The notes beneath the pieces were generated by a model, which worked only from the letters and a program-made list of their open reading frames with translations, ran no database searches and was not told the DNA's origin. Both the position numbers and the translations under genes were made by a program. A stretch of DNA of 60,327 nucleotides from a virus (lineage: Duplodnaviria > Caudoviricetes). The DNA lies in IMG/VR virus record IMGVR_UViG_3300032288_004972, positions 1-60,327 of that record. One strand, 5' to 3'. Positions 1-60,327 of this stretch are shown in pieces. The first letter of the stretch is position 1. The number at the start of each line of letters is the position of its first letter.

Positions 1-118
1 AACCGGAGCCGCTTCAACTGTTGCAGGCCCGACTGGGCCGACGGGAAGCACCGGGCCAACGGGGCCAACTGGCGCAACCGGAGCCGCTTCAACTGTTGCA
101 GGCCCGACTGGGCCGACG
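1..118. repeat. Terminal overlap identical to 60210-60327; part of a 75-bp tandem unit (copies start at 1 and 76)
   Basis: Direct comparison of the two ends. Confidence 0.95.
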
Positions 119-1777
119 GGAAGTACTGGGCCAGCCGGGGCGGGAATAACATACCTCGGAACAGTTGCGAACGCGGCTTCTCTCCCCGGCTACCCCAATG
201 CGTATGGCGGGGCAATCGGAGATGCTTACGTAACACTTAATGACACACATTTGTGGGTTTGGGACGGTTCCGTTTGGGTTGACAATGGCGCGATAACGAC
301 TGTTGCTGGCCCGACTGGGCCGACGGGCTCAACAGGAGCGACGGGGGCTACTGGCCCGACTGGCCCAACTGGAGCAGATTCTACGGTGGCCGGACCGACT
401 GGTCCAACTGGATCGACGGGCGCTACTGGACCAACCGGACCGACAGGCGCGACGGGCGCTACGGGACCGACAGGGCCAACTGGTCCAACTGGCCCTACAG
501 GTGCGACGCCTGCTGTCGGCGGATCAAATACTCAGATCCTTTACAACAATTCTGGCTCAATTGGCGGAGTGTCTACGTTCACTACGGACGGCACCGCGCT
601 GACATTGAGCGGCTCCGCTGCAGGTGACCTTTTCAGGATTACGCAAACCGGCGCTGGCAATGCGTTTGTTGTCGAAGACAGCACCAATCCTGACAGTTCC
701 CCGTTTGTTATTGATGCGAGCGGGAATGTTGCAATTGGCGCAACAACGGCTGATGCGTTACTTACGGTCAATGGTATCGCAAGCTTTGGCGACGGCGCTA
801 TAACAACGCCGTCTATTGCGCATAAGGGCGATCTCAACACCGGCTTCTGGTTTCCCGCAGCGGACACGATTGCGGCTTCTACGGCTGGCGAAGAACGTAT
901 GCGCATCAACAGCAGCGGCAATGTCATTGTCGGCGGCACAACACCATCCACAAAATTTACTGTGCAGGCCGCAACGCAATACAGCGGCATTTCGGTCAAG
1001 AACGCTTCCAATAACATAGTCGAAATCATTGGCACCAACGCCAGCACGAATGATGGCGGCTTGATCCAAGCGCTAAATGGAGGCGTAGTTCAGTCGCGAA
1101 TCAGCGGCACGTCTGTCTTTCCTTCGTACTTTCTCGGAGATGTCGGTATTGGGACGAGTTCGCCGGCATACAAGCTGGATGTATCTGGCTCAGGAGCATT
1201 TAATTCCAATTTATATGTCACGGCTTCTAGCGCCGCTGCACATCTTTGGCTGACAAGTTCTGGTGGTTCCGGAAAACAGTACGCAATTTATTCCGGAACA
1301 GACGGTGCGCTGGCTTTTTACGATAGTTCTGGAACAGCAGAACGTATGCGCATCGACAGCAGCGGCAACGTCGGTATTGGAACAACAACGACAAACCCCA
1401 TTAGTACATCAACAAATCTTGCGGTTTACGGCTCTGCGACTGCATCCACATCGTGGCGTACCGGGGCGGGTAATGGTGGGTATCTGTCAACAGACGGCTC
1501 CACTTACATACAGCTATTTGCGCAAGCCTCAATTCCGCTACTTTTCGGAACCAACAACACAGAACGCATGCGCATCGACGCTAGCGGCAACGTTCGCATC
1601 GGCACTGCGGCATTGGCAACGACAGCTACGGACGGCTTCTTGTATGTCCCCACATGCGCGGGTACGCCGACTGGAACGCCGACTGCAATCACGGGACTTG
1701 CTCCTATCGTCATCAACACAACAAACAACAAACTGTACTTCTACAGCGGCGGCGCATGGCGCGACGCTGGCCCATAA
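1..1777 (+). CDS. C-terminal part of collagen-like tail fibre (continues in frame from 59476 across the contig junction)
   Basis: Frame is open from base 2 ([14 protein letters not shown]...) and matches ORF 251..1777; (GPT/GAT)n collagen triplets, then repeated [15 protein letters not shown] fibre modules. Confidence 0.85.
892..1590 (+). repeat. Three ~30-bp direct repeats encoding ERMRI(N/D)xSGN (892-921, 1339-1368, 1561-1590)
   Basis: agaacgtatgcgcatc(a/g)acagcagcggcaa; first two copies are 29/30 identical. Confidence 0.85.
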
Positions 1778-1789
1778 CGGAGAAACATC

Positions 1790-2116
1790 ATGGCAACTGT
1801 AATCACATGGGTCGTACAGCAAATGGAGTGCTACCCCGAAAAGGATGGTGAGACGGACGTTGTGTTCACCGTCCACTGGCGCTGCAATGGCGTTGATGGT
1901 GAATACACCGGCACCTCCTACGGTACGCAGAGCGTTACTCTCGATCCCGACGCGCCGTTCACGCCTTACGCTGACCTTACGCAAGATCAGGTTATCGGCT
2001 GGGTGAAATCCGCAATGGGCGATGAGCGCGTTGCTGAGATCGAAGCCAGCGTCACCGCGCAGATTGAAAACCAGCGCAACCCGCCGGTGGTAACACCGCC
2101 GCTGCCTTGGGGTTGA
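1790..2116 (+). CDS. Tail-fibre-associated small protein (assembly chaperone-like)
   Basis: GGAG RBS; directly after the fibre gene; FTPYADLTQDQVIGWV...PPLPW pattern typical of post-fibre genes. Confidence 0.6.
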   Translation: MATVITWVVQQMECYPEKDGETDVVFTVHWRCNGVDGEYTGTSYGTQSVTLDPDAPFTPYADLTQDQVIGWVKSAMGDERVAEIEASVTAQIENQRNPPVVTPPLPWG

Positions 2117-2229
2117 AAATAAAATGACGCACGAAATGGCTAGAGCTTTGTGTGAAGCGGGTTACATTTCCGTTGCCGAATACATCGCGCTCTGCAATAA
2201 ACATGGATGGTTAAAAGCGGGGAGTTAAA

Positions 2230-2397
2230 ATGGAAAACAAGGAAGTCAGCATAGTTCTGCCAGTTCAGGCATGGAACGTTGTCATGAACGCTCTTGGCCA
2301 GAGGCCTTTTCTTGAGGTTGCAGATTTGATCGCAAAGATCAAACAGCAAGCAGAAAATCAGCTTGCTCAAGTCGGAGCGCAAGAGCCGGAGAAGTAG
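2230..2397 (+). CDS. Small hypothetical protein (55 aa, MENKEVSIVLPVQAWNVVMNALGQRPF...)
   Basis: Translated by hand; GGAG RBS; fills an operon gap; below the ORF track cutoff. Confidence 0.7.
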   Translation: MENKEVSIVLPVQAWNVVMNALGQRPFLEVADLIAKIKQQAENQLAQVGAQEPEK

Positions 2398-2401
2398 TTC
2401 A

Positions 2402-3001
2402 ATGACCCCGATCGCGGACATTGAGTTTGTTGGCGACCTAAGTCTCAGCGATGCTAGGCAACTGGCACTGCTTGGGGCAAAGGCCGCCCGCATTCTTGAG
2501 TTCGGGGTCGGGGGCAGCACTCAAATCTTTGCTCAGTGCTGCCCACAGACACTCGTGTGTGTCGACACGGACCTCGCTTGGATCGAGCGCACGCAGGCCA
2601 ATCTCAAGAGGATAAGTCACAAAAATTGGACCGTGCCTTGGTTCGACACGTACCCATACACGCCCGACCGTTTCTTTGATCTCGTCTTTGTTGATGGGCA
2701 CCCAAGCAAGCGGCTGGACTTCGCCATGCTTGTTTGGGCACATCTGCAAGTTGGCGGAAAGATGGTCTTTCACGACACCCGCCGCTTTGAGTATTTCCGC
2801 GAACTGGCGTGGGTGACACAGTCGTTTTTTAGTGAAGTGTCGCAAATCGAGATAAACGTCGGAGGCAGCAATCTATCGATCATAACGAAGTGCGCTCCGG
2901 TCCATTACGAGAACTGGAACCTGACAGAGGATAAGCCGATGTGGGCCTACGGGGCCTCGGAAGTGCCGGAGGGGGAAAAGTTATGGAAGATCGGAAGCTA
3001 A
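2402..3001 (+). CDS. Class I SAM-dependent methyltransferase-like protein
   Basis: ILEFGVGGST motif I, FDLVFVDGH, GGKMVFHD. Confidence 0.75.
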   Translation: MTPIADIEFVGDLSLSDARQLALLGAKAARILEFGVGGSTQIFAQCCPQTLVCVDTDLAWIERTQANLKRISHKNWTVPWFDTYPYTPDRFFDLVFVDGHPSKRLDFAMLVWAHLQVGGKMVFHDTRRFEYFRELAWVTQSFFSEVSQIEINVGGSNLSIITKCAPVHYENWNLTEDKPMWAYGASEVPEGEKLWKIGS

Positions 3002-4074
3002 AAATTGCGGTCTACGCAATTAGCAAAAACGAAGAGAAGTTCGTCAAGCGATTCTGCGAAGCAGCCAAAGACGCCGATGCGATCTACATCTCGGACACAG
3101 GAAGCACCGATGGAACGGTTGAGTTGGCGCGTTCGTGCGGTGCTGTGGTCAATCATATTTGTATTACTCCTTGGCGTTTTGACCACGCTCGCAATACTGC
3201 TCTCGCTCTTCTCCCTCGCGATATCGATATTTGCGTCTCTCTTGATCTAGACGAGGTGCTTCAGTCCGGCTGGCGCGAGGAGATCGAGCGCGTTTGGAAG
3301 CTCGGGGAGACGACCCGCCTGCGTTATATGTTCGATTGGGGCTGCGGAATCGCCTTCAAATACGAGAAGATCCACGCACGCCACGGGTATCATTGGCACC
3401 ACCCCTGTCATGAGTACCCGGTGCCGGATGGGCGGATCACTGAAGTCTGGGCCGACACCGACATGCTCCTCGTCGTGCATAAGGCTGACCCAACGAAGTC
3501 GCGGGGCCAGTACCTCGACTTGCTTGAACTGTCGGTGAAGGAAGATCCCGATTGTCCGCGCAATGCCTTCTACTATGCTCGGGAGCTCTCGTTTCACGCC
3601 AAGTGGCGGGAGGCGATCACGGCCTGTGAGAAATACCTGAAGCTTCCGCGCGCCGACTGGCCGAATGAAAGGTGCTACGCCTACCGCGTCATGGGGCGCT
3701 GCTACAATGAACTAAATGAGCCTTGGAATGCGGAGCGCATGTTCCAGATGGCGGCCTATGAAGCGCCGAACACTCGTGAGCCTTGGTGCGAATTGGCGAT
3801 GTTGATGTATCGTCAGAAGCGTTGGGAAGAATGTTTTGCTTACGCAACGCGGGCTCTAAAGATCACTGATCGCCTGATGGTCTACACGGTAGATCCGGAG
3901 GTTTGGGGCGCGCAGCCGCACGATCTTGCGAGCATCTCGGCTTATTGGATGGGGCTTCAAGACATTGCCATTAAGCAGGCAGAGATCGCCGTTGGCCTTG
4001 AACCGAGCAACGAACGATTGAAAAACAACTTAAAGTTTTTGAAAGAAGGCCCACTCGAGGAAAAGGCGGCATGA
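2983..4074 (+). CDS. GT2 glycosyltransferase with C-terminal TPR repeats
   Basis: ISKNEE, DTGSTDGT, FDHARN, DLDE (DxD), HEYP motifs; TPR-like helical C-terminus. Confidence 0.88.
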   Translation: MEDRKLKIAVYAISKNEEKFVKRFCEAAKDADAIYISDTGSTDGTVELARSCGAVVNHICITPWRFDHARNTALALLPRDIDICVSLDLDEVLQSGWREEIERVWKLGETTRLRYMFDWGCGIAFKYEKIHARHGYHWHHPCHEYPVPDGRITEVWADTDMLLVVHKADPTKSRGQYLDLLELSVKEDPDCPRNAFYYARELSFHAKWREAITACEKYLKLPRADWPNERCYAYRVMGRCYNELNEPWNAERMFQMAAYEAPNTREPWCELAMLMYRQKRWEECFAYATRALKITDRLMVYTVDPEVWGAQPHDLASISAYWMGLQDIAIKQAEIAVGLEPSNERLKNNLKFLKEGPLEEKAA

Positions 4075-4310
4075 ATATGGACTTACAGACTATAATAAAC
4101 GGGCTTCTCGCAGCGATCCTAACGGGCGTTGGTTGGGCAGCGAGAGAGCTTTGGAGTGCCGTCAAGCGGTTACGCGAAGATTTGCAAAAAATTGAAGTTG
4201 CGCTCCCGACGAACTATGTCCGAAAGGACGAATTCGCGGAGGGAATCAAAGAAATAAAAAACATGCTCGAAAGAATTTTCGAAAAACTGGACCACAAGGC
4301 TGATAAGTAA
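4071..4310 (+). CDS. Small membrane-anchored coiled-coil protein (holin-like or unknown)
   Basis: N-terminal hydrophobic helix plus coiled coil; coupled to neighbours. Confidence 0.55.
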   Translation: MNMDLQTIINGLLAAILTGVGWAARELWSAVKRLREDLQKIEVALPTNYVRKDEFAEGIKEIKNMLERIFEKLDHKADK

Positions 4311-5176
4311 TGGCTAACGAGAAAGTCGCCATTTGGAATCAGACAATCAAGCTGGGAAGGCCTCCGGCAAATGGCGAGCTTTTGATTGGCGACGGCACCG
4401 GGTTTAATCTTGCGAACATAACGGCGGGATCAAACGTCACGATCAGCAACACTGCTGGCGGGATATCTATCGCCTCAAGCAATCCGGGCGGCACTCTTAC
4501 TGCGGTAACGGCTTCTTCGCCTCTCGCCTCAAGCGGCGGGACCACGCCTAACATATCTCTGAGTGGTACAGTAGGTGTCGCCAATGGCGGCACGGGGCAA
4601 ACTAGCTACACTGATGGGCAGTTACTAATTGGAAATACAACCGGCAATACGCTGGCCAAGGCGACATTGACCGCCGGGACAAATGTCGCAATAACTAACG
4701 GCAGTGGCTCGATTACAATTGCGGTTACTGGCGTGGATCTGACTTCCCGCATGACCAGCAACGTGGATTTTACAAGTAACACGACTTTTGCAGACTTAAC
4801 AGGCCTTTCTTTCACGGCTGATGCAAACAGTATTTACGTTATGGAAGCATTTATTTATGCGACATTCGCGGGAGCAGGAAAATTCAAGTTGAGGGTTACG
4901 GGTCCGAGTTCAACTGAGATCTTTTTTGGCGGCACTGAAAACAATGGTATTGGCCTAAACGTCACTTCTGCGGGCACGACAACTGCGTTTAGCAGTGACT
5001 TGTTTAACTTTACGGCTGCTGGAGCAGTGACGACGGGAATAGCGCACCTGTACGGGACATTTAACGTCGGCAACAGCGGCGGCACAGTGCAAATCCAAGG
5101 AGCGCAAGCCGCGTCGAGCGCAACGACGACTTCATTCAAAACCGGCTCGTGGGTGCAATACAGGAAAGTAACGTAA
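4310..5176 (+). CDS. Tail fibre/spike-like structural protein
   Basis: G/T/S-rich; duplicated G(E/Q)LLIG...TAGxNVxIxNxxGxIxIA module. Confidence 0.6.
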   Translation: MANEKVAIWNQTIKLGRPPANGELLIGDGTGFNLANITAGSNVTISNTAGGISIASSNPGGTLTAVTASSPLASSGGTTPNISLSGTVGVANGGTGQTSYTDGQLLIGNTTGNTLAKATLTAGTNVAITNGSGSITIAVTGVDLTSRMTSNVDFTSNTTFADLTGLSFTADANSIYVMEAFIYATFAGAGKFKLRVTGPSSTEIFFGGTENNGIGLNVTSAGTTTAFSSDLFNFTAAGAVTTGIAHLYGTFNVGNSGGTVQIQGAQAASSATTTSFKTGSWVQYRKVT

Positions 5177-5796
5177 TGACCTACACCATCATAAACCACA
5201 TCCTCCAAAAAGACGGCAAGCCGGTGCCGCAGAAGGCGACGCCAAACAAGGGTGGCGTCATCGCCCCCTCAATACTTGTGATGCACTTCACGGGCGCGGA
5301 CAACGCCTCGGGCTCGATCAATTGGCTTTGTGATCCTCAGTCAAGGGTCAGCGCGCATCTGGTCCTTGATCAGAAGGGCAACGTCACGCAGCTCGCGCCG
5401 TTCAACCGGGCTTGTTGGCACGCTGGAAAGTCAAGCTGGGGCAAGGTGACAGCGATCAATTCCAACTCGATCGGCATAGAGATGGCGAACTGCGGGCCGC
5501 TTAAGAAAATGGCGGACGGCACCTATCGCGCTGAGTTGGCAAAAAAGACCTTCCCGCCGTCAGAAGTCGTCATTGCTGGCCACAAAAACAGCCCCAAGAC
5601 TGTCATTGGTTGGGACGACTACCCCGCCACACAGGTGCAGGCGAGCATCGAAATCATGGCGGCGATCGTCGCTACATATGGAATAAAAGAAAACAATGTC
5701 GTTGGGCACGACGACATTGCTCCCGGACGCAAGGTCGATCCCGGCCCGGCGTATCCTATGGCGCGGGTGAAAAGCGCCGCTTTTGGCAGAAAGTAG
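5176..5796 (+). CDS. Endolysin, N-acetylmuramoyl-L-alanine amidase (Amidase_2/AmpD-like)
   Basis: VMHFT, VSAH, CWHAG, NSNSIGIE, GHDDIAPGRKVDPG motifs. Confidence 0.92.
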   Translation: MTYTIINHILQKDGKPVPQKATPNKGGVIAPSILVMHFTGADNASGSINWLCDPQSRVSAHLVLDQKGNVTQLAPFNRACWHAGKSSWGKVTAINSNSIGIEMANCGPLKKMADGTYRAELAKKTFPPSEVVIAGHKNSPKTVIGWDDYPATQVQASIEIMAAIVATYGIKENNVVGHDDIAPGRKVDPGPAYPMARVKSAAFGRK

Positions 5797-5802
5797 GAGG
5801 AC

Positions 5803-5967
5803 ATGATGGTGACGAAATATGATAAGGCAATTGCCGCTCTTGTCGGCACGGCATTGTCTTTTTTGGCGACCAAGTGGACAGGCGCAGCTGACCCGGCGTT
5901 GCAGGCGGCGGTTATCACGATCGTTACGACCGCGCTCGTTTACTTCGTTCCGAATGCCAAGGCATGA
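5803..5967 (+). CDS. Putative holin (54 aa, two hydrophobic segments)
   Basis: Hand-translated MMVTKYDKAIAALVGTALSFLA...VITIVTTALVYFVPNAKA; AGGAGG RBS; lies between endolysin and spanins. Confidence 0.7.
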   Translation: MMVTKYDKAIAALVGTALSFLATKWTGAADPALQAAVITIVTTALVYFVPNAKA

Positions 5968-6176
5968 GCGCCTACGTCTTTTATGGCATCATTGTCCTGC
6001 TTTGCGGAGGCCTCTTGTGGGCCTTCGCGAAGATGGCTGAGGCCACGGGCGAGGCGCGCGCATTGCGTGCGCAAGCTGAAAAGGATGCGGAAAATGCAAA
6101 AGCGGCTGGCGTTGAAGTTGCTCGGCATACCACTACTGCTGACACCGTTGGCAGGATGCAAGATGGCGGATTCTAG
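5964..6176 (+). CDS. i-spanin (Rz-like)
   Basis: N-terminal TM helix plus Ala-rich helix; overlapped by a lipoprotein gene. Confidence 0.7.
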   Translation: MSAYVFYGIIVLLCGGLLWAFAKMAEATGEARALRAQAEKDAENAKAAGVEVARHTTTADTVGRMQDGGF

Positions 6177-6315
6177 CGCCTGTCCTCCGCTGGTGACTTA
6201 TTCAAAGGAATTCCAGCAGAAGGCGGCTCAGGAGCTTCCGAAAGCGGGGGAAAATGTTCAGGTCCTCGTAAATGATTACGGGAACCTGCGACAGGCCTGC
6301 AGAGTGCTCCGGTAA
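6094..6315 (+). CDS. o-spanin lipoprotein (Rz1-like)
   Basis: Signal peptide with lipobox LAGC; overlaps the i-spanin 3' end in another frame; start could be 6085. Confidence 0.72.
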   Translation: MQKRLALKLLGIPLLLTPLAGCKMADSSACPPLVTYSKEFQQKAAQELPKAGENVQVLVNDYGNLRQACRVLR

Positions 6316-6387
6316 AAGAAAACAATTTGATATAAAACAAAAACAAGAGATAATTAACAGAGGGCTCGTTCCCAGAATGGCGCGCGA

Positions 6388-7110
6388 ATGACGACGGGTC
6401 TGACCTACGCAACTGCGAAAACCCAACTTGCGACAATGGCTGTTGTCGACGAGAACGATTCAAATTTTTTGATCGTTCTACCGCAAGCGATTACCTATGC
6501 GGAGAACCGTTTGTGTCGGGATTTGGATTTTCTCCAATTCTCCTCCGCAGTAACAGGGAACCTTGTCGCAGGGAACCGTTCTTTGTCTTTAGCCGCAGGA
6601 ACCTTTGTTGTTCTTGAGCAAGCGAACATCATCACGCCTGCTGGAACGACAAATCCGGACGGAGCGACCGCTTCTCGCAACCCTTGTTTGCCAACGACAA
6701 AAGAATTCCTTGACGCAGTTTATGGGTCAAATATTACCGCAAATCGAGCGATGCCGCGTTATTTCGTCCCATTCAATGACAATACTTTCTTGTTTGGTCC
6801 TGTTCCGGATTCGGCTTACACTGTTGAATTTGTCGGTATGATCCGCCCCGAAAGTCTGTCCGCAACAAACACAACGACATTTATCAGCACTTATTTGCCT
6901 GATCTTTTTATTATGGCGACAATGATTTATTTGTCTGCATATCAAAGAAATTTCGGCCGTCAAAGTGACGAGCCCCAAATGGCTCAATCTTATGAGAATC
7001 AATACCAGCTGCTCCTGAAAGGTGCAACAGTTGAAGAGGCCCGCAAGAAATTCGAAGCTTCTGGATGGACTTCTAATTCTCCTTCCGTTGTTGCAACGCC
7101 GACGAGGTGA
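6388..7110 (+). CDS. Tail adaptor / tail tubular protein A-like
   Basis: Size and position before the large tail tube gene in a podovirus-type module. Confidence 0.6.
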   Translation: MTTGLTYATAKTQLATMAVVDENDSNFLIVLPQAITYAENRLCRDLDFLQFSSAVTGNLVAGNRSLSLAAGTFVVLEQANIITPAGTTNPDGATASRNPCLPTTKEFLDAVYGSNITANRAMPRYFVPFNDNTFLFGPVPDSAYTVEFVGMIRPESLSATNTTTFISTYLPDLFIMATMIYLSAYQRNFGRQSDEPQMAQSYENQYQLLLKGATVEEARKKFEASGWTSNSPSVVATPTR

Positions 7111-7116
7111 TGGCCA

Positions 7117-9168
7117 ATGCCCCACGCCTCGCTCAAACTCATTCCCGGCGTCGATCAAAATCGGACGCTCGCGCTCAACGAAGCGGCTTTGTCGGTCTCA
7201 AATTTAATTCGTTTTGTTCCGGATCGACAGGGCATAGGTCTTCCTCAGAAGCTCGGCGGCTGGCAAAAATTTTATAACAGCAGCGTGGGTTCTGTAATCC
7301 GCGCCTTATGGGCGTGGGAAGATACGAATGGTCGTTCTTGGCTTGGTGTTGGTGCTGAGTCCTCTCTCAACGTCATTTATGAGGGCGCTATTGACATCAT
7401 AACGCCGCAAACAACTACAGCGAATAAAGCAGTTGCTGTTTCTACGACTTCCGGCAGTTCGACCGTAACAATCACTGCAAGCAGCAGCAGTCTTGATGCC
7501 TACGACGTGGTCGATATTCGCACTCAAATCTCCGTTGGCGGGCTGATTCTTTTCGGAAAATATCCGGCGATTGCGGTTTCTGCAAGTCAGTTCCAGATTA
7601 ATGCAACCGACATTTTTGGAAATCTAAAATACGCAACATCGACCGTTGCGTCTGGGGGCGCAATCCCTTCGTTCTCTGTTACATCTGGAAGCGCAGCGGT
7701 TGAAGTTACATTGAATAATCACGGGCTTATTGCGGGAGATACATTTCCTGTTCTTGTTTCGACGACTGTTGGCGGGATCACGTTTTCTGGAAATTACACA
7801 GTTTTGCCGTCTCCTGCGCCCACGACGAATACGTTCTATATAACTGGCGCAAACAGCGCAACATCAACAACGTCCGCAACTATGAATGGCGGGAACGCCC
7901 AATATATTTATTACAACGGAATTGGTCCGGTCGCGCCTAATGCGGGGTACGGCGTTGGTGGATACGGAACGGGCGGCTACGGTTCAGGTGTTGCTGCGCC
8001 CTCCGGAACCGGAACAGCAATAACTGCTACGGATTGGACGCTTGATAATTGGGGCGAGATCTTTGTAGCTTGCCCGCTCAATGGGCCAATCTACACTTGG
8101 TCACCTTCGGACAATACGCCAGTTGCAACGATTATTGCAAATGCTCCAATCGCGAACAGCGGTGCTGTCGTTGCAATGCCGCAAAGACAAATTATCGCTT
8201 GGGGCTCGACCTTCAACGGCGTTCAGGATGCTTTGCTCGTTCGATGGTGCGATGTAAACAATTACGATGTTTGGGCTCCGCAAATTACAAATCAAGCTGG
8301 ATCATTCCGCATTCCGAAAGGGTCAAAAGTCGTTCAGTGCATTCAAGGCCCGCAGCAAACCCTTGTTTGGACAGACTTGGCCGTTTGGTCAATGCAATAT
8401 GTCGGGCCGCCTTATGTTTATCAGATCAACGAACTCGGCACGGGATGCGGTTTGATTGGGAGAAAAGCTGCAGCATCGATGGGCGGCGTGGTTTATTGGA
8501 TGGGTCAAAGCCAGTTCTTCAAGCTTTCCGGGAGCGGCGTCGAGCCAATACGCTGCCCGGTCTGGGACGTCATTTTTCAAGATTTGGACACTGACAATCT
8601 TGACAAGATCCGCGTCGCGCCAAATTCCCGTTTTGGAGAAATCTCTTGGTACTATCCGACAAACAGCAATGGCGGCGAAGTCAGCCACTACGTCAAATAT
8701 AACATAATCCTTGATCAGTGGGATTTTGGAGAACTAGCACGCACAGCTTGGATTAATGAAAGCGTGCTTGGCCCGCCGATCGGCGCTGCTCCAAACTACT
8801 ACATTTATCAACACGAAACTTCGCCGGACGCTGACGGTTTGGCGATGAACAGCTATTTCCAGACTGGTTACTTTGCCATGACGGAAGGTGATGTGAAGAT
8901 CTTCGTTGACCAGATTTGGCCGGACATGAAGTGGGGCTACTACGGGGGCGCGCAGAACGCGCAGGTCAGCATAACCTTTTACGTCGCTGACTACCCCGGC
9001 CAGACGCCGTTGACCTACGGCCCCTACACGATGACACAGGCGTCAACATTTATTACGCCGAGGTTTAGAGGCCGGTTGACATCGATTAAGGTTGAAAGTG
9101 AGGACATCGGCTCGTGGTGGCGCGTCGGAAACATTCGCTATCGTCAACAGATTGATGGGAAATACTAA
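7117..9168 (+). CDS. Tail tubular/nozzle (DNA stabilisation, P22 gp10-like) protein
   Basis: 683 aa beta-rich, W/G-rich propeller-like repeats; inserted duplicated beta domain; position. Confidence 0.7.
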   Translation: MPHASLKLIPGVDQNRTLALNEAALSVSNLIRFVPDRQGIGLPQKLGGWQKFYNSSVGSVIRALWAWEDTNGRSWLGVGAESSLNVIYEGAIDIITPQTTTANKAVAVSTTSGSSTVTITASSSSLDAYDVVDIRTQISVGGLILFGKYPAIAVSASQFQINATDIFGNLKYATSTVASGGAIPSFSVTSGSAAVEVTLNNHGLIAGDTFPVLVSTTVGGITFSGNYTVLPSPAPTTNTFYITGANSATSTTSATMNGGNAQYIYYNGIGPVAPNAGYGVGGYGTGGYGSGVAAPSGTGTAITATDWTLDNWGEIFVACPLNGPIYTWSPSDNTPVATIIANAPIANSGAVVAMPQRQIIAWGSTFNGVQDALLVRWCDVNNYDVWAPQITNQAGSFRIPKGSKVVQCIQGPQQTLVWTDLAVWSMQYVGPPYVYQINELGTGCGLIGRKAAASMGGVVYWMGQSQFFKLSGSGVEPIRCPVWDVIFQDLDTDNLDKIRVAPNSRFGEISWYYPTNSNGGEVSHYVKYNIILDQWDFGELARTAWINESVLGPPIGAAPNYYIYQHETSPDADGLAMNSYFQTGYFAMTEGDVKIFVDQIWPDMKWGYYGGAQNAQVSITFYVADYPGQTPLTYGPYTMTQASTFITPRFRGRLTSIKVESEDIGSWWRVGNIRYRQQIDGKY

Positions 9169-9527
9169 TGCCAGCCAGTCTTGACGATATTCTAACAACC
9201 CAGAAAAACGGCGTCATTGCGCTGAATGCTATTCAGCAGTCTCTTGCGTCTGAAGTCGCGACCGTTACGACGGCTGTTGCAACGTCTTCTACTTTCGTCA
9301 TTGCTGGCAAAGGAAGGCTTCTCCGTTTCAGCGTCACGGTCGCTGGATCCGCTGTCGGTTTCGTTTACAACAGCGCGACGCCGAGCGGCGGCGCAGCCTC
9401 GAATGCGCTGGTGGCCTGCCCAAACACGATCGGCGTATATGAAGCAAACGTCGTCTTCGATGCTGGTCTTGTGATCGCGCCCGGAACTGGGCAATCAATA
9501 AACATAACTTATTTGCTGGGGGCTTGA
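9168..9527 (+). CDS. Hypothetical virion protein
   Basis: Translationally coupled ORF in the structural operon. Confidence 0.6.
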   Translation: MPASLDDILTTQKNGVIALNAIQQSLASEVATVTTAVATSSTFVIAGKGRLLRFSVTVAGSAVGFVYNSATPSGGAASNALVACPNTIGVYEANVVFDAGLVIAPGTGQSINITYLLGA

Positions 9528-10027
9528 TGAACGCCGCAATAAAAAATGCTTTGCGGATTGCTCGGGCGACGGGAGGCAAAGTCGTTGCTCATAGCGGGCC
9601 GATTCATTCCTTGGTTGCGGGGCGAACCGATCACCTGCCGATGCATGTCCAGTCGGGGAGCTACGTTCTTCCGGCCGACATTGTCTCTGCAATGGGCGAA
9701 GGAAATACTATGGCCGGATTCAAAGCGGTGAAAATCGCTTTTGATGGAATGCCGTACGATTCTGGTTCAGCGCCTTATGGCGAGAATATGAATCAAATTT
9801 CTGGGGCGGATCTTCCGGGCAAGGCGGAAGGCGGCGGGGTCAAAGAGTCCGCGCTTGTTCCGATTGTTGCGGCGGGCGGAGAATATGTTTTATCTCCGGA
9901 ACATGTCTCAAAAGTCGGAAAAGGAAATCTTGAGGACGGACACAAAATTCTTGATCTTTTTGTAAATAAAATGCGGAATAAGCATATCAAAACGCTTCAG
10001 AAGCTCCCGGGACCGAAGAAGGATTAA
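9527..10027 (+). CDS. Virion-region protein with duplicated AxGG...P..V..G(S/E)YVL domain
   Basis: RATGG...HLPMHVQSGSYVLP and KAEGG...LVPIVAAGGEYVLSP; resembles the FAxGG...GEFV module of tape-measure C-termini. Confidence 0.7.
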   Translation: MNAAIKNALRIARATGGKVVAHSGPIHSLVAGRTDHLPMHVQSGSYVLPADIVSAMGEGNTMAGFKAVKIAFDGMPYDSGSAPYGENMNQISGADLPGKAEGGGVKESALVPIVAAGGEYVLSPEHVSKVGKGNLEDGHKILDLFVNKMRNKHIKTLQKLPGPKKD

Positions 10028-10557
10028 TGAAAATGTTAAGCTCAGTCGAAGTTCGTTTGGGTACGCCGCAGGATGTTGACGGGATGATGAAGCTCGCCAT
10101 TGCCGCTTGCGAGGAGAACGGCGTTCTTGAGCCCAATAAATTCGATTTGCTGCAGGACATTTGGCCCGCATTGAACCTCGATCACGGGATGGCTGGCGTG
10201 ATTGGTCCGATTGGCGGGGAGCTTGAAGGCGCAGTACTTTTGCGAATTGGCAGGCTTTGGTATTCAGAGAATCAAATCCTTGAGGAAAAGGCAATTTTTA
10301 TTCCTGAAGAGTTCCGGAAGGCATCCGGGCAAAGAGCAAGGAAACTTTGCGAGTTTTCTAAATCGATTTCAGACAAATTAGAAATCCCGTTGATGATCGG
10401 CGTTCTCAGCAATCAGCGGACGGAAGGAAAAGTCCGGCTTTACCGCAGAATTTTTGGAGAGCCTGCGGGCGCTTATTTTTTGTACAACGCAAAAACTGGA
10501 AACTGGAAAGAAAATCCTTCTGACACGGCGATCGCCGAAGAAATAACGGAGCACTGA
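10027..10557 (+). CDS. GNAT-fold-like internal virion protein
   Basis: VRLGTPQDV start, IFIPEEFRK motif-A-like segment; position before ejection genes as in P22/T7-like phages. Confidence 0.55.
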   Translation: MKMLSSVEVRLGTPQDVDGMMKLAIAACEENGVLEPNKFDLLQDIWPALNLDHGMAGVIGPIGGELEGAVLLRIGRLWYSENQILEEKAIFIPEEFRKASGQRARKLCEFSKSISDKLEIPLMIGVLSNQRTEGKVRLYRRIFGEPAGAYFLYNAKTGNWKENPSDTAIAEEITEH

Positions 10558-10558
10558 A

Positions 10559-13500
10559 ATGGGCGGCGGCGGAAAAACTTCAACATCGACCCAACAGGTA
10601 ACGATCCCGCCCGAGGTTCTTGCTCGGTACAACGCTGTGAATGCGCGGGCCGAAGGTCTTTCGAACACTCCGTTCCAGCCCTACAGCTACGACCCAAATG
10701 CCTTCGTTGCACCGTTGACGCAAACGCAACAGGCGGGGATTCAAAACATCAACGCTCTGCAGGGGCAAGGCTCACAGTTTTACAATACTGCTGCGCAGAT
10801 GACTGGGGCAGGTTCGCAAAGCGTAAATCCGTCGGAACTCAACGTCGGACAGTATTTCAATCCTTTTACGCAATATGTTGCAGGCGCGACCGAAGCCGCT
10901 TTGGATCAGCAGCAAGGAATTCAAAACACCGAGCAACAAGCGCGAGCGATTCGCGGCGCGGGGGCCGCATTCGGCAACGACAGAACTGGCCTTGAGCGTG
11001 CAACGCTGAGAGGCCAGCAGAACCTTGCAAGAGCTCAGGCGCTTGCGCCAATTTATCAACAAGGATATCAGCAGGCTGTTTCTACTGCGCAGCAGCAGCA
11101 AGGGCTTGGCCTTCAAGCGGAGCAGGCCAACCTCGATCGGCTTTTGCGCGGAGGCCAGCAGCTTGCAGGAATCGGCTCGGCCGGACAACAATCTGGTCTT
11201 GCAGCAGCGCAAGCGCAACTTGGCGCAGGAACTGCGGAACAGCAGACTCAGCAAGCAGGCTTGCAGGCGCTGGTCAACCAGTTCATGCAGGAGCGTGGCT
11301 ACCCGTTCCAAATTGCGCAGTTCCTTGCCAACATCGCGATGGGCACCGGCGCGCTGTCGGGCAGCACGACCACCACGACGCAGCCCGCACCGTTTTTCTC
11401 CGACGAGCGCGAAAAGACCAACATCAAGTCGCTGGGCGATGGGCTCTACGCCTACGACTACATTGACGACGTTGAACGCGCAGAGCGCACAGGCTCGCCG
11501 ATGCCGCCCAAGCGCGTTGGTCCGATGGCGCAGGACATTGAGCAGTCGAGCCCCGGACAGGTTATCGATGTGAATGACTACAAGGTTGTCGCTCCAGCGC
11601 AAAAGGCTGGGGGCGGAGGATTGAGCATTGCTGCGCCGACGGCAGTGCGCAGCGGACTCGGATCAATGCCGCAGTTCGCGATGCCGCAATTTGGCGGAAC
11701 GTCTTCAGCGGCAATGCCAAGAATACAGGCGAGCGCAGTTTTGCCTGCGACCTACAGGCCTCCGGTTGCAGAACCTGCGCCAACAAGAACGTCCTACCGT
11801 GACATGGTGGCGAGCGGACAGCTTGGGCCATTCATTCCGGGAATGATTGGCATTATGGACGGAATTGCAGGGATGGCTGGACGGCCAGAGATGTTCAGTT
11901 CGGCGTTTGGCGAAAAACTTGCAGACCGAATGGGCGGATCTTCTCGAGCGCAGCGGAATTACAATCCCGGCGTTGCGGCTCCGCGCTATGCAGAAGGCGG
12001 GTACGTTGATCGGCCCGGCGCTTACGAGCGTGGCGGGTACGCTCCCGGCGGGCTCGTCGGAGCAGAAGATTTGCGCTCGATCCTCGCGGCGCAGCAGCAG
12101 TTCCTTGGCCCCTACGCAGGGCAAGGTGCGCCGTACAGCGGACAGCAGCAAGGCAAGCCGAGCTATGTCCCGCAGGCCTCCTTGCCTGTGCCAAAGCTGA
12201 TGACGGCAGGCAATGCGCCGCAGCAGCGCCCATCCGGTCTGGCGGAGGCAGCGCAAACGGGCTCGCAAATCGCTGGGCTGCTCGACATGGGCTCGAAAGC
12301 CTACGACAAAGGAAGCCAATTCCTCTCAAGAAAGCCTTCTGCGCCGACGTCAACTGGGCCAAAGGTGATAAATGAGTCTGGCGCAATTGCGCTCGGAATG
12401 AATGCGCCGCGCGAAACTCCCGACGTTGCGGCAGGGCTCGGCTCTGCGCCTGTGAAAGTGTCTGATCTTGTGGAAGAGACGACAGCGTTCGCAGCCAATG
12501 GCGGACGGATTGGTCGAGGTTACGCCTCCGGTGGAATGCCCTACGGCGGCGGGGACGAGATTCTTCAAGATGTTCTCGACGACGGCAAAGATGAGATTCG
12601 CCAGCTTCAAAAACCCGGACAGGCACCGGGCGCACCGAAGGGCCTCGGCTCAGAGCTCATGGATGCTGCGAAGCTCGGAAGCAGCCTTTACAGCATTGGC
12701 AGCACAGCCGCAGCAGCGGCTCCTGCCGCGATGGAATTTCTTGCAGCGATTCCGTTGATGTTCTCGGATCGCCGGTTGAAAGACAACATCGCCCCGGTTG
12801 GCGAGACCTATGACGGGCAGCAGATCTATCGCTACGACATGGGCGACGGACGCACGCAGCTTGGGCTGATGGCGCAGGAAGTTGCGCAGCGCAAGCCCGA
12901 CGCAGTTGGTGAGCGCAATGGCTTCCTGACGCTGGACTACGATCGCGCAACGGAGGATGCAGTTCCGCGCGCTTATGGCGGGCTGGTCCCGCGCGGCGGT
13001 TACGCAAATGGCGGACCACCAGAAAATGAAGAGCCTTCAATCCTCGAGCGTTTGAAGCGCGGAGCTTCCGATTTGCTTCCGGAGCCGGACCGCGTCCTTC
13101 CGTTGAAAACGGGAACCGGAGAAAAGTTCGGAGGATACGGAGACTTCCTGACAAGCAAGCAATTCATCATTCCGCTGCTGACCGGCCTCGGCGCAATGGC
13201 GGCTTCTCCGTCGCGCTATTTTGGCGGGGCGGCGCTACAAGGTTTGGGTGCAGGCGCACAGGCCTACTCGAACCTCGAGAAGCGCGAGCAGGACATGGCG
13301 ACGGATCGCGCAAGGGAACAGCAGATCCTCGCAGAAGTTGGCGGCGGCGAGCGGCGTCCGGGTCCGGATGGGTTCCCGCAGCGCCGGGTTTATCGCGGCA
13401 GGACTCCGGTGTGGATCGACGAGGGCGAATTCCAGAGGGCGCGGCGCGAAGGCCGTCCGTATTCCACAACGCCGGAAACGGCAGTCACACCTCCGGCAGC

Positions 13501-14554
13501 GCCCTATGGCGGCCCGGGTGCAGAGCCGGGCTTTGGGCAGCGCAGGCCCAACCCTCCAGAGCCCGTAGGAGCGGGTTCCGCCGCCGGGGCAGGAACTGCC
13601 GCCGGGACGGCTGCAACGGCTCCAGCCCGCGCTGGAACCAATCCAGCGACCGGAAAACCGGCGGGGGCGGCTCCGCGTGATCCGTCTGAATATCCGGCGG
13701 CGACGGGAGCGACGATTCAGCTTAATCCGGAGCTCCGAAAGCTTGCGGAAGAAAACGCGACAATGCGAGAAGACGCAGGGATCGCTGGTCTTCCGAAATC
13801 AGAATATTCCCCGTTCGAGTCTTGGTCTGCGGCAGCGAATATGTCGCGCGAGCAAATGCGAGATCGCATGACGTTTGCGAAGGCGCTGGCAGAAATCCCG
13901 CGTGACAATTCGGCTGTTCAAAGCGGCAGGTTCTCGTCAGAGGTCGCGACGCCAATAATTCAATGGGCGCGAAGCACACTTTCGACGCTCGGCGTTGATA
14001 ACGACACGCTGAACAAGATCGCTCGGCCGCAGGACCTTGCCAACACCGAAGTGGTTAACAAGATCCGTCAGGTCATGGCAGCGAAGATCGCAGCAGGCGG
14101 AGATCAGCGTTCGCTCGGAGCCCTTGAAGGCGCGCTGCTTTCGATCCCCGGCCAAGTCAACACCCCGGCGGGCGCAGCAAAGCTCGTTGCAGAGATGCTT
14201 GTTGGAGGGCAGGAGCCGCTCGACCGGGAAGCTTATGGGACGGCTTACCGTAGGTATGTCGAGAACAAGTTCGGATTAAGCGATACACAATCGCAATGGA
14301 CGGGACGCGGCCTTGCGCAGCAGTACGACAAAGACCGCCGTGAAGCGCTCGAGAAAGACAAAAAATATCTTGACGAGTTGTACCGTACTCCGATTACCAT
14401 CGACGGTAAGAAAGAATACATGCTTCCTTACCTGATTCGCAACAACGGGAAAATCGAAAATCCGCAAATTCGCGAAGCGTTCTACAAGCGTTACGGAAAA
14501 GACGCAGAAAAGGTCCTGCGTTACTTCAACCCGAATCTGATGAGGGTGCAATGA
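10559..14554 (+). CDS. Internal virion/ejection protein with two internal Peptidase_S74-like autocleaving chaperone domains
   Basis: MGGGGK start, Q/A/G-rich pilot-like N-terminus; SDEREK...GPMAQDIE and SDRRLK...GLMAQEV...LDY. Confidence 0.75.
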   Translation: MGGGGKTSTSTQQVTIPPEVLARYNAVNARAEGLSNTPFQPYSYDPNAFVAPLTQTQQAGIQNINALQGQGSQFYNTAAQMTGAGSQSVNPSELNVGQYFNPFTQYVAGATEAALDQQQGIQNTEQQARAIRGAGAAFGNDRTGLERATLRGQQNLARAQALAPIYQQGYQQAVSTAQQQQGLGLQAEQANLDRLLRGGQQLAGIGSAGQQSGLAAAQAQLGAGTAEQQTQQAGLQALVNQFMQERGYPFQIAQFLANIAMGTGALSGSTTTTTQPAPFFSDEREKTNIKSLGDGLYAYDYIDDVERAERTGSPMPPKRVGPMAQDIEQSSPGQVIDVNDYKVVAPAQKAGGGGLSIAAPTAVRSGLGSMPQFAMPQFGGTSSAAMPRIQASAVLPATYRPPVAEPAPTRTSYRDMVASGQLGPFIPGMIGIMDGIAGMAGRPEMFSSAFGEKLADRMGGSSRAQRNYNPGVAAPRYAEGGYVDRPGAYERGGYAPGGLVGAEDLRSILAAQQQFLGPYAGQGAPYSGQQQGKPSYVPQASLPVPKLMTAGNAPQQRPSGLAEAAQTGSQIAGLLDMGSKAYDKGSQFLSRKPSAPTSTGPKVINESGAIALGMNAPRETPDVAAGLGSAPVKVSDLVEETTAFAANGGRIGRGYASGGMPYGGGDEILQDVLDDGKDEIRQLQKPGQAPGAPKGLGSELMDAAKLGSSLYSIGSTAAAAAPAAMEFLAAIPLMFSDRRLKDNIAPVGETYDGQQIYRYDMGDGRTQLGLMAQEVAQRKPDAVGERNGFLTLDYDRATEDAVPRAYGGLVPRGGYANGGPPENEEPSILERLKRGASDLLPEPDRVLPLKTGTGEKFGGYGDFLTSKQFIIPLLTGLGAMAASPSRYFGGAALQGLGAGAQAYSNLEKREQDMATDRAREQQILAEVGGGERRPGPDGFPQRRVYRGRTPVWIDEGEFQRARREGRPYSTTPETAVTPPAAPYGGPGAEPGFGQRRPNPPEPVGAGSAAGAGTAAGTAATAPARAGTNPATGKPAGAAPRDPSEYPAATGATIQLNPELRKLAEENATMREDAGIAGLPKSEYSPFESWSAAANMSREQMRDRMTFAKALAEIPRDNSAVQSGRFSSEVATPIIQWARSTLSTLGVDNDTLNKIARPQDLANTEVVNKIRQVMAAKIAAGGDQRSLGALEGALLSIPGQVNTPAGAAKLVAEMLVGGQEPLDREAYGTAYRRYVENKFGLSDTQSQWTGRGLAQQYDKDRREALEKDKKYLDELYRTPITIDGKKEYMLPYLIRNNGKIENPQIREAFYKRYGKDAEKVLRYFNPNLMRVQ

Positions 14555-17091
14555 ACGACGCGATTTTCGGAGAGCCGGAAGACTATTCCGCAACAAATAC
14601 GGCTCCTGCGCCGAGCCCGTCTCCGTTTGGCACGCTCCCGAAGCAGGGCGCGCTCATCTTCGGAGAGCCTGAGAGCTACAACGAGACCTCCGGAAATGCT
14701 CCACCAACGGCGGGGCAGTCTGCTGTCGCAATTGCCACAGGTGCGATGCAGCCTGCCGCGAGGGCAATGAAGTCGCTGACGCCGAGGCGCATGGGCGAAT
14801 ACCTCGAACAGCGCATGCTTCCGACGCTGGAAGAAAATTCGCAGCGCGCAATTATTAAGCAAGAAGCAGAACGGCGGCGGAATGAAGCGGAGCTCCCCGG
14901 CGTTGACCCAACGACGCAAAAGGCGCTGGCCGCTGGGATGAATACGTTGGGCTCAGGGACGCTGAACACGTTCAATTGGCTCCCTGCGACAATGGGCAAA
15001 GCAGCCGGGACAATGGGCGTTCCGGGCTACGAAGCTTTTCGCGAGCCTTCGATCACAGATATCAAAAAACAATTTGACACTAAGCAGACAGCGGCAGCAG
15101 AGTTGCAGCCGGGTTACGGCGCGGCGGGAACGCTCGCCGGAATCGTTGGCGGAGCAAAGGCGCTCCCTGCGATTGCCCCGACAAGGTCTCCGGCGGTCAG
15201 CGGCGCACTGACGGGTGCAGTTTATGGAACGGTGGCAGGCGGTGCGGCGGAAGGAAGCCTAATCGACGCAATCAAGGGCGCGGGGGTCGGCGCACTCGGC
15301 GGCGCAGTTGCTGCACCAATTCTTGAAAAAGCAGCGAGCGGCCTGACGCGGCTTTTCGTCGGAGGGAGGCCCGTCGTCGATGCGTCTGGGTCGTTGACGC
15401 CGGAAGCACGGAAGATCGCGGCGCAGGCAGGTTTGTCAGCGGACGACATCAACACCTTGAGCCCGCAGCTGCGCGAAGTTTTTGAGCGCCGAGGCCTGAC
15501 ACCTGCCGCAGCAAAAGAAGCGCGGTTCCGTGAATTCGAAATTGAGCCCAAGCGCGGCATGGTCGAAAACGACATGCGCCAGCTTGCTGCAGAACAGAAA
15601 TTCGGAGACTACGGGCCGCAGGTCGCTCAGGCGGCAGGCGCAGCAGAGCGGTTCGTCGGAGGACAGCAGCCGCCTCTGCGCGACGCAATTTATTCCGCTG
15701 TGAACAAGGCCGAGAGCAACGCAAAGGGCCTGAAGGCAACAGTCGATGCGGCCTACGCTCGTGCGGGACAGACGCCGGGCTCTTTTTCGCGCGAGACGCT
15801 CGAGAATGTTGGGGACAAAATCCTCCAATCTTGGACGCCAAATGCAAATCTTTTAGCTTTCCGGAACAACGAAGTTGCGACAAAAGCTGCTGAGAAATTG
15901 AACGCAGACCTCGGAACATTCCTTGAGGCCGGAAACGGCGTCAGGATCATGCATCGCAATTTCCGTGCGGTCGAAGAGGCTCGCAAAGGACTGAACGAGG
16001 CATTTTCGAAAGCGCAAACACCGACAGATCGAGCGGCGGTCAGAAAACTCATCGAGAGCTACGACGACTACATTGAATCAGCAATCTCCTCCGGCGCATT
16101 CAAAGGCGACCCCAAAGTGTTGCAGGAATGGAAAACCGCACGTAAGCTTTTCAGCGAATATCAGAACAAGTTTGGAGTGAAGAAATCCGGTGAAGAGGCC
16201 GGGTCGCTGCTGAAAGCGATCGTTGAGCAAAACAAGGGACCGGACGATGTTGCAAAGATGATGTTCTCATTTGCGGGGTCAGGTGACGCCGCGATGAAGC
16301 AAAACGCACTGAAGACCTATTTTCAGCTGCGGCGAGCATTGGGGCCGAATAGCCCAGAGCTCGAGAACATCAAACGTTCTTATATCCAAGAGATAATGAC
16401 GCCGACAGAAGCTTCCCAAAAAGGATTCGCTGCAGCTGCAAAAAAGATGGATGCTTTTCTGAAAGGCAATGCTTCCGACTTCTCCCGGCGAGTGCTGTCC
16501 TCGCAGGAAAGAGAAGGGCTCGCGCGCTACGCTGAAGTGATGCGCCAAGCCTCAAAAACGTCGCCTGACGAGACTCGGTACAAAATCAATCAGGTTACGA
16601 ACGCGCTGATGACAGCGGTTCCGGTTGTTGCGAGCGGCGCGAGTTATGCGCTTTCGATGGCCCATCCGGCCCTCGCTGGGCTCGTCGGCGGCATCGGCCT
16701 AGGCGTCGGTACGGCGCGAGGCTACCGGGGCAGCGATTTCGTCGCGAGGCGCTTGGCCAACAAGCCGCCGCGTGAAGTGCCGCGCGAGCGCGCAGTTCCG
16801 AGCATCCGGACCGGCGTTCCATTGGGAGCAGCGAGCGCTCCCGAAATTGAAAAGGCGCTGCCCGAAGTTGGGCGGGCCTTTGAAGAACGGCAGCGCACGA
16901 CCCCTGAAGATCCGCGCAGGGCGCGTGCAACTGGCGGGAAAGTTTCGATTGACCATCACGCCGAGGCAGACAAACTTATCCGGCTTTTTGAACAAGCAAG
17001 GAAAAGCCACGGCAAGCAGACCGAAAGTCTGCTTTCACAAGACGACAATGCAATCGCAAAGGCGCTAAAAGTCGCCAACGACCACATCTGA
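14551..17091 (+). CDS. Internal virion/ejection protein
   Basis: 846 aa, Ala/Gly-rich hydrophobic helices, alpha-helical, follows the first ejection gene. Confidence 0.65.
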   Translation: MNDAIFGEPEDYSATNTAPAPSPSPFGTLPKQGALIFGEPESYNETSGNAPPTAGQSAVAIATGAMQPAARAMKSLTPRRMGEYLEQRMLPTLEENSQRAIIKQEAERRRNEAELPGVDPTTQKALAAGMNTLGSGTLNTFNWLPATMGKAAGTMGVPGYEAFREPSITDIKKQFDTKQTAAAELQPGYGAAGTLAGIVGGAKALPAIAPTRSPAVSGALTGAVYGTVAGGAAEGSLIDAIKGAGVGALGGAVAAPILEKAASGLTRLFVGGRPVVDASGSLTPEARKIAAQAGLSADDINTLSPQLREVFERRGLTPAAAKEARFREFEIEPKRGMVENDMRQLAAEQKFGDYGPQVAQAAGAAERFVGGQQPPLRDAIYSAVNKAESNAKGLKATVDAAYARAGQTPGSFSRETLENVGDKILQSWTPNANLLAFRNNEVATKAAEKLNADLGTFLEAGNGVRIMHRNFRAVEEARKGLNEAFSKAQTPTDRAAVRKLIESYDDYIESAISSGAFKGDPKVLQEWKTARKLFSEYQNKFGVKKSGEEAGSLLKAIVEQNKGPDDVAKMMFSFAGSGDAAMKQNALKTYFQLRRALGPNSPELENIKRSYIQEIMTPTEASQKGFAAAAKKMDAFLKGNASDFSRRVLSSQEREGLARYAEVMRQASKTSPDETRYKINQVTNALMTAVPVVASGASYALSMAHPALAGLVGGIGLGVGTARGYRGSDFVARRLANKPPREVPRERAVPSIRTGVPLGAASAPEIEKALPEVGRAFEERQRTTPEDPRRARATGGKVSIDHHAEADKLIRLFEQARKSHGKQTESLLSQDDNAIAKALKVANDHI

Positions 17092-17101
17092 GGAGAACGT
17101 C

Positions 17102-18016
17102 ATGGCTTCGTCCTACACTTCAAATAAATACATCGAGAAGCCTGCGTACAATGACTACGCCGCCAACCCAACGGGATGGTCCGGTCCCGTCAACACGGAC
17201 TGGGACATAATTGATGCTGCATTCGGCGGCGTTTTGTCTTTGAATGCGACAGGCTCTGTGGGAACGGTTGCGATCACAACCGCAAACGCAAAGAACCTGA
17301 TTATTAATGTTACAGGCGCGATGACAGGCAACGCCACTTACACTCTTCCAGCTAATTCTGGCGCAACGGGCATTGTCGGAGGTCAATGGATCGTTTACAA
17401 TAATACAACGGGCAATTTCACCGTTACAATTGCTCCGGTTTCGGGCGGCGGAACATCAGTAGTCTGTCGGCAAGGAGTTCGCACGGCCATCTATTCGGAT
17501 GGAACGAATGTCGCCCTCGCAGATGATCGCGCATCTCCCGGCGGATCAAACACTCAACTTCAATATAACAATTCAGGGGCGCTTGCTGGTTCCTCGAAAA
17601 TGACCTTCGACGGGACCACAACCACGATTGATGCTCTCGCGGTAACAAACGCCGCCACGGTAGGTGGAACAATAACTGGTTCAAGCACAATTGCGGATTC
17701 AATCGGCAATGTTAGAACCATCCCCGCCAATGCAAAGACAACCGCCTATGTTCTTCTTTCATCGGATGCTGGTAAATTCATCAGCATTACGACAGGCGGC
17801 GTTACGATCAATACCGGCACGTTCACCACTGGCCAGAATGTCACAATCTACAACAACAGCGGCAGCAACCAGACAATCACGCAGGGCTCTGGCGTAACTC
17901 TCAGGCAGGTTGGAACAGCATCTACGGGCAACCGAACTCTTGCTCAATACGGTCTTGCGACGATCTTATGCGTTGGGACGGACACTTACGTTATAACGGG
18001 CGGGGGCCTGACCTAA
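17102..18016 (+). CDS. Tail fibre/structural protein
   Basis: Thr/Gly-rich; GGSNTQLQYNNSG motif shared with the fibre ([13 protein letters not shown]). Confidence 0.65.
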   Translation: MASSYTSNKYIEKPAYNDYAANPTGWSGPVNTDWDIIDAAFGGVLSLNATGSVGTVAITTANAKNLIINVTGAMTGNATYTLPANSGATGIVGGQWIVYNNTTGNFTVTIAPVSGGGTSVVCRQGVRTAIYSDGTNVALADDRASPGGSNTQLQYNNSGALAGSSKMTFDGTTTTIDALAVTNAATVGGTITGSSTIADSIGNVRTIPANAKTTAYVLLSSDAGKFISITTGGVTINTGTFTTGQNVTIYNNSGSNQTITQGSGVTLRQVGTASTGNRTLAQYGLATILCVGTDTYVITGGGLT

Positions 18017-18729
18017 TGTCCATATATAATCTGCTTTGCGGCATAGGAGCAATTCAGGCTTCGCCCGGCACGCTTGTCAATACGCAAGAATTTACTTCGG
18101 CAGGCTCGGGAACATGGATAAAACCCGGCAACGCATCCTATGCAATCATTGAAATTTGGGCCGGAGGCGGCTCTGGCGGCATGGCGTACAATGGCCAAAC
18201 TTCCTCCCAAGGTGGACAGGGAGGGGCGTACGTTAGTTACCAAGCAAGCATGGCCGATATGGATGCAACCGAAGAATTGCTCGTAGCCGCTGGCGGCGCG
18301 AGGGTACAAAGTAATGGTGGCGCTGGCCTCCCCGGCGGTTTCTCTTGGTTTGGCAGGGCTATATGGGCGAAAGGCGGATATGGTGGCGGCGGGCAATTTG
18401 TTACCGCTTCTGCAGCCGCTAACTATACACCGACAGTCTCCCGCCCTTGGACATTGTTGAGCAGTGAAAATGGGGCGGGAAGCACCTATTCCGCCAATGG
18501 GACAAATGCAACATACGCAGGCGCTGGCGGTGGCGGCGCTTTCAATCTTGGCACCGGGTCATATCTTGGCGGCACATCAACCTACGGCGGTAATGGTGGC
18601 GCAGGAAACAACGGTGGCGGGAACGCCACTGCCGGATCACAACCCGGCGGCGGCGGCGGAGCAGCAATTTACGTTTATTTCTCCGGCGCGGGCGGCAACG
18701 GAAAAATTGTCGTCAAGAGCTACGCCTAA
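18016..18729 (+). CDS. Glycine-rich tail tip/fibre protein
   Basis: FTSAGSGTWIKP...WAGGGSGG...GGGGG...GAGGNGKIVV glycine-rich domain. Confidence 0.7.
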   Translation: MSIYNLLCGIGAIQASPGTLVNTQEFTSAGSGTWIKPGNASYAIIEIWAGGGSGGMAYNGQTSSQGGQGGAYVSYQASMADMDATEELLVAAGGARVQSNGGAGLPGGFSWFGRAIWAKGGYGGGGQFVTASAAANYTPTVSRPWTLLSSENGAGSTYSANGTNATYAGAGGGGAFNLGTGSYLGGTSTYGGNGGAGNNGGGNATAGSQPGGGGGAAIYVYFSGAGGNGKIVVKSYA

Positions 18730-19223
18730 ATATATTTTATCGACCTTTTATATTGTGACAGCGATTGATAGCAGATTTTGTGATGATCTTCGCAATAAGT
18801 TTTACCTGACTTTTTGCGGCCGCAGAAAATGGCCCCGGCTCCGGAGCCTTCGACAATGAAGCGACAGGAGGAATCTGTCAGTCCCATTATTGCGACGCGC
18901 TCTTTCCTGCGTTTTGCTTTTTCGAAAATTTCATTGACCGCCGGAATTTCGGAGGGCTTGGACAGGAAGGCGAGCTTTTGGGGTTTTTCTCGCTTTGGCA
19001 GAACAACGGGATTTGCCTTTTTGCCTTTTTTCTTCTGAGGAGGCAGCGCCCTTACAGAGACAGATATGCCGCGTTCGCGCATTCTCGATATTCTGCCTGA
19101 AATCGAATTGCGCGTTGTGCCGAGTTCGATGGCAATTTCTCCCATCGAAAGCCCGCTGTTCCATGCTCGAATGATAAAATCTTCGATCTGTTCGACGGGG
19201 ATCTTGTTTTTTCTATCGAGCAT
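18726..19223 (-). CDS. gcrA: GcrA-like cell-cycle transcription regulator
   Basis: N-terminal WNSGLSMGEIA...TRNSISGRISR HTH; C-terminal LTDSSCRF...FCG...YCEDH. Confidence 0.85.
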   Translation of the reverse strand: MLDRKNKIPVEQIEDFIIRAWNSGLSMGEIAIELGTTRNSISGRISRMRERGISVSVRALPPQKKKGKKANPVVLPKREKPQKLAFLSKPSEIPAVNEIFEKAKRRKERVAIMGLTDSSCRFIVEGSGAGAIFCGRKKSGKTYCEDHHKICYQSLSQYKRSIKYI

Positions 19224-19236
19224 GGAACGAGCCTTT

Positions 19237-19809
19237 TTATCTCATTGCGACGAGCGTTCCTGCCCAAGCAGGAGCAGGAGCATTCATGACTTGTCGCGTG
19301 TAGGTTTTGGCGTAGCGCTCTGCCCAAGGAGCGAGACGCTTTCCTGCAATCGCGCCCGGTCCCGCCACGTGGCATCGTGCCGCGAGCGATTCACTTCCGT
19401 TTGCGCGCTTCAGGCAATCTGCTAGGTGGGCCATCCCATATTTGAGTCCGGGGAGTCCTTGCAAGGAGCCGCCTTTATAACCAAACCGCGCAGCACTCGA
19501 TGGCCGGATTTGATAAGCGCCGTAGTGCCGCCCGTGCTTTGTTTTTGGTCCAGTGGCGTAGAGGTTGCACCTGCTCTCAATGTGACATACTTTCAGCGCC
19601 AGCCGGTCAGGAACTCCCTGCCGACGGGCCTCTGCAAGAATGATCGGAATGTGATTGTTCCGTGAGATGTTTTTGGGGATCGTTCCAAAAGAGCTTGGGG
19701 CTTGCCCACGATCTTTCGCAAAATAAACTCCCGGCGGCTCATCCCACGATGCACTGGAAACGGTCGCAGAAACTGCGACCGCCCCAGCAATTGCTAAAAA
19801 TCGACTCAT
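19237..19809 (-). CDS. Secreted lytic transglycosylase (SLT-like)
   Basis: Signal peptide; IES catalytic Glu motif, GAYQI, LKYGMAHL. Confidence 0.75.
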   Translation of the reverse strand: MSRFLAIAGAVAVSATVSSASWDEPPGVYFAKDRGQAPSSFGTIPKNISRNNHIPIILAEARRQGVPDRLALKVCHIESRCNLYATGPKTKHGRHYGAYQIRPSSAARFGYKGGSLQGLPGLKYGMAHLADCLKRANGSESLAARCHVAGPGAIAGKRLAPWAERYAKTYTRQVMNAPAPAWAGTLVAMR

Positions 19810-19919
19810 TCTTTACCTTTCCACCATTTATCGCAGGCGACGAAAAACCACATGCATAAGAACAGAAGAATCATCGTCGCTGGAACGATGATTAAAACCC
19901 GTTCAAGCGCCCAATTCAA
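19806..19919 (-). CDS. Small membrane peptide (37 aa)
   Basis: Hand-translated, TTG start, NWALERVLIIVPATMILLFLCMWFFVACDKWWKGKE; 4-bp overlaps with both neighbours. Confidence 0.5.
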   Translation of the reverse strand: MNWALERVLIIVPATMILLFLCMWFFVACDKWWKGKE

Positions 19920-20179
19920 GTCTCGGCCCTCTCTCGATTGAAGACCCGGAGAGATTCCTCCAATGCCTCCACGACATTTTGCTCCGGCGCTGTGACCTGC
20001 GACATTTCAGCATAAGCCGGGGCGACCTTGTCATTAACGACCTGCTCAAGAGCATGGACAATAACATGCTTTGCCGAGACATCGACAATGCCCCAATTCG
20101 TCCGGTTGACGGCAGCGAGACGACGGTTAATTGCATTGATTGCGACGGCTTCGATAGCGTCTTTTTCGTGCTGTTCCAT
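19916..20179 (-). CDS. Hypothetical protein
   Basis: ORF in leftward operon. Confidence 0.6.
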   Translation of the reverse strand: MEQHEKDAIEAVAINAINRRLAAVNRTNWGIVDVSAKHVIVHALEQVVNDKVAPAYAEMSQVTAPEQNVVEALEESLRVFNRERAET

Positions 20180-20191
20180 TTGAGTTACCCT

Positions 20192-20470
20192 TCAGTTCAT
20201 AAAAGGACGGCCTTTGTGGCCGCCGGTCCATTGCTTCATCCTCTCAAGGACTTCAGCAATTCTTGTTTCCTCGTTTTTCATGACGAGGTGGAACGCAAGG
20301 AAGCCAAGGAACAATGCCTCGACTTCTTGTTCTTCTGTGTCGAGCTCTTTTGCAAACATAGAGAAAAGTTCGAGAACAAAAACGAAACCTTTGCTGACGT
20401 TGACGGGCATGTTTGCAGAGCGCGTTTCGCGCATTTCTCTCAATATCTCCTCGATCTGGCTGTCAAACAT
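20192..20470 (-). CDS. Hypothetical protein
   Basis: ORF in leftward operon. Confidence 0.6.
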   Translation of the reverse strand: MFDSQIEEILREMRETRSANMPVNVSKGFVFVLELFSMFAKELDTEEQEVEALFLGFLAFHLVMKNEETRIAEVLERMKQWTGGHKGRPFMN

Positions 20471-20822
20471 CGAGGGGCTCTTTGTCGAACCAGTTCTCAG
20501 AAATAAGGCGATCGACGTATTCCTCTTTCTTGTTCGAGTATCGTAAAAGCACGAACGTGTCGTTCCTCATAATGACGTAAACGACCATCATCGCGAGAAT
20601 GGCGCTGTCGCCATAAAACGCAATGGCGTCTTGGCGCGGATCAAAGTCCGACATTTTTGATTCGATTTTGTGCTCAAATCGCGTGCGGAAGTCAGGCGAC
20701 GAATATTCATCGAACATCGGCGCATCGCAAACGAACACGAGCTCTTCGCACATTTTCTCGAGCGGGTCCGAGGGAATGCGGAAGCTGGGGTTTTGAGCGT
20801 AAATTTTCCTGAATCGTTTCAT
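20463..20822 (-). CDS. Hypothetical protein
   Basis: ORF overlapping both neighbours. Confidence 0.6.
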   Translation of the reverse strand: MKRFRKIYAQNPSFRIPSDPLEKMCEELVFVCDAPMFDEYSSPDFRTRFEHKIESKMSDFDPRQDAIAFYGDSAILAMMVVYVIMRNDTFVLLRYSNKKEEYVDRLISENWFDKEPLDV

Positions 20823-21256
20823 TTCATGTTGTCCAGAATTTCATCAACTTCAGCGAGGGTGGTCAGGATATCTTCCATTTTTGATTTCAGCTGCGCGCGC
20901 AGGAGGTCGTTCGATGCCTTCAGGTCTGCGGCTTCGGTCGATTGAAATCCAACGGGAGGACTCATACGAATTACATTCGACTTGCGGCGAATAATGACTT
21001 TTTCGCTTTTCGAATGCGTCCCTTGGTCTTTGATGTCATCATTGCATATTTTTACGAAACGAAACGGGCGATGAGAGCGATTAATTATTTTCACTGCTCC
21101 TTTTTCGCGAAGATACCAAATTGCAGACGAAGCATTTTGTTGCGAAATGCCGCAAATTTGCGCAAAATAATTTGCTTCGAATTCCGCGCCTACAGGCAGC
21201 TTCCGAAACTCGTCTCTAACGATTGTGGATTTAGAGGGGGTCGCGAATCGTTTCAT
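20819..21256 (-). CDS. Hypothetical protein, possible winged-HTH
   Basis: FAQICGISQQNASSAIWYLREKGAV helix-turn-helix-like segment; GGAG RBS. Confidence 0.55.
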   Translation of the reverse strand: MKRFATPSKSTIVRDEFRKLPVGAEFEANYFAQICGISQQNASSAIWYLREKGAVKIINRSHRPFRFVKICNDDIKDQGTHSKSEKVIIRRKSNVIRMSPPVGFQSTEAADLKASNDLLRAQLKSKMEDILTTLAEVDEILDNMK

Positions 21257-21584
21257 TTGTATCTCCATTTTCATTTACGGGAGGATTGTCGCCCGTGTTT
21301 GGAGAAAAAGAAAGCTGATTTTTTAAAAATTGACAGATTTCCGGGGTCAAATCAAAGACAGCACGATTGCCGCGCCCCAATTTCGTCGATCGCTCAAGAC
21401 GCAATCCTGCTTCTGCAAGAAGCTTGTTTCTTATTCTTAGCATTGAGACAACTGCAGAGCGGCGCATGTGTCTCTTGCCTTGATACTTTTCAGGCAATGC
21501 GAACAAAAGCTCGTCGAGCGTGATTGATTCGCCTGCTTGCGCCATGGCAGCAGCAAGGGCGCGCTCTTTTGGTGCAAGTTTCAT
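21231..21584 (-). CDS. Hypothetical protein, possible winged-helix DNA-binding
   Basis: LAPKE...ITLDELL...SMLRIRNKL resembles OmpR-type C-terminal domain. Confidence 0.45.
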   Translation of the reverse strand: MKLAPKERALAAAMAQAGESITLDELLFALPEKYQGKRHMRRSAVVSMLRIRNKLLAEAGLRLERSTKLGRGNRAVFDLTPEICQFLKNQLSFSPNTGDNPPVNENGDTNETIRDPL

Positions 21585-21850
21585 GGTTGCGAATTATCTC
21601 CAGTGATGGCGGTGAGAGTGGAACGGGCGATGTCAGCGCATTCTTTGTAAGCAAGTGACGCACTGTCATTCGGAACGAAGTATTCAGAACTGACAGTGAT
21701 TATTTCTTCCAGCCCCTCCCTCGCCTTAGCCAAACAAGCTTCCAATGCCTCAATGCGGGCGGCGGCTTCCATTTTAATAGAACACTGGCTGTGCCACCAA
21801 TCGGTGCTTTCCCGCAGCCGCTTCACAAGATCATCACTCATGTCCTTCAC
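21581..21850 (-). CDS. Hypothetical protein
   Basis: DDLVKRLR...EAAARIEALE pattern common in phage early genes; GAGGAG RBS. Confidence 0.6.
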   Translation of the reverse strand: MKDMSDDLVKRLRESTDWWHSQCSIKMEAAARIEALEACLAKAREGLEEIITVSSEYFVPNDSASLAYKECADIARSTLTAITGDNSQP

Positions 21851-21908
21851 GCGCTCCTCTATGTTTTCCTTTTATGCCCCAGCCCGCGCTGAAAAGAAAA
21901 TTGTTTTT

Positions 21909-23585
21909 TCAGTTCTCCTCTAATTCAAAAAGTTTGCGCAGATCGTCAAGCATCAAATCCGAAACGGACTTTTTGCTCTTGAGATTGGCCAGAATTTTCC
22001 GGTCCGGAGAGTTGCGCGCCACAAGATCGAAATACGTCACGGAATGCGTCGTCCCGTCGCGCCATGTGCGGCCTTCCGATTGCCAACGCTCAAGGGCGTT
22101 GAACGAGTTGGAATAATAGATGTTTGTCTGGCACAACCCTTGCAAATTGAGCCCTGTGCCGGCAGCGCCCGCACTGGCGAACAGCAGGTCCTTGCCTGAC
22201 TTCCCATTCATGAATTGTTCAATGATCGCAGGACGATCGGCCTGCGGCGTCTGACCATAATATTTCAGCGCCCGGCTTCCGTATTCTTTTGATAGGCCCT
22301 CGATGTCCTGATGAAACCGACACCATATTATGATCTTGCCGGAGCGCTGTTCAATGACGGAGCGCAGCGCCTCTTTGCGCGGGTTCTTGAATTCGCGGAC
22401 GGTGCCGTCCTCTTTCGGCAAAAACCCACAGCTGACTTGCTGCAATCGAACGAGCAAACTCGCAGCGTTTTTCACGAACAGCGTTTCATTGTCCTGAAAC
22501 TCAGCAAAGAAGTTTTTCTTGAGCTCTTCCATGACGGCGATTTGATCTGCGTCGAGGATGAACGGGCGCTCGACATAGTGCTTCGGCGGTAGGTCGTAGG
22601 CTTCAGCCGTCGTGATGCGGAAGACGTAGGGATCGATCTTGCTGAAGAGCTCGTCCTCGTTTTTGTGGCCCGTGATGACTTCGCCATAGTCCGTCTGCTT
22701 GAATTCGCAATAACGATTTTTGAACGTCGTGATGTAACGATGGCCTACGATTCCTTCATGCAAAAACTGAAACTGCGAAAACAAATCGAGCAGGTTTTTC
22801 GAGATCGGGGTCCCTGTCATAATCAGCCTATGCTTGGCCAATTTGGCATAACGCAATGCCGCCTTGGTCCGCGCCGCCGCCGGAGTCTTGATGTCCTGCG
22901 ATTCATCGACAGCCATGAACGTCCGCCCTCCGGCGAGGAACCGGAGAATCTTCTCCTCTGCACGCGGCGTGGCGATGGCTTCCGTGTTGATGAGAAAAAT
23001 CTGCAATCCGTCGAAATTGAGCAATTCATCGAACTCACGGTCCGCCGCCTTGGTCCGTCCGAACACATGCGCCTTGAACTTGACCGCACGGCCCATATGC
23101 GCCGGGATCTGCTCCCGCGCCCATTGCTGATGAACCCCGTTTTTGGCCACCACCAGCAGCCGGTCAATCTGCCCGGCGCACCAGCGCTGCCCGGCCAACG
23201 CGATTGCGGTCCAGCTTTTGCCGGTTCCCACCTCCATGAAAAGTGCCCCATAAGCCTTCGGACCCAGTTTTGCCAGCGCGGCCTTCTGGTGGGCTCTGGG
23301 CGGCGTTTTGAACTCGAAGGCAGGTCGGGAGCTCGGAAGGTCAAAGATCGCCTCTGTGGCCGCTGGAAGCCCGGCGATCGCCCCCTCGGCAGGCGGAGCT
23401 CCCTCCAGCCGCGCATCGGGAAAAACGGAACGCCAGACCTCGAGGTTGTAGGGGGTGTTTTCGAAACTGAAACTCCGGTTCGCGCCCCACCGCTTCATGC
23501 CTTCAAGCCGGTTCAGCGCTTTCAGGATGCGAGGATCGTAGGATCCCGTCGTTTTCACCCGATTTCCGTCGATTTTTGCGTCCAT
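21909..23585 (-). CDS. SNF2-family helicase
   Basis: EVGTGKS, VDESQ, MTGTPI, GTGLNLQ, QSEGRTWR motifs. Confidence 0.9.
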   Translation of the reverse strand: MDAKIDGNRVKTTGSYDPRILKALNRLEGMKRWGANRSFSFENTPYNLEVWRSVFPDARLEGAPPAEGAIAGLPAATEAIFDLPSSRPAFEFKTPPRAHQKAALAKLGPKAYGALFMEVGTGKSWTAIALAGQRWCAGQIDRLLVVAKNGVHQQWAREQIPAHMGRAVKFKAHVFGRTKAADREFDELLNFDGLQIFLINTEAIATPRAEEKILRFLAGGRTFMAVDESQDIKTPAAARTKAALRYAKLAKHRLIMTGTPISKNLLDLFSQFQFLHEGIVGHRYITTFKNRYCEFKQTDYGEVITGHKNEDELFSKIDPYVFRITTAEAYDLPPKHYVERPFILDADQIAVMEELKKNFFAEFQDNETLFVKNAASLLVRLQQVSCGFLPKEDGTVREFKNPRKEALRSVIEQRSGKIIIWCRFHQDIEGLSKEYGSRALKYYGQTPQADRPAIIEQFMNGKSGKDLLFASAGAAGTGLNLQGLCQTNIYYSNSFNALERWQSEGRTWRDGTTHSVTYFDLVARNSPDRKILANLKSKKSVSDLMLDDLRKLFELEEN

Positions 23586-23622
23586 TTTTAGGGTTTCCCT
23601 TTCTTTTCAGTGATCGGGCCAG

Positions 23623-23750
23623 AGTTCCGTTTCGGAAATTTTCCACAGTTCCCACGGTTACTATAAATTTATTTCTTTCTAGAGTTTCTATCCCAACGGG
23701 GGAACAAGGGAAAATTGTGGAAACGGAACTTTTTACCTTCGACTGTTTTC
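23623..23750 (-). other. Nested-palindrome element, copy 1 (origin- or regulatory-like)
   Basis: 11-bp inverted arms 23623-23633/23720-23730; 23685-23714 matches the reverse complement of 40552-40581 at 29/30. Confidence 0.7.
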
Positions 23751-23814
23751 AAACGGAAAACCCCGAAACGACCTCTACCTTGGCCGTTCCGGGGCGACAT
23801 TCTAGCCGTTCAAG

Positions 23815-24774
23815 CTAGACCATTTCAAGGAGCGCATCCCGGACCTTGAGCTTCAGTTTGGAGCGCTCTCCCAACCATGCGTTGAAAAGCCGCGCTTCAG
23901 GCTGCGAACCGGCGACATGGTCTGCCCAATGGGTGACGCCATTCAGCACACCCCAAGCTGTGCCGGGGACAGCGCCGGGCGCTTTTTCCATGGACTGGAG
24001 AACCATGGCCAGCTTCTTGTCTTGGGTGTTGGGTGCGTCGAGCAGGCCGTTGACAAACGCTTCCTCCTTGACGCCCTCCGGCATCGGCTGGAAAAACTGC
24101 GCAAGGAACCGCACCGTGTCGTAGGGGCTCATCTTCAGCTGGTCGAGCGCCTTTGCGTCGAGGTGCGCTTGGTGCATTTGCTCACGGGCGAGGCCGATGG
24201 TCTCCTTGGCTGCGGCGACATCGAACTTGCGCATGTGCGATTGTCCGTACTGCGGCTCCGATTCGTTGGTGGCCATGCGCATTGTGTTTGCGCAGACGAC
24301 GCGAACAGAGGTGGTGTGAACCGTGATGCGCTTGCCAACCTCATGGGGCGAGGTCAAAAGGATGTAGCCCTTGGTCGTGTCGCCATGGCGCAAAGTGAAC
24401 CCGGCGTTGATGGACGCCAGCGCCCACACGATGCGCCCGCCCCGCAGCGACCCTGCCGTCTCAAGGCTCGCACCGCCGGACTCGGTGTAGTCCCGGAAGA
24501 ACTCCAGCGCCTCGCGGTTCTGAAACGGCTTCCAGAAATCGCCCGTCACTGAGAAAATCTTGTTGTCGGTGTCGCGCATGAGGGCGCGCTTGATCGGCAT
24601 TTTGATCATCGAGCCGTCTTTGGCCTGAGCGTAGATCGGCCGCAGCGAGACCTCCCAATCCAGCCCGGCGGCGACGAGCATTTCATCGACCGTCGAATTG
24701 GCATGAATCGGCTGGCCAAGTCCGTGCCACGGAACCTGCCCGGCATAAGCCATCGTTTCAACTTCATGCGCCAT
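23815..24774 (-). CDS. DUF932-family phage protein
   Basis: MAHEVETMAYAGQVPWHGLG, AGLDWEV, ETAGSLRGGR, RVVCANT, GTAWGVLNGVT. Confidence 0.88.
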   Translation of the reverse strand: MAHEVETMAYAGQVPWHGLGQPIHANSTVDEMLVAAGLDWEVSLRPIYAQAKDGSMIKMPIKRALMRDTDNKIFSVTGDFWKPFQNREALEFFRDYTESGGASLETAGSLRGGRIVWALASINAGFTLRHGDTTKGYILLTSPHEVGKRITVHTTSVRVVCANTMRMATNESEPQYGQSHMRKFDVAAAKETIGLAREQMHQAHLDAKALDQLKMSPYDTVRFLAQFFQPMPEGVKEEAFVNGLLDAPNTQDKKLAMVLQSMEKAPGAVPGTAWGVLNGVTHWADHVAGSQPEARLFNAWLGERSKLKLKVRDALLEMV

Positions 24775-24810
24775 GATTGCATCTCCATGAATGAAGCGGA
24801 TTTGCTTCCG

Positions 24811-24838
24811 TTTGGGGAGAGCGTCGGCCCTCCCCAAA
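24811..24838 (-). terminator. Intergenic hairpin (possible terminator or processing site)
   Basis: tttggggag / ctccccaaa inverted repeat; no clear U-tract. Confidence 0.45.
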
Positions 24839-24850
24839 GAGCAACAAACC

Positions 24851-25414
24851 TCAGCTGACAACAACCCAATCGTGGTCGAGGTCCCATGCGAGGTCCTGAC
24901 GACGGCCCCCGGCGGCGAGGTAATCTTCGTAGGTTATGCCGGGATTCGCAAGCACGATCTTGAATGACTCGAAACCTTGCGTGCCTTCGCGACGGGGATT
25001 CTCCGGCACCTTGGACTTGATGGTCTTGCCGGAGAACTCAGACACGCGCCCGCGCTTGGTGCCTTCCGGCGCGGCCTGCTTGGCGGCGGCCTTTGCCTTC
25101 TTCGGGGCCTTGGCCTGCGGCGCGGGAGCCGCGACCTCGTCGGCGTAAAGCGCCACGTCAACCGCTTTGCCATGCGCTTCAGCGAGGGCGATGAGGCGCT
25201 TCGCTGCCGTGGCCCGATCGGCGAACTTCTTGATCGGCGCGGCGGGAGTGAAATGGTTGTAGAGGTGGACCATTTCGGCGTTGGTGAACCGGGAGGTGGC
25301 GAGCTCCTCAGCGTCGGACGCGAAGATCATGCCGTTGCCGGAGGAGGTTGCGTCCTTGCGGGTCGGGTAGATCTTGATGGTGTTCTTGACGAGGTCGTAA
25401 GCGTAGGTTTTCAT
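24851..25414 (-). CDS. Two-domain protein with Ala/Lys linker, probable DNA-binding C-terminus
   Basis: GGAG RBS; KAPKKAKAAAK linker; NPRREG...GITYEDYLAAGG...DLAWD domain. Confidence 0.6.
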   Translation of the reverse strand: MKTYAYDLVKNTIKIYPTRKDATSSGNGMIFASDAEELATSRFTNAEMVHLYNHFTPAAPIKKFADRATAAKRLIALAEAHGKAVDVALYADEVAAPAPQAKAPKKAKAAAKQAAPEGTKRGRVSEFSGKTIKSKVPENPRREGTQGFESFKIVLANPGITYEDYLAAGGRRQDLAWDLDHDWVVVS

Positions 25415-25467
25415 CTGAGTTTCTCCTTGTATGAGGGGGTGCCGCCGTTGACCGGCGGGTTTTCTGA

Positions 25468-25761
25468 TTAGAGCTTCGGCTTGATCGCCAGAGTGGCGAT
25501 GTTCTTGGTCACCTTGGCGAAAGCGATTTCGCACTGCTTGCGCACGTCCTCGGCGAGGTGAGCGGCAGCTGCCGCCTTCCAGTCAACGGTCGTGCGGTCG
25601 GAAAGCTTGACGAGCACGATGCAGCGGTCGCCCTCGACGATCTCCTGCCCGGTCGCGAGGATTTCCTCACGGAGGCGCTTCATCTCGATTTCGAGCTCTT
25701 CGACGCGGGCCTTGAGCGAAGCGTAGCGGTCAGCGAGCGAGGTGTTCAGCAGGTCAGTCAT
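25468..25761 (-). CDS. Hypothetical early protein
   Basis: GGAG RBS; preceded by the repeated promoter-like motif. Confidence 0.65.
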   Translation of the reverse strand: MTDLLNTSLADRYASLKARVEELEIEMKRLREEILATGQEIVEGDRCIVLVKLSDRTTVDWKAAAAAHLAEDVRKQCEIAFAKVTKNIATLAIKPKL

Positions 25762-25785
25762 TTCCATCTCCATTTACATCAACCG

Positions 25786-25826
25786 TGTTTTCTTTCTGCC
25801 TGAGATTTTCAGAAAAGAAAACAAAA
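25786..25826 (-). promoter_or_regulatory. Putative early promoter TTTTCT-N17-CAGAAA with a 10-bp inverted repeat
   Basis: Similar to 27257-27290; tgttttcttt (25786-95) / aaagaaaaca (25814-23). Confidence 0.55.
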
Positions 25827-25854
25827 AAGATGCACCTTGATGAATTATTTTTCA

Positions 25855-26277
25855 TCAGTCCTTGTGGGAGGGCACCGGGCGCTTGGGCTTGGCCATGATT
25901 TCCGCCAGCCGCTGTTCCAGCCGGGCGCGGTTCAGCGCTTGGTCGGCCTTGGTCGGTTTCCAGCTTTTGAACAGGTGGGGCGGCAGGCCTTCCGTCAAAC
26001 CCTTCAAATCCGGGAAATTGACCATCTTCTTGCGGGCGATCATTTCCACGACGAGGTCGGCGTAGCGCTCCGTGAGGTAGCGCAGCCGGGGGTAAAAGAA
26101 CTTGATGTGGCCGGTGCCGAGCGTGTAGGCCGCCGGGATGCCCGGAACCTTTGCCGGGTCCTCGCCGCGCTCCAGCGCCTTGCGGACATAAGCGAAGACG
26201 CGAGGGAGCTCGTGGTATTCAGCGATGAGGTGCTTGGTGTGGAGCTCCTCAACAGGGACGCAATTGATCCGGGTCAC
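25855..26277 (-). CDS. denV: Pyrimidine-dimer DNA glycosylase (T4 endonuclease V)
   Basis: MTRIN...HLIAEYHELPRVF and YTLGTGHIKFFY motifs. Confidence 0.92.
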   Translation of the reverse strand: MTRINCVPVEELHTKHLIAEYHELPRVFAYVRKALERGEDPAKVPGIPAAYTLGTGHIKFFYPRLRYLTERYADLVVEMIARKKMVNFPDLKGLTEGLPPHLFKSWKPTKADQALNRARLEQRLAEIMAKPKRPVPSHKD

Positions 26278-26513
26278 TTGCCTTCCTCCATCATGATTTC
26301 GGTGATGTATTCAACAGCATCTTTGGACGTGATCAAGTGCTCGATGCTGTGGCCCAGCACGTTGACGCCGAGCGCCTTGAGCGAGACTTCAGCTTTGGCC
26401 GTTTCCTCGAGCGAAGGGAAAAACAGCGTGCGGCTCGTCCAGATGTCCAGCGGCGCGAGGGCGCTGTCTTGCCCGGACTTGAATTTGATGTTCAGTTTGT
26501 AGATTGGAGTCAT
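26274..26513 (-). CDS. Hypothetical protein
   Basis: GGAG RBS, coupled to denV. Confidence 0.6.
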   Translation of the reverse strand: MTPIYKLNIKFKSGQDSALAPLDIWTSRTLFFPSLEETAKAEVSLKALGVNVLGHSIEHLITSKDAVEYITEIMMEEGK

Positions 26514-26558
26514 TTGAGTTGGTCTCCGTTGAGAGGAAGGGAGAGGGGCCGGAGCCCC

Positions 26559-27227
26559 TCAGTTCTTGGGTGAAAGTTCCTTGGGGCGAGAGATCAAGGT
26601 TTGCTTGACGCCCTCGCGGACAGCGTGGTCTTTGATGGTCGCTTTCACGCGGACGACTTCGCCCTTCTCGCCGAGCACGTTCGAGCCCTTATAAATAATC
26701 GTGTTGCCATCCGGGTCGGTGCAGCCGTTCACGTGGGTCGTTCCGAATTGCGTATCGAAGCTTACGACGAATTTGATCGTCAGTTCGAAATCCCGGCGCT
26801 CGCCAACGGTCCCGACGTGAACTGAGCGCGCGGCCTCTGCGGCGAACTTTTCCTTGCGCTCTTCAATCCGCTTGGCAGCGCGCTCGATCATATCGAGAAC
26901 GGCTTTTTCTTGGCCGGGCGTCAGCGAGCCCCATTCGTTCAGGGACTCCCGCATTTTGGCATGAAACACGCCGTACGACGCCTTGACGAGCGGATGATGG
27001 ACGAACTTGTCTTCGTCCACCCAACGACCCGCGAACTCGCCCACCTCGAGCAAAAAGTCCTTGCACTTTTGCGCATTTGGGGAAGAGGCGAGCCAGCGTT
27101 TTTCCCTTCCACGCAGAGCATTCGCAGCGATGCGTGCCTGAGCGGCGGCAATGTAAGCCTGATCGTTTTCAACATGATCCGGCACGTTGATCCGGGGAAG
27201 GCGAGGAGTGCGGGCTGCAAGGGTCAT
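26559..27227 (-). CDS. Hypothetical protein with C-terminal OB-fold-like domain
   Basis: HVGTVGERRDFELTI...GVKQTLISRP beta-rich C-terminus; first gene of the leftward block. Confidence 0.6.
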   Translation of the reverse strand: MTLAARTPRLPRINVPDHVENDQAYIAAAQARIAANALRGREKRWLASSPNAQKCKDFLLEVGEFAGRWVDEDKFVHHPLVKASYGVFHAKMRESLNEWGSLTPGQEKAVLDMIERAAKRIEERKEKFAAEAARSVHVGTVGERRDFELTIKFVVSFDTQFGTTHVNGCTDPDGNTIIYKGSNVLGEKGEVVRVKATIKDHAVREGVKQTLISRPKELSPKN

Positions 27228-27256
27228 TTTCATCTCCATTTACATTCAACAAACGC

Positions 27257-27290
27257 ATTATGCCTGATCTTTTCCAAAAAGAAAACAAAA
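27257..27290 (-). promoter_or_regulatory. Putative leftward early promoter TTTTCT-N17-CATAAT
   Basis: Minus strand tgttttctttttggaaaagatcaggcataat in the divergent intergenic region. Confidence 0.6.
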
Positions 27291-27468
27291 AACGTCGACC
27301 TGCCGAGGTCTAGTTTCCTTTTCAGAACAAGCACTTATCACACCAAACGTCCGCCCCCTGAAAAAAGTTCCCAAAAATCCAAAAAACAAGGTGCTTTTTA
27401 TAAAAAACCGGCGCAGTCTCAGCCCGTGGCAAAACAAAGCGATTTGCTTAAGCCCACAGGAGTCAAAA

Positions 27469-28275
27469 ATGGCAAAATCTGATACGCAGACCCTCGCTCC
27501 GGTCACTTCAAAGAGCGCCCTCCCAACCACCGCGAATGACGACATGTTCTTCTCTCAAGCCGGAGACGGCCTTGAGAACGTCAAGTCGAACGACCTCATC
27601 ATCCCCCGGCTCACCATTTTGCAGGCGTTGAGCCCGCAAGTGCAAGCCAAGAAGCCTGAATACATCCAAGGTGCGCAGGTCGGCGACATTTGCGACGTTG
27701 GCACCGGCGAGATTTTCGAGCCGCCGCTCGTGTTTCTCCCCGTTCACTACGTGAAGCAATATCTCGAGTGGGCACCGCGTTCTTCGGGCAAGGGACTGGT
27801 CAAGATCCATGACAGCGCTGACATCCTTGAGCAGTGCACGATGGACGAAAAGAACCGGGCGCATTTGCCTTCGGGGAACTACATCGCCGAGACCGCGCAG
27901 TTTTTCGGGCTGAACATTTCAGCCGGTGGACGGCGCTCGTTTCTCCCGATGTCAAGCACGCAGCTGAAAAAGGCCCGGCGCTGGTTGACGCTGGCGACGA
28001 GCGAAAAGGTTGCGCGCCCGGACGGTTCGACGTTCACGCCGCCGTTGTTCTACCGGACCTACAACATTTCCGTTGTTGACGAGAGCAACGCGGAAGGCTC
28101 GTGGGCGGGTTGGAAGATCGAGCGCGGCGCGAAGCTGCAGGAGCTCGGCGACGGCTGGCAAAACTTGTACAAAGAGGCGATGGACTTCCGTGACTCGATC
28201 AAGCGTGGCGAGCTCCGTGGTGACCTTGATCGCGAAGAAGGCAGCGCCGCAATGCATGACGACGCAGCGATGTGA
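27469..28275 (+). CDS. ssDNA-binding/recombination-type protein
   Basis: DLIIPRLTILQALSPQV motif, acidic C-terminal tail, first gene of the replication block; AGGAG RBS. Confidence 0.6.
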   Translation: MAKSDTQTLAPVTSKSALPTTANDDMFFSQAGDGLENVKSNDLIIPRLTILQALSPQVQAKKPEYIQGAQVGDICDVGTGEIFEPPLVFLPVHYVKQYLEWAPRSSGKGLVKIHDSADILEQCTMDEKNRAHLPSGNYIAETAQFFGLNISAGGRRSFLPMSSTQLKKARRWLTLATSEKVARPDGSTFTPPLFYRTYNISVVDESNAEGSWAGWKIERGAKLQELGDGWQNLYKEAMDFRDSIKRGELRGDLDREEGSAAMHDDAAM

Positions 28276-28284
28276 CGTCAACTG

Positions 28285-28312
28285 AGAGGAGGCGCAATGC
28301 CTCCTCTTTTTT
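28285..28312 (+). terminator. Rho-independent terminator
   Basis: agaggaggc-gcaat-gcctcctct followed by a T-run. Confidence 0.75.
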
Positions 28313-28329
28313 CGCCCTTTTTCGAGGAA

Positions 28330-28899
28330 ATGAAGATGACTGAGGATTTTGGTTTCGATATCGAGCAAGAGCAGACCGGCGACACCATGCAGCGCATGCG
28401 CGCCATGGCTTCGGAAGTGATTGCACAAGAGCGTCTCGTCGAAGAGCTTGAGGAAAACCTCGCTGAAATCAAGAAGCAGCTGAACAAGCTCAAGATGATT
28501 GAGCTCCCGGACCTCATGGCCGAATGCGGCATGAGCGAGTTGAAAACGGATGACGGCGTGACGATCAAGATCGAGGATTTTGTTTCCGGATCGCTGCCGA
28601 AAGACTTTGATAAGCGTGAAGCCGCTATTTCATGGCTCGAGGATCATGACGCTGCGGGCCTCATCAAGACGGAATTGACGCTCGCCTTCGAAAAGTCTCA
28701 GCACAATGAAGCCATGAGCCTCGCTGCGGAATTGCACGAGCGGGGTTATGATTCAGCCGCAAAGATGGGTGTTCATCCGCAAACGCTCATCGCTCATGTG
28801 AAAGAGCGCCTGCGCAAGGGCGAAGAAGTGCCGCTGGAGGTGCTGGGCCTTTACGCCGGGCGGACCGCAAAGATCAAATTCCCAAAGGTGAAAACATGA
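28330..28899 (+). CDS. Conserved phage replication-region protein
   Basis: Coiled coil, LPDLMAE, VHPQTL motifs. Confidence 0.6.
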   Translation: MKMTEDFGFDIEQEQTGDTMQRMRAMASEVIAQERLVEELEENLAEIKKQLNKLKMIELPDLMAECGMSELKTDDGVTIKIEDFVSGSLPKDFDKREAAISWLEDHDAAGLIKTELTLAFEKSQHNEAMSLAAELHERGYDSAAKMGVHPQTLIAHVKERLRKGEEVPLEVLGLYAGRTAKIKFPKVKT

Positions 28900-29519
28900 G
28901 CTTCCTTGCCAAGCGGTTCACCATCGCCTTTCAGCTTTCTTCGGTGCAACGGTTTTCTCGTGACTTCATGCAGAAGCCCGAGAACGTGCTTGAGCACATC
29001 GGCTTTTGCACATTTTACGCAACGCTGCTGGCCAAGAAGGCAGAGGCCGCTGGCATCAAGGTTGACTACGCTGCGCTCATGACCGCTGTCATGGCGCACG
29101 ACATCGACGAATCCGTGCTTGGGGACATGCCCCGCAGCACAAAATACCTGACGCCGCAGATCCGGAGCTCTGTTGCGAGAGCGGAAGAGATCGTCGTCGG
29201 CAAAATTTCTGACTGGCTCGGAACGAACCTTTCCCCCGCTTGGTTCAATGCAAAGGTCGGCCTCGAAGGGGAGATCCTGAAGCTCTCTGACATTGCCGCC
29301 GTCGTGTACAAAAACTGGGTTGAGGTTGAGATGCTGAACAACCGGAGCTTTCTCCGGGTTTGCCTCGAAACGCTTGGCTACATTGAATCAATCGAACGTG
29401 AGGATTACTCTTTTGTTTTTGCAGACGAGATCGAAGAACTCAAGACGATGGTTCGAATGATCCTGAACAAGCATGCTCCAACAGACGCTGATGAACTGTT
29501 TCTTCATGTAAGGAAATGA
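28896..29519 (+). CDS. HD-domain phosphohydrolase (YfbR/DatZ-like deoxynucleotidase)
   Basis: QRF...ENVLEH, AHDIDESVLGDMP, LKLSD. Confidence 0.85.
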   Translation: MSFLAKRFTIAFQLSSVQRFSRDFMQKPENVLEHIGFCTFYATLLAKKAEAAGIKVDYAALMTAVMAHDIDESVLGDMPRSTKYLTPQIRSSVARAEEIVVGKISDWLGTNLSPAWFNAKVGLEGEILKLSDIAAVVYKNWVEVEMLNNRSFLRVCLETLGYIESIEREDYSFVFADEIEELKTMVRMILNKHAPTDADELFLHVRK

Positions 29520-30613
29520 AAATGCAAATCGAACGCGCTCCCGTCACGGCCCAACTGGAATGGTACGGTTCCATCACCCAGATCAAAAAGGCATGGGAGG
29601 TTTCCCGGCCTGCGGATTTCGATCCGAAAATCGAGAACATCCTCAAGATGGACGTTCCGGTCAATGAGTTTTTGCAATTGCAGTTCGCCGTCACTGCGCC
29701 GGTGCTGGTCCGTGAAGTCATTTGCTCCATGCGCAATCATGTCGTTTGGGCGCGCTCAAGCCGCGTCGACGACCTCACGCATTGGAAGGTCGCCCACACT
29801 GTCACAGAAGACCAATTTTTTGAATTGCAGATCAAGCACGGAAGGATGATGCACGAAATGAAATCGCATCATCAGGACGACTTCCGCCGTCTGTTGCCGC
29901 TGGCCTACATGACCACGTTCAGTTTTCAAATGTCGGTGCGTGACTTTGTGCGATTCTCGATCTGGGCAGAGCGGACGAGGAACGTGGTTTTGTACGTTTT
30001 CTGCAAGCGCTGCCTGACGGCGCTTGAGGAGGCGCTGCCGGTCCTCGCGTCATGGATTGATGATTTGGTTCGTGACGGCGCGTATTCTGTCGGGGAATTG
30101 TTGCCGCGTCCATCTTCGCAAGACAATGCGCGGCTCGGCGCTTTCATCGGCATCACCAGCAAGGTCCCTCTTGGACTCAGGGCGCAATTCATCCGTCACC
30201 GGGCGATCATGATTGCCGACAATTTCGCGGACTACCTCGCTCCAGAATATATGACGGCCGACATGACGGCGCTCGTTGATTTGCAAGCAGTTATGCATGA
30301 GGATTTCGCCATTCAGCTTGTTCGCAAGCGCAGTTGCTGGATTGCGCAGACGGATTTGTGGAAGCCGATCATTGGCCAGCTTTCCACGTTCATCGCGACG
30401 GACCAAGCGCTCCCTTGTTACGACGGCCAATGCCGGTTCAAGAGAGACAATGACCTGCGCAAGGCGGACAAAGATCCTTCGCCGCCCTGCCCCGTTGCGG
30501 CCCGGTTGCATGGCGAACGGATGAAGCCATTGCATGCCATCGCAGCATATGACTACGCTGAAAACCGCCCCAACAAGAACTTCTGGATGGAGGAGATCGA
30601 CAATGTTGCGTGA
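29516..30613 (+). CDS. Tandem-duplicated, divergent ThyX (flavin-dependent thymidylate synthase)-like protein
   Basis: Domain 1 APVLVREVICSMRNHVVWARSSR and DFRRLLPLAYMTT; domain 2 RAQFIRHR and RSCWIAQ; Cys-rich tail. Confidence 0.72.
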   Translation: MKMQIERAPVTAQLEWYGSITQIKKAWEVSRPADFDPKIENILKMDVPVNEFLQLQFAVTAPVLVREVICSMRNHVVWARSSRVDDLTHWKVAHTVTEDQFFELQIKHGRMMHEMKSHHQDDFRRLLPLAYMTTFSFQMSVRDFVRFSIWAERTRNVVLYVFCKRCLTALEEALPVLASWIDDLVRDGAYSVGELLPRPSSQDNARLGAFIGITSKVPLGLRAQFIRHRAIMIADNFADYLAPEYMTADMTALVDLQAVMHEDFAIQLVRKRSCWIAQTDLWKPIIGQLSTFIATDQALPCYDGQCRFKRDNDLRKADKDPSPPCPVAARLHGERMKPLHAIAAYDYAENRPNKNFWMEEIDNVA

Positions 30614-31082
30614 ATTTATTTACGATGTTTATCTCGCAGGACCGTTTTTCACCGAAGAGCAAAAGTCTATCATGGACAGAGCGAAGCGGCTGCTGACGCA
30701 GCGCCGAATCGTTGTCGCAGATCCAAGAGACTTTTCACCGATCATTTCAGACATGACGGAAAAGCCGACGCCGGAGCTCTGCAAGGAAATCTACGACGGT
30801 AATATATACGCGATGAGCAACTCAGCTTGTTGCTTCGCGAACATTGACTTCAAGGACACCGGAACGTCTTTCGAGATGGGTTGGTTCGCCTCGAGGCGCA
30901 GACCAATCTTAACTTTCTCATTCAAGGGCGCTGAGGCGAACGTCATGCTCGCTCAATCATCGAAGGGTCATGTTTCTTCCGCACCGGATTTCGAGAATTT
31001 TGTATGGGACGCAGAGCCGCTGATTCGTAACCAGACGCTCGAGACGCTCGGCGTTCTTCCGCTCGCGGAGGCGGACGAATGA
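30603..31082 (+). CDS. Nucleoside 2-deoxyribosyltransferase / dNMP N-glycosidase family
   Basis: VYLAGPFF and DTGTSFEMGW motifs. Confidence 0.88.
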   Translation: MLREFIYDVYLAGPFFTEEQKSIMDRAKRLLTQRRIVVADPRDFSPIISDMTEKPTPELCKEIYDGNIYAMSNSACCFANIDFKDTGTSFEMGWFASRRRPILTFSFKGAEANVMLAQSSKGHVSSAPDFENFVWDAEPLIRNQTLETLGVLPLAEADE

Positions 31083-31531
31083 AAGACCGCACTGTCATCT
31101 TCGACATTGACGGGACGCTCTCCGATGCGACGCACCGCCAGCCCTTGGCACAGACGCGCCAATGGGATGCGTTTCATGAGAAATGCCTCGAAGATCCCGT
31201 CATCGCGCCAATCGCGGATCTCATGCGATGGATGGCCGTCCGTTGCACCACGATTTTGCTGACAGGTCGCAACGAGCGGTTCCGACACCTGACAGTTCAG
31301 TGGCTCGAGCAGGCCGGGCTCGCAGGAATGTACGACAAACTTCTCATGCGTCCGGACAATGATTTCAGCGTTGATCATGACATGAAGATCGCAGCCATCG
31401 AAAAGCATTTCAAAAGCAAGGATGCTGCGCTCGAGACCGTTTGGTTCGTTGTTGAAGACAGGGACTCGGTTGTCGAGGCGCTTCGGAACTATGGGTTCAC
31501 TGTCCTTCAACCATGCACAGGGAGCTATTGA
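31079..31531 (+). CDS. HAD phosphatase (T4 PseT/PNKP phosphatase-domain-like)
   Basis: FDIDGTL, LTGR, LLMRP, VEDR motifs. Confidence 0.88.
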   Translation: MKDRTVIFDIDGTLSDATHRQPLAQTRQWDAFHEKCLEDPVIAPIADLMRWMAVRCTTILLTGRNERFRHLTVQWLEQAGLAGMYDKLLMRPDNDFSVDHDMKIAAIEKHFKSKDAALETVWFVVEDRDSVVEALRNYGFTVLQPCTGSY

Positions 31532-31545
31532 TTCGCAGGGAGAGA

Positions 31546-31737
31546 ATGATCATAGATTCGGAATCATCAACGCAAGGCAATAGTCAAGAAAGGCCCGTCA
31601 TAGAAATCGCGAAATTCGTTGACTGGATTATGCGGGAGATTTTCGATGACAGCGAGCCTGATGGCAGCGAGAACACGTCCTATCCTCAGCGTGAGGTCTT
31701 CTACAGATCGAGCAACAGCGCAACACTTTGGGCGTGA
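31546..31737 (+). CDS. Hypothetical protein
   Basis: GGGAG RBS; short acidic ORF. Confidence 0.4.
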   Translation: MIIDSESSTQGNSQERPVIEIAKFVDWIMREIFDDSEPDGSENTSYPQREVFYRSSNSATLWA

Positions 31738-31778
31738 CAGTCGGGAGAGACCGGCAGCCAACTTAGAAGGCCAGAAAT

Positions 31779-31991
31779 ATGAACGACCGCAGCAAGCCAA
31801 GAATGGACGCTAACGAAGCGCTCTCAAATGTCGGGAACGCCGTCAAAGTCTTTGGCGAGGATTACGAATATGTCGGCGCTTTGACTGCCGTCTTTACAAA
31901 AAGGCGCGGGGGCGGTGTCCGTGTCGTTGTCGAGGACGACAATGGGCGTCTTTTCATCCACAAGCCCGAAAACCTCCGTACCAACAAATAA
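31779..31991 (+). CDS. Small SH3-like beta protein, hypothetical
   Basis: VKVFGEDYEYVG...VRVVVEDDNGRLFIH. Confidence 0.55.
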   Translation: MNDRSKPRMDANEALSNVGNAVKVFGEDYEYVGALTAVFTKRRGGGVRVVVEDDNGRLFIHKPENLRTNK

Positions 31992-32000
31992 GGCCCCACA

Positions 32001-32354
32001 ATGGACGATATGCGCCGAGACGTTGAGATTAAAAACGCCGTTATCGAAAAGGCGACCATCACGTGCGGGGACCGTGGGATCCTAGACGCTTGGCTGATGC
32101 TGAACTATGGCGGCAGTGGGCAGGGCTTTGGTGGCTACGTGCTGTATTGCCCCAAGTCGTTCAGCCATCACAAAATTGAGTCTTTCGCCGGGCACCACAT
32201 CTTTCGCTGCATGGAAATTGCTGGCGTTACTGACTGGCACGCCATGCCGGGAAAGACGATCCGCGTAAAGATCGAGAACGGGTTAATTCGGGCAATCGGG
32301 CACATCGTAAAAGATGACTGGTTTTGCCCCAAGGAAGATTTTGCCAACCTCTGA
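32001..32354 (+). CDS. Hypothetical protein
   Basis: Clean ORF; GQGFGGY and IGHIVKDDWF motifs. Confidence 0.6.
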   Translation: MDDMRRDVEIKNAVIEKATITCGDRGILDAWLMLNYGGSGQGFGGYVLYCPKSFSHHKIESFAGHHIFRCMEIAGVTDWHAMPGKTIRVKIENGLIRAIGHIVKDDWFCPKEDFANL

Positions 32355-32382
32355 ACAACAAAGACCCCACAAGGAGCTATTG

Positions 32383-32703
32383 ATGAAAACCGTACCGCAA
32401 CTGCTGCGAGATGCAGCAGGGATCTATGAAGAGCGCAACAAACTTTACGGCGACAACTACAAGCGCTTCGGCGAAATCATGGCATTGCTTTTTCCGAACA
32501 ATGCGGAGCTCGCCTTTTCGAACGAGTTCAATCGTTTCGGAATTTTTGTGCAGATGGTCTCGAAGCTGACGCGCTACGCCGAAAACTTTGACCGGGGCGG
32601 ACATCGCGATTCGTTGGACGACCTCGCCGTTTATGCGATGATGCTACGCGAACTCGATGATGAGAATGCGGCGGCGGAAGTCGATCGGGAGCGTGGAAAG
32701 TGA
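32383..32703 (+). CDS. DUF6378 / nucleotide-modification-associated domain 1 (Nmad1)-like helical protein
   Basis: ERNKLYGD...KLTR...HRDSLDDLAVYAMM pattern. Confidence 0.72.
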   Translation: MKTVPQLLRDAAGIYEERNKLYGDNYKRFGEIMALLFPNNAELAFSNEFNRFGIFVQMVSKLTRYAENFDRGGHRDSLDDLAVYAMMLRELDDENAAAEVDRERGK

Positions 32704-33233
32704 AATTTCCAGCTCCGTTTATCCAAGTGGGATCTTGTATTGCAAGATGCAAGGGGAAACATCGCTATGCTCCTAAAACGGAGACTTATCAGAAGGACGA
32801 TTATGTTCGAATCATATTTAATGGAGAAAGATGGAGCGCGCACAGGCTAAGTTTTTCTCTTAATGTTGAAAAAATTCCAAGACGCCCGAACTCGAAAAAG
32901 GAAGGGCTTGTTCTTCATACTTGTGATAATAAATGGTGCATCAATCCTGATCATTTATATCTTGGAACCTCGAAGCAGAACGCCATTGACAATGCAGAGA
33001 GAAATATTGAGTGGAGAAGAAAGAGGTCCGAGATCCAAAAAAGGATTGGAGCTCCAAAGGAATCAGGATTCAAGATTTATTGGGAGAGGGTGGGTCTCGG
33101 AGAGCGCTCCGAGTTTATTAAAAGAAGGCAAAAGATATTTGCAGAAAAGTATCTATCCGACAATGATTTTTTAAAGAGAAGAGCGAGGGCGACGAAAGAA
33201 GGCTGGAGAAGAAGGAAGGAGGAGTTAAAATGA
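32700..33233 (+). CDS. HNH homing endonuclease
   Basis: AHRLSF, VLHTCDNKWCINPDHLYLGTSKQN; visibly AT-richer than flanks. Confidence 0.9.
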   Translation: MKFPAPFIQVGSCIARCKGKHRYAPKTETYQKDDYVRIIFNGERWSAHRLSFSLNVEKIPRRPNSKKEGLVLHTCDNKWCINPDHLYLGTSKQNAIDNAERNIEWRRKRSEIQKRIGAPKESGFKIYWERVGLGERSEFIKRRQKIFAEKYLSDNDFLKRRARATKEGWRRRKEELK

Positions 33234-33757
33234 AAACTCTTGTCATAGATTGTGAAACTACGGGCCTCGTCAAGAACCGGCTCGTGCCGTTGGCTCGTCA
33301 GCCGAAGGTCATTGAGCTTTTCGGCCTGACAGTCGAAGAAGAGGACGAGGTGCTCGCGTTCTCAAGCCTTTTCAATCCCGGACACGGGGTTGATGCCGAC
33401 ACGACCCGCATCACCGGCATCACCGACAACATGCTTGCGGAAGCCGAATCGTTTGCCGAAAAAGCACAGGCAATCAAAGACGCCATCGAGCGCCATGATG
33501 AAGTCGTCGCTCACAACTTGAGCTTCGATAAAACGATGATCGACCTTGAGATGGAGCGCGTCGGGTTGACGATTGAATGGCCGCAACTCATTTGCACTGT
33601 TGAAGCGACGGTGCACTTGAAAGGCCATCGATTGAACCTGAATGCGCTGCACCATTTTCTTTTCGACGAGGAATTCACCGGCGCGCACCGGGCGGAAAAC
33701 GACGTGCGTGCACTTGCCCGCTGTTTCAAAGAGCTCAGGAAAAGGGGGATCGTATGA
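33230..33757 (+). CDS. DEDDh 3'-5' exonuclease (DnaQ/epsilon-like)
   Basis: DCETTG, AHNLSFD, AHRAEND. Confidence 0.9.
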   Translation: MKTLVIDCETTGLVKNRLVPLARQPKVIELFGLTVEEEDEVLAFSSLFNPGHGVDADTTRITGITDNMLAEAESFAEKAQAIKDAIERHDEVVAHNLSFDKTMIDLEMERVGLTIEWPQLICTVEATVHLKGHRLNLNALHHFLFDEEFTGAHRAENDVRALARCFKELRKRGIV

Positions 33758-34191
33758 ATTGGAATGATTATTTCATGAACTTTGCACACATGGCGAAGTT
33801 CAAATCAAAAGACAGCACGCAGGTGGGGGCAATCCTTGTTGGGCCGGAGAACGAGATCCGGTTGACGGGGTTCAACGGACCGCCCAAGGGCGTGAAGGAA
33901 ACGGACGAGCGCCGCGAGCGCCCGACGAAATATCTCTACACTTCACACGCGGAAGAGAATTTGATCGCCTTCGCAGCACGAGAAGGAATTCGCACGAACG
34001 GATGCACCGTTTATGTCACGCACATGCCTTGCGCCCGTTGTGCCCGCACGCTCATTCAAGCGGGCGTGAAGAGGATCGTTTACGACGCGGGGAACACTTC
34101 CATGCCCACGGAGGAATTCAAAGCAGCCGAAGAAATGTTTTTCGAAGCGCGTATCTCTGTCACTCCATTCGCCTCCAAGGAGGAAAAATGA
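33754..34191 (+). CDS. dCMP deaminase
   Basis: SKD..TQVGA, GFNG, HAEEN, PCARC. Confidence 0.92.
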   Translation: MNWNDYFMNFAHMAKFKSKDSTQVGAILVGPENEIRLTGFNGPPKGVKETDERRERPTKYLYTSHAEENLIAFAAREGIRTNGCTVYVTHMPCARCARTLIQAGVKRIVYDAGNTSMPTEEFKAAEEMFFEARISVTPFASKEEK

Positions 34192-34358
34192 ACCTCGCCA
34201 TCGCCTTTTGCATTCTCGGGAGTGCGCTTTTCACGCTCGTCGGAACTGTGTTCGATTGGTTCGATGGCAAATGGTCTCCGCTCGATGTTTTGTTCATCAC
34301 GACGGGCTCCGCCGTTTCCATCGTCTTCATTCTGTCAACCTTGTTTGGGCTGAAATGA
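34188..34358 (+). CDS. Small two-TM membrane protein
   Basis: MNLAIAFCILGSALF...; AAGGAGG RBS; 4-bp overlaps with both neighbours. Confidence 0.6.
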   Translation: MNLAIAFCILGSALFTLVGTVFDWFDGKWSPLDVLFITTGSAVSIVFILSTLFGLK

Positions 34359-37246
34359 TAAGGGTTCGCACGGGCTACAGCTTCCGCGTTGCCGCCGGAA
34401 TGATTGACGATGTCATGAGCCGCCTCGTTGAGGTTGGGGCGGCTTATGCACCAATTTCAGATCGCGCCAGCACATTCGGCTGGGTGCGCTGGTCCAAGCT
34501 CGCCAAAAAACATGGACTCAAGCCGCTCTTCGGCGTTGAGCTCGCGGTCAGCCCTTCAATCCATGCGAAAAAACCCAGCACAGACCATTGGACCTTTTTC
34601 CCGAAGCAGGACATCGCTTCCATCAATGAGCTCGTGCACCTCGCCACGTCGCAGTTCCGCTACGAGCCGCTGCTTTCCCTTGAGCAGGCCCTTTCAGCGC
34701 CGGGCTGTTTCAAGATAATTGGCAACCGCACGCCGCTCACGGACATCGATCCGGCCTTGTTGCAGCGCGACGACGTTTTCCTTGCGCTCTCGCCCTCCTG
34801 CGCAAAGGGCTACGTCGCGCAAGCGCTGGACCTCGGCCTCAAACTCGTGGCCTCTTCGGACAACAAATTCATCCGTCCTGACGACGAGGGGTTCTACGAA
34901 GTTTTGTGCGGGCGCGGCGCATCGACCCAGACCTATCCGCAGCATATAATGGGCCTGCAGGAGTGGGAAAAATCTGTGGGGAGGATCGCCCCTCCCGACG
35001 CAATTCAGGCTTCCATGGCCGCTGCAAGCGATCTGGCGGCCCTCGTCAAGGGGGAGCTCAGGCAAGCGAAAGTTCTGACGCCGGAAAAGCCGAAGACCCT
35101 TGAGCAGATGTGCCGTGAGGGCGCGGAAAAGCTCGGCGTCGACCTCACCGATCCGGTTTATGCCGCGCGGCTGAAGCGCGAACTGGACATGATTGCGCTC
35201 AAGGAGTTTGAGGACTATTTCTACATTATTGCGGACCTGATGGAATTCGCACGCAAGGTCATGCTCTGCGGCCCGGCGCGCGGGTCCAGCTGCGGATCGC
35301 TGGTTTGCTATCTCCTCCGCATCACGTCCATTGACCCCTTGAAGTGGGGCTTGCTGTTCGAGCGCTTCATCGACATCACGCGCAACGACCTGCCGGACAT
35401 CGACTTGGACTTCTCGGACCAGAAGCGCGACATGGTTTTCGAATACATGGAGAAGAAATATGGACGCGACCACGTGGCGCGGCTCGGTACGGTGGCGCTA
35501 TTCAGACCTCGATCCGCAATTGACGAAGCCGGAACTGCTCTGGGGGTTCCCCGTTGGCTCTGCGACAAGATGCTCGACGGACTCATCGTGCGTTCCGGCG
35601 GCGACTCCCGCGCCCTGCAAACGCTCGAAGACACATTCAACGAAACGGCTGCGGGCCGCGAGCTCCTCGGCAAGCATCCTGAAATTCTCGTCGCTGCAAA
35701 GATGGAAGGCCATCCACGGCATTTCTCGCAGCACGCTGCCGGGATCGTCGTCACTGAAAGGCCCGTCACGGATTTCGTCGCTGTGGACGCACGCACAGGC
35801 GCGACGCATTGCGACAAAAAAGATGCCGAAGAACTGAACCTGCTCAAGATCGACGCGCTCGGCCTGACGCAGCTGTCGGTTTTTGAGGACACGCTGGAGC
35901 TCGCCCGGCTGCCAATGGACTATCTTGAGAGAGCGCCGCTCGATGACCCGGCGGCAATCGCTGTCATCAACACGAAGCAATTCTCCGGCATTTTCCAGTT
36001 CAACGGACCGGCGCTGCAGTCAATCGTCAATCAAGTCAAGCTCAATTCACTTGAGGACATTGTTTCGACGACGGCGCTCGCTCGGCCGGGGCCGATGGCC
36101 GGGGGCTCGACGAATGAATGGGTCAAGCGCCGCAACGGCATCTCACCCATCACTTATCCTGATCCCATTTTCAAGCCATACCTTGAGCGCACGGCAGGCA
36201 TCATCACTTACCAAGAGCAGGTCATGCAAATCTGCCGCGAGGTTGGTGGCATGTCTTGGGAGGACGTTTCGGTCCTCCGCAAAGCAATGAGCAAGTCGCT
36301 CGGCAAAGAGTTTTTCGACCAATACGGAAACAAATTCAAGGAAGGCGCTGTCCGCAAGGGCATTGCTGCGGACGTGCTTGACAAGGTTTGGGACGAGCTT
36401 TGCGCTTATGGCGCGATGGGCTTCAATCAATCGCACTCTGTGGCCTATGGCATCATCAGCTATTGGTGTGCCTATCTCAAAGCGCACCACCCGGTTGAGT
36501 TCGCGGCGGCAACGCTCTCGCACGAGGGCGACCCGGCCAAGCAGATTATGATCCTGAGAGAAATGCATGCGGAGGGTGTGCCTTACGTTCCGGTCGACAT
36601 TGAATTCTCAACTGACAAGTGGACGGTTGGTTCCCGCGACGGAAAGAAATTTCTCGTCGGTCCCATCAGCAACGTGAAAGGCATCGGCCCAAAGATGGTG
36701 AATGCCATCCTTTCGGCGCGCGCACGCAAGGAGCCACTCCCCGCGAGGGCAGAGAAGCTGCTGACGAACGCCACGACGGAAATTGACAGCCTCTGGCCCA
36801 TCAAGGACGCCATTGCGCGCCTCATGCCGGACCCCTCAGCGCGGAACATTCATACGCCCCCGACGCCGGTCGTCGACCTGCAATGCCGCGCGACCGATTG
36901 GACGGCGCTGACTTTCGCCTTGGTGGATCAGATCAAGCCACGAGATGAGAACGAGGCCGTGAACGTCGCCAAGCGGGGCGGCAAGCGCGTGACAGGGCCG
37001 ACGACCTCGCTCAACTTGACGATCCGCGACGACACCGACAGAATTTTCGGCAAGATTGATCGCTTCAAGTTCGACAAGCTCGGTCAAGAGATCGTGGACC
37101 GTGGCAAGGCAGGCAAAGCGATCTATGCATTCAAAGGGACAGTGCCGCGCGGGTTCCGCATGATGCGGATCGAGGCTGTGCGGTTCATCGGTTTCGTCGA
37201 CGGTTCGACGGAAGAGCGCAAGGAAGAGGAAAGCGTCAATGGCTGA
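34355..37246 (+). CDS. dnaE: DNA polymerase III alpha subunit (family C)
   Basis: GPARGS, LLFERF, PDIDLDF, HAAGIVV, LLKIDALG, YQEQVM, FNQSH; PHP His motif replaced by RVRTGYS. Confidence 0.95.
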   Translation: MIRVRTGYSFRVAAGMIDDVMSRLVEVGAAYAPISDRASTFGWVRWSKLAKKHGLKPLFGVELAVSPSIHAKKPSTDHWTFFPKQDIASINELVHLATSQFRYEPLLSLEQALSAPGCFKIIGNRTPLTDIDPALLQRDDVFLALSPSCAKGYVAQALDLGLKLVASSDNKFIRPDDEGFYEVLCGRGASTQTYPQHIMGLQEWEKSVGRIAPPDAIQASMAAASDLAALVKGELRQAKVLTPEKPKTLEQMCREGAEKLGVDLTDPVYAARLKRELDMIALKEFEDYFYIIADLMEFARKVMLCGPARGSSCGSLVCYLLRITSIDPLKWGLLFERFIDITRNDLPDIDLDFSDQKRDMVFEYMEKKYGRDHVARLGTVALFRPRSAIDEAGTALGVPRWLCDKMLDGLIVRSGGDSRALQTLEDTFNETAAGRELLGKHPEILVAAKMEGHPRHFSQHAAGIVVTERPVTDFVAVDARTGATHCDKKDAEELNLLKIDALGLTQLSVFEDTLELARLPMDYLERAPLDDPAAIAVINTKQFSGIFQFNGPALQSIVNQVKLNSLEDIVSTTALARPGPMAGGSTNEWVKRRNGISPITYPDPIFKPYLERTAGIITYQEQVMQICREVGGMSWEDVSVLRKAMSKSLGKEFFDQYGNKFKEGAVRKGIAADVLDKVWDELCAYGAMGFNQSHSVAYGIISYWCAYLKAHHPVEFAAATLSHEGDPAKQIMILREMHAEGVPYVPVDIEFSTDKWTVGSRDGKKFLVGPISNVKGIGPKMVNAILSARARKEPLPARAEKLLTNATTEIDSLWPIKDAIARLMPDPSARNIHTPPTPVVDLQCRATDWTALTFALVDQIKPRDENEAVNVAKRGGKRVTGPTTSLNLTIRDDTDRIFGKIDRFKFDKLGQEIVDRGKAGKAIYAFKGTVPRGFRMMRIEAVRFIGFVDGSTEERKEEESVNG

Positions 37247-37448
37247 ATATATCATGGTTGTGGTGAATGACTCCAAGACTGTCATCGCGAAAAAGATGCC
37301 GGGGCAAAAGGCGCGCTACCGCACGTTTGCTTCCGTGCCTTCTCAATCGAATGCGCAGTGGATGGTGGATGCGTTGAATGAGAAGCATGCCTTTGAATAC
37401 GTCACCGGCAAGGATGAGGAGAAAACAGATGTTGTCAAAAACGCATAG
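37239..37448 (+). CDS. Hypothetical protein
   Basis: Short ORF coupled to dnaE. Confidence 0.5.
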   Translation: MAEYIMVVVNDSKTVIAKKMPGQKARYRTFASVPSQSNAQWMVDALNEKHAFEYVTGKDEEKTDVVKNA

Positions 37449-37674
37449 CCCTGAACGCCAGAAGGTCATGAGTCAAGTGGGGCAGAAGATCGGAGATCAA
37501 TGCCTCAGCAAACTCGACATGAACGAGACGCTCGGGCTTTTGCTCGGGCTCATCGTCAGTTTCGTCGTCGTCGAGTTTGACGACCCGGAAGCGCAAGCAG
37601 GCATTCTTGAGAATATCTGCAATGAAATTTGTCGGTTGCATTCAGAGCACATGAAAGAAAAAAGCACAAGTTGA
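37429..37674 (+). CDS. Hypothetical protein
   Basis: GAGGAG RBS; short helical ORF. Confidence 0.5.
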   Translation: MLSKTHSPERQKVMSQVGQKIGDQCLSKLDMNETLGLLLGLIVSFVVVEFDDPEAQAGILENICNEICRLHSEHMKEKSTS

Positions 37675-37689
37675 GGCTTGGGGACAACA

Positions 37690-39969
37690 ATGAAAATTAA
37701 GTCGCTTTCAGAAATCCCTGCAGTGCAGGCATATCTCACGCGCATCGGAGCGCGCCCGCGTTCGCTCCGCACAGCGGTTGTGGAGGAACGACGCGGGGAC
37801 TATTGGTCAGACGTTGCGCTCATTCACTTCGCCACGGACGGCAAGGTGAAAGCGCCGGAGCTCTACGCTCCCACAGAGCGTGAGCGCTTGCAGATTGAGT
37901 TGGATTGTCAAGCCGTTCAGTGGCCGCAGTCCGCCGTCATCCCTGCAGGCATGGCGCTGCCGGAAAAAGTCAATGCGCTGCCGACGCAGGACATCTTCAC
38001 GTTCAAGAACATGAACGGGGAAATTCTGATGATCCAAACGCGGCAGATGGTCAAGGGCGAAAAGCGCTACGCGCCATGGACCTTTTGGGACGACGGCGAA
38101 TGGAGGATGATGGAGCCGGAAGGATTGCTCCCGCTTTGGGGCATGGAGCAACTCAACCATCATCAAGTCGTGTTCATTCATGAAGGTGCCAAAGCTGCTG
38201 CAACCATCCGCAAGATGGTTGACGCAAAAACGCCGGAGGACAGAGCGGCCCTCGCGGCTCATCCTTGGGGTGAGGAACTGCAGCACGCCGCCCATCTGGG
38301 ATGGATTGGAGGCGCTTTGTCGCCCTCCCGCACGGATTGGTCCATCCTCCGCAAAGCGGGCGTCAAGCGCGCCTACATCGTTTCTGACAACGATGCACCG
38401 GGCGTGGCGGCGGTCCCCGCCATTGCGCGCCATCTCCGCATTCCGACCTTCCAGCTGCAGTTCACGAATGAGTGGCCCGGCGGCTTCGACCTCGCCGATC
38501 CGTTCCCCGCCAAGATGTTCAAGGAGGTTGATGGGTTCAATTATTATGTTGGTCCCAGCTTCCGGGCTTGCTTGCATCCTGCCACATGGGCGACGGACCT
38601 GATCCCAAACCCCAAGGGCAAGCCGACGCCGATGCTGCGTGACAATTTCAAGGAGATGTGGTCCTACGTCGAGGAGGCCGATCTTTTTGTTTGCATCGAC
38701 ATGCCTGAGATTGTGCGGCCGGAATCAATCATGAACAAAATGCTCGCGGCCTTCTCGGACACCAACGAGACTTCGCGGCTGGTGGTGAAGGCTTACACGG
38801 GCCGCAGCGCAAAGCTTTGCTACCGCCCTGACAATCCCGGCAAGATCGTGACGGACAACACGACCTCGGCCATCAACTTGCATACCCCGACGCATATCAA
38901 AAGCCGCCCCGGTTCACCGGAGCCGTTCATTGAGTTCCTTGAGTATATGTTCCCCAATGAGAACGAACGCTACGAAGTTGCGCGTTGGTGCGCCACGCTC
39001 ATTGCGCGGCCTGATGTCAAGATGGAATATGGCATGTTGCTCGTCAGTGAGCGTCAAGGTGTCGGAAAGTCAACGCTCGGTGCGACGGTGCTTGCGCCGC
39101 TCGTGGGAATGCAAAACGTGGGCTACCCAACCGAAACGCAGATCGTGCAGTCGGAGTTCAACGGCTGGATGGCAAACAAGAGGTTGGTGATTGTTCATGA
39201 GATTTACTCCGGGCACTCGTGGAAGGCTTACAATAAGTTGAAGTCGGCCATCACGGACAAAGAGGTTGAGGTCAACGAGAAATACCAACGGACCTACACG
39301 ATTGAGAACTGGGCGCACGTGTTCGCTTGCTCGAATTCGCTGCGCGCTTTGAAGATGGAGGAGGATGATCGCCGTTGGTTTTATCCTGAAGTGACCGAGG
39401 AGAAGTGGAGCCGCGACAAGTTCGAACAATTCCACAATTGGATCAAGTCCGGGGGCCTCTCGATCATCAAGAACTGGGCCGAGGGCTTCGAGGACTACGT
39501 TGGCAAGGGTCAGGCCGCTCCCATGACGCAGCGCAAGCGCGACCTCATTGCGGACTCCCGGACGGAGGGCCAGCAAGAGGCAGCGGAGCTCGCAGGGGCG
39601 ATGAACCGGAAAAAGGAGCCGGTGGTCGTTGCGATGAAAGAGGTCGTCGAGTGGGTGCGCCAGTCGGTGCAAGGTCGGGTGTTCGACACCGACCTCGAGA
39701 TTCGCAAAACGATGAAGGAGAATGACACGTTCTGGTTCGACGATCGCATCTTGGTCAAGGGCCGATTGCAGTTTGCTGGCATGAATGAGAAGGCGCTCAA
39801 GAAGCTGCGGGAAAGCGGCTTTTCGATGAAGATTGTCAAGGGCACCGTCTCTTTGAACAAGAAGGAAAACGAAACGGAGGAGGAGTTCAAGGAGCGGAAG
39901 AAGGCATTCGCCGCGACGATGAGCGCCATGGCTGTCGCGCCGGGGGACGTGCTGGGCGTGGCGATGTGA
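37690..39969 (+). CDS. Primase-helicase (TOPRIM plus SF3-type P-loop NTPase)
   Basis: IHEGAKAA and SDND TOPRIM motifs; QGVGKST Walker A; VNEKY; CSN; DDRRW. Confidence 0.85.
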   Translation: MKIKSLSEIPAVQAYLTRIGARPRSLRTAVVEERRGDYWSDVALIHFATDGKVKAPELYAPTERERLQIELDCQAVQWPQSAVIPAGMALPEKVNALPTQDIFTFKNMNGEILMIQTRQMVKGEKRYAPWTFWDDGEWRMMEPEGLLPLWGMEQLNHHQVVFIHEGAKAAATIRKMVDAKTPEDRAALAAHPWGEELQHAAHLGWIGGALSPSRTDWSILRKAGVKRAYIVSDNDAPGVAAVPAIARHLRIPTFQLQFTNEWPGGFDLADPFPAKMFKEVDGFNYYVGPSFRACLHPATWATDLIPNPKGKPTPMLRDNFKEMWSYVEEADLFVCIDMPEIVRPESIMNKMLAAFSDTNETSRLVVKAYTGRSAKLCYRPDNPGKIVTDNTTSAINLHTPTHIKSRPGSPEPFIEFLEYMFPNENERYEVARWCATLIARPDVKMEYGMLLVSERQGVGKSTLGATVLAPLVGMQNVGYPTETQIVQSEFNGWMANKRLVIVHEIYSGHSWKAYNKLKSAITDKEVEVNEKYQRTYTIENWAHVFACSNSLRALKMEEDDRRWFYPEVTEEKWSRDKFEQFHNWIKSGGLSIIKNWAEGFEDYVGKGQAAPMTQRKRDLIADSRTEGQQEAAELAGAMNRKKEPVVVAMKEVVEWVRQSVQGRVFDTDLEIRKTMKENDTFWFDDRILVKGRLQFAGMNEKALKKLRESGFSMKIVKGTVSLNKKENETEEEFKERKKAFAATMSAMAVAPGDVLGVAM

Positions 39970-39981
39970 GGAGCGATTTTC

Positions 39982-40176
39982 ATGAAAACCATCGTCGTTT
40001 GGGTTCTGATATTCGGTTACTCCCCATCCGCGCCAACTGGCAATAACTCGTCTATCGCCATTCCGGGCATTGCCTCGGAAGATGAATGCAGGAGACTTGG
40101 GAGGCGCATTATCGGGGACGCTTGGCTTCAACCAAAATTTCGGTGCGAGTCTTACAAGGCAGCGGCTACAGAATAG
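39982..40176 (+). CDS. Small hypothetical protein
   Basis: GAGGAG RBS; hydrophobic N-terminus. Confidence 0.55.
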   Translation: MKTIVVWVLIFGYSPSAPTGNNSSIAIPGIASEDECRRLGRRIIGDAWLQPKFRCESYKAAATE

Positions 40177-40185
40177 GAGGGGAAA

Positions 40186-40389
40186 ATGACATTCGAACAA
40201 GCGCTGAGTCTTTTGGTCAAACTCCATACAGAAGACAAGGCAGATGGGACATGGGCGGCAATCACACCGGGCGTGCCGCTCGACGAAATCCGTCGCACGT
40301 GCGGCTTGTGGGAATATGCCAAAGCTTGGATGGTCCTAAAAGAGGCGGTTTATATCTTGGAGAGCCGTTCGGATTTTGAGCTTCATTAG
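40186..40389 (+). CDS. Hypothetical protein
   Basis: AGGAGG RBS. Confidence 0.55.
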   Translation: MTFEQALSLLVKLHTEDKADGTWAAITPGVPLDEIRRTCGLWEYAKAWMVLKEAVYILESRSDFELH

Positions 40390-40516
40390 GGGGCGATGGA
40401 GCTTGGTCTTAAGCTTATGGCAGAGAGTTTCGGCAAGCTTGGTCTGGGGCTTAAGGAGGGCGGATTAGCTTGGCTTTAAGGCTAGAGCTTGAGCGGTGAA
40501 AAAGGGAAACAATAGT

Positions 40517-40646
40517 GAAAACAGCTTTTCAAAATTATTCCGTTCTGGTGGTTTTCCCTTCTTCCCCCGTTGGGATAGAAAGTAGAGAGAGAGAGAATTG
40601 TATAGTAAACGGGGGAACTGTGGTTTTCTGCCAGAACGGAATAATT
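40517..40646 (+). other. Nested-palindrome element, copy 2 (origin- or regulatory-like)
   Basis: Perfect 16-bp arms 40533-48/40631-46 and 10-bp arms 40562-71/40608-17 around a (GA)n/TATAGT core. Confidence 0.72.
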
Positions 40647-40751
40647 CTTTTCCTAAGTAGCGAAATGTTTTCTTTCTAAAATGAGAAACATTTGTTGTGT
40701 TTTCTTTCTCAATTGGATTTAATCCATTTGCCGTCGAAACAGGAGAGGCCG

Positions 40752-41204
40752 ATGAACATCACACCAGAGCAGTACGAGATCATTGACGCGGTTCGCAAGA
40801 GCAAAGTTATCGAGCGGCAATTTGCTCGATATGTTCAATCGGACAAAACTTTGCCATTCAAAGAATTTTTGCGGAGGCATGCGCCTCGCTCGAGGACGAT
40901 TACAGATTTTGCATATCCGAAGGAGTTTTTGGTTTATGTAAACATTCATCCGAACACCGGGGAGATCTTCAGAATTGGGATGGAGGGTCCGGACCATCCT
41001 TATGACCTGTCCCCGTTTCATAAGCTCAAGAAAGGCGTGCGGAAAAGCTTTTCTGATTTTCTTTTGAGTCGAGGAACACAGAAGAAGATCATTATCAAAG
41101 AAGGAATGTCCTATGATTCTGCCCGGAGGCTATTCTCAGATCTTTTTCACCAGCACAAGAACGACGAACTGAAGTTCGAGGGTGACAATGCCCAAGGAGA
41201 TTGA
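40752..41204 (+). CDS. Hypothetical protein, possibly degenerate GIY-YIG-like
   Basis: AGGAG RBS; LVYVNIHPNTGEIFRIG resembles the VY...FYVG core. Confidence 0.45.
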   Translation: MNITPEQYEIIDAVRKSKVIERQFARYVQSDKTLPFKEFLRRHAPRSRTITDFAYPKEFLVYVNIHPNTGEIFRIGMEGPDHPYDLSPFHKLKKGVRKSFSDFLLSRGTQKKIIIKEGMSYDSARRLFSDLFHQHKNDELKFEGDNAQGD

Positions 41205-41616
41205 CCTCAAGCGCTGGTTCCGTTCCAACTGGGCGGGCTGGTTTGAAAGCTACGAACCGCGCCGGGGTTCCGGCGTGGGTTTGCCTGATACGCAGATCGC
41301 AATTGATGGGCTGCTTTGCCCAATCGAGCTCAAGCTCGGGGAGATTGATCCCTACGACGTGGTTTGGTCGTTTGAGGTCAGGCCGGACCAGATTGGCTGG
41401 CACAAGCGCGCTGGGCTGGCAGGCATTGCGACGTTGTTCCTCATCGGCTGCGGCTGGGAAAAGAAAACTCCAAAGCGGTTGGTCCTCGTTGATGGGCTGG
41501 ATATCCGACATTGGCAGGAAGGGCTAGAGATTGGCGGGCCTGCCACAGAGATCACGAACTTGAACCAGATCAACGAATTTGTCCGGCGGGCGCGAAAACG
41601 GCGCAACGGGCTTTAG
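41188..41616 (+). CDS. PD-(D/E)xK nuclease / Holliday-junction resolvase-like
   Basis: GLPD...IELK...RPDQIGWH. Confidence 0.75.
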   Translation: MPKEIDLKRWFRSNWAGWFESYEPRRGSGVGLPDTQIAIDGLLCPIELKLGEIDPYDVVWSFEVRPDQIGWHKRAGLAGIATLFLIGCGWEKKTPKRLVLVDGLDIRHWQEGLEIGGPATEITNLNQINEFVRRARKRRNGL

Positions 41617-41626
41617 AAAGATTTCT

Positions 41627-41657
41627 TTTTGTTTGATTCAATATAGCAGGCATAATT
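41627..41657 (+). promoter_or_regulatory. Putative promoter for the packaging genes, TTTTGT-N18-CATAAT
   Basis: Shares CAGGCATAAT with 27257-27266. Confidence 0.55.
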
Positions 41658-41688
41658 TCCCAAAGCTCATCGTTTTGGGGATTTCTTC

Positions 41689-42192
41689 GTGGTTGGGAAG
41701 CTCACGGGTCGAACATACGTCCGTCGGGGATTCAGCGCTGCTGAGTTCGATGAGAATGTGTTCAAGGATATTCTTTTCCGCATGATGAATGGCGAGGCTG
41801 TGACAACGATCACGCAAGAGCCAAACATGCCGCCCTATTCCACATTCAACGCATGGGCAAATTCCTCACCTGAACGCTTCTCCGAATACGCGCGAGCGCG
41901 ACAGATTCAGGCCGATTATTACGCGGACGACACCATCGCGATTGCGGACCACGAGCCTGACAACCAGCGGGCGCGAAATCGCATGGACGCCCGGCGTTGG
42001 CACGCGAGCAAAATTGCTCCGAAGAAATACGGCGAGCGCATCCAAAACGAGATCAACGCGAGCATTGAACAGAAGTTCAAAGTTGATCTTTCTTCAATGA
42101 CGAGCGAGGTGCGTGAAGAGCTCAAGCGAAATCTCCTTGCGCAGATGAAGAGCCCGCAGACCATCGACGGCGACTACAAGGTCGAGAAATGA
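41689..42192 (+). CDS. terS: Terminase small subunit
   Basis: MPPYSTF..W, YARAR..QAD, DARRWHASKIAPKKYG; upstream of TerL. Confidence 0.85.
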   Translation: MVGKLTGRTYVRRGFSAAEFDENVFKDILFRMMNGEAVTTITQEPNMPPYSTFNAWANSSPERFSEYARARQIQADYYADDTIAIADHEPDNQRARNRMDARRWHASKIAPKKYGERIQNEINASIEQKFKVDLSSMTSEVREELKRNLLAQMKSPQTIDGDYKVEK

Positions 42193-43826
42193 TGGACGCA
42201 AACTCCACGATCGATGATCTTCTCGACAGAGTGTCGCCAATCGACTTGCTGAACGAGATCGATCGCTGCGAGTATGAAGAAAACTTCTATGAGTTTTTCC
42301 GCGCCGGTTGGAAATACATCGACCCCGGCACGTTCGTTGATGGTCTTCCGCTTGAAGCCGTCACCGAGCATTTGCAAGCTGTCGCTGCCGGAGATATCAA
42401 GCGCCTCATCATCAACATTCCTCCGCGCATGTCCAAGAGCTCGATGGTTTCAGTGAGCTTCCCTGCTTGGGTTTGGGCACAGCGCCACGAAACGCCAACG
42501 TCTGGTCCGGGAGTTCAATTCCTCCATGCGTCATACTCGCAACAGCTTTCGCTCAGAGATTCTGTCAAATGTCGCCGTCTCATCGACTCTCCTTGGTATC
42601 AATCTCTTTGGGGTGACAGATATCGCCTCACGAGTGATCAAAACACAAAGACGCGCTTTGACAACAGCAGAACTGGATCACGTCTTTGCACCTCTGTTGG
42701 ATCAACCCTCACTGGTGAAGGCGGCAACATCATCATCGTCGACGACCCCAACGCCGCTCAAGAGGCCTTCAGCGAAGCAACCATAGCCACCACCATCGAA
42801 TGGTGGGACACTGCGTTGAGCACGCGCCTCAACGACCCCAAGAGCGGCGCATTCATCATCATTCAGCAGCGCCTCGCGGAAGATGATTTGACCGGACACA
42901 TCCTCAGCACGAGCAAGGACGATTGGACGCACTTGATGCTGCCAATGCGCTACGAGCCTGAGCGTTCGTTCAAGACTGTCATTGGTTGGGAAGACTGGCG
43001 CACGGAGCCGGGCGAATTGCTTTGGCCCGATCGTTTTGGTGAGAAGGAAGTTCGCGCCCTCGAGAACACGCTCGGCCCGTTCGCTGCCGCTGGCCAATTG
43101 CAGCAGCGCCCAGAGGTCAAGGGCGGCGGCGTCATTCGCCGCGAGGACTGGATTGAGTGGGAACACGAGACGTTCCCGATGTTTGATTACATCTTGGCTT
43201 CTCTCGACACCGCTTACACCGAGAAGACCGAGAATGATCCTTCCGCGATGACGCTTTGGGGCGTCTTCACCTCGGAGCCTTTTGCGCATGCAACGAGGTC
43301 TGTCGGCGCGAGCGGCGAGGAAGTCCGCATCACGCGCAGCTACGTTCAGCCGAATCCAAAGGTGATGATGATCCATGCGTGGCAGGATCGCCTGCCGTTG
43401 CACGAGCTCGTTCAGAAGGTGGGCGAAAGCTGCAAGCGCTTCAAGGTTGACAAGTTGCTCGTCGAGAACAAAGCGGCGGGCATTTCTGTTGCGCAGGAGA
43501 TTCGTCGGCTGTTCGGCAATGCGGACTGGGCAACGCAGCTGATGGACACTGGCAATCAGGACAAGCTCGCAAGGCTCTATTCTGTTCAGCATTTGTTCTC
43601 TGAAGGAATGGTCTACGCGCCCGACAGAGCATGGGCCGACATGGTCATCACGCAATGCGCTGTGTTCCCGAAAGGCAAGCACGACGACCTCGTCGACACC
43701 GTTTCGCAAGCCATGCGCTATCTTCGCACGACCGGCATGCTTCAGCGCTCTGAGGAGATTCAAGAAGAGATTGGCTCCTCGATGCAGCACGCAGGCCGTG
43801 CGCCTGCTCCACTTTATTCGGTGTGA
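42189..43826 (+). CDS. terL: Terminase large subunit
   Basis: INIPPRMSKS, IIVDDP, SLDTA, VENKAAG, FPKGKHDDLVD. Confidence 0.95.
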   Translation: MMDANSTIDDLLDRVSPIDLLNEIDRCEYEENFYEFFRAGWKYIDPGTFVDGLPLEAVTEHLQAVAAGDIKRLIINIPPRMSKSSMVSVSFPAWVWAQRHETPTSGPGVQFLHASYSQQLSLRDSVKCRRLIDSPWYQSLWGDRYRLTSDQNTKTRFDNSRTGSRLCTSVGSTLTGEGGNIIIVDDPNAAQEAFSEATIATTIEWWDTALSTRLNDPKSGAFIIIQQRLAEDDLTGHILSTSKDDWTHLMLPMRYEPERSFKTVIGWEDWRTEPGELLWPDRFGEKEVRALENTLGPFAAAGQLQQRPEVKGGGVIRREDWIEWEHETFPMFDYILASLDTAYTEKTENDPSAMTLWGVFTSEPFAHATRSVGASGEEVRITRSYVQPNPKVMMIHAWQDRLPLHELVQKVGESCKRFKVDKLLVENKAAGISVAQEIRRLFGNADWATQLMDTGNQDKLARLYSVQHLFSEGMVYAPDRAWADMVITQCAVFPKGKHDDLVDTVSQAMRYLRTTGMLQRSEEIQEEIGSSMQHAGRAPAPLYSV

Positions 43827-43828
43827 CA

Positions 43829-44050
43829 ATGGCTGACTTCGTTCAACTCCCAGCCAGTGCGTTCGTCGAGTGCGAGCGCAAGCCCGTTGGCCCGATGCTG
43901 GGAATGTATCGGGTTGAGGTCGTTGGCCGCGAGCCGCACGATTACGCTCGGGTCTACAACATTCACGCGAAGACGGAGCACATCGCCGTCAACGATGCGT
44001 TCCAGAGATTCCACGAAGAGATCTCTGAACTCATCAACAAGAAGGATTGA
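43829..44050 (+). CDS. Hypothetical protein
   Basis: Short ORF between terL and portal. Confidence 0.55.
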   Translation: MADFVQLPASAFVECERKPVGPMLGMYRVEVVGREPHDYARVYNIHAKTEHIAVNDAFQRFHEEISELINKKD

Positions 44051-44054
44051 TCAA

Positions 44055-46373
44055 ATGGCATCACCCACCGGCCTCGGCGCGCTGCGCCTTGTTCAACCTG
44101 AACAGCCTTCGTTGTTTGAAGAGGCGAGCGACATCATCATTGAGCACGACGAGGGCCAGCCCTCGAACAACGTCGACGAGAAAGGCAACCTCATCTCGAT
44201 CGAGCACGCTGATGGCTCTATCACCATTTCGCTCGATGGCAATCCGCTGAAGTCTGCGGAGACCAGTGCCAACGATGATTGGTTCCGCAACCTCGCTGAA
44301 GAGATCCCGGACGGAACGCTTTACGCCATTGCTGATGGCTTGCTGCGTGGCATCAACGATGACATCGCCTCACGTCAAGAATGGATTGAGGATCGTGCGC
44401 AGGGCATCAAGCTGCTCGGCCTGAAGGTCGAAGTGCCCGGCACCGGAGGCAGCGCGGACGGTGCGCCGGTTGAAGGCATGAGCCGCGTGCGTCATCCGCT
44501 GTTGCTTGAGGCTGTGCTTCGCTTTCAAGCCAATGCGCGGTCTGAGTTCTTGCCGACGGACGGACCGACCAAGATCCGCCTCGACGACAACAATGCTGAC
44601 CTGCCCGAGGACCAGCTGGCCAATGCGTTCCAAAAGGACATCAATCATTACCTCACGGTGACGGCGAGCGAATACTACCCCGACACGGACCGCATGTTCC
44701 TGTTGCTCGGTTTCGGGGGCACGCAGTTCAAGAAGGTTTACTACTGCCCGCTGCGCCAGCGCCCGGTCAGCGAGACGGTCGACGCAGACGATTTGATCGT
44801 CAACAATGCAGCGACGGACCTCGAGAACGCTCGGCGCAAGACGCACCGAATCTTCATGCGGCCTTCGGTCGTCAAGCGCATGCAGCTGCTCGGTGTTTAC
44901 AAAGACATTGACCTCGGCATGCCGCGCGAAGCAACCCTCGATGCGGCGCAGCAAGAAAAGAACGAGCAGCAAGGAATCTCGCAGACCTCGATGAACCCCG
45001 ACGACCGCGATCGGGAGATTTACGAATGCTATTGCGAGCTCGACATTCCCGGCTTCGAGCACAAGTTCAAGGGCAAGCCCTCCGGGCTTGAAGTTCCCTA
45101 CCGCGTGACGATTGACGTTTCATCGCGGGAGATCCTCTCGCTGGTGCGGGACTACAACGAGGACACCAAGGAGCTTCCCGTTCAGCGCAAGACTTTCGTC
45201 AAATACACTTTCGTTCCCGGCCTCGGTTTCTACGACATTGGCCTACTCCACATTCTGGGCAACACAACGAATGCGGTGACAGCAGCATGGCGAGAGATGT
45301 TGGATGCAGGCATGTTCGCGAACTTCCCCGGCTTCCTGATGGCCGACACAGGCGGACGCCAAAACACCAACATCTTCCGCGTGCCTCCGGGCGGCGGGGC
45401 GCTGGTCAAGACGGGCGGGATGCCGATCAATCAGGCAGTGATGCCGTTGCCCTACAAGGAGCCCGGCCCAGCGTTGATGTCTCTTGTGACGAACATGGTT
45501 GAAACTGGCCAGCGTGTCGGCGGCACAGCGGAGCTCGCTGTGGGCGAAGGCAGGCAGGACGCACCTGTCGGCACGACGCTCGCGATGATCGATCAAGCTG
45601 TGAAGATCCTCAACTCCGTTCACAAGCGCATGCATACTTCGCAATCAGAAGAACTTGAACTGATCGTTCAATGCTTCCGCGAGAATCCAGAGAGCTTCTG
45701 GAAGCGCAACCGCAGGCCTGCAACCTCGTGGGATCAAACGACGTTCGAGCGCGCCTTGAACAATTACAATCTCATTCCGCAAGCCGATCCGAACACTTCC
45801 TCGCAGACGCAGCGCATCATGAAGATCATGGGCCTCAAGCAGCTGCAGGCAGGCAATCCAAATCTGTACAATGCCGTTGCGGTTGACACCGCCGCGCTGC
45901 AAGCGCTGGGCTGGTCCAACCCTGAGCGCTTCATGAAGCCGAAGGATCAGATCGAGCAGATGCCTCCTGAGATGATCAAGGAGATCGAAAAGCTGAAGCT
46001 CGAAAAGCAGAAAGCGGATGCGCTGACAATGCGGGCTCAATCTGATGCCAAGCGCAATGATGCGCAGGCAGCGCTCGATCAGGCAAGGCTGATGATTGAT
46101 TCGCAGCCGGAAGCTCAGGAGCAGCAAGACCCGGCAAAGATGTTGGACGCTGAGACCAAAGCGAAGATGGCCGACGTCAAGATCCAAGAGGTTGCGGTCA
46201 AGGCGGCGGACGCACACCTCGATGCGCAGAACCGTGCAGCGGATCGCGAGAGCCGCGAGCGCGTTGCGTTGGCAAAGATCGTTCAGGATGCATTGCAGCA
46301 CCCTGAAGGTCTCGGCGGGGTTCAGAACATTCTGACGCCGGATTATCTCCGTCAAATGAAGGAAGACAATTGA
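44055..46373 (+). CDS. Portal protein (P22-like, long helical barrel)
   Basis: HPLLLEAVLRFQA, FKKVYY, GFYDIGLLH, APVGTTLA; Q-rich C-terminus; position. Confidence 0.88.
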   Translation: MASPTGLGALRLVQPEQPSLFEEASDIIIEHDEGQPSNNVDEKGNLISIEHADGSITISLDGNPLKSAETSANDDWFRNLAEEIPDGTLYAIADGLLRGINDDIASRQEWIEDRAQGIKLLGLKVEVPGTGGSADGAPVEGMSRVRHPLLLEAVLRFQANARSEFLPTDGPTKIRLDDNNADLPEDQLANAFQKDINHYLTVTASEYYPDTDRMFLLLGFGGTQFKKVYYCPLRQRPVSETVDADDLIVNNAATDLENARRKTHRIFMRPSVVKRMQLLGVYKDIDLGMPREATLDAAQQEKNEQQGISQTSMNPDDRDREIYECYCELDIPGFEHKFKGKPSGLEVPYRVTIDVSSREILSLVRDYNEDTKELPVQRKTFVKYTFVPGLGFYDIGLLHILGNTTNAVTAAWREMLDAGMFANFPGFLMADTGGRQNTNIFRVPPGGGALVKTGGMPINQAVMPLPYKEPGPALMSLVTNMVETGQRVGGTAELAVGEGRQDAPVGTTLAMIDQAVKILNSVHKRMHTSQSEELELIVQCFRENPESFWKRNRRPATSWDQTTFERALNNYNLIPQADPNTSSQTQRIMKIMGLKQLQAGNPNLYNAVAVDTAALQALGWSNPERFMKPKDQIEQMPPEMIKEIEKLKLEKQKADALTMRAQSDAKRNDAQAALDQARLMIDSQPEAQEQQDPAKMLDAETKAKMADVKIQEVAVKAADAHLDAQNRAADRESRERVALAKIVQDALQHPEGLGGVQNILTPDYLRQMKEDN

Positions 46374-49300
46374 TGGACAAGTCGGCGCGCGCAGCACTGT
46401 TGACGCTCAAAGGGATCGCCCGCGAAAAGCTGCAGGCTGGCGGCAAGCCGAAATATGTTGAGCGTGCGTTGCCGCCGTCCCCGGCGTTGGTCCAGTTGAA
46501 CGATGGATCAATGAGCGGGTTCGATCCGACGGAAGCCGCGTTGCGCATCGTCCGTGAGTTGAGCATTCCGGTGCCCATCAAGCGCTCGTCCGCGCAAGCC
46601 GCTCCAGAGCCCCTCCAGCGGCAGGAGCCGATGGCCTATGCGCCCGCCCAGCGCCGGGAGTCTCTGCGCCCTCTGCCCCCGTCCACGCCCGCTGCAATGC
46701 CGCTTCCGAGCCCCGAGCCCGTCGAGCGCGAAGAAACGCTCTGGGACATTTACAATCGAACCGGCAATGCGGCGGACTTCGTGCGTGCTGACGAGGAGAT
46801 GATGGCCCGCCAGCCGATGCAATATGGCGGCGTGCCGGAGGAAGGGGAAGTTCCGCGCAACTTCGCTGATGCGCAACGGATGATGGAAGAGCGCCGGGCA
46901 GCAGAGCTCGCGCAATCCCAAGCCGCATTGCAAGCGGAGCTCGGCCAGCTTCAGGCAACTCCTGAATGGCAGGCGAAGACCGCTGAAGAGATCAATCGTC
47001 AGAGCTTCTCCCCGGAGCGCCTGCAATCGATGACGCCTCCGACCACGGCGGAATCGCTGGGCCTGCCGTCATTCACGACGCCGCAGCAGCAAAACCTCGA
47101 GAGCAACAATGCGGTGGCCATGGCGCGGGCGCTCGAGAATGCGCAGAACCGACAGGAGCTTGGCGCGGCGCTGAAGGAGACTTGGCCCGTCAAGTTGGTT
47201 GAGGACACGGTTGCGGCCGCAAAGATGCCGGGCGAGGCATTGGCCGGTCGCTTCGATCCGCAAAAGGACCCTGAGCGTGCTGTCAAGGGGATGTTCGACC
47301 TCGCAGGCGTCGTCACGTCAGGCGGATTGCCGCTTGCCTCGCGCGATCCGAACCAGCTGAATGTTTTGGCAGGTGTGCGGGCGAAGACAGCGGACACCAA
47401 AAAGCTCGAGCTTGCGCAAACGATGCGTGATGAAGGCGTGCCCGTCGAAAAGATTTGGCAGGAAACTGGCTGGTGGAATGCGCCGGATGGCAAATGGCGG
47501 TTTGAGATTCCGGACCAGTCGATGGAAGTCGGGCATATTCCGCGTTTCGCTGCCAAGCCGATGGAAAGCGCGATCATTCATCCGCAACTGTTCAAAGCTT
47601 ACCCTGAGTTGCTCGACATGCCGATTCGGCAGCAGGATCTTGGTCTTGACGGTCCCGGCGGATTCTATCAACCCGGCCCGAACAACACTCTCGGTTACAT
47701 TGTTGTCAACTCGCAGCTTGATCCGGAGCGCGCAAGGTCTGTCGCGTTGCATGAAATCCAGCATGCCGTTCAACACATCGAGAAGTTCTCAGCGGGCGCT
47801 GCTCCCGAAATGTTCCAGTTCGATGCGGCGACCATCAACAAGCTGAAAGAGAACCGCGCCGCACTTGAGCAAGCGTCCGATGTTCACAACCTCGTCGCTC
47901 AGGGCTACAATTTTGACGACGCGCTCGCTGCGTTGAAAAAGTCTTACGGCGAGGACTGGCTTCCGCAGGCGGACCAATATGCATTGGCCGATCCGCAGCG
48001 CCTCGCAAAGAACATCGACGACATCAACCTCGCCCTTCAACTGCCGCGCCGTGGCGGATTGGAAGGATACTCGAGGACCGCAGGCGAAGTCGAAGCGCGC
48101 AATGTTCAAGAGCGTGCGGGTCCGGGACCGCGTAATCCTGATTACGAAATGTACTCTCGAGACCAAATGGAAGCGAACCGCGAGCAATCTCCCGGCATGA
48201 CGCAGGAGTTTGGCCCGCGTGAGCAAGTGTTCCGTTCGTGGGATGATCTTTATGGCGCTCCGTCAATGTCCGCCGCGCCAGAGGCTCCGCCCCGCAATCT
48301 GAACGACATTGGCCTTTATTCCTTCGGCCAAGAGTCCGCCGCTGCTTTGCCGCAGGCACGCGGCACTCCGCAACAGATGAAAGCAATGCTCGAGCGCGCG
48401 GGCGTCAAGCCTGACGAACTAAAAGGCTTCGACGAAGCGTTCGCAGGACAAAAGCAGATCACCCGTGAGCAGGCGGCTGCGTTCTTTGAAGAGCGGATGC
48501 CAAAGATTGAGGAGAAGGTGCTTGGGGCGAGACCTCCCTTGAATGCTGACGAATTGTTTGAATATGAAACTTTAAGTCGGCGGTTTAATGATCGCGATAT
48601 GAGCCTAAATCTTGACGACGCCACAAGGATGGCCGAGTTGCAAATGAAAAAAGACAGGCTCCCGCAGGCGTTTGCACCTTCAAAATATGAAGAATACACC
48701 ATCCCCGGCAGCGAGAACTATCGTGAAGTTCTTTTGAAGCTGCCTCCGCAATGGCAACCGAAAATTGAAGAGAAGTTCGGTCGTTTCGGTTTCACTGGCC
48801 CGGATGGGCAATATCGAGAGTATTGGACCCGACAGCAAGCAGAGCAGGCCTCTCGTTCTACTCTTCGCATGGATGCCTCGCAGTTCGTTTCCTCTCACTG
48901 GGACGACCCGAATGTTTTGGCTCACCTTCGAATGGCCGATCGCTATGGGCCGAATGGCGAGCGCATGCTGCACGTCGAGGAAATGCAATCCGATTGGGCG
49001 CAGGCGGGGCGGAAGGAAGGGTTTAAAAAGGACGGCCCTGATCCTTACGAGGAATATCGCGCATTCACCAAAAAAATGAACGAGGACTGGATCGAGCAGC
49101 ACGCAAAACAGGCGTTCGAGAATAATCCGGGAGCTTTCGACAATCTCGATGCAGCAAAAGAATTAGCAGCTGTTGCAGCGCGCGGAATGACGGATGATCG
49201 TATGGCCGCAATCATGGGCCGATCGGAAGAATTCAAAAGGGTTTACGACGCGGTTAACAAGAACCGAGTAAACTCCGCCCCCTACGTCACCAACACTGCC

Positions 49301-50563
49301 GCATGGACAGACCTCTCGCTGAAACGCATCCTCAAGGAAGCTGCCGACAACAATTACGACTCCGTTGTTTGGACGCCGGGCAAGCAGCAAGCCGAGCGCT
49401 ACAATCTATCGAAGCAGATCAGCGAGCTTTCCTACGACCCTTCGAGCGGCACGATTTATGGATACAGAGAAGGCCTCGACCGGCCAATCTTTGAAAAGAA
49501 AGCGACGATTGATAAGCTGCCGGACTACGTTGGCAAGGAAGTCGCTGAAAAACTCATGAACCAACAGCCGAATGATTATGGACGTTTCGTTCTGCGTGGC
49601 CAAGAGATGGACGTTGGCGGCTCCGGGATGAAAGGCTATTACGACAAGATCGTTCCGGGCCAGCTGCAAAAGATGCTCAAAAAGCTGGACCCGAGCGCCA
49701 AGCTCTCGACATATTCGCTGATGGACCCGCAAGCTGCAAGAGACATCGAGCGCGCCGAAGCGGCAATCAGAAACCTTGCACCGATCCGGGCCAACTGGGA
49801 GCGGAAACTGTCCGAGCCAATCGCAGAAGCCGCGAAGCAACAGGCTCGCGAGCAGATCGCACAGATCGATGGCATGTTTGCGCAACGCCGCAAGGAAATC
49901 GAAGACGCGAAAAAGAAAACAATTGAGATGATGCAGCTTCAGATGACGCCTCGGCTGCGGGAGGCAGTCCGCAAGGGCCTGCCTGCGTTCAAACGGGGCG
50001 GCGCGGTTCAACCGACGCAGGCGCAGATTGACGCCGGGAATTACAAGAAAGACCATCGTCGTTTTGCTGGCCTCGATATTGCGATTGAGAATAAAAAAGG
50101 AACAATGCGGTCCGGCATTGACGGAAGCGGAAAGAAATGGTCTGTGCAGATGCCAGCCGACTATGGTTACATCAAGAGAACTGAAGGCGCAGACGGAGAC
50201 CATGTTGATGTTTATCTCGGGCCAGATGAAAAGAGCGATCGCGTTGTCATTGTGAACCAGCGCGAATTGGGAACGAAAAAGTTCGACGAGCACAAAGTTC
50301 TCTTGGGCTTCAAGACAAAGCGCGATGCCTTGCGAACTTACATCGATGGATTCAGCGACGGAAAAGGTCCGGAGCGCGTTGCCTCAACGCAGGACCTTTC
50401 GATTGACGAATTCAAAAAATGGCTCAAGAATGGCAACACGAAAAAGGTTGCCACCGAGAACGCTATCGACAAGGCACTCAAGCTGACAAACCAATTCGGC
50501 GCTGGCGCTGCACAGAAAGCCGTGAAACTTGCACGCAGCACCACCGGGGACGCCCGGAAATAG
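46373..50563 (+). CDS. Large polyvalent protein (LPD23-like, zincin HEXXH, inorganic-pyrophosphatase-like domain)
   Basis: WQETGW..APDGKWRFEI; LHEIQH...GEVEAR; EEMQSDW domain; GNYKK...IENKKG...YGYI..TEGADGDHVDV. Confidence 0.8.
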   Translation: MDKSARAALLTLKGIAREKLQAGGKPKYVERALPPSPALVQLNDGSMSGFDPTEAALRIVRELSIPVPIKRSSAQAAPEPLQRQEPMAYAPAQRRESLRPLPPSTPAAMPLPSPEPVEREETLWDIYNRTGNAADFVRADEEMMARQPMQYGGVPEEGEVPRNFADAQRMMEERRAAELAQSQAALQAELGQLQATPEWQAKTAEEINRQSFSPERLQSMTPPTTAESLGLPSFTTPQQQNLESNNAVAMARALENAQNRQELGAALKETWPVKLVEDTVAAAKMPGEALAGRFDPQKDPERAVKGMFDLAGVVTSGGLPLASRDPNQLNVLAGVRAKTADTKKLELAQTMRDEGVPVEKIWQETGWWNAPDGKWRFEIPDQSMEVGHIPRFAAKPMESAIIHPQLFKAYPELLDMPIRQQDLGLDGPGGFYQPGPNNTLGYIVVNSQLDPERARSVALHEIQHAVQHIEKFSAGAAPEMFQFDAATINKLKENRAALEQASDVHNLVAQGYNFDDALAALKKSYGEDWLPQADQYALADPQRLAKNIDDINLALQLPRRGGLEGYSRTAGEVEARNVQERAGPGPRNPDYEMYSRDQMEANREQSPGMTQEFGPREQVFRSWDDLYGAPSMSAAPEAPPRNLNDIGLYSFGQESAAALPQARGTPQQMKAMLERAGVKPDELKGFDEAFAGQKQITREQAAAFFEERMPKIEEKVLGARPPLNADELFEYETLSRRFNDRDMSLNLDDATRMAELQMKKDRLPQAFAPSKYEEYTIPGSENYREVLLKLPPQWQPKIEEKFGRFGFTGPDGQYREYWTRQQAEQASRSTLRMDASQFVSSHWDDPNVLAHLRMADRYGPNGERMLHVEEMQSDWAQAGRKEGFKKDGPDPYEEYRAFTKKMNEDWIEQHAKQAFENNPGAFDNLDAAKELAAVAARGMTDDRMAAIMGRSEEFKRVYDAVNKNRVNSAPYVTNTAAWTDLSLKRILKEAADNNYDSVVWTPGKQQAERYNLSKQISELSYDPSSGTIYGYREGLDRPIFEKKATIDKLPDYVGKEVAEKLMNQQPNDYGRFVLRGQEMDVGGSGMKGYYDKIVPGQLQKMLKKLDPSAKLSTYSLMDPQAARDIERAEAAIRNLAPIRANWERKLSEPIAEAAKQQAREQIAQIDGMFAQRRKEIEDAKKKTIEMMQLQMTPRLREAVRKGLPAFKRGGAVQPTQAQIDAGNYKKDHRRFAGLDIAIENKKGTMRSGIDGSGKKWSVQMPADYGYIKRTEGADGDHVDVYLGPDEKSDRVVIVNQRELGTKKFDEHKVLLGFKTKRDALRTYIDGFSDGKGPERVASTQDLSIDEFKKWLKNGNTKKVATENAIDKALKLTNQFGAGAAQKAVKLARSTTGDARK

Positions 50564-50573
50564 GAGCCATGTC

Positions 50574-52046
50574 ATGAGCGAAGAAAGCAAGCGCCTCCGT
50601 GCGCAAATGAAAAGCAAGGCTCAACGCCTCGCGAACATGAAAGACCAGAAGGTCGACAGTAGCGATTGGTCTCCGGCCGAGCCGCTGAACGCTGACGTCA
50701 AGACAGGCATGCGTCCGATTTCGCGCCGTGCCTTCAAGTCGGGCGGCAAGGTCTCGGGCGACGATTGCGCACCGCGCGCTGACCGTATGCCGCGCAAGTC
50801 GGGCGGCGAGGCAAAGTCCTGGATGGATGCGAAGATCAATCGCAACGTCAAGGACGCCAATGAAGAGCGTGAAGGAACGAAACACATTGGCGGAATGAAC
50901 AAGGGCGGTCGCGCTGCCAAGAACAGCGGCGGCTTCTCAACGCAGAAGAACTCCAACGAAGAGATGAGCGCTGCCGATCAGGCTCGTGCTGCAGCGGCTT
51001 CAAAGGCCGCTTCGCAGAAGGCGCAGGAAGAAGGCGCTTATGGTCGCAAGGCTGGCGGTCGTGCGAAGAAGTTCAGCGGCGGCAGCGCACTGAAGGCAAT
51101 CGGCATGGGTGGCGGGCTTCTTCCGGCGGCAATTGCTGGTTTTGCTGGCGACGACGAAAAGGACGGGAAAAAGTCCGGCGGTCGCGCGAAGCACAAGGAC
51201 GGCGGCGAGGTCAAATACGGCCCGATGGAAATGCCCGGCGGTAAAAAGGGCGCGTCTGAGGCCGAGCAGCGCCGCACCGAAAGTCGTCAGGAAAATATGT
51301 CCAAGCCTTCACGCGGCAAGGCCGGGCACTACGCTGATGGCGGCTACATGAAGTTCAAGGGGGAGCCCGTCATTCCCGGCATGAACAAGGGCGGACGCAC
51401 CGCACGCAAGGACGGTGGCCCTGCTTCTGAGGCGGTTGATAGCCGAATAAATAAAAAGTATGGCAAAGACGCATCACAATACGATGCAGTTCTTGGCGAG
51501 TATCGGCATAATGAAATCAAAGAGAATGTTCGCCGAGCGGAGGAAGAAGGCGCGACCCCTCGCAAAGCGGGCGGACGCACCGCACGCAAGGACGGTGGCC
51601 GGGCCAAGGGCAAGTCAAACATCAACATCATCATCAACGCCGGGAAGCCCGCGCCGGAAATGCCTGCAGGCGGCGTAGGACCGGCGAAGCCGCCAATGCC
51701 TCCGATGCTCCCTCCGGACCTCGGTGCGCCCGCTGGGGGGCCTCCGATCGGCGCAGGCGGGCCTCCTCCGGGGATGCCAATGCCCATGCCTTCTGCTCCG
51801 CCGCCGGGAATGCCTCCGGGAATGCCTCCGGGCATGATGGGCCGGAAGACCGGCGGGCGCGTCCGGTCATACAAAGACATGACTGCGGGAGCAGGCTCGG
51901 GGGAAGGTCGCCTTGAAAAGACCGAAATCCAGCGCTCGAAGCATGCCAGCGGCGGACGTGCAAAGTCCTACAAAGACATGACCGCAGGCGCGGGCTCAGG
52001 CGAAGGTCGCCTCGAGAAAACTGAGATTGAAAAGTCTCAGCGCTAA
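50574..52046 (+). CDS. Disordered basic protein with 15 xxxGG repeats and a Pro-rich region
   Basis: AGGAG RBS; repeats counted by eye; duplicated C-terminal SYKDMTAGAGSGEGRLEKTEI. Confidence 0.8.
   Translation: MSEESKRLRAQMKSKAQRLANMKDQKVDSSDWSPAEPLNADVKTGMRPISRRAFKSGGKVSGDDCAPRADRMPRKSGGEAKSWMDAKINRNVKDANEEREGTKHIGGMNKGGRAAKNSGGFSTQKNSNEEMSAADQARAAAASKAASQKAQEEGAYGRKAGGRAKKFSGGSALKAIGMGGGLLPAAIAGFAGDDEKDGKKSGGRAKHKDGGEVKYGPMEMPGGKKGASEAEQRRTESRQENMSKPSRGKAGHYADGGYMKFKGEPVIPGMNKGGRTARKDGGPASEAVDSRINKKYGKDASQYDAVLGEYRHNEIKENVRRAEEEGATPRKAGGRTARKDGGRAKGKSNINIIINAGKPAPEMPAGGVGPAKPPMPPMLPPDLGAPAGGPPIGAGGPPPGMPMPMPSAPPPGMPPGMPPGMMGRKTGGRVRSYKDMTAGAGSGEGRLEKTEIQRSKHASGGRAKSYKDMTAGAGSGEGRLEKTEIEKSQR
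51389..51600 (+). repeat. Perfect 32-bp direct repeat (51389-51420, 51569-51600)
   Basis: gggcggacgcaccgcacgcaaggacggtggcc twice. Confidence 0.9.
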
Positions 52047-52082
52047 AAAGATTCGGGGGCCTGCAAGTCAGTACCCGATGAA

Positions 52083-52151
52083 GAGCCGGGCGGGAGTCAT
52101 GCCTCTTCGCCCGCCCGGCTCCGATCCCAGAAGAGGCAACGAAGAGGCAAA
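52083..52151 (+). promoter_or_regulatory. Candidate cis-regulatory RNA pseudoknot over an RBS
   Basis: 12-bp stem 52083-94/52110-21; loop tgcctcttcg complementary to cgaagaggca at 52140-49. Confidence 0.6.
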
Positions 52152-52349
52152 ATGTTAACGCACTTGAATCGATCCATTGTGATCGATCTTGAAACCATCT
52201 TAAGAGAAGAGATGGAAAAAATTCGGACAGAGCTTGAAAACGGCAATTGCGACATTGACCGTTACAAGTTTTTGACCGGACGCCTTTCGGCCATCAGGGA
52301 ATTTCCTGAATGGATCAACGAGGCAACCAAGAAAGCAGAAAACAACTGA
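52152..52349 (+). CDS. Small conserved head-region protein
   Basis: YKFLTGRL motif; precedes GroES-like gene. Confidence 0.65.
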   Translation: MLTHLNRSIVIDLETILREEMEKIRTELENGNCDIDRYKFLTGRLSAIREFPEWINEATKKAENN

Positions 52350-52362
52350 AAGGAAGAGGCAC

Positions 52363-52755
52363 ATGCCAGCAATGGTGATGGAACATACAGTCGACCCAAA
52401 AACGGCACTGTTGAAAGAGATCGGAGACTTGTCAAAGATCGAGATTTTCAACAACCAGCTGCTTGTTGGTATTTATGTCAGGCCAGAGAAGACCAAATCC
52501 GGGATTCTTCTCGCAAGCTCGACGCGCGAAGAGGACAAATGGCAAGGCAAGGTTGGCCTCGTTCTCAAACAAGGCAAGAATGCATTTGTCGATGATGCTG
52601 GCAAATGGTTCAAGGATGTCAAAATCTCGGACGGAGACTGGCTGGTCTTCCGTCCGTCCGATGGATGGCAGCTAACAGTCAACAACGTGCTCTGCAGAAT
52701 CCTTGAAGATGTCGATGTGCGCGGGCGCATTGATCACCCCGATAAGGTATGGTGA
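52363..52755 (+). CDS. GroES-like co-chaperonin
   Basis: PEKTKSGILL mobile loop, GLVLKQG, GDWLVF, CRILEDVDV. Confidence 0.85.
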   Translation: MPAMVMEHTVDPKTALLKEIGDLSKIEIFNNQLLVGIYVRPEKTKSGILLASSTREEDKWQGKVGLVLKQGKNAFVDDAGKWFKDVKISDGDWLVFRPSDGWQLTVNNVLCRILEDVDVRGRIDHPDKVW

Positions 52756-52760
52756 ATGTC

Positions 52761-53699
52761 ATGGCAGATGTGAAAGACGAAATCGAAATCGCGATCGATG
52801 AAAGCAAAAAGCCAGAGTTGAATGAAGAGGTCGTCGTTGAATCGGCCGAATCAAACGAGCAGGTCGAAGAAAAATCTGCGCCAAGCGTCGAAGATGGCGT
52901 CGAAGCGCTGAAAGCGCAGCTTGCTCAGGAGCGCCGGAGGGCTCAAGAGGCCGAACGCCGCGAGCGAGAGGCCCTTCAAAACGCAAACAGGGCGCAAACG
53001 GACGTTCACGAGACGAATATTCGCCTTGTGGACAATGCAATCGCGACAAAAAAGCAAGAGAGCGCCTCTCTAAAGCAGCAATATCGCGATGCTCTGATGA
53101 ATGGCGACTACGACACGGCTGCAGAGGCCCAAGAAAAGATGGCCACAACGGCTGCACAGATTTTGCAGCTTGAAAATGGCCGTCAAGCGCTTGAGAACGG
53201 GCCTCAGATCAGGGAAATGCCGCGCCAAAACGACCCGGTGCGCGCTTTTGCTGAAGATATCCGTTCAAGTGGCTATCCTCGCTCTGCAGAATGGATCGAA
53301 CGCAATCCGCAATTCGTTACGGACCCACGTTTGAACCAGAAAATGGTCGCTGCTCATAATCTGGCAATTGCAGATGGCTATCGAGCGGACTCGGATGAGT
53401 ATTTTGCGGCGATTGAGGAGACTTTGCGAATAAAAAGCCCTGTACCTGCCCGCAAAGAACGGACAGAAAGCGTTGAAGAGGACGCAAGCGCTGGCGCAGC
53501 GCAAGTTGTTTCGCGCCGCTCTGGTTCTTCGCCCCCGGCTGCGCCTGTTTCGCGCCAGCCTGTCAGCAATTCTGGCGACCGCCCCAGCGTCGTCCGGCTG
53601 ACCGCAGAGCAGCGAGAAATTGCTGCGATGAACGGAATGACTGAAAAGGAATACGCGCAAAACCTTCTGGCCTTGAAAAAAGAAGGCCGTCTCAACTGA
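52761..53699 (+). CDS. Scaffolding protein-like
   Basis: Acidic N-terminus, coiled coil, C-terminal VRLTAEQREIA..GMTEKEYA helix; upstream of capsid. Confidence 0.7.
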   Translation: MADVKDEIEIAIDESKKPELNEEVVVESAESNEQVEEKSAPSVEDGVEALKAQLAQERRRAQEAERREREALQNANRAQTDVHETNIRLVDNAIATKKQESASLKQQYRDALMNGDYDTAAEAQEKMATTAAQILQLENGRQALENGPQIREMPRQNDPVRAFAEDIRSSGYPRSAEWIERNPQFVTDPRLNQKMVAAHNLAIADGYRADSDEYFAAIEETLRIKSPVPARKERTESVEEDASAGAAQVVSRRSGSSPPAAPVSRQPVSNSGDRPSVVRLTAEQREIAAMNGMTEKEYAQNLLALKKEGRLN

Positions 53700-53710
53700 G
53701 GAGAAATGCT

Positions 53711-54247
53711 ATGACACCTTCTGAAAAACTTCGCAAGACCGCTGGGCAAGAACTCCGCCCGGACCTTCGTCCCGAATTGCGAGACGACGACCCGCGCGCC
53801 CGCGCAGCAAAGCGTGCGGCTGAGATTCGCCAGAACCTCGGCGGCTCGATGGACGATGGCACGGATGAGTTTGCCGCGCCGCCCCCGCCGGACGGCTGGA
53901 CCTATGAGTGGAAGCGCAAGGAGGTATTTGGGAAGGAAGACCACACCTACCAAACCTCTCTCCTGCGCAAGGGCTGGGAGCCGGTTCCGGCAGAGCGTTA
54001 TCCTGAAATGATGCCTGCGGGGAACTATTCGACCATTGAGCGCAAGGGTATGATCCTTATGGAGCGGCCCAAGGAGCTCACGGACGAAGCCCGCGACATC
54101 GAAAAGCGCCGCGCTCGCCAGCAGGTTCGCGTCAAGGAAGAGCAGCTTGCCGCTGCACCTCCCGGTCAGTTCGAGCGCTCGAACAAAGACAACTCCTTGG
54201 CAACCGTCAAAAGGTCGTTTCAGCCTATCGACATCCCGAAAGACTGA
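53711..54247 (+). CDS. Conserved head-region protein
   Basis: PPDGWTYEWKR, GWEPVP, GMILMERP. Confidence 0.65.
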   Translation: MTPSEKLRKTAGQELRPDLRPELRDDDPRARAAKRAAEIRQNLGGSMDDGTDEFAAPPPPDGWTYEWKRKEVFGKEDHTYQTSLLRKGWEPVPAERYPEMMPAGNYSTIERKGMILMERPKELTDEARDIEKRRARQQVRVKEEQLAAAPPGQFERSNKDNSLATVKRSFQPIDIPKD

Positions 54248-54292
54248 TCCTCGAGATAATAAGAAAATACTGGAGCTTTTCGCTCCTCACTG

Positions 54293-54343
54293 ACCCTCTC
54301 AGCCTCCTCCTCCTCCCCCTCCCGGCTGAGGGGGTTTTCTTTT
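54293..54343 (+). terminator. Terminator-like hairpin with a Cuckoo-type CCUCCUCCC loop
   Basis: Stem 54293-304/54324-35; loop tcctcctcctccccctccc; U-tract follows. Confidence 0.65.
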
Positions 54344-54408
54344 GGCATAAGTTTTCTTTTTGCGATCCCTTTTCTTTTCTTGTTTTATCAGAGATACTCA
54401 TGGCGTTC

Positions 54409-54497
54409 GCCCTCCACGATGCGCAGGGCAAAACCTTCCCGGTTCTTAGTCGCCACGATGCGCGATGATGGACCTCCTTTTAAGAGGAGAACCCGTC
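54409..54497 (+). promoter_or_regulatory. Structured leader of the capsid operon with two identical ccacgatgcgc motifs
   Basis: Motifs at 54414-24 and 54453-63 in hairpin loops; ctcct/aggag pairing over the SD. Confidence 0.6.
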
Positions 54498-55106
54498 ATG
54501 GCGAACACCAATGCGCCTTTCGGTTTCCGGCAAATCAAGGGTACGGGCTCTGCCCCGACTTTTGAACAGTCTGTACGCAAGATTAAATCTGACAACACCA
54601 CGGCAATCTTTTTCGGCGATGCGGTCATCCCGCTGACGACTGGCTACATCGGTCAGGCAACGGCGAGCACCGTCCGCATGGAAGGGATTTTCGCTGGCTG
54701 CAAGTACCTCTCCGTTTCGCAGAAGCGCACCGTTTGGTCCAACTATTGGCCCGGCTCGGACGCCAATGGCGACGTAGAAGCTTACATCATCGACGATCCG
54801 AACGCGCAGTTCGTTGTGCAGTCGAGCGACGTTGGCGGCACCTCGCCGATCACCTTTGCTAACATCGGCGAATACATCAACATCGCTGTTGGCACAGGCA
54901 ACACGGCCACCGGCATCTCCGGAATGACGATCGATCAGGACACGCTTGCTACCACGGCAACGCTGCCCTTCCGCATTGTCGGTCTCGTTGAAAATCCGCC
55001 CGGCGCGAACGGCACGGACATTGCGTCCGAGTACAATCTCGTCATCGTCGCCTTCAACAACGCCTCGACCCGCACCAACGGTGCTGGCCCGACTGGCCTC
55101 GCCTAA
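54498..55106 (+). CDS. Capsid-associated (minor/decoration) protein
   Basis: MANTNAPFGFR, IFFGDAV, DDPN motifs; immediately upstream of MCP. Confidence 0.7.
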   Translation: MANTNAPFGFRQIKGTGSAPTFEQSVRKIKSDNTTAIFFGDAVIPLTTGYIGQATASTVRMEGIFAGCKYLSVSQKRTVWSNYWPGSDANGDVEAYIIDDPNAQFVVQSSDVGGTSPITFANIGEYINIAVGTGNTATGISGMTIDQDTLATTATLPFRIVGLVENPPGANGTDIASEYNLVIVAFNNASTRTNGAGPTGLA

Positions 55107-55119
55107 GGAGTAGGGACCA

Positions 55120-60327: not shown

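Follow-up and report, generated by a model that had tools for sequence, protein, structure and literature searches.

Chemical analysis showed that hypermodified thymidine replaces more than 50% of T in SP-15, approximately 70% in YerA41, and approximately 75% in Carin-5, according to the available text of two reports (PMC5977210, PMC12686479). The same text describes a second, conventional thymidylate synthase in the genomes of both SP-15 and Carin-5 (PMC5977210, PMC12686479). The presence of both speaks against redundancy between the gp130-type enzyme and thymidylate synthase. By analogy with these cultured, thymine-swapping phages, the uncultured phage described here probably does something similar.

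Organization of the operon

The window, that is, the whole stretch of 60,327 nucleotides that was analysed (IMGVR_UViG_3300032288_004972), is a complete DTR genome of about 60 kb from an uncultured phage. A preliminary description had named a set of coupled genes at 28896–34191, upstream of DnaE. All of them are present there on the plus strand, and the coupling is borne out by ATGA or GTGA start/stop overlaps at the DUF7307/HD, HD/ThyXL, NDT/HAD, DUF6378/HNH, HNH/DnaQ, and DnaQ/deaminase junctions. The NDT start at 30603 lies downstream of GGAGGAG, and 11 nt are shared with the 3' end of the ThyXL gene. One translationally coupled plus-strand operon holds the nucleotide genes together with a DnaQ-like 3'-5' exonuclease (33230–33757; PF00929, 3.1e-22; phrog_192, 1e-36) and a phage DnaE-type replicative polymerase (34208–37246; PF07733, 8.2e-67; PF17657, 1.7e-38). 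The closest DnaE of a cultured phage, that of MyoSmar, is approximately 36% identical. The cluster from HD through ThyXL, NDT, HAD, and DUF6378 to the deaminase consists of several parts: a conserved core of three genes (HD, ThyXL, and NDT; the trio), a backbone, and window-specific pieces.

Neither ThyA nor dUTPase was found in the complete genome, and ThyXL is its sole Thy1-like gene; ThyXL therefore seems to occupy the thymidylate-synthase role. Among the 59 window ORFs that were scanned, no thymidine kinase was seen, and Pfam reported no dNMP kinase, glycosyltransferase cluster, 5-hmdU DNA kinase, or aGPT-Pplase. Consequently, no enzyme recognisable by Pfam would convert a modified dNMP into its triphosphate or decorate it, which weighs against a modified base.

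The trio has recombination genes on one side and replication genes on the other, and it shares a transcript with DnaQ and DnaE. This location speaks against a role in which the trio changes no DNA base but alters the nucleotide pools of the host, or produces an analogue, as free nucleoside or nucleotide, that serves takeover or counter-defence. HD, NDT, and deaminase enzymes do all act on free nucleotides, and Pfam recognised no DNA-level modification enzyme among the window ORFs. Nevertheless, the cultured carriers of the trio are, in the available accounts, phages with chemically shown thymidine replacement, and such a role outside the DNA seems very improbable.

Conservation of the trio

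The first member of the trio (28896–29519, plus strand) is a YfbR-like HD phosphohydrolase (PF12917, 8.5e-19, 68.4 bits against a cut-off of 25.9; phrog_7076, 6e-12). Its best PDB matches are Lin2634 (3mzo; 1.2e-9) and YfbR (2.7e-4). By tblastn, homologues occur in just 25 of 50,697 phage records, which include all six records with ThyXL. The third member, on the same strand, is an NDT-family deoxyribosyltransferase or N-glycosidase (30603–31082, with 30603 as the probable start of an ORF that opens at 30534; PF05014, 1.7e-17, 64.1 bits against 28.8). It matches 6evs (2.7e-7) and 1s2d (3.2e-5) in the PDB. Its invariant residues, Y, D-x-G-x-x-x-E, and N, are the catalytic residues, and homologues were found in 9 of the 50,697 records.

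NDT adjoins ThyXL in 61/61 dereplicated IMG/VR loci, all of which come from one broad DnaE-phage group and are not 61 independent events. Within this set, 45 viral contigs extend 1.5 kb or more beyond ThyXL in both directions, and all 45 contain the complete trio within 2.0–3.5 kb. The order is HD-ThyXL-NDT in 26 contigs, ThyXL-NDT-HD in 16, and ThyXL-HD-NDT in three. Because of this recurrence, the arrangement is far beyond chance. In addition, a YfbR-like HD and an NDT each score above the Pfam cut-off in all four cultured ThyXL lineages tested. Among cultured phages, the trio is restricted to those of the thymidine-hypermodifying kind.

An SDR reductase was also considered as a pathway partner. 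It adjoins ThyXL in SP-15, lies about 3 kb off in Carin-5, and is found in 13 of the 61 loci. It was rejected, since it adjoins the canonical ThyX of MyoSmar and is absent from the window genome.

Fold and family of ThyXL

ThyXL, the second member (29516–30613, plus strand), has 365 aa and a doubled ThyX fold; structure prediction and tblastn place it in the family of SP-15 gp130 and YerA41 gp081. The Pfam Thy1 score is 16.3 bits, under the cut-off of 24.8, and phmmer found no match in the PDB. The AF2 model has a pLDDT of 91.3. Its N-half corresponds to a complete ThyX monomer (Z 14.4; rmsd 2.4 over 176 residues). When the C-half was compared with 48,161 chains, the five best matches were ThyX or PolB (Z 5.5–6.2), and the next one had a Z of 3.8. 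The predicted model thus shows the ThyX fold in both halves. The ThyX signature RHR(x7)SxR is split across the chain: RNHVVWARSSR is in the N-half, and QxxRHR, without the following Ser and Arg, is in the C-half. PBCV-1 ThyX aligns with QxxRHR of the C-half and with R-x-x-LP...T...R-D of the N-half. Retention of these motifs is compatible with ordinary flavin/folate methylation of dUMP.

The family, which counts 572 representatives at E ≤ 1e-3, occurs by tblastn in 6 of 50,697 cultured phage records, namely YerA41 (7e-31), GN1, phiXF1 (1e-33), Carin-5 (4e-13), and SP-15 (two records; 2e-10). The alignments cover 83–94% of the query, and the identity to the cultured-phage homologues is 22–29%. 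A further relative, gp026 of Vibrio phage 1.031.O, was found by hhalign (probability 97.6, E 4e-12) and is flanked by HD and NDT. Residues W27, S30, R31, D46, P48, R66, R73, W78, A79, Q120, D121, R142, Q224, R227, R272, Q278, W282, D311, and R315 are invariant and shared with SP-15 gp130, YerA41 gp081, and Carin-5 gene 049. The cysteines C274, C301, C306, and C325 are invariant in the clade of the window and missing from YerA41 and SP-15, so that these four residues do not define the chemistry. It should be mentioned that ThyXL was ruled out as an orthologue of the syntenic canonical ThyX of MyoSmar (hhalign probability 0.8%).

The classic dTMP route consists of dCMP deaminase and thymidylate synthase. 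ThyXL could accordingly be a divergent, genuine ThyX fed by the deaminase, with HD and NDT recycling host deoxynucleotides and bases and with canonical DNA as the result. The ThyX fold predicted for both halves and the kept QxxRHR and R-x-x-LP motifs fit such ordinary thymidylate supply and salvage. So do the lack of any other thymidylate-synthase-like gene in the complete genome, the position of ThyXL in the slot of the MyoSmar canonical ThyX, and the assembly of the genome from ordinary metagenomes. However, the Thy1 score under the cut-off and the hhalign probability of 0.8% are difficult to reconcile with it, as is the separate conventional thymidylate synthase described beside ThyXL in SP-15 and Carin-5. 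Among cultured phages, the distribution does not extend beyond thymidine-hypermodifying phages and similar ones. Furthermore, a 5'-nucleotidase would oppose dTMP supply in a genome with no thymidine kinase seen in 59 ORFs, and de novo dTMP synthesis makes no use of the obligatory NDT partner (61/61). Plain dTMP supply, which the preliminary description had also named, is considered a serious but rather unlikely alternative.

Genes outside the trio

The HAD phosphatase of PNKP type (HAD_PNKP; 31079–31531, plus strand; PF25109, 6.8e-18, 65.6 bits against 27.6; Pnkp1, 4xrp, 1.2e-5) is 28% identical to residues 8–149 of MyoSmar gp035 (1e-7). The small DUF6378/Nmad-like protein (32383–32703, with 32383 as the probable start of the ORF 32314–32703, plus strand; phrog_4889, 1e-12; Pfam DUF6378, 17.5 bits, under the cut-off of 27.1) is 34% identical to the C-terminal residues 368–455 of the same protein (BLASTP, 1e-16). 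In the Atlas, its neighbour cluster carries the name "nucleotide modification associated domain". In MyoSmar, the two form one fused protein that adjoins a canonical ThyX. Judged by this sequence relationship, HAD and the DUF6378-like protein are part of the replication-module backbone and are not specific to the trio or to modification.

The dCMP deaminase (33754–34191, plus strand; PF00383, 1.5e-22, 79.8 bits against 25; phrog_174, 2.3e-38) contains the HAE and PCxxC motifs in its translation. An HMM search of the ORFs of the 61 related loci together with the window matched the window's own gene solely. By this comparison, the deaminase is an accessory particular to the window genome.

The preliminary description had counted HAD, the Nmad1/DUF6378-like protein, and the deaminase as parts of a modification cluster. 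The gene neighbourhoods bear out HD-ThyXL-NDT (45/45 flanked contigs); HAD is present in 16/61 loci, the DUF6378-like protein in 52/61, and the deaminase in 0/61.

Two further elements, an HNH endonuclease and three small ORFs, had gone unmentioned. The HNH homing endonuclease (32700–33233, plus strand; PF05551, 1.4e-7; PF13392, 2.5e-5) is an insertion that is missing from all 15 related viral loci fetched first. The three small ORFs (74, 70, and 117 aa; 31513–32354, plus strand) form a window-specific insert of about 850 bp, and tblastn found no match to them in 15 related viral loci and four cultured-phage loci. Of the three, only the 117-aa ORF matches a PHROG (phrog_30930, function unknown). 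The segment of about 850 bp is bracketed by two exact copies of the 12-nt direct repeat GGAGCTATTGAT, at 31521 and 32373 (chance expectation, 0.01 matches). The proposed module thus leaves out HAD and the DUF6378-like protein as well as the HNH endonuclease and the three small ORFs.

Proposed pathway

The analysis shows which folds and families are involved, how the operon is built, and that the trio is conserved and confined to phages of the thymidine-hypermodifying kind; what the enzymes act on, what they make, and what each partner contributes is inferred. The trio may make, before replication, a C5-substituted dU that is not dT; we give this reading a probability slightly better than even (about 0.55). 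The dCMP deaminase, found at this locus only in the window genome, would raise dUMP. ThyXL, as a doubled and rewired flavin-type ThyX, would place on C5 of dUMP a group that is not a plain methyl. HD and NDT would act on deoxynucleotides and deoxynucleosides of the same pathway, either to destroy competing dTMP and dT or to supply the substituent. The phage's own DnaE and DnaQ would then use the product.

The full-length homology of ThyXL to SP-15 gp130, YerA41 gp081, and Carin-5 gene 049 supports, by comparison, the earlier suggestion of a nucleotide-level dUMP modifier with hydrolases on competing nucleotides and a private polymerase. The accompanying statement that the cluster matches no nameable pathway does not hold, since the gene set matches that of the SP-15, YerA41, and Carin-5 kind of phage.

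The SPO1-type strategy couples dCMP deaminase with an enzyme that modifies dUMP and a hydrolase that removes dTMP. It agrees with the model published for the SP-15 group, in which ThyXL would be a dUMP hydroxymethylase, 5-hmdU would be incorporated, and HD and NDT would only exclude dT. No further decoration would follow here, because the genome lacks a kinase, an aGPT-Pplase, and any DNA glycosyltransferase that could be recognised. This model is a special case of C5-substituted dU synthesis, and is a rival to a deoxyribose-derived side chain. In the available text, Kropinski et al. hypothesised gp130 to be a hydroxymethyluridylate synthase (PMC5977210), Table 1 of the Carin-5 paper lists YerA41 gp081 as a thymidylate-synthase homologue for 5hmdUMP synthesis (PMC12686479), and the YerA41 and phiLo polymerases incorporated 5hm-dUTP in vitro (PMC13697223). 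However, an enzyme assay of any ThyXL family member was not found in the literature searched, and NDT, present in 61/61 loci, is given no necessary role. Walker and Mandel in 1978 reportedly found that synthesis of the entire dihydroxypentyl base takes place in the form of a nucleoside triphosphate, and a second study is said to have found ribose label in the side chain. Such results, as reported, are hard to square with a one-carbon precursor extended after replication, and the hydroxymethylase model seems rather doubtful.

YerA41 and Carin-5 DNA is described as resistant to standard sequencing, whereas the window genome and its 61 relatives were assembled from ordinary shotgun metagenomes. 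Therefore, any base modification in the window phage is probably small or partial.

Comparison with known systems

The likeness to SP-15 gp130, YerA41 gp081, and Carin-5 gene 049, which belong to phages with pentyl-linked hypermodified thymidine, extends over the full length of ThyXL. Like the window, the cultured ThyXL genomes each have one YfbR-like HD and an NDT. These phages are 113–222 kb in size, whereas the window phage has a DTR genome of 60 kb that encodes DnaE and DnaQ. SP-15, YerA41, and Carin-5 have SP15-like PolA-UDG polymerases and sugar/glycosyltransferase clusters, as far as the available text describes (PMC12686479, PMC13697223); the window phage has no SDR and no recognisable DNA-glycosylation cluster. 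The Cys4 set of the window ThyXL is not shared by the YerA41 and SP-15 homologues.

The predicted fold of both halves is common to ThyX/FDTS (PF02511; H. pylori 3n3y, PBCV-1 2cfa/4fzb, and T. maritima TM0449) and to the UMP/dUMP methylase PolB (4p5a). ThyX assembles as a tetramer from subunits of approximately 220 aa, whereas ThyXL has two ThyX-like domains in one 365-aa chain.

In SPO1, phiW-14, M6, and ViI-type phages, a ThyA-family dUMP hydroxymethylase makes 5-hmdUMP, and 5-HMUDK and aGPT-Pplase act after it. In contrast, the window has no ThyA-family enzyme and no kinase or aGPT-Pplase in 59 ORFs, and its candidate modifier is derived from ThyX. The NDT partner is a further difference, since SPO1-type systems are not described as needing one in the available text of PMC8989533. 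The logic would nevertheless match: dUMP is raised, a C5-substituted dUMP is made before replication, and dTMP or dTTP is removed.

The module of Serratia phage MyoSmar consists of ThyX, the HAD-DUF6378 fusion, SDR, and then DnaQ and DnaE, and its backbone order is that of the window, where the fusion is represented by two separate homologous genes. Upstream of HAD/DUF6378, DnaQ, and DnaE, MyoSmar has a canonical ThyX (97.8 bits), whereas HD-ThyXL-NDT fills that slot in the window.

Organization of the locus and proposed role of the trio

The 60,327-bp genome is complete and has direct terminal repeats; among its structural genes are those for a portal and an adaptor of the SU10 type. The early region is a single operon on the plus strand. 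Genes for a Pam3 gp34-like protein (27391-28275, + strand, as are all genes named in this paragraph) and a DUF7307 protein (28297-28899) precede those for the YfbR-like HD phosphohydrolase (28896-29519), the 365-residue ThyXL protein (29516-30613), and the NDT-family enzyme (30603-31082). These last three genes, the trio, are adjacent and overlapping. They are followed by genes for a HAD_PNKP phosphatase (31079-31531), three small ORFs (31513-32354), a DUF6378-like protein (32383-32703), an HNH endonuclease (32700-33233), a DnaQ-like exonuclease (33230-33757), a dCMP deaminase (33754-34191), DnaE (34208-37246), and a DUF5906 primase-helicase (37678-39969). Start/stop overlaps of the ATGA or GTGA type occur at six junctions of the operon; a GGAGGAG box precedes the start of the NDT gene at 30603, where the overlap with ThyXL is 11 nt. 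The genes that the preliminary description assigned to a nucleotide-remodelling cluster are indeed present and overlapping, but its list contained neither the small ORFs nor the HNH gene. Neither promoter-like nor terminator-like sites were enriched in the window (7 versus 5.9 and 19 versus 19.2 in shuffled sequences, respectively), and megablast of positions 28296-37246 against cultured phages gave no match.

The gene content points to a role in thymidine replacement, to which a probability of about 0.55 is assigned. In this proposal, the dCMP deaminase would raise dUMP, and ThyXL would turn it into a C5-substituted dUMP other than dTMP. The HD and NDT enzymes would either clear dTMP and dT or provide the substituent, and DnaE, together with DnaQ, would replicate with the product of ThyXL.

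The small-ORF segment, of approximately 850 bp, is bracketed by an exact 12-nt direct repeat, GGAGCTATTGAT, at 31521-31532 and 32373-32384. This sequence has two matches in the window, against 0.01 expected, and is where the DUF6378-like gene has its ribosome-binding site and start region. Since DUF6378 directly follows HAD in relatives, the segment resembles an insert at a junction that became duplicated. In 15 related viral loci, no equivalent was found of the HNH gene or of the small ORFs; for the small ORFs, the same holds in four cultured-phage loci.

Several other features lie outside the operon. A Methyltransf_24 protein scoring 29.7 bits (above the cut-off) is encoded at 2363-4074, amid tail-fibre and lysis genes, as is a GT2-plus-TPR protein with a weak match (21.7 bits, below the cut-off). 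A GcrA-like cell-cycle regulator (PF07750, 9.7e-18) is encoded on the minus strand at 18726-19223, which we take as a hint of an alphaproteobacterial host. A polyvalent protein of 1,397 residues, encoded at 46370-50563 between the portal and head genes, contains LPD23, a weak match to an M78 peptidase, and a C-terminal InPase pyrophosphatase (4.6e-47).

Fold and motifs of ThyXL

ThyXL scored 16.3 bits against Pfam Thy1 (PF02511), or 16.2 bits in the genome-wide search, below the gathering cut-off of 24.8. Phmmer gave no match among PDB sequences, no family was found in PHROGs, and the family profile matched the PBCV-1 ThyX with an E value of only 0.05. The AlphaFold model built from 22 homologues (pLDDT 91.3, pTM 0.86) matched ThyX structures in Foldseek with a probability of 1.0 and an E value of 1.5e-7; 156 matches had E<=1e-3. 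The N-terminal half (residues ~6-190) covers the whole ThyX monomer: alignment with the H. pylori enzyme (3n3y) by VIA-align gave a Z score of 14.4 and an rmsd of 2.4 over 176 residues, whereas the best unrelated entry after ThyX had a Z score of 3.5. For the C-terminal half, folded alone (pLDDT 88.6), a search of 48,161 chains that did not use Foldseek ranked only ThyX or PolB chains in the first five places, with Z scores of 5.5-6.2 over 98-107 aligned residues, and the sixth-ranked chain had a Z score of 3.8. The models thus argue strongly for the ThyX alpha/beta fold in the N-terminal half and moderately in the C-terminal half, and the description of the protein as tandem ThyX-like holds with the same gradation.

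The signature of ThyX is a contiguous RHR-x7-S-x-R within one domain. The PBCV-1 form of this motif is present in the ThyXL profile alignment. In ThyXL itself no contiguous RHR-x7-S-x-R was found in either domain; the signature is split between the halves. The N-terminal half has R73-N-H75-V-V-W-A-R-S-S-R83, including Ser81 and Ser82, and the second-half motif Q120-D-x-x-R124...P128...T133...R142-D. The C-terminal half has Q224-x-x-R227-H228-R229...D235, in which F-A-D takes the place of S-x-R and the following Ser and Arg are missing. Motifs of the flavin-binding type are kept, so that methylation by ThyXL is possible; this counts against a product other than dTMP.

Cys274, Cys301, Cys306, and Cys325 are invariant in the clade of the window protein. 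A catalytic metal or Fe-S site defining the family was considered for them and ruled out, since the YerA41 and SP-15 homologues are without all four; these residues probably form a clade-specific structural site. Fusion forms of ThyXL also occur: one (P0123) has an N-terminal DUF559 endonuclease, and in another (P0070) no Pfam domain was found. Prediction of a complex between ThyXL and NDT, run without controls, gave a score of 0.00 against a mark of 0.32, which speaks neither for nor against binding.

The HD, NDT, and dCMP deaminase enzymes

The HD protein matched PF12917 with 68.4 bits (cut-off 25.9) and has the metal-binding residues H...HD...D in its translation; it is predicted to be a YfbR-like 5'-deoxynucleotidase. 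The NDT protein matched PF05014 with 64.1 bits (cut-off 28.8). Its residues Tyr33, Asp108, Gly110, Glu114, and Asn136 are invariant in the family alignments A4 and A8 and fall within the regions aligned to 6evs and 1s2d. In NDT enzymes the Glu of the D-x-G-x-x-x-E motif is the nucleophile, and the N-terminal Tyr and the Asn also have roles. In the dNMP-specific Rcl/DNPH1 branch, Ser stands in place of the Asp of this motif. The Asp is kept in the NDT proteins of both alignments, which fits deoxynucleoside substrates; these would be provided by the HD 5'-nucleotidase. The dCMP deaminase matched PF00383 with 79.8 bits (cut-off 25), and the HAE and PCxxC zinc motifs are found in its translation. 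When the ORFs of 61 viral loci and the window were searched with its HMM, the only match was the window's own gene.

Conservation of the trio

A tblastn search of 50,697 cultured phage records with ThyXL gave six matches, namely YerA41, its relative GN1, phiXF1, Carin-5, and SP-15 (two records), with query coverage of 83-94%, identity of 22-29%, and E values from 1e-33 to 2e-10. Full-length homology and 23 invariant columns (alignment A2) place ThyXL in the family of SP-15 gp130, YerA41 gp081, and Carin-5 gp049. In metagenomes, an exhaustive profile search with a limit of E<=1e-3 gave 572 representatives, counted at 50% identity; the number falls to 346 with E<=1e-10 and to 192 with E<=1e-30.

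All four cultured lineages have one YfbR-like HD gene each above the Pfam cut-off, and all four have NDT above its cut-off; in phiXF1 the NDT gene is directly downstream of ThyXL. By tblastn, homologues of the window HD were found in only 25 of the 50,697 records, including all six with ThyXL. They occur also in the phages RHph_TM30 and LIS04, which have related polymerases according to the Carin-5 paper (PMC12686479). Homologues of the window NDT were found in nine cultured phage records, among them YerA41, GN1, and Carin-5. The gene order in Vibrio phage 1.031.O is HD, a hypothetical protein of 384 residues, and NDT. Alignment with ThyXL by hhalign over 317 columns (probability 97.6, E 4e-12) identifies this hypothetical protein as a divergent member of the family. 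This phage would offer a tractable cultured system for the trio. Following the trio, at 6450-7308 of its locus (L022), it has genes annotated as acyl-carrier-protein-like and MazG NTP pyrophosphohydrolase.

Sets of 15, 68, and 79 IMG/VR loci yielded 140 distinct viral loci, reduced to 61 by dereplication at 95% nucleotide identity and scored with iteratively built HMMs. NDT was present in all 61 and HD in 55; in each of the six misses, ThyXL is within 220 bp of a contig end. A gene-neighbourhood survey was among the checks proposed in the preliminary description; in all 45 loci where ThyXL has 1.5 kb or more of flanking sequence to either side, HD and NDT lie together with it within 2.0-3.5 kb. 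The order was HD-ThyXL-NDT in 26, ThyXL-NDT-HD in 16, and ThyXL-HD-NDT in three, and the trio was upstream or downstream of DnaE, varying by locus. The 61 loci are not independent, because all are from one broad group of DnaE phages; what counts as independent evidence for the trio is that its order is permuted and that it occurs in five cultured lineages. In one distant relative (L016, 9059-10413), ThyXL and NDT are separated by an insert with a HAD_2 hydrolase and a CTP_transf_3 cytidylyltransferase (1.2e-43), a hint that some forms of the module may involve sugar-nucleotide chemistry.

Backbone genes and the SDR

The HAD gene was found in 16 and DUF6378 in 52 of the 61 loci; the DUF6378-like protein had no match among PDB sequences by phmmer. 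The Serratia phage MyoSmar, whose DnaE is the nearest cultured one to that of the window (36% identity), has in order a canonical ThyX (Thy1, 97.8 bits), a protein of 472 residues, an SDR, further genes, DnaQ, and DnaE. The 472-residue protein is a fusion, of which the N-terminus resembles the window HAD (1e-7) and the C-terminus the window DUF6378-like protein (1e-16). The same fusion is displayed by phrog_4889. Because the fused protein adjoins a canonical ThyX in MyoSmar, HAD and DUF6378 were ruled out as members of the module and are regarded as backbone genes; their inclusion in a modification cluster, as Nmad1/DUF6378-like in the case of the latter, was therefore not upheld. Searches of cultured phage genomes with PF19905 and PF25109 gave no match, the controls being silent as well. 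ThyXL is not a drifted copy of the MyoSmar ThyX (hhalign probability 0.8%).

The SDR of MyoSmar (4943-5620 of its locus, L149; adh_short, 3.9e-29) is two genes after the canonical ThyX. The same family adjoins ThyXL in SP-15, lies ~3 kb upstream in Carin-5, and is found in 13 of the 61 viral loci. YerA41 has three SDRs, elsewhere in the genome from ThyXL. The position of these three, that of the MyoSmar SDR by a canonical ThyX, and the lack of an SDR in the window weaken both the SDR as a specific partner of the pathway and a link between its presence and the mass of the linker. The function of the SDR may be to supply ThyX-type enzymes in general with flavin or pterin, not to reduce the side chain, and its non-specific association counts against thymidine replacement.

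Chemistry of the carriers and a possible alkylation

Among ThyXL carriers, hypermodified thymidine in the virion is known from papers for SP-15, YerA41, and Carin-5 only, the window phage being uncultured. As reported in PMC5977210 and PMC12686479, SP-15 has 5-(4',5'-dihydroxypentyl)uracil in place of over 50% of its thymine, ~75% of T is modified in Carin-5 with an 88-Da linker, sugars, and phosphate, and ~70% of T is modified in YerA41 with a 104-Da linker. Ordinary shotgun data sufficed to assemble the window genome and its relatives, whereas the DNA of YerA41 and Carin-5 is reported to resist standard sequencing. Any modification is therefore probably modest or partial, and this tells against the proposed replacement.

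The complete window genome has no match to ThyA (PF00303), the control of this search giving a signal in 10 of 14 genomes. In this respect it differs from 5-hmdU-based post-replicative hypermodification, which has a ThyA-family dUMP hydroxymethylase (Lee et al. 2018, 2021). No dUTPase, SDR, or other Thy1-like gene was found in the complete genome. A general Pfam scan of 59 window ORFs, with several short ORFs outside it, reported neither 5-hmdU DNA kinase nor aGPT-Pplase. Among these ORFs, no gene for a kinase or for decoration of the base was recognisable, a further point against thymidine replacement.

A more specific chemistry can be conceived, although it seems unlikely. ThyXL would be neither a methylase nor a hydroxymethylase, but a putative flavin-dependent reductive C5-alkylase with a pentose aldehyde as donor in place of methylene-tetrahydrofolate. 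HD would convert a dNMP to the deoxynucleoside, and NDT would cleave this via a Glu-deoxyribosyl intermediate, freeing 2-deoxyribose. ThyXL would then join the open-chain aldehyde to dUMP via a flavin N5 iminium, followed by reduction, to give 5-(polyhydroxypentyl)-dUMP, from which the dihydroxypentyl base of the SP-15 type would derive. Such a reaction would explain why the trio is unseparated and why the side chain has five carbons. It would also explain the ribose label in the side chain and the making of the base at the triphosphate level, which are indicated by titles of 1978 papers cited in PMC5977210. The +88 and +104 Da linkers would be accounted for as well: the calculated masses of dihydroxypentyl-dU and trihydroxypentyl-dU are those of dT + 88 and dT + 104, respectively. 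The window phage, being without an SDR, would carry the less reduced form.

Comparison with known systems

Replacement of thymidine in phages by a thymidylate-synthase homologue is already a known kind of system, and the making of SP-15-type hypermodified thymidine is a question standing since the 1970s. In PMC5977210, SP-15 gp130 is said to have 'no homologs' and is hypothesised to be the hydroxymethyluridylate synthase. PMC12686479 gives YerA41 QSM00782.1 (= gp081) as a thymidylate-synthase homologue and mentions Carin-5 genes 049 and 169. SP-15 gp9 and Carin-5 gene 169 are second, conventional thymidylate synthases. For the ThyX-like enzyme, a single role has been proposed in print, that of an hmdUMP synthase, and this is a hypothesis; in PMC5977210, PMC12686479, and PMC13697223, hydroxymethyl is the assumed substituent. 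In the open literature, subscription journals and supplements being outside this scope, no enzymology of the ThyXL family was found, nor was the doubling of a ThyX-derived enzyme, its constant linkage to HD and NDT, or the replacement of ThyX by the trio in a large uncultured group of DnaE phages.

As a minimal set of three genes (~2.2 kb), the trio is amenable to expression and assay in E. coli, with bearing on restriction evasion, sequencing bias in viromes, and new flavoenzyme chemistry. In the window, it occupies the slot where the relative MyoSmar keeps an ordinary ThyX. Across a large group of DnaE phages that are uncultured, the trio stands in for the canonical ThyX, which suggests that thymidine replacement extends well beyond a few large cultured phages.
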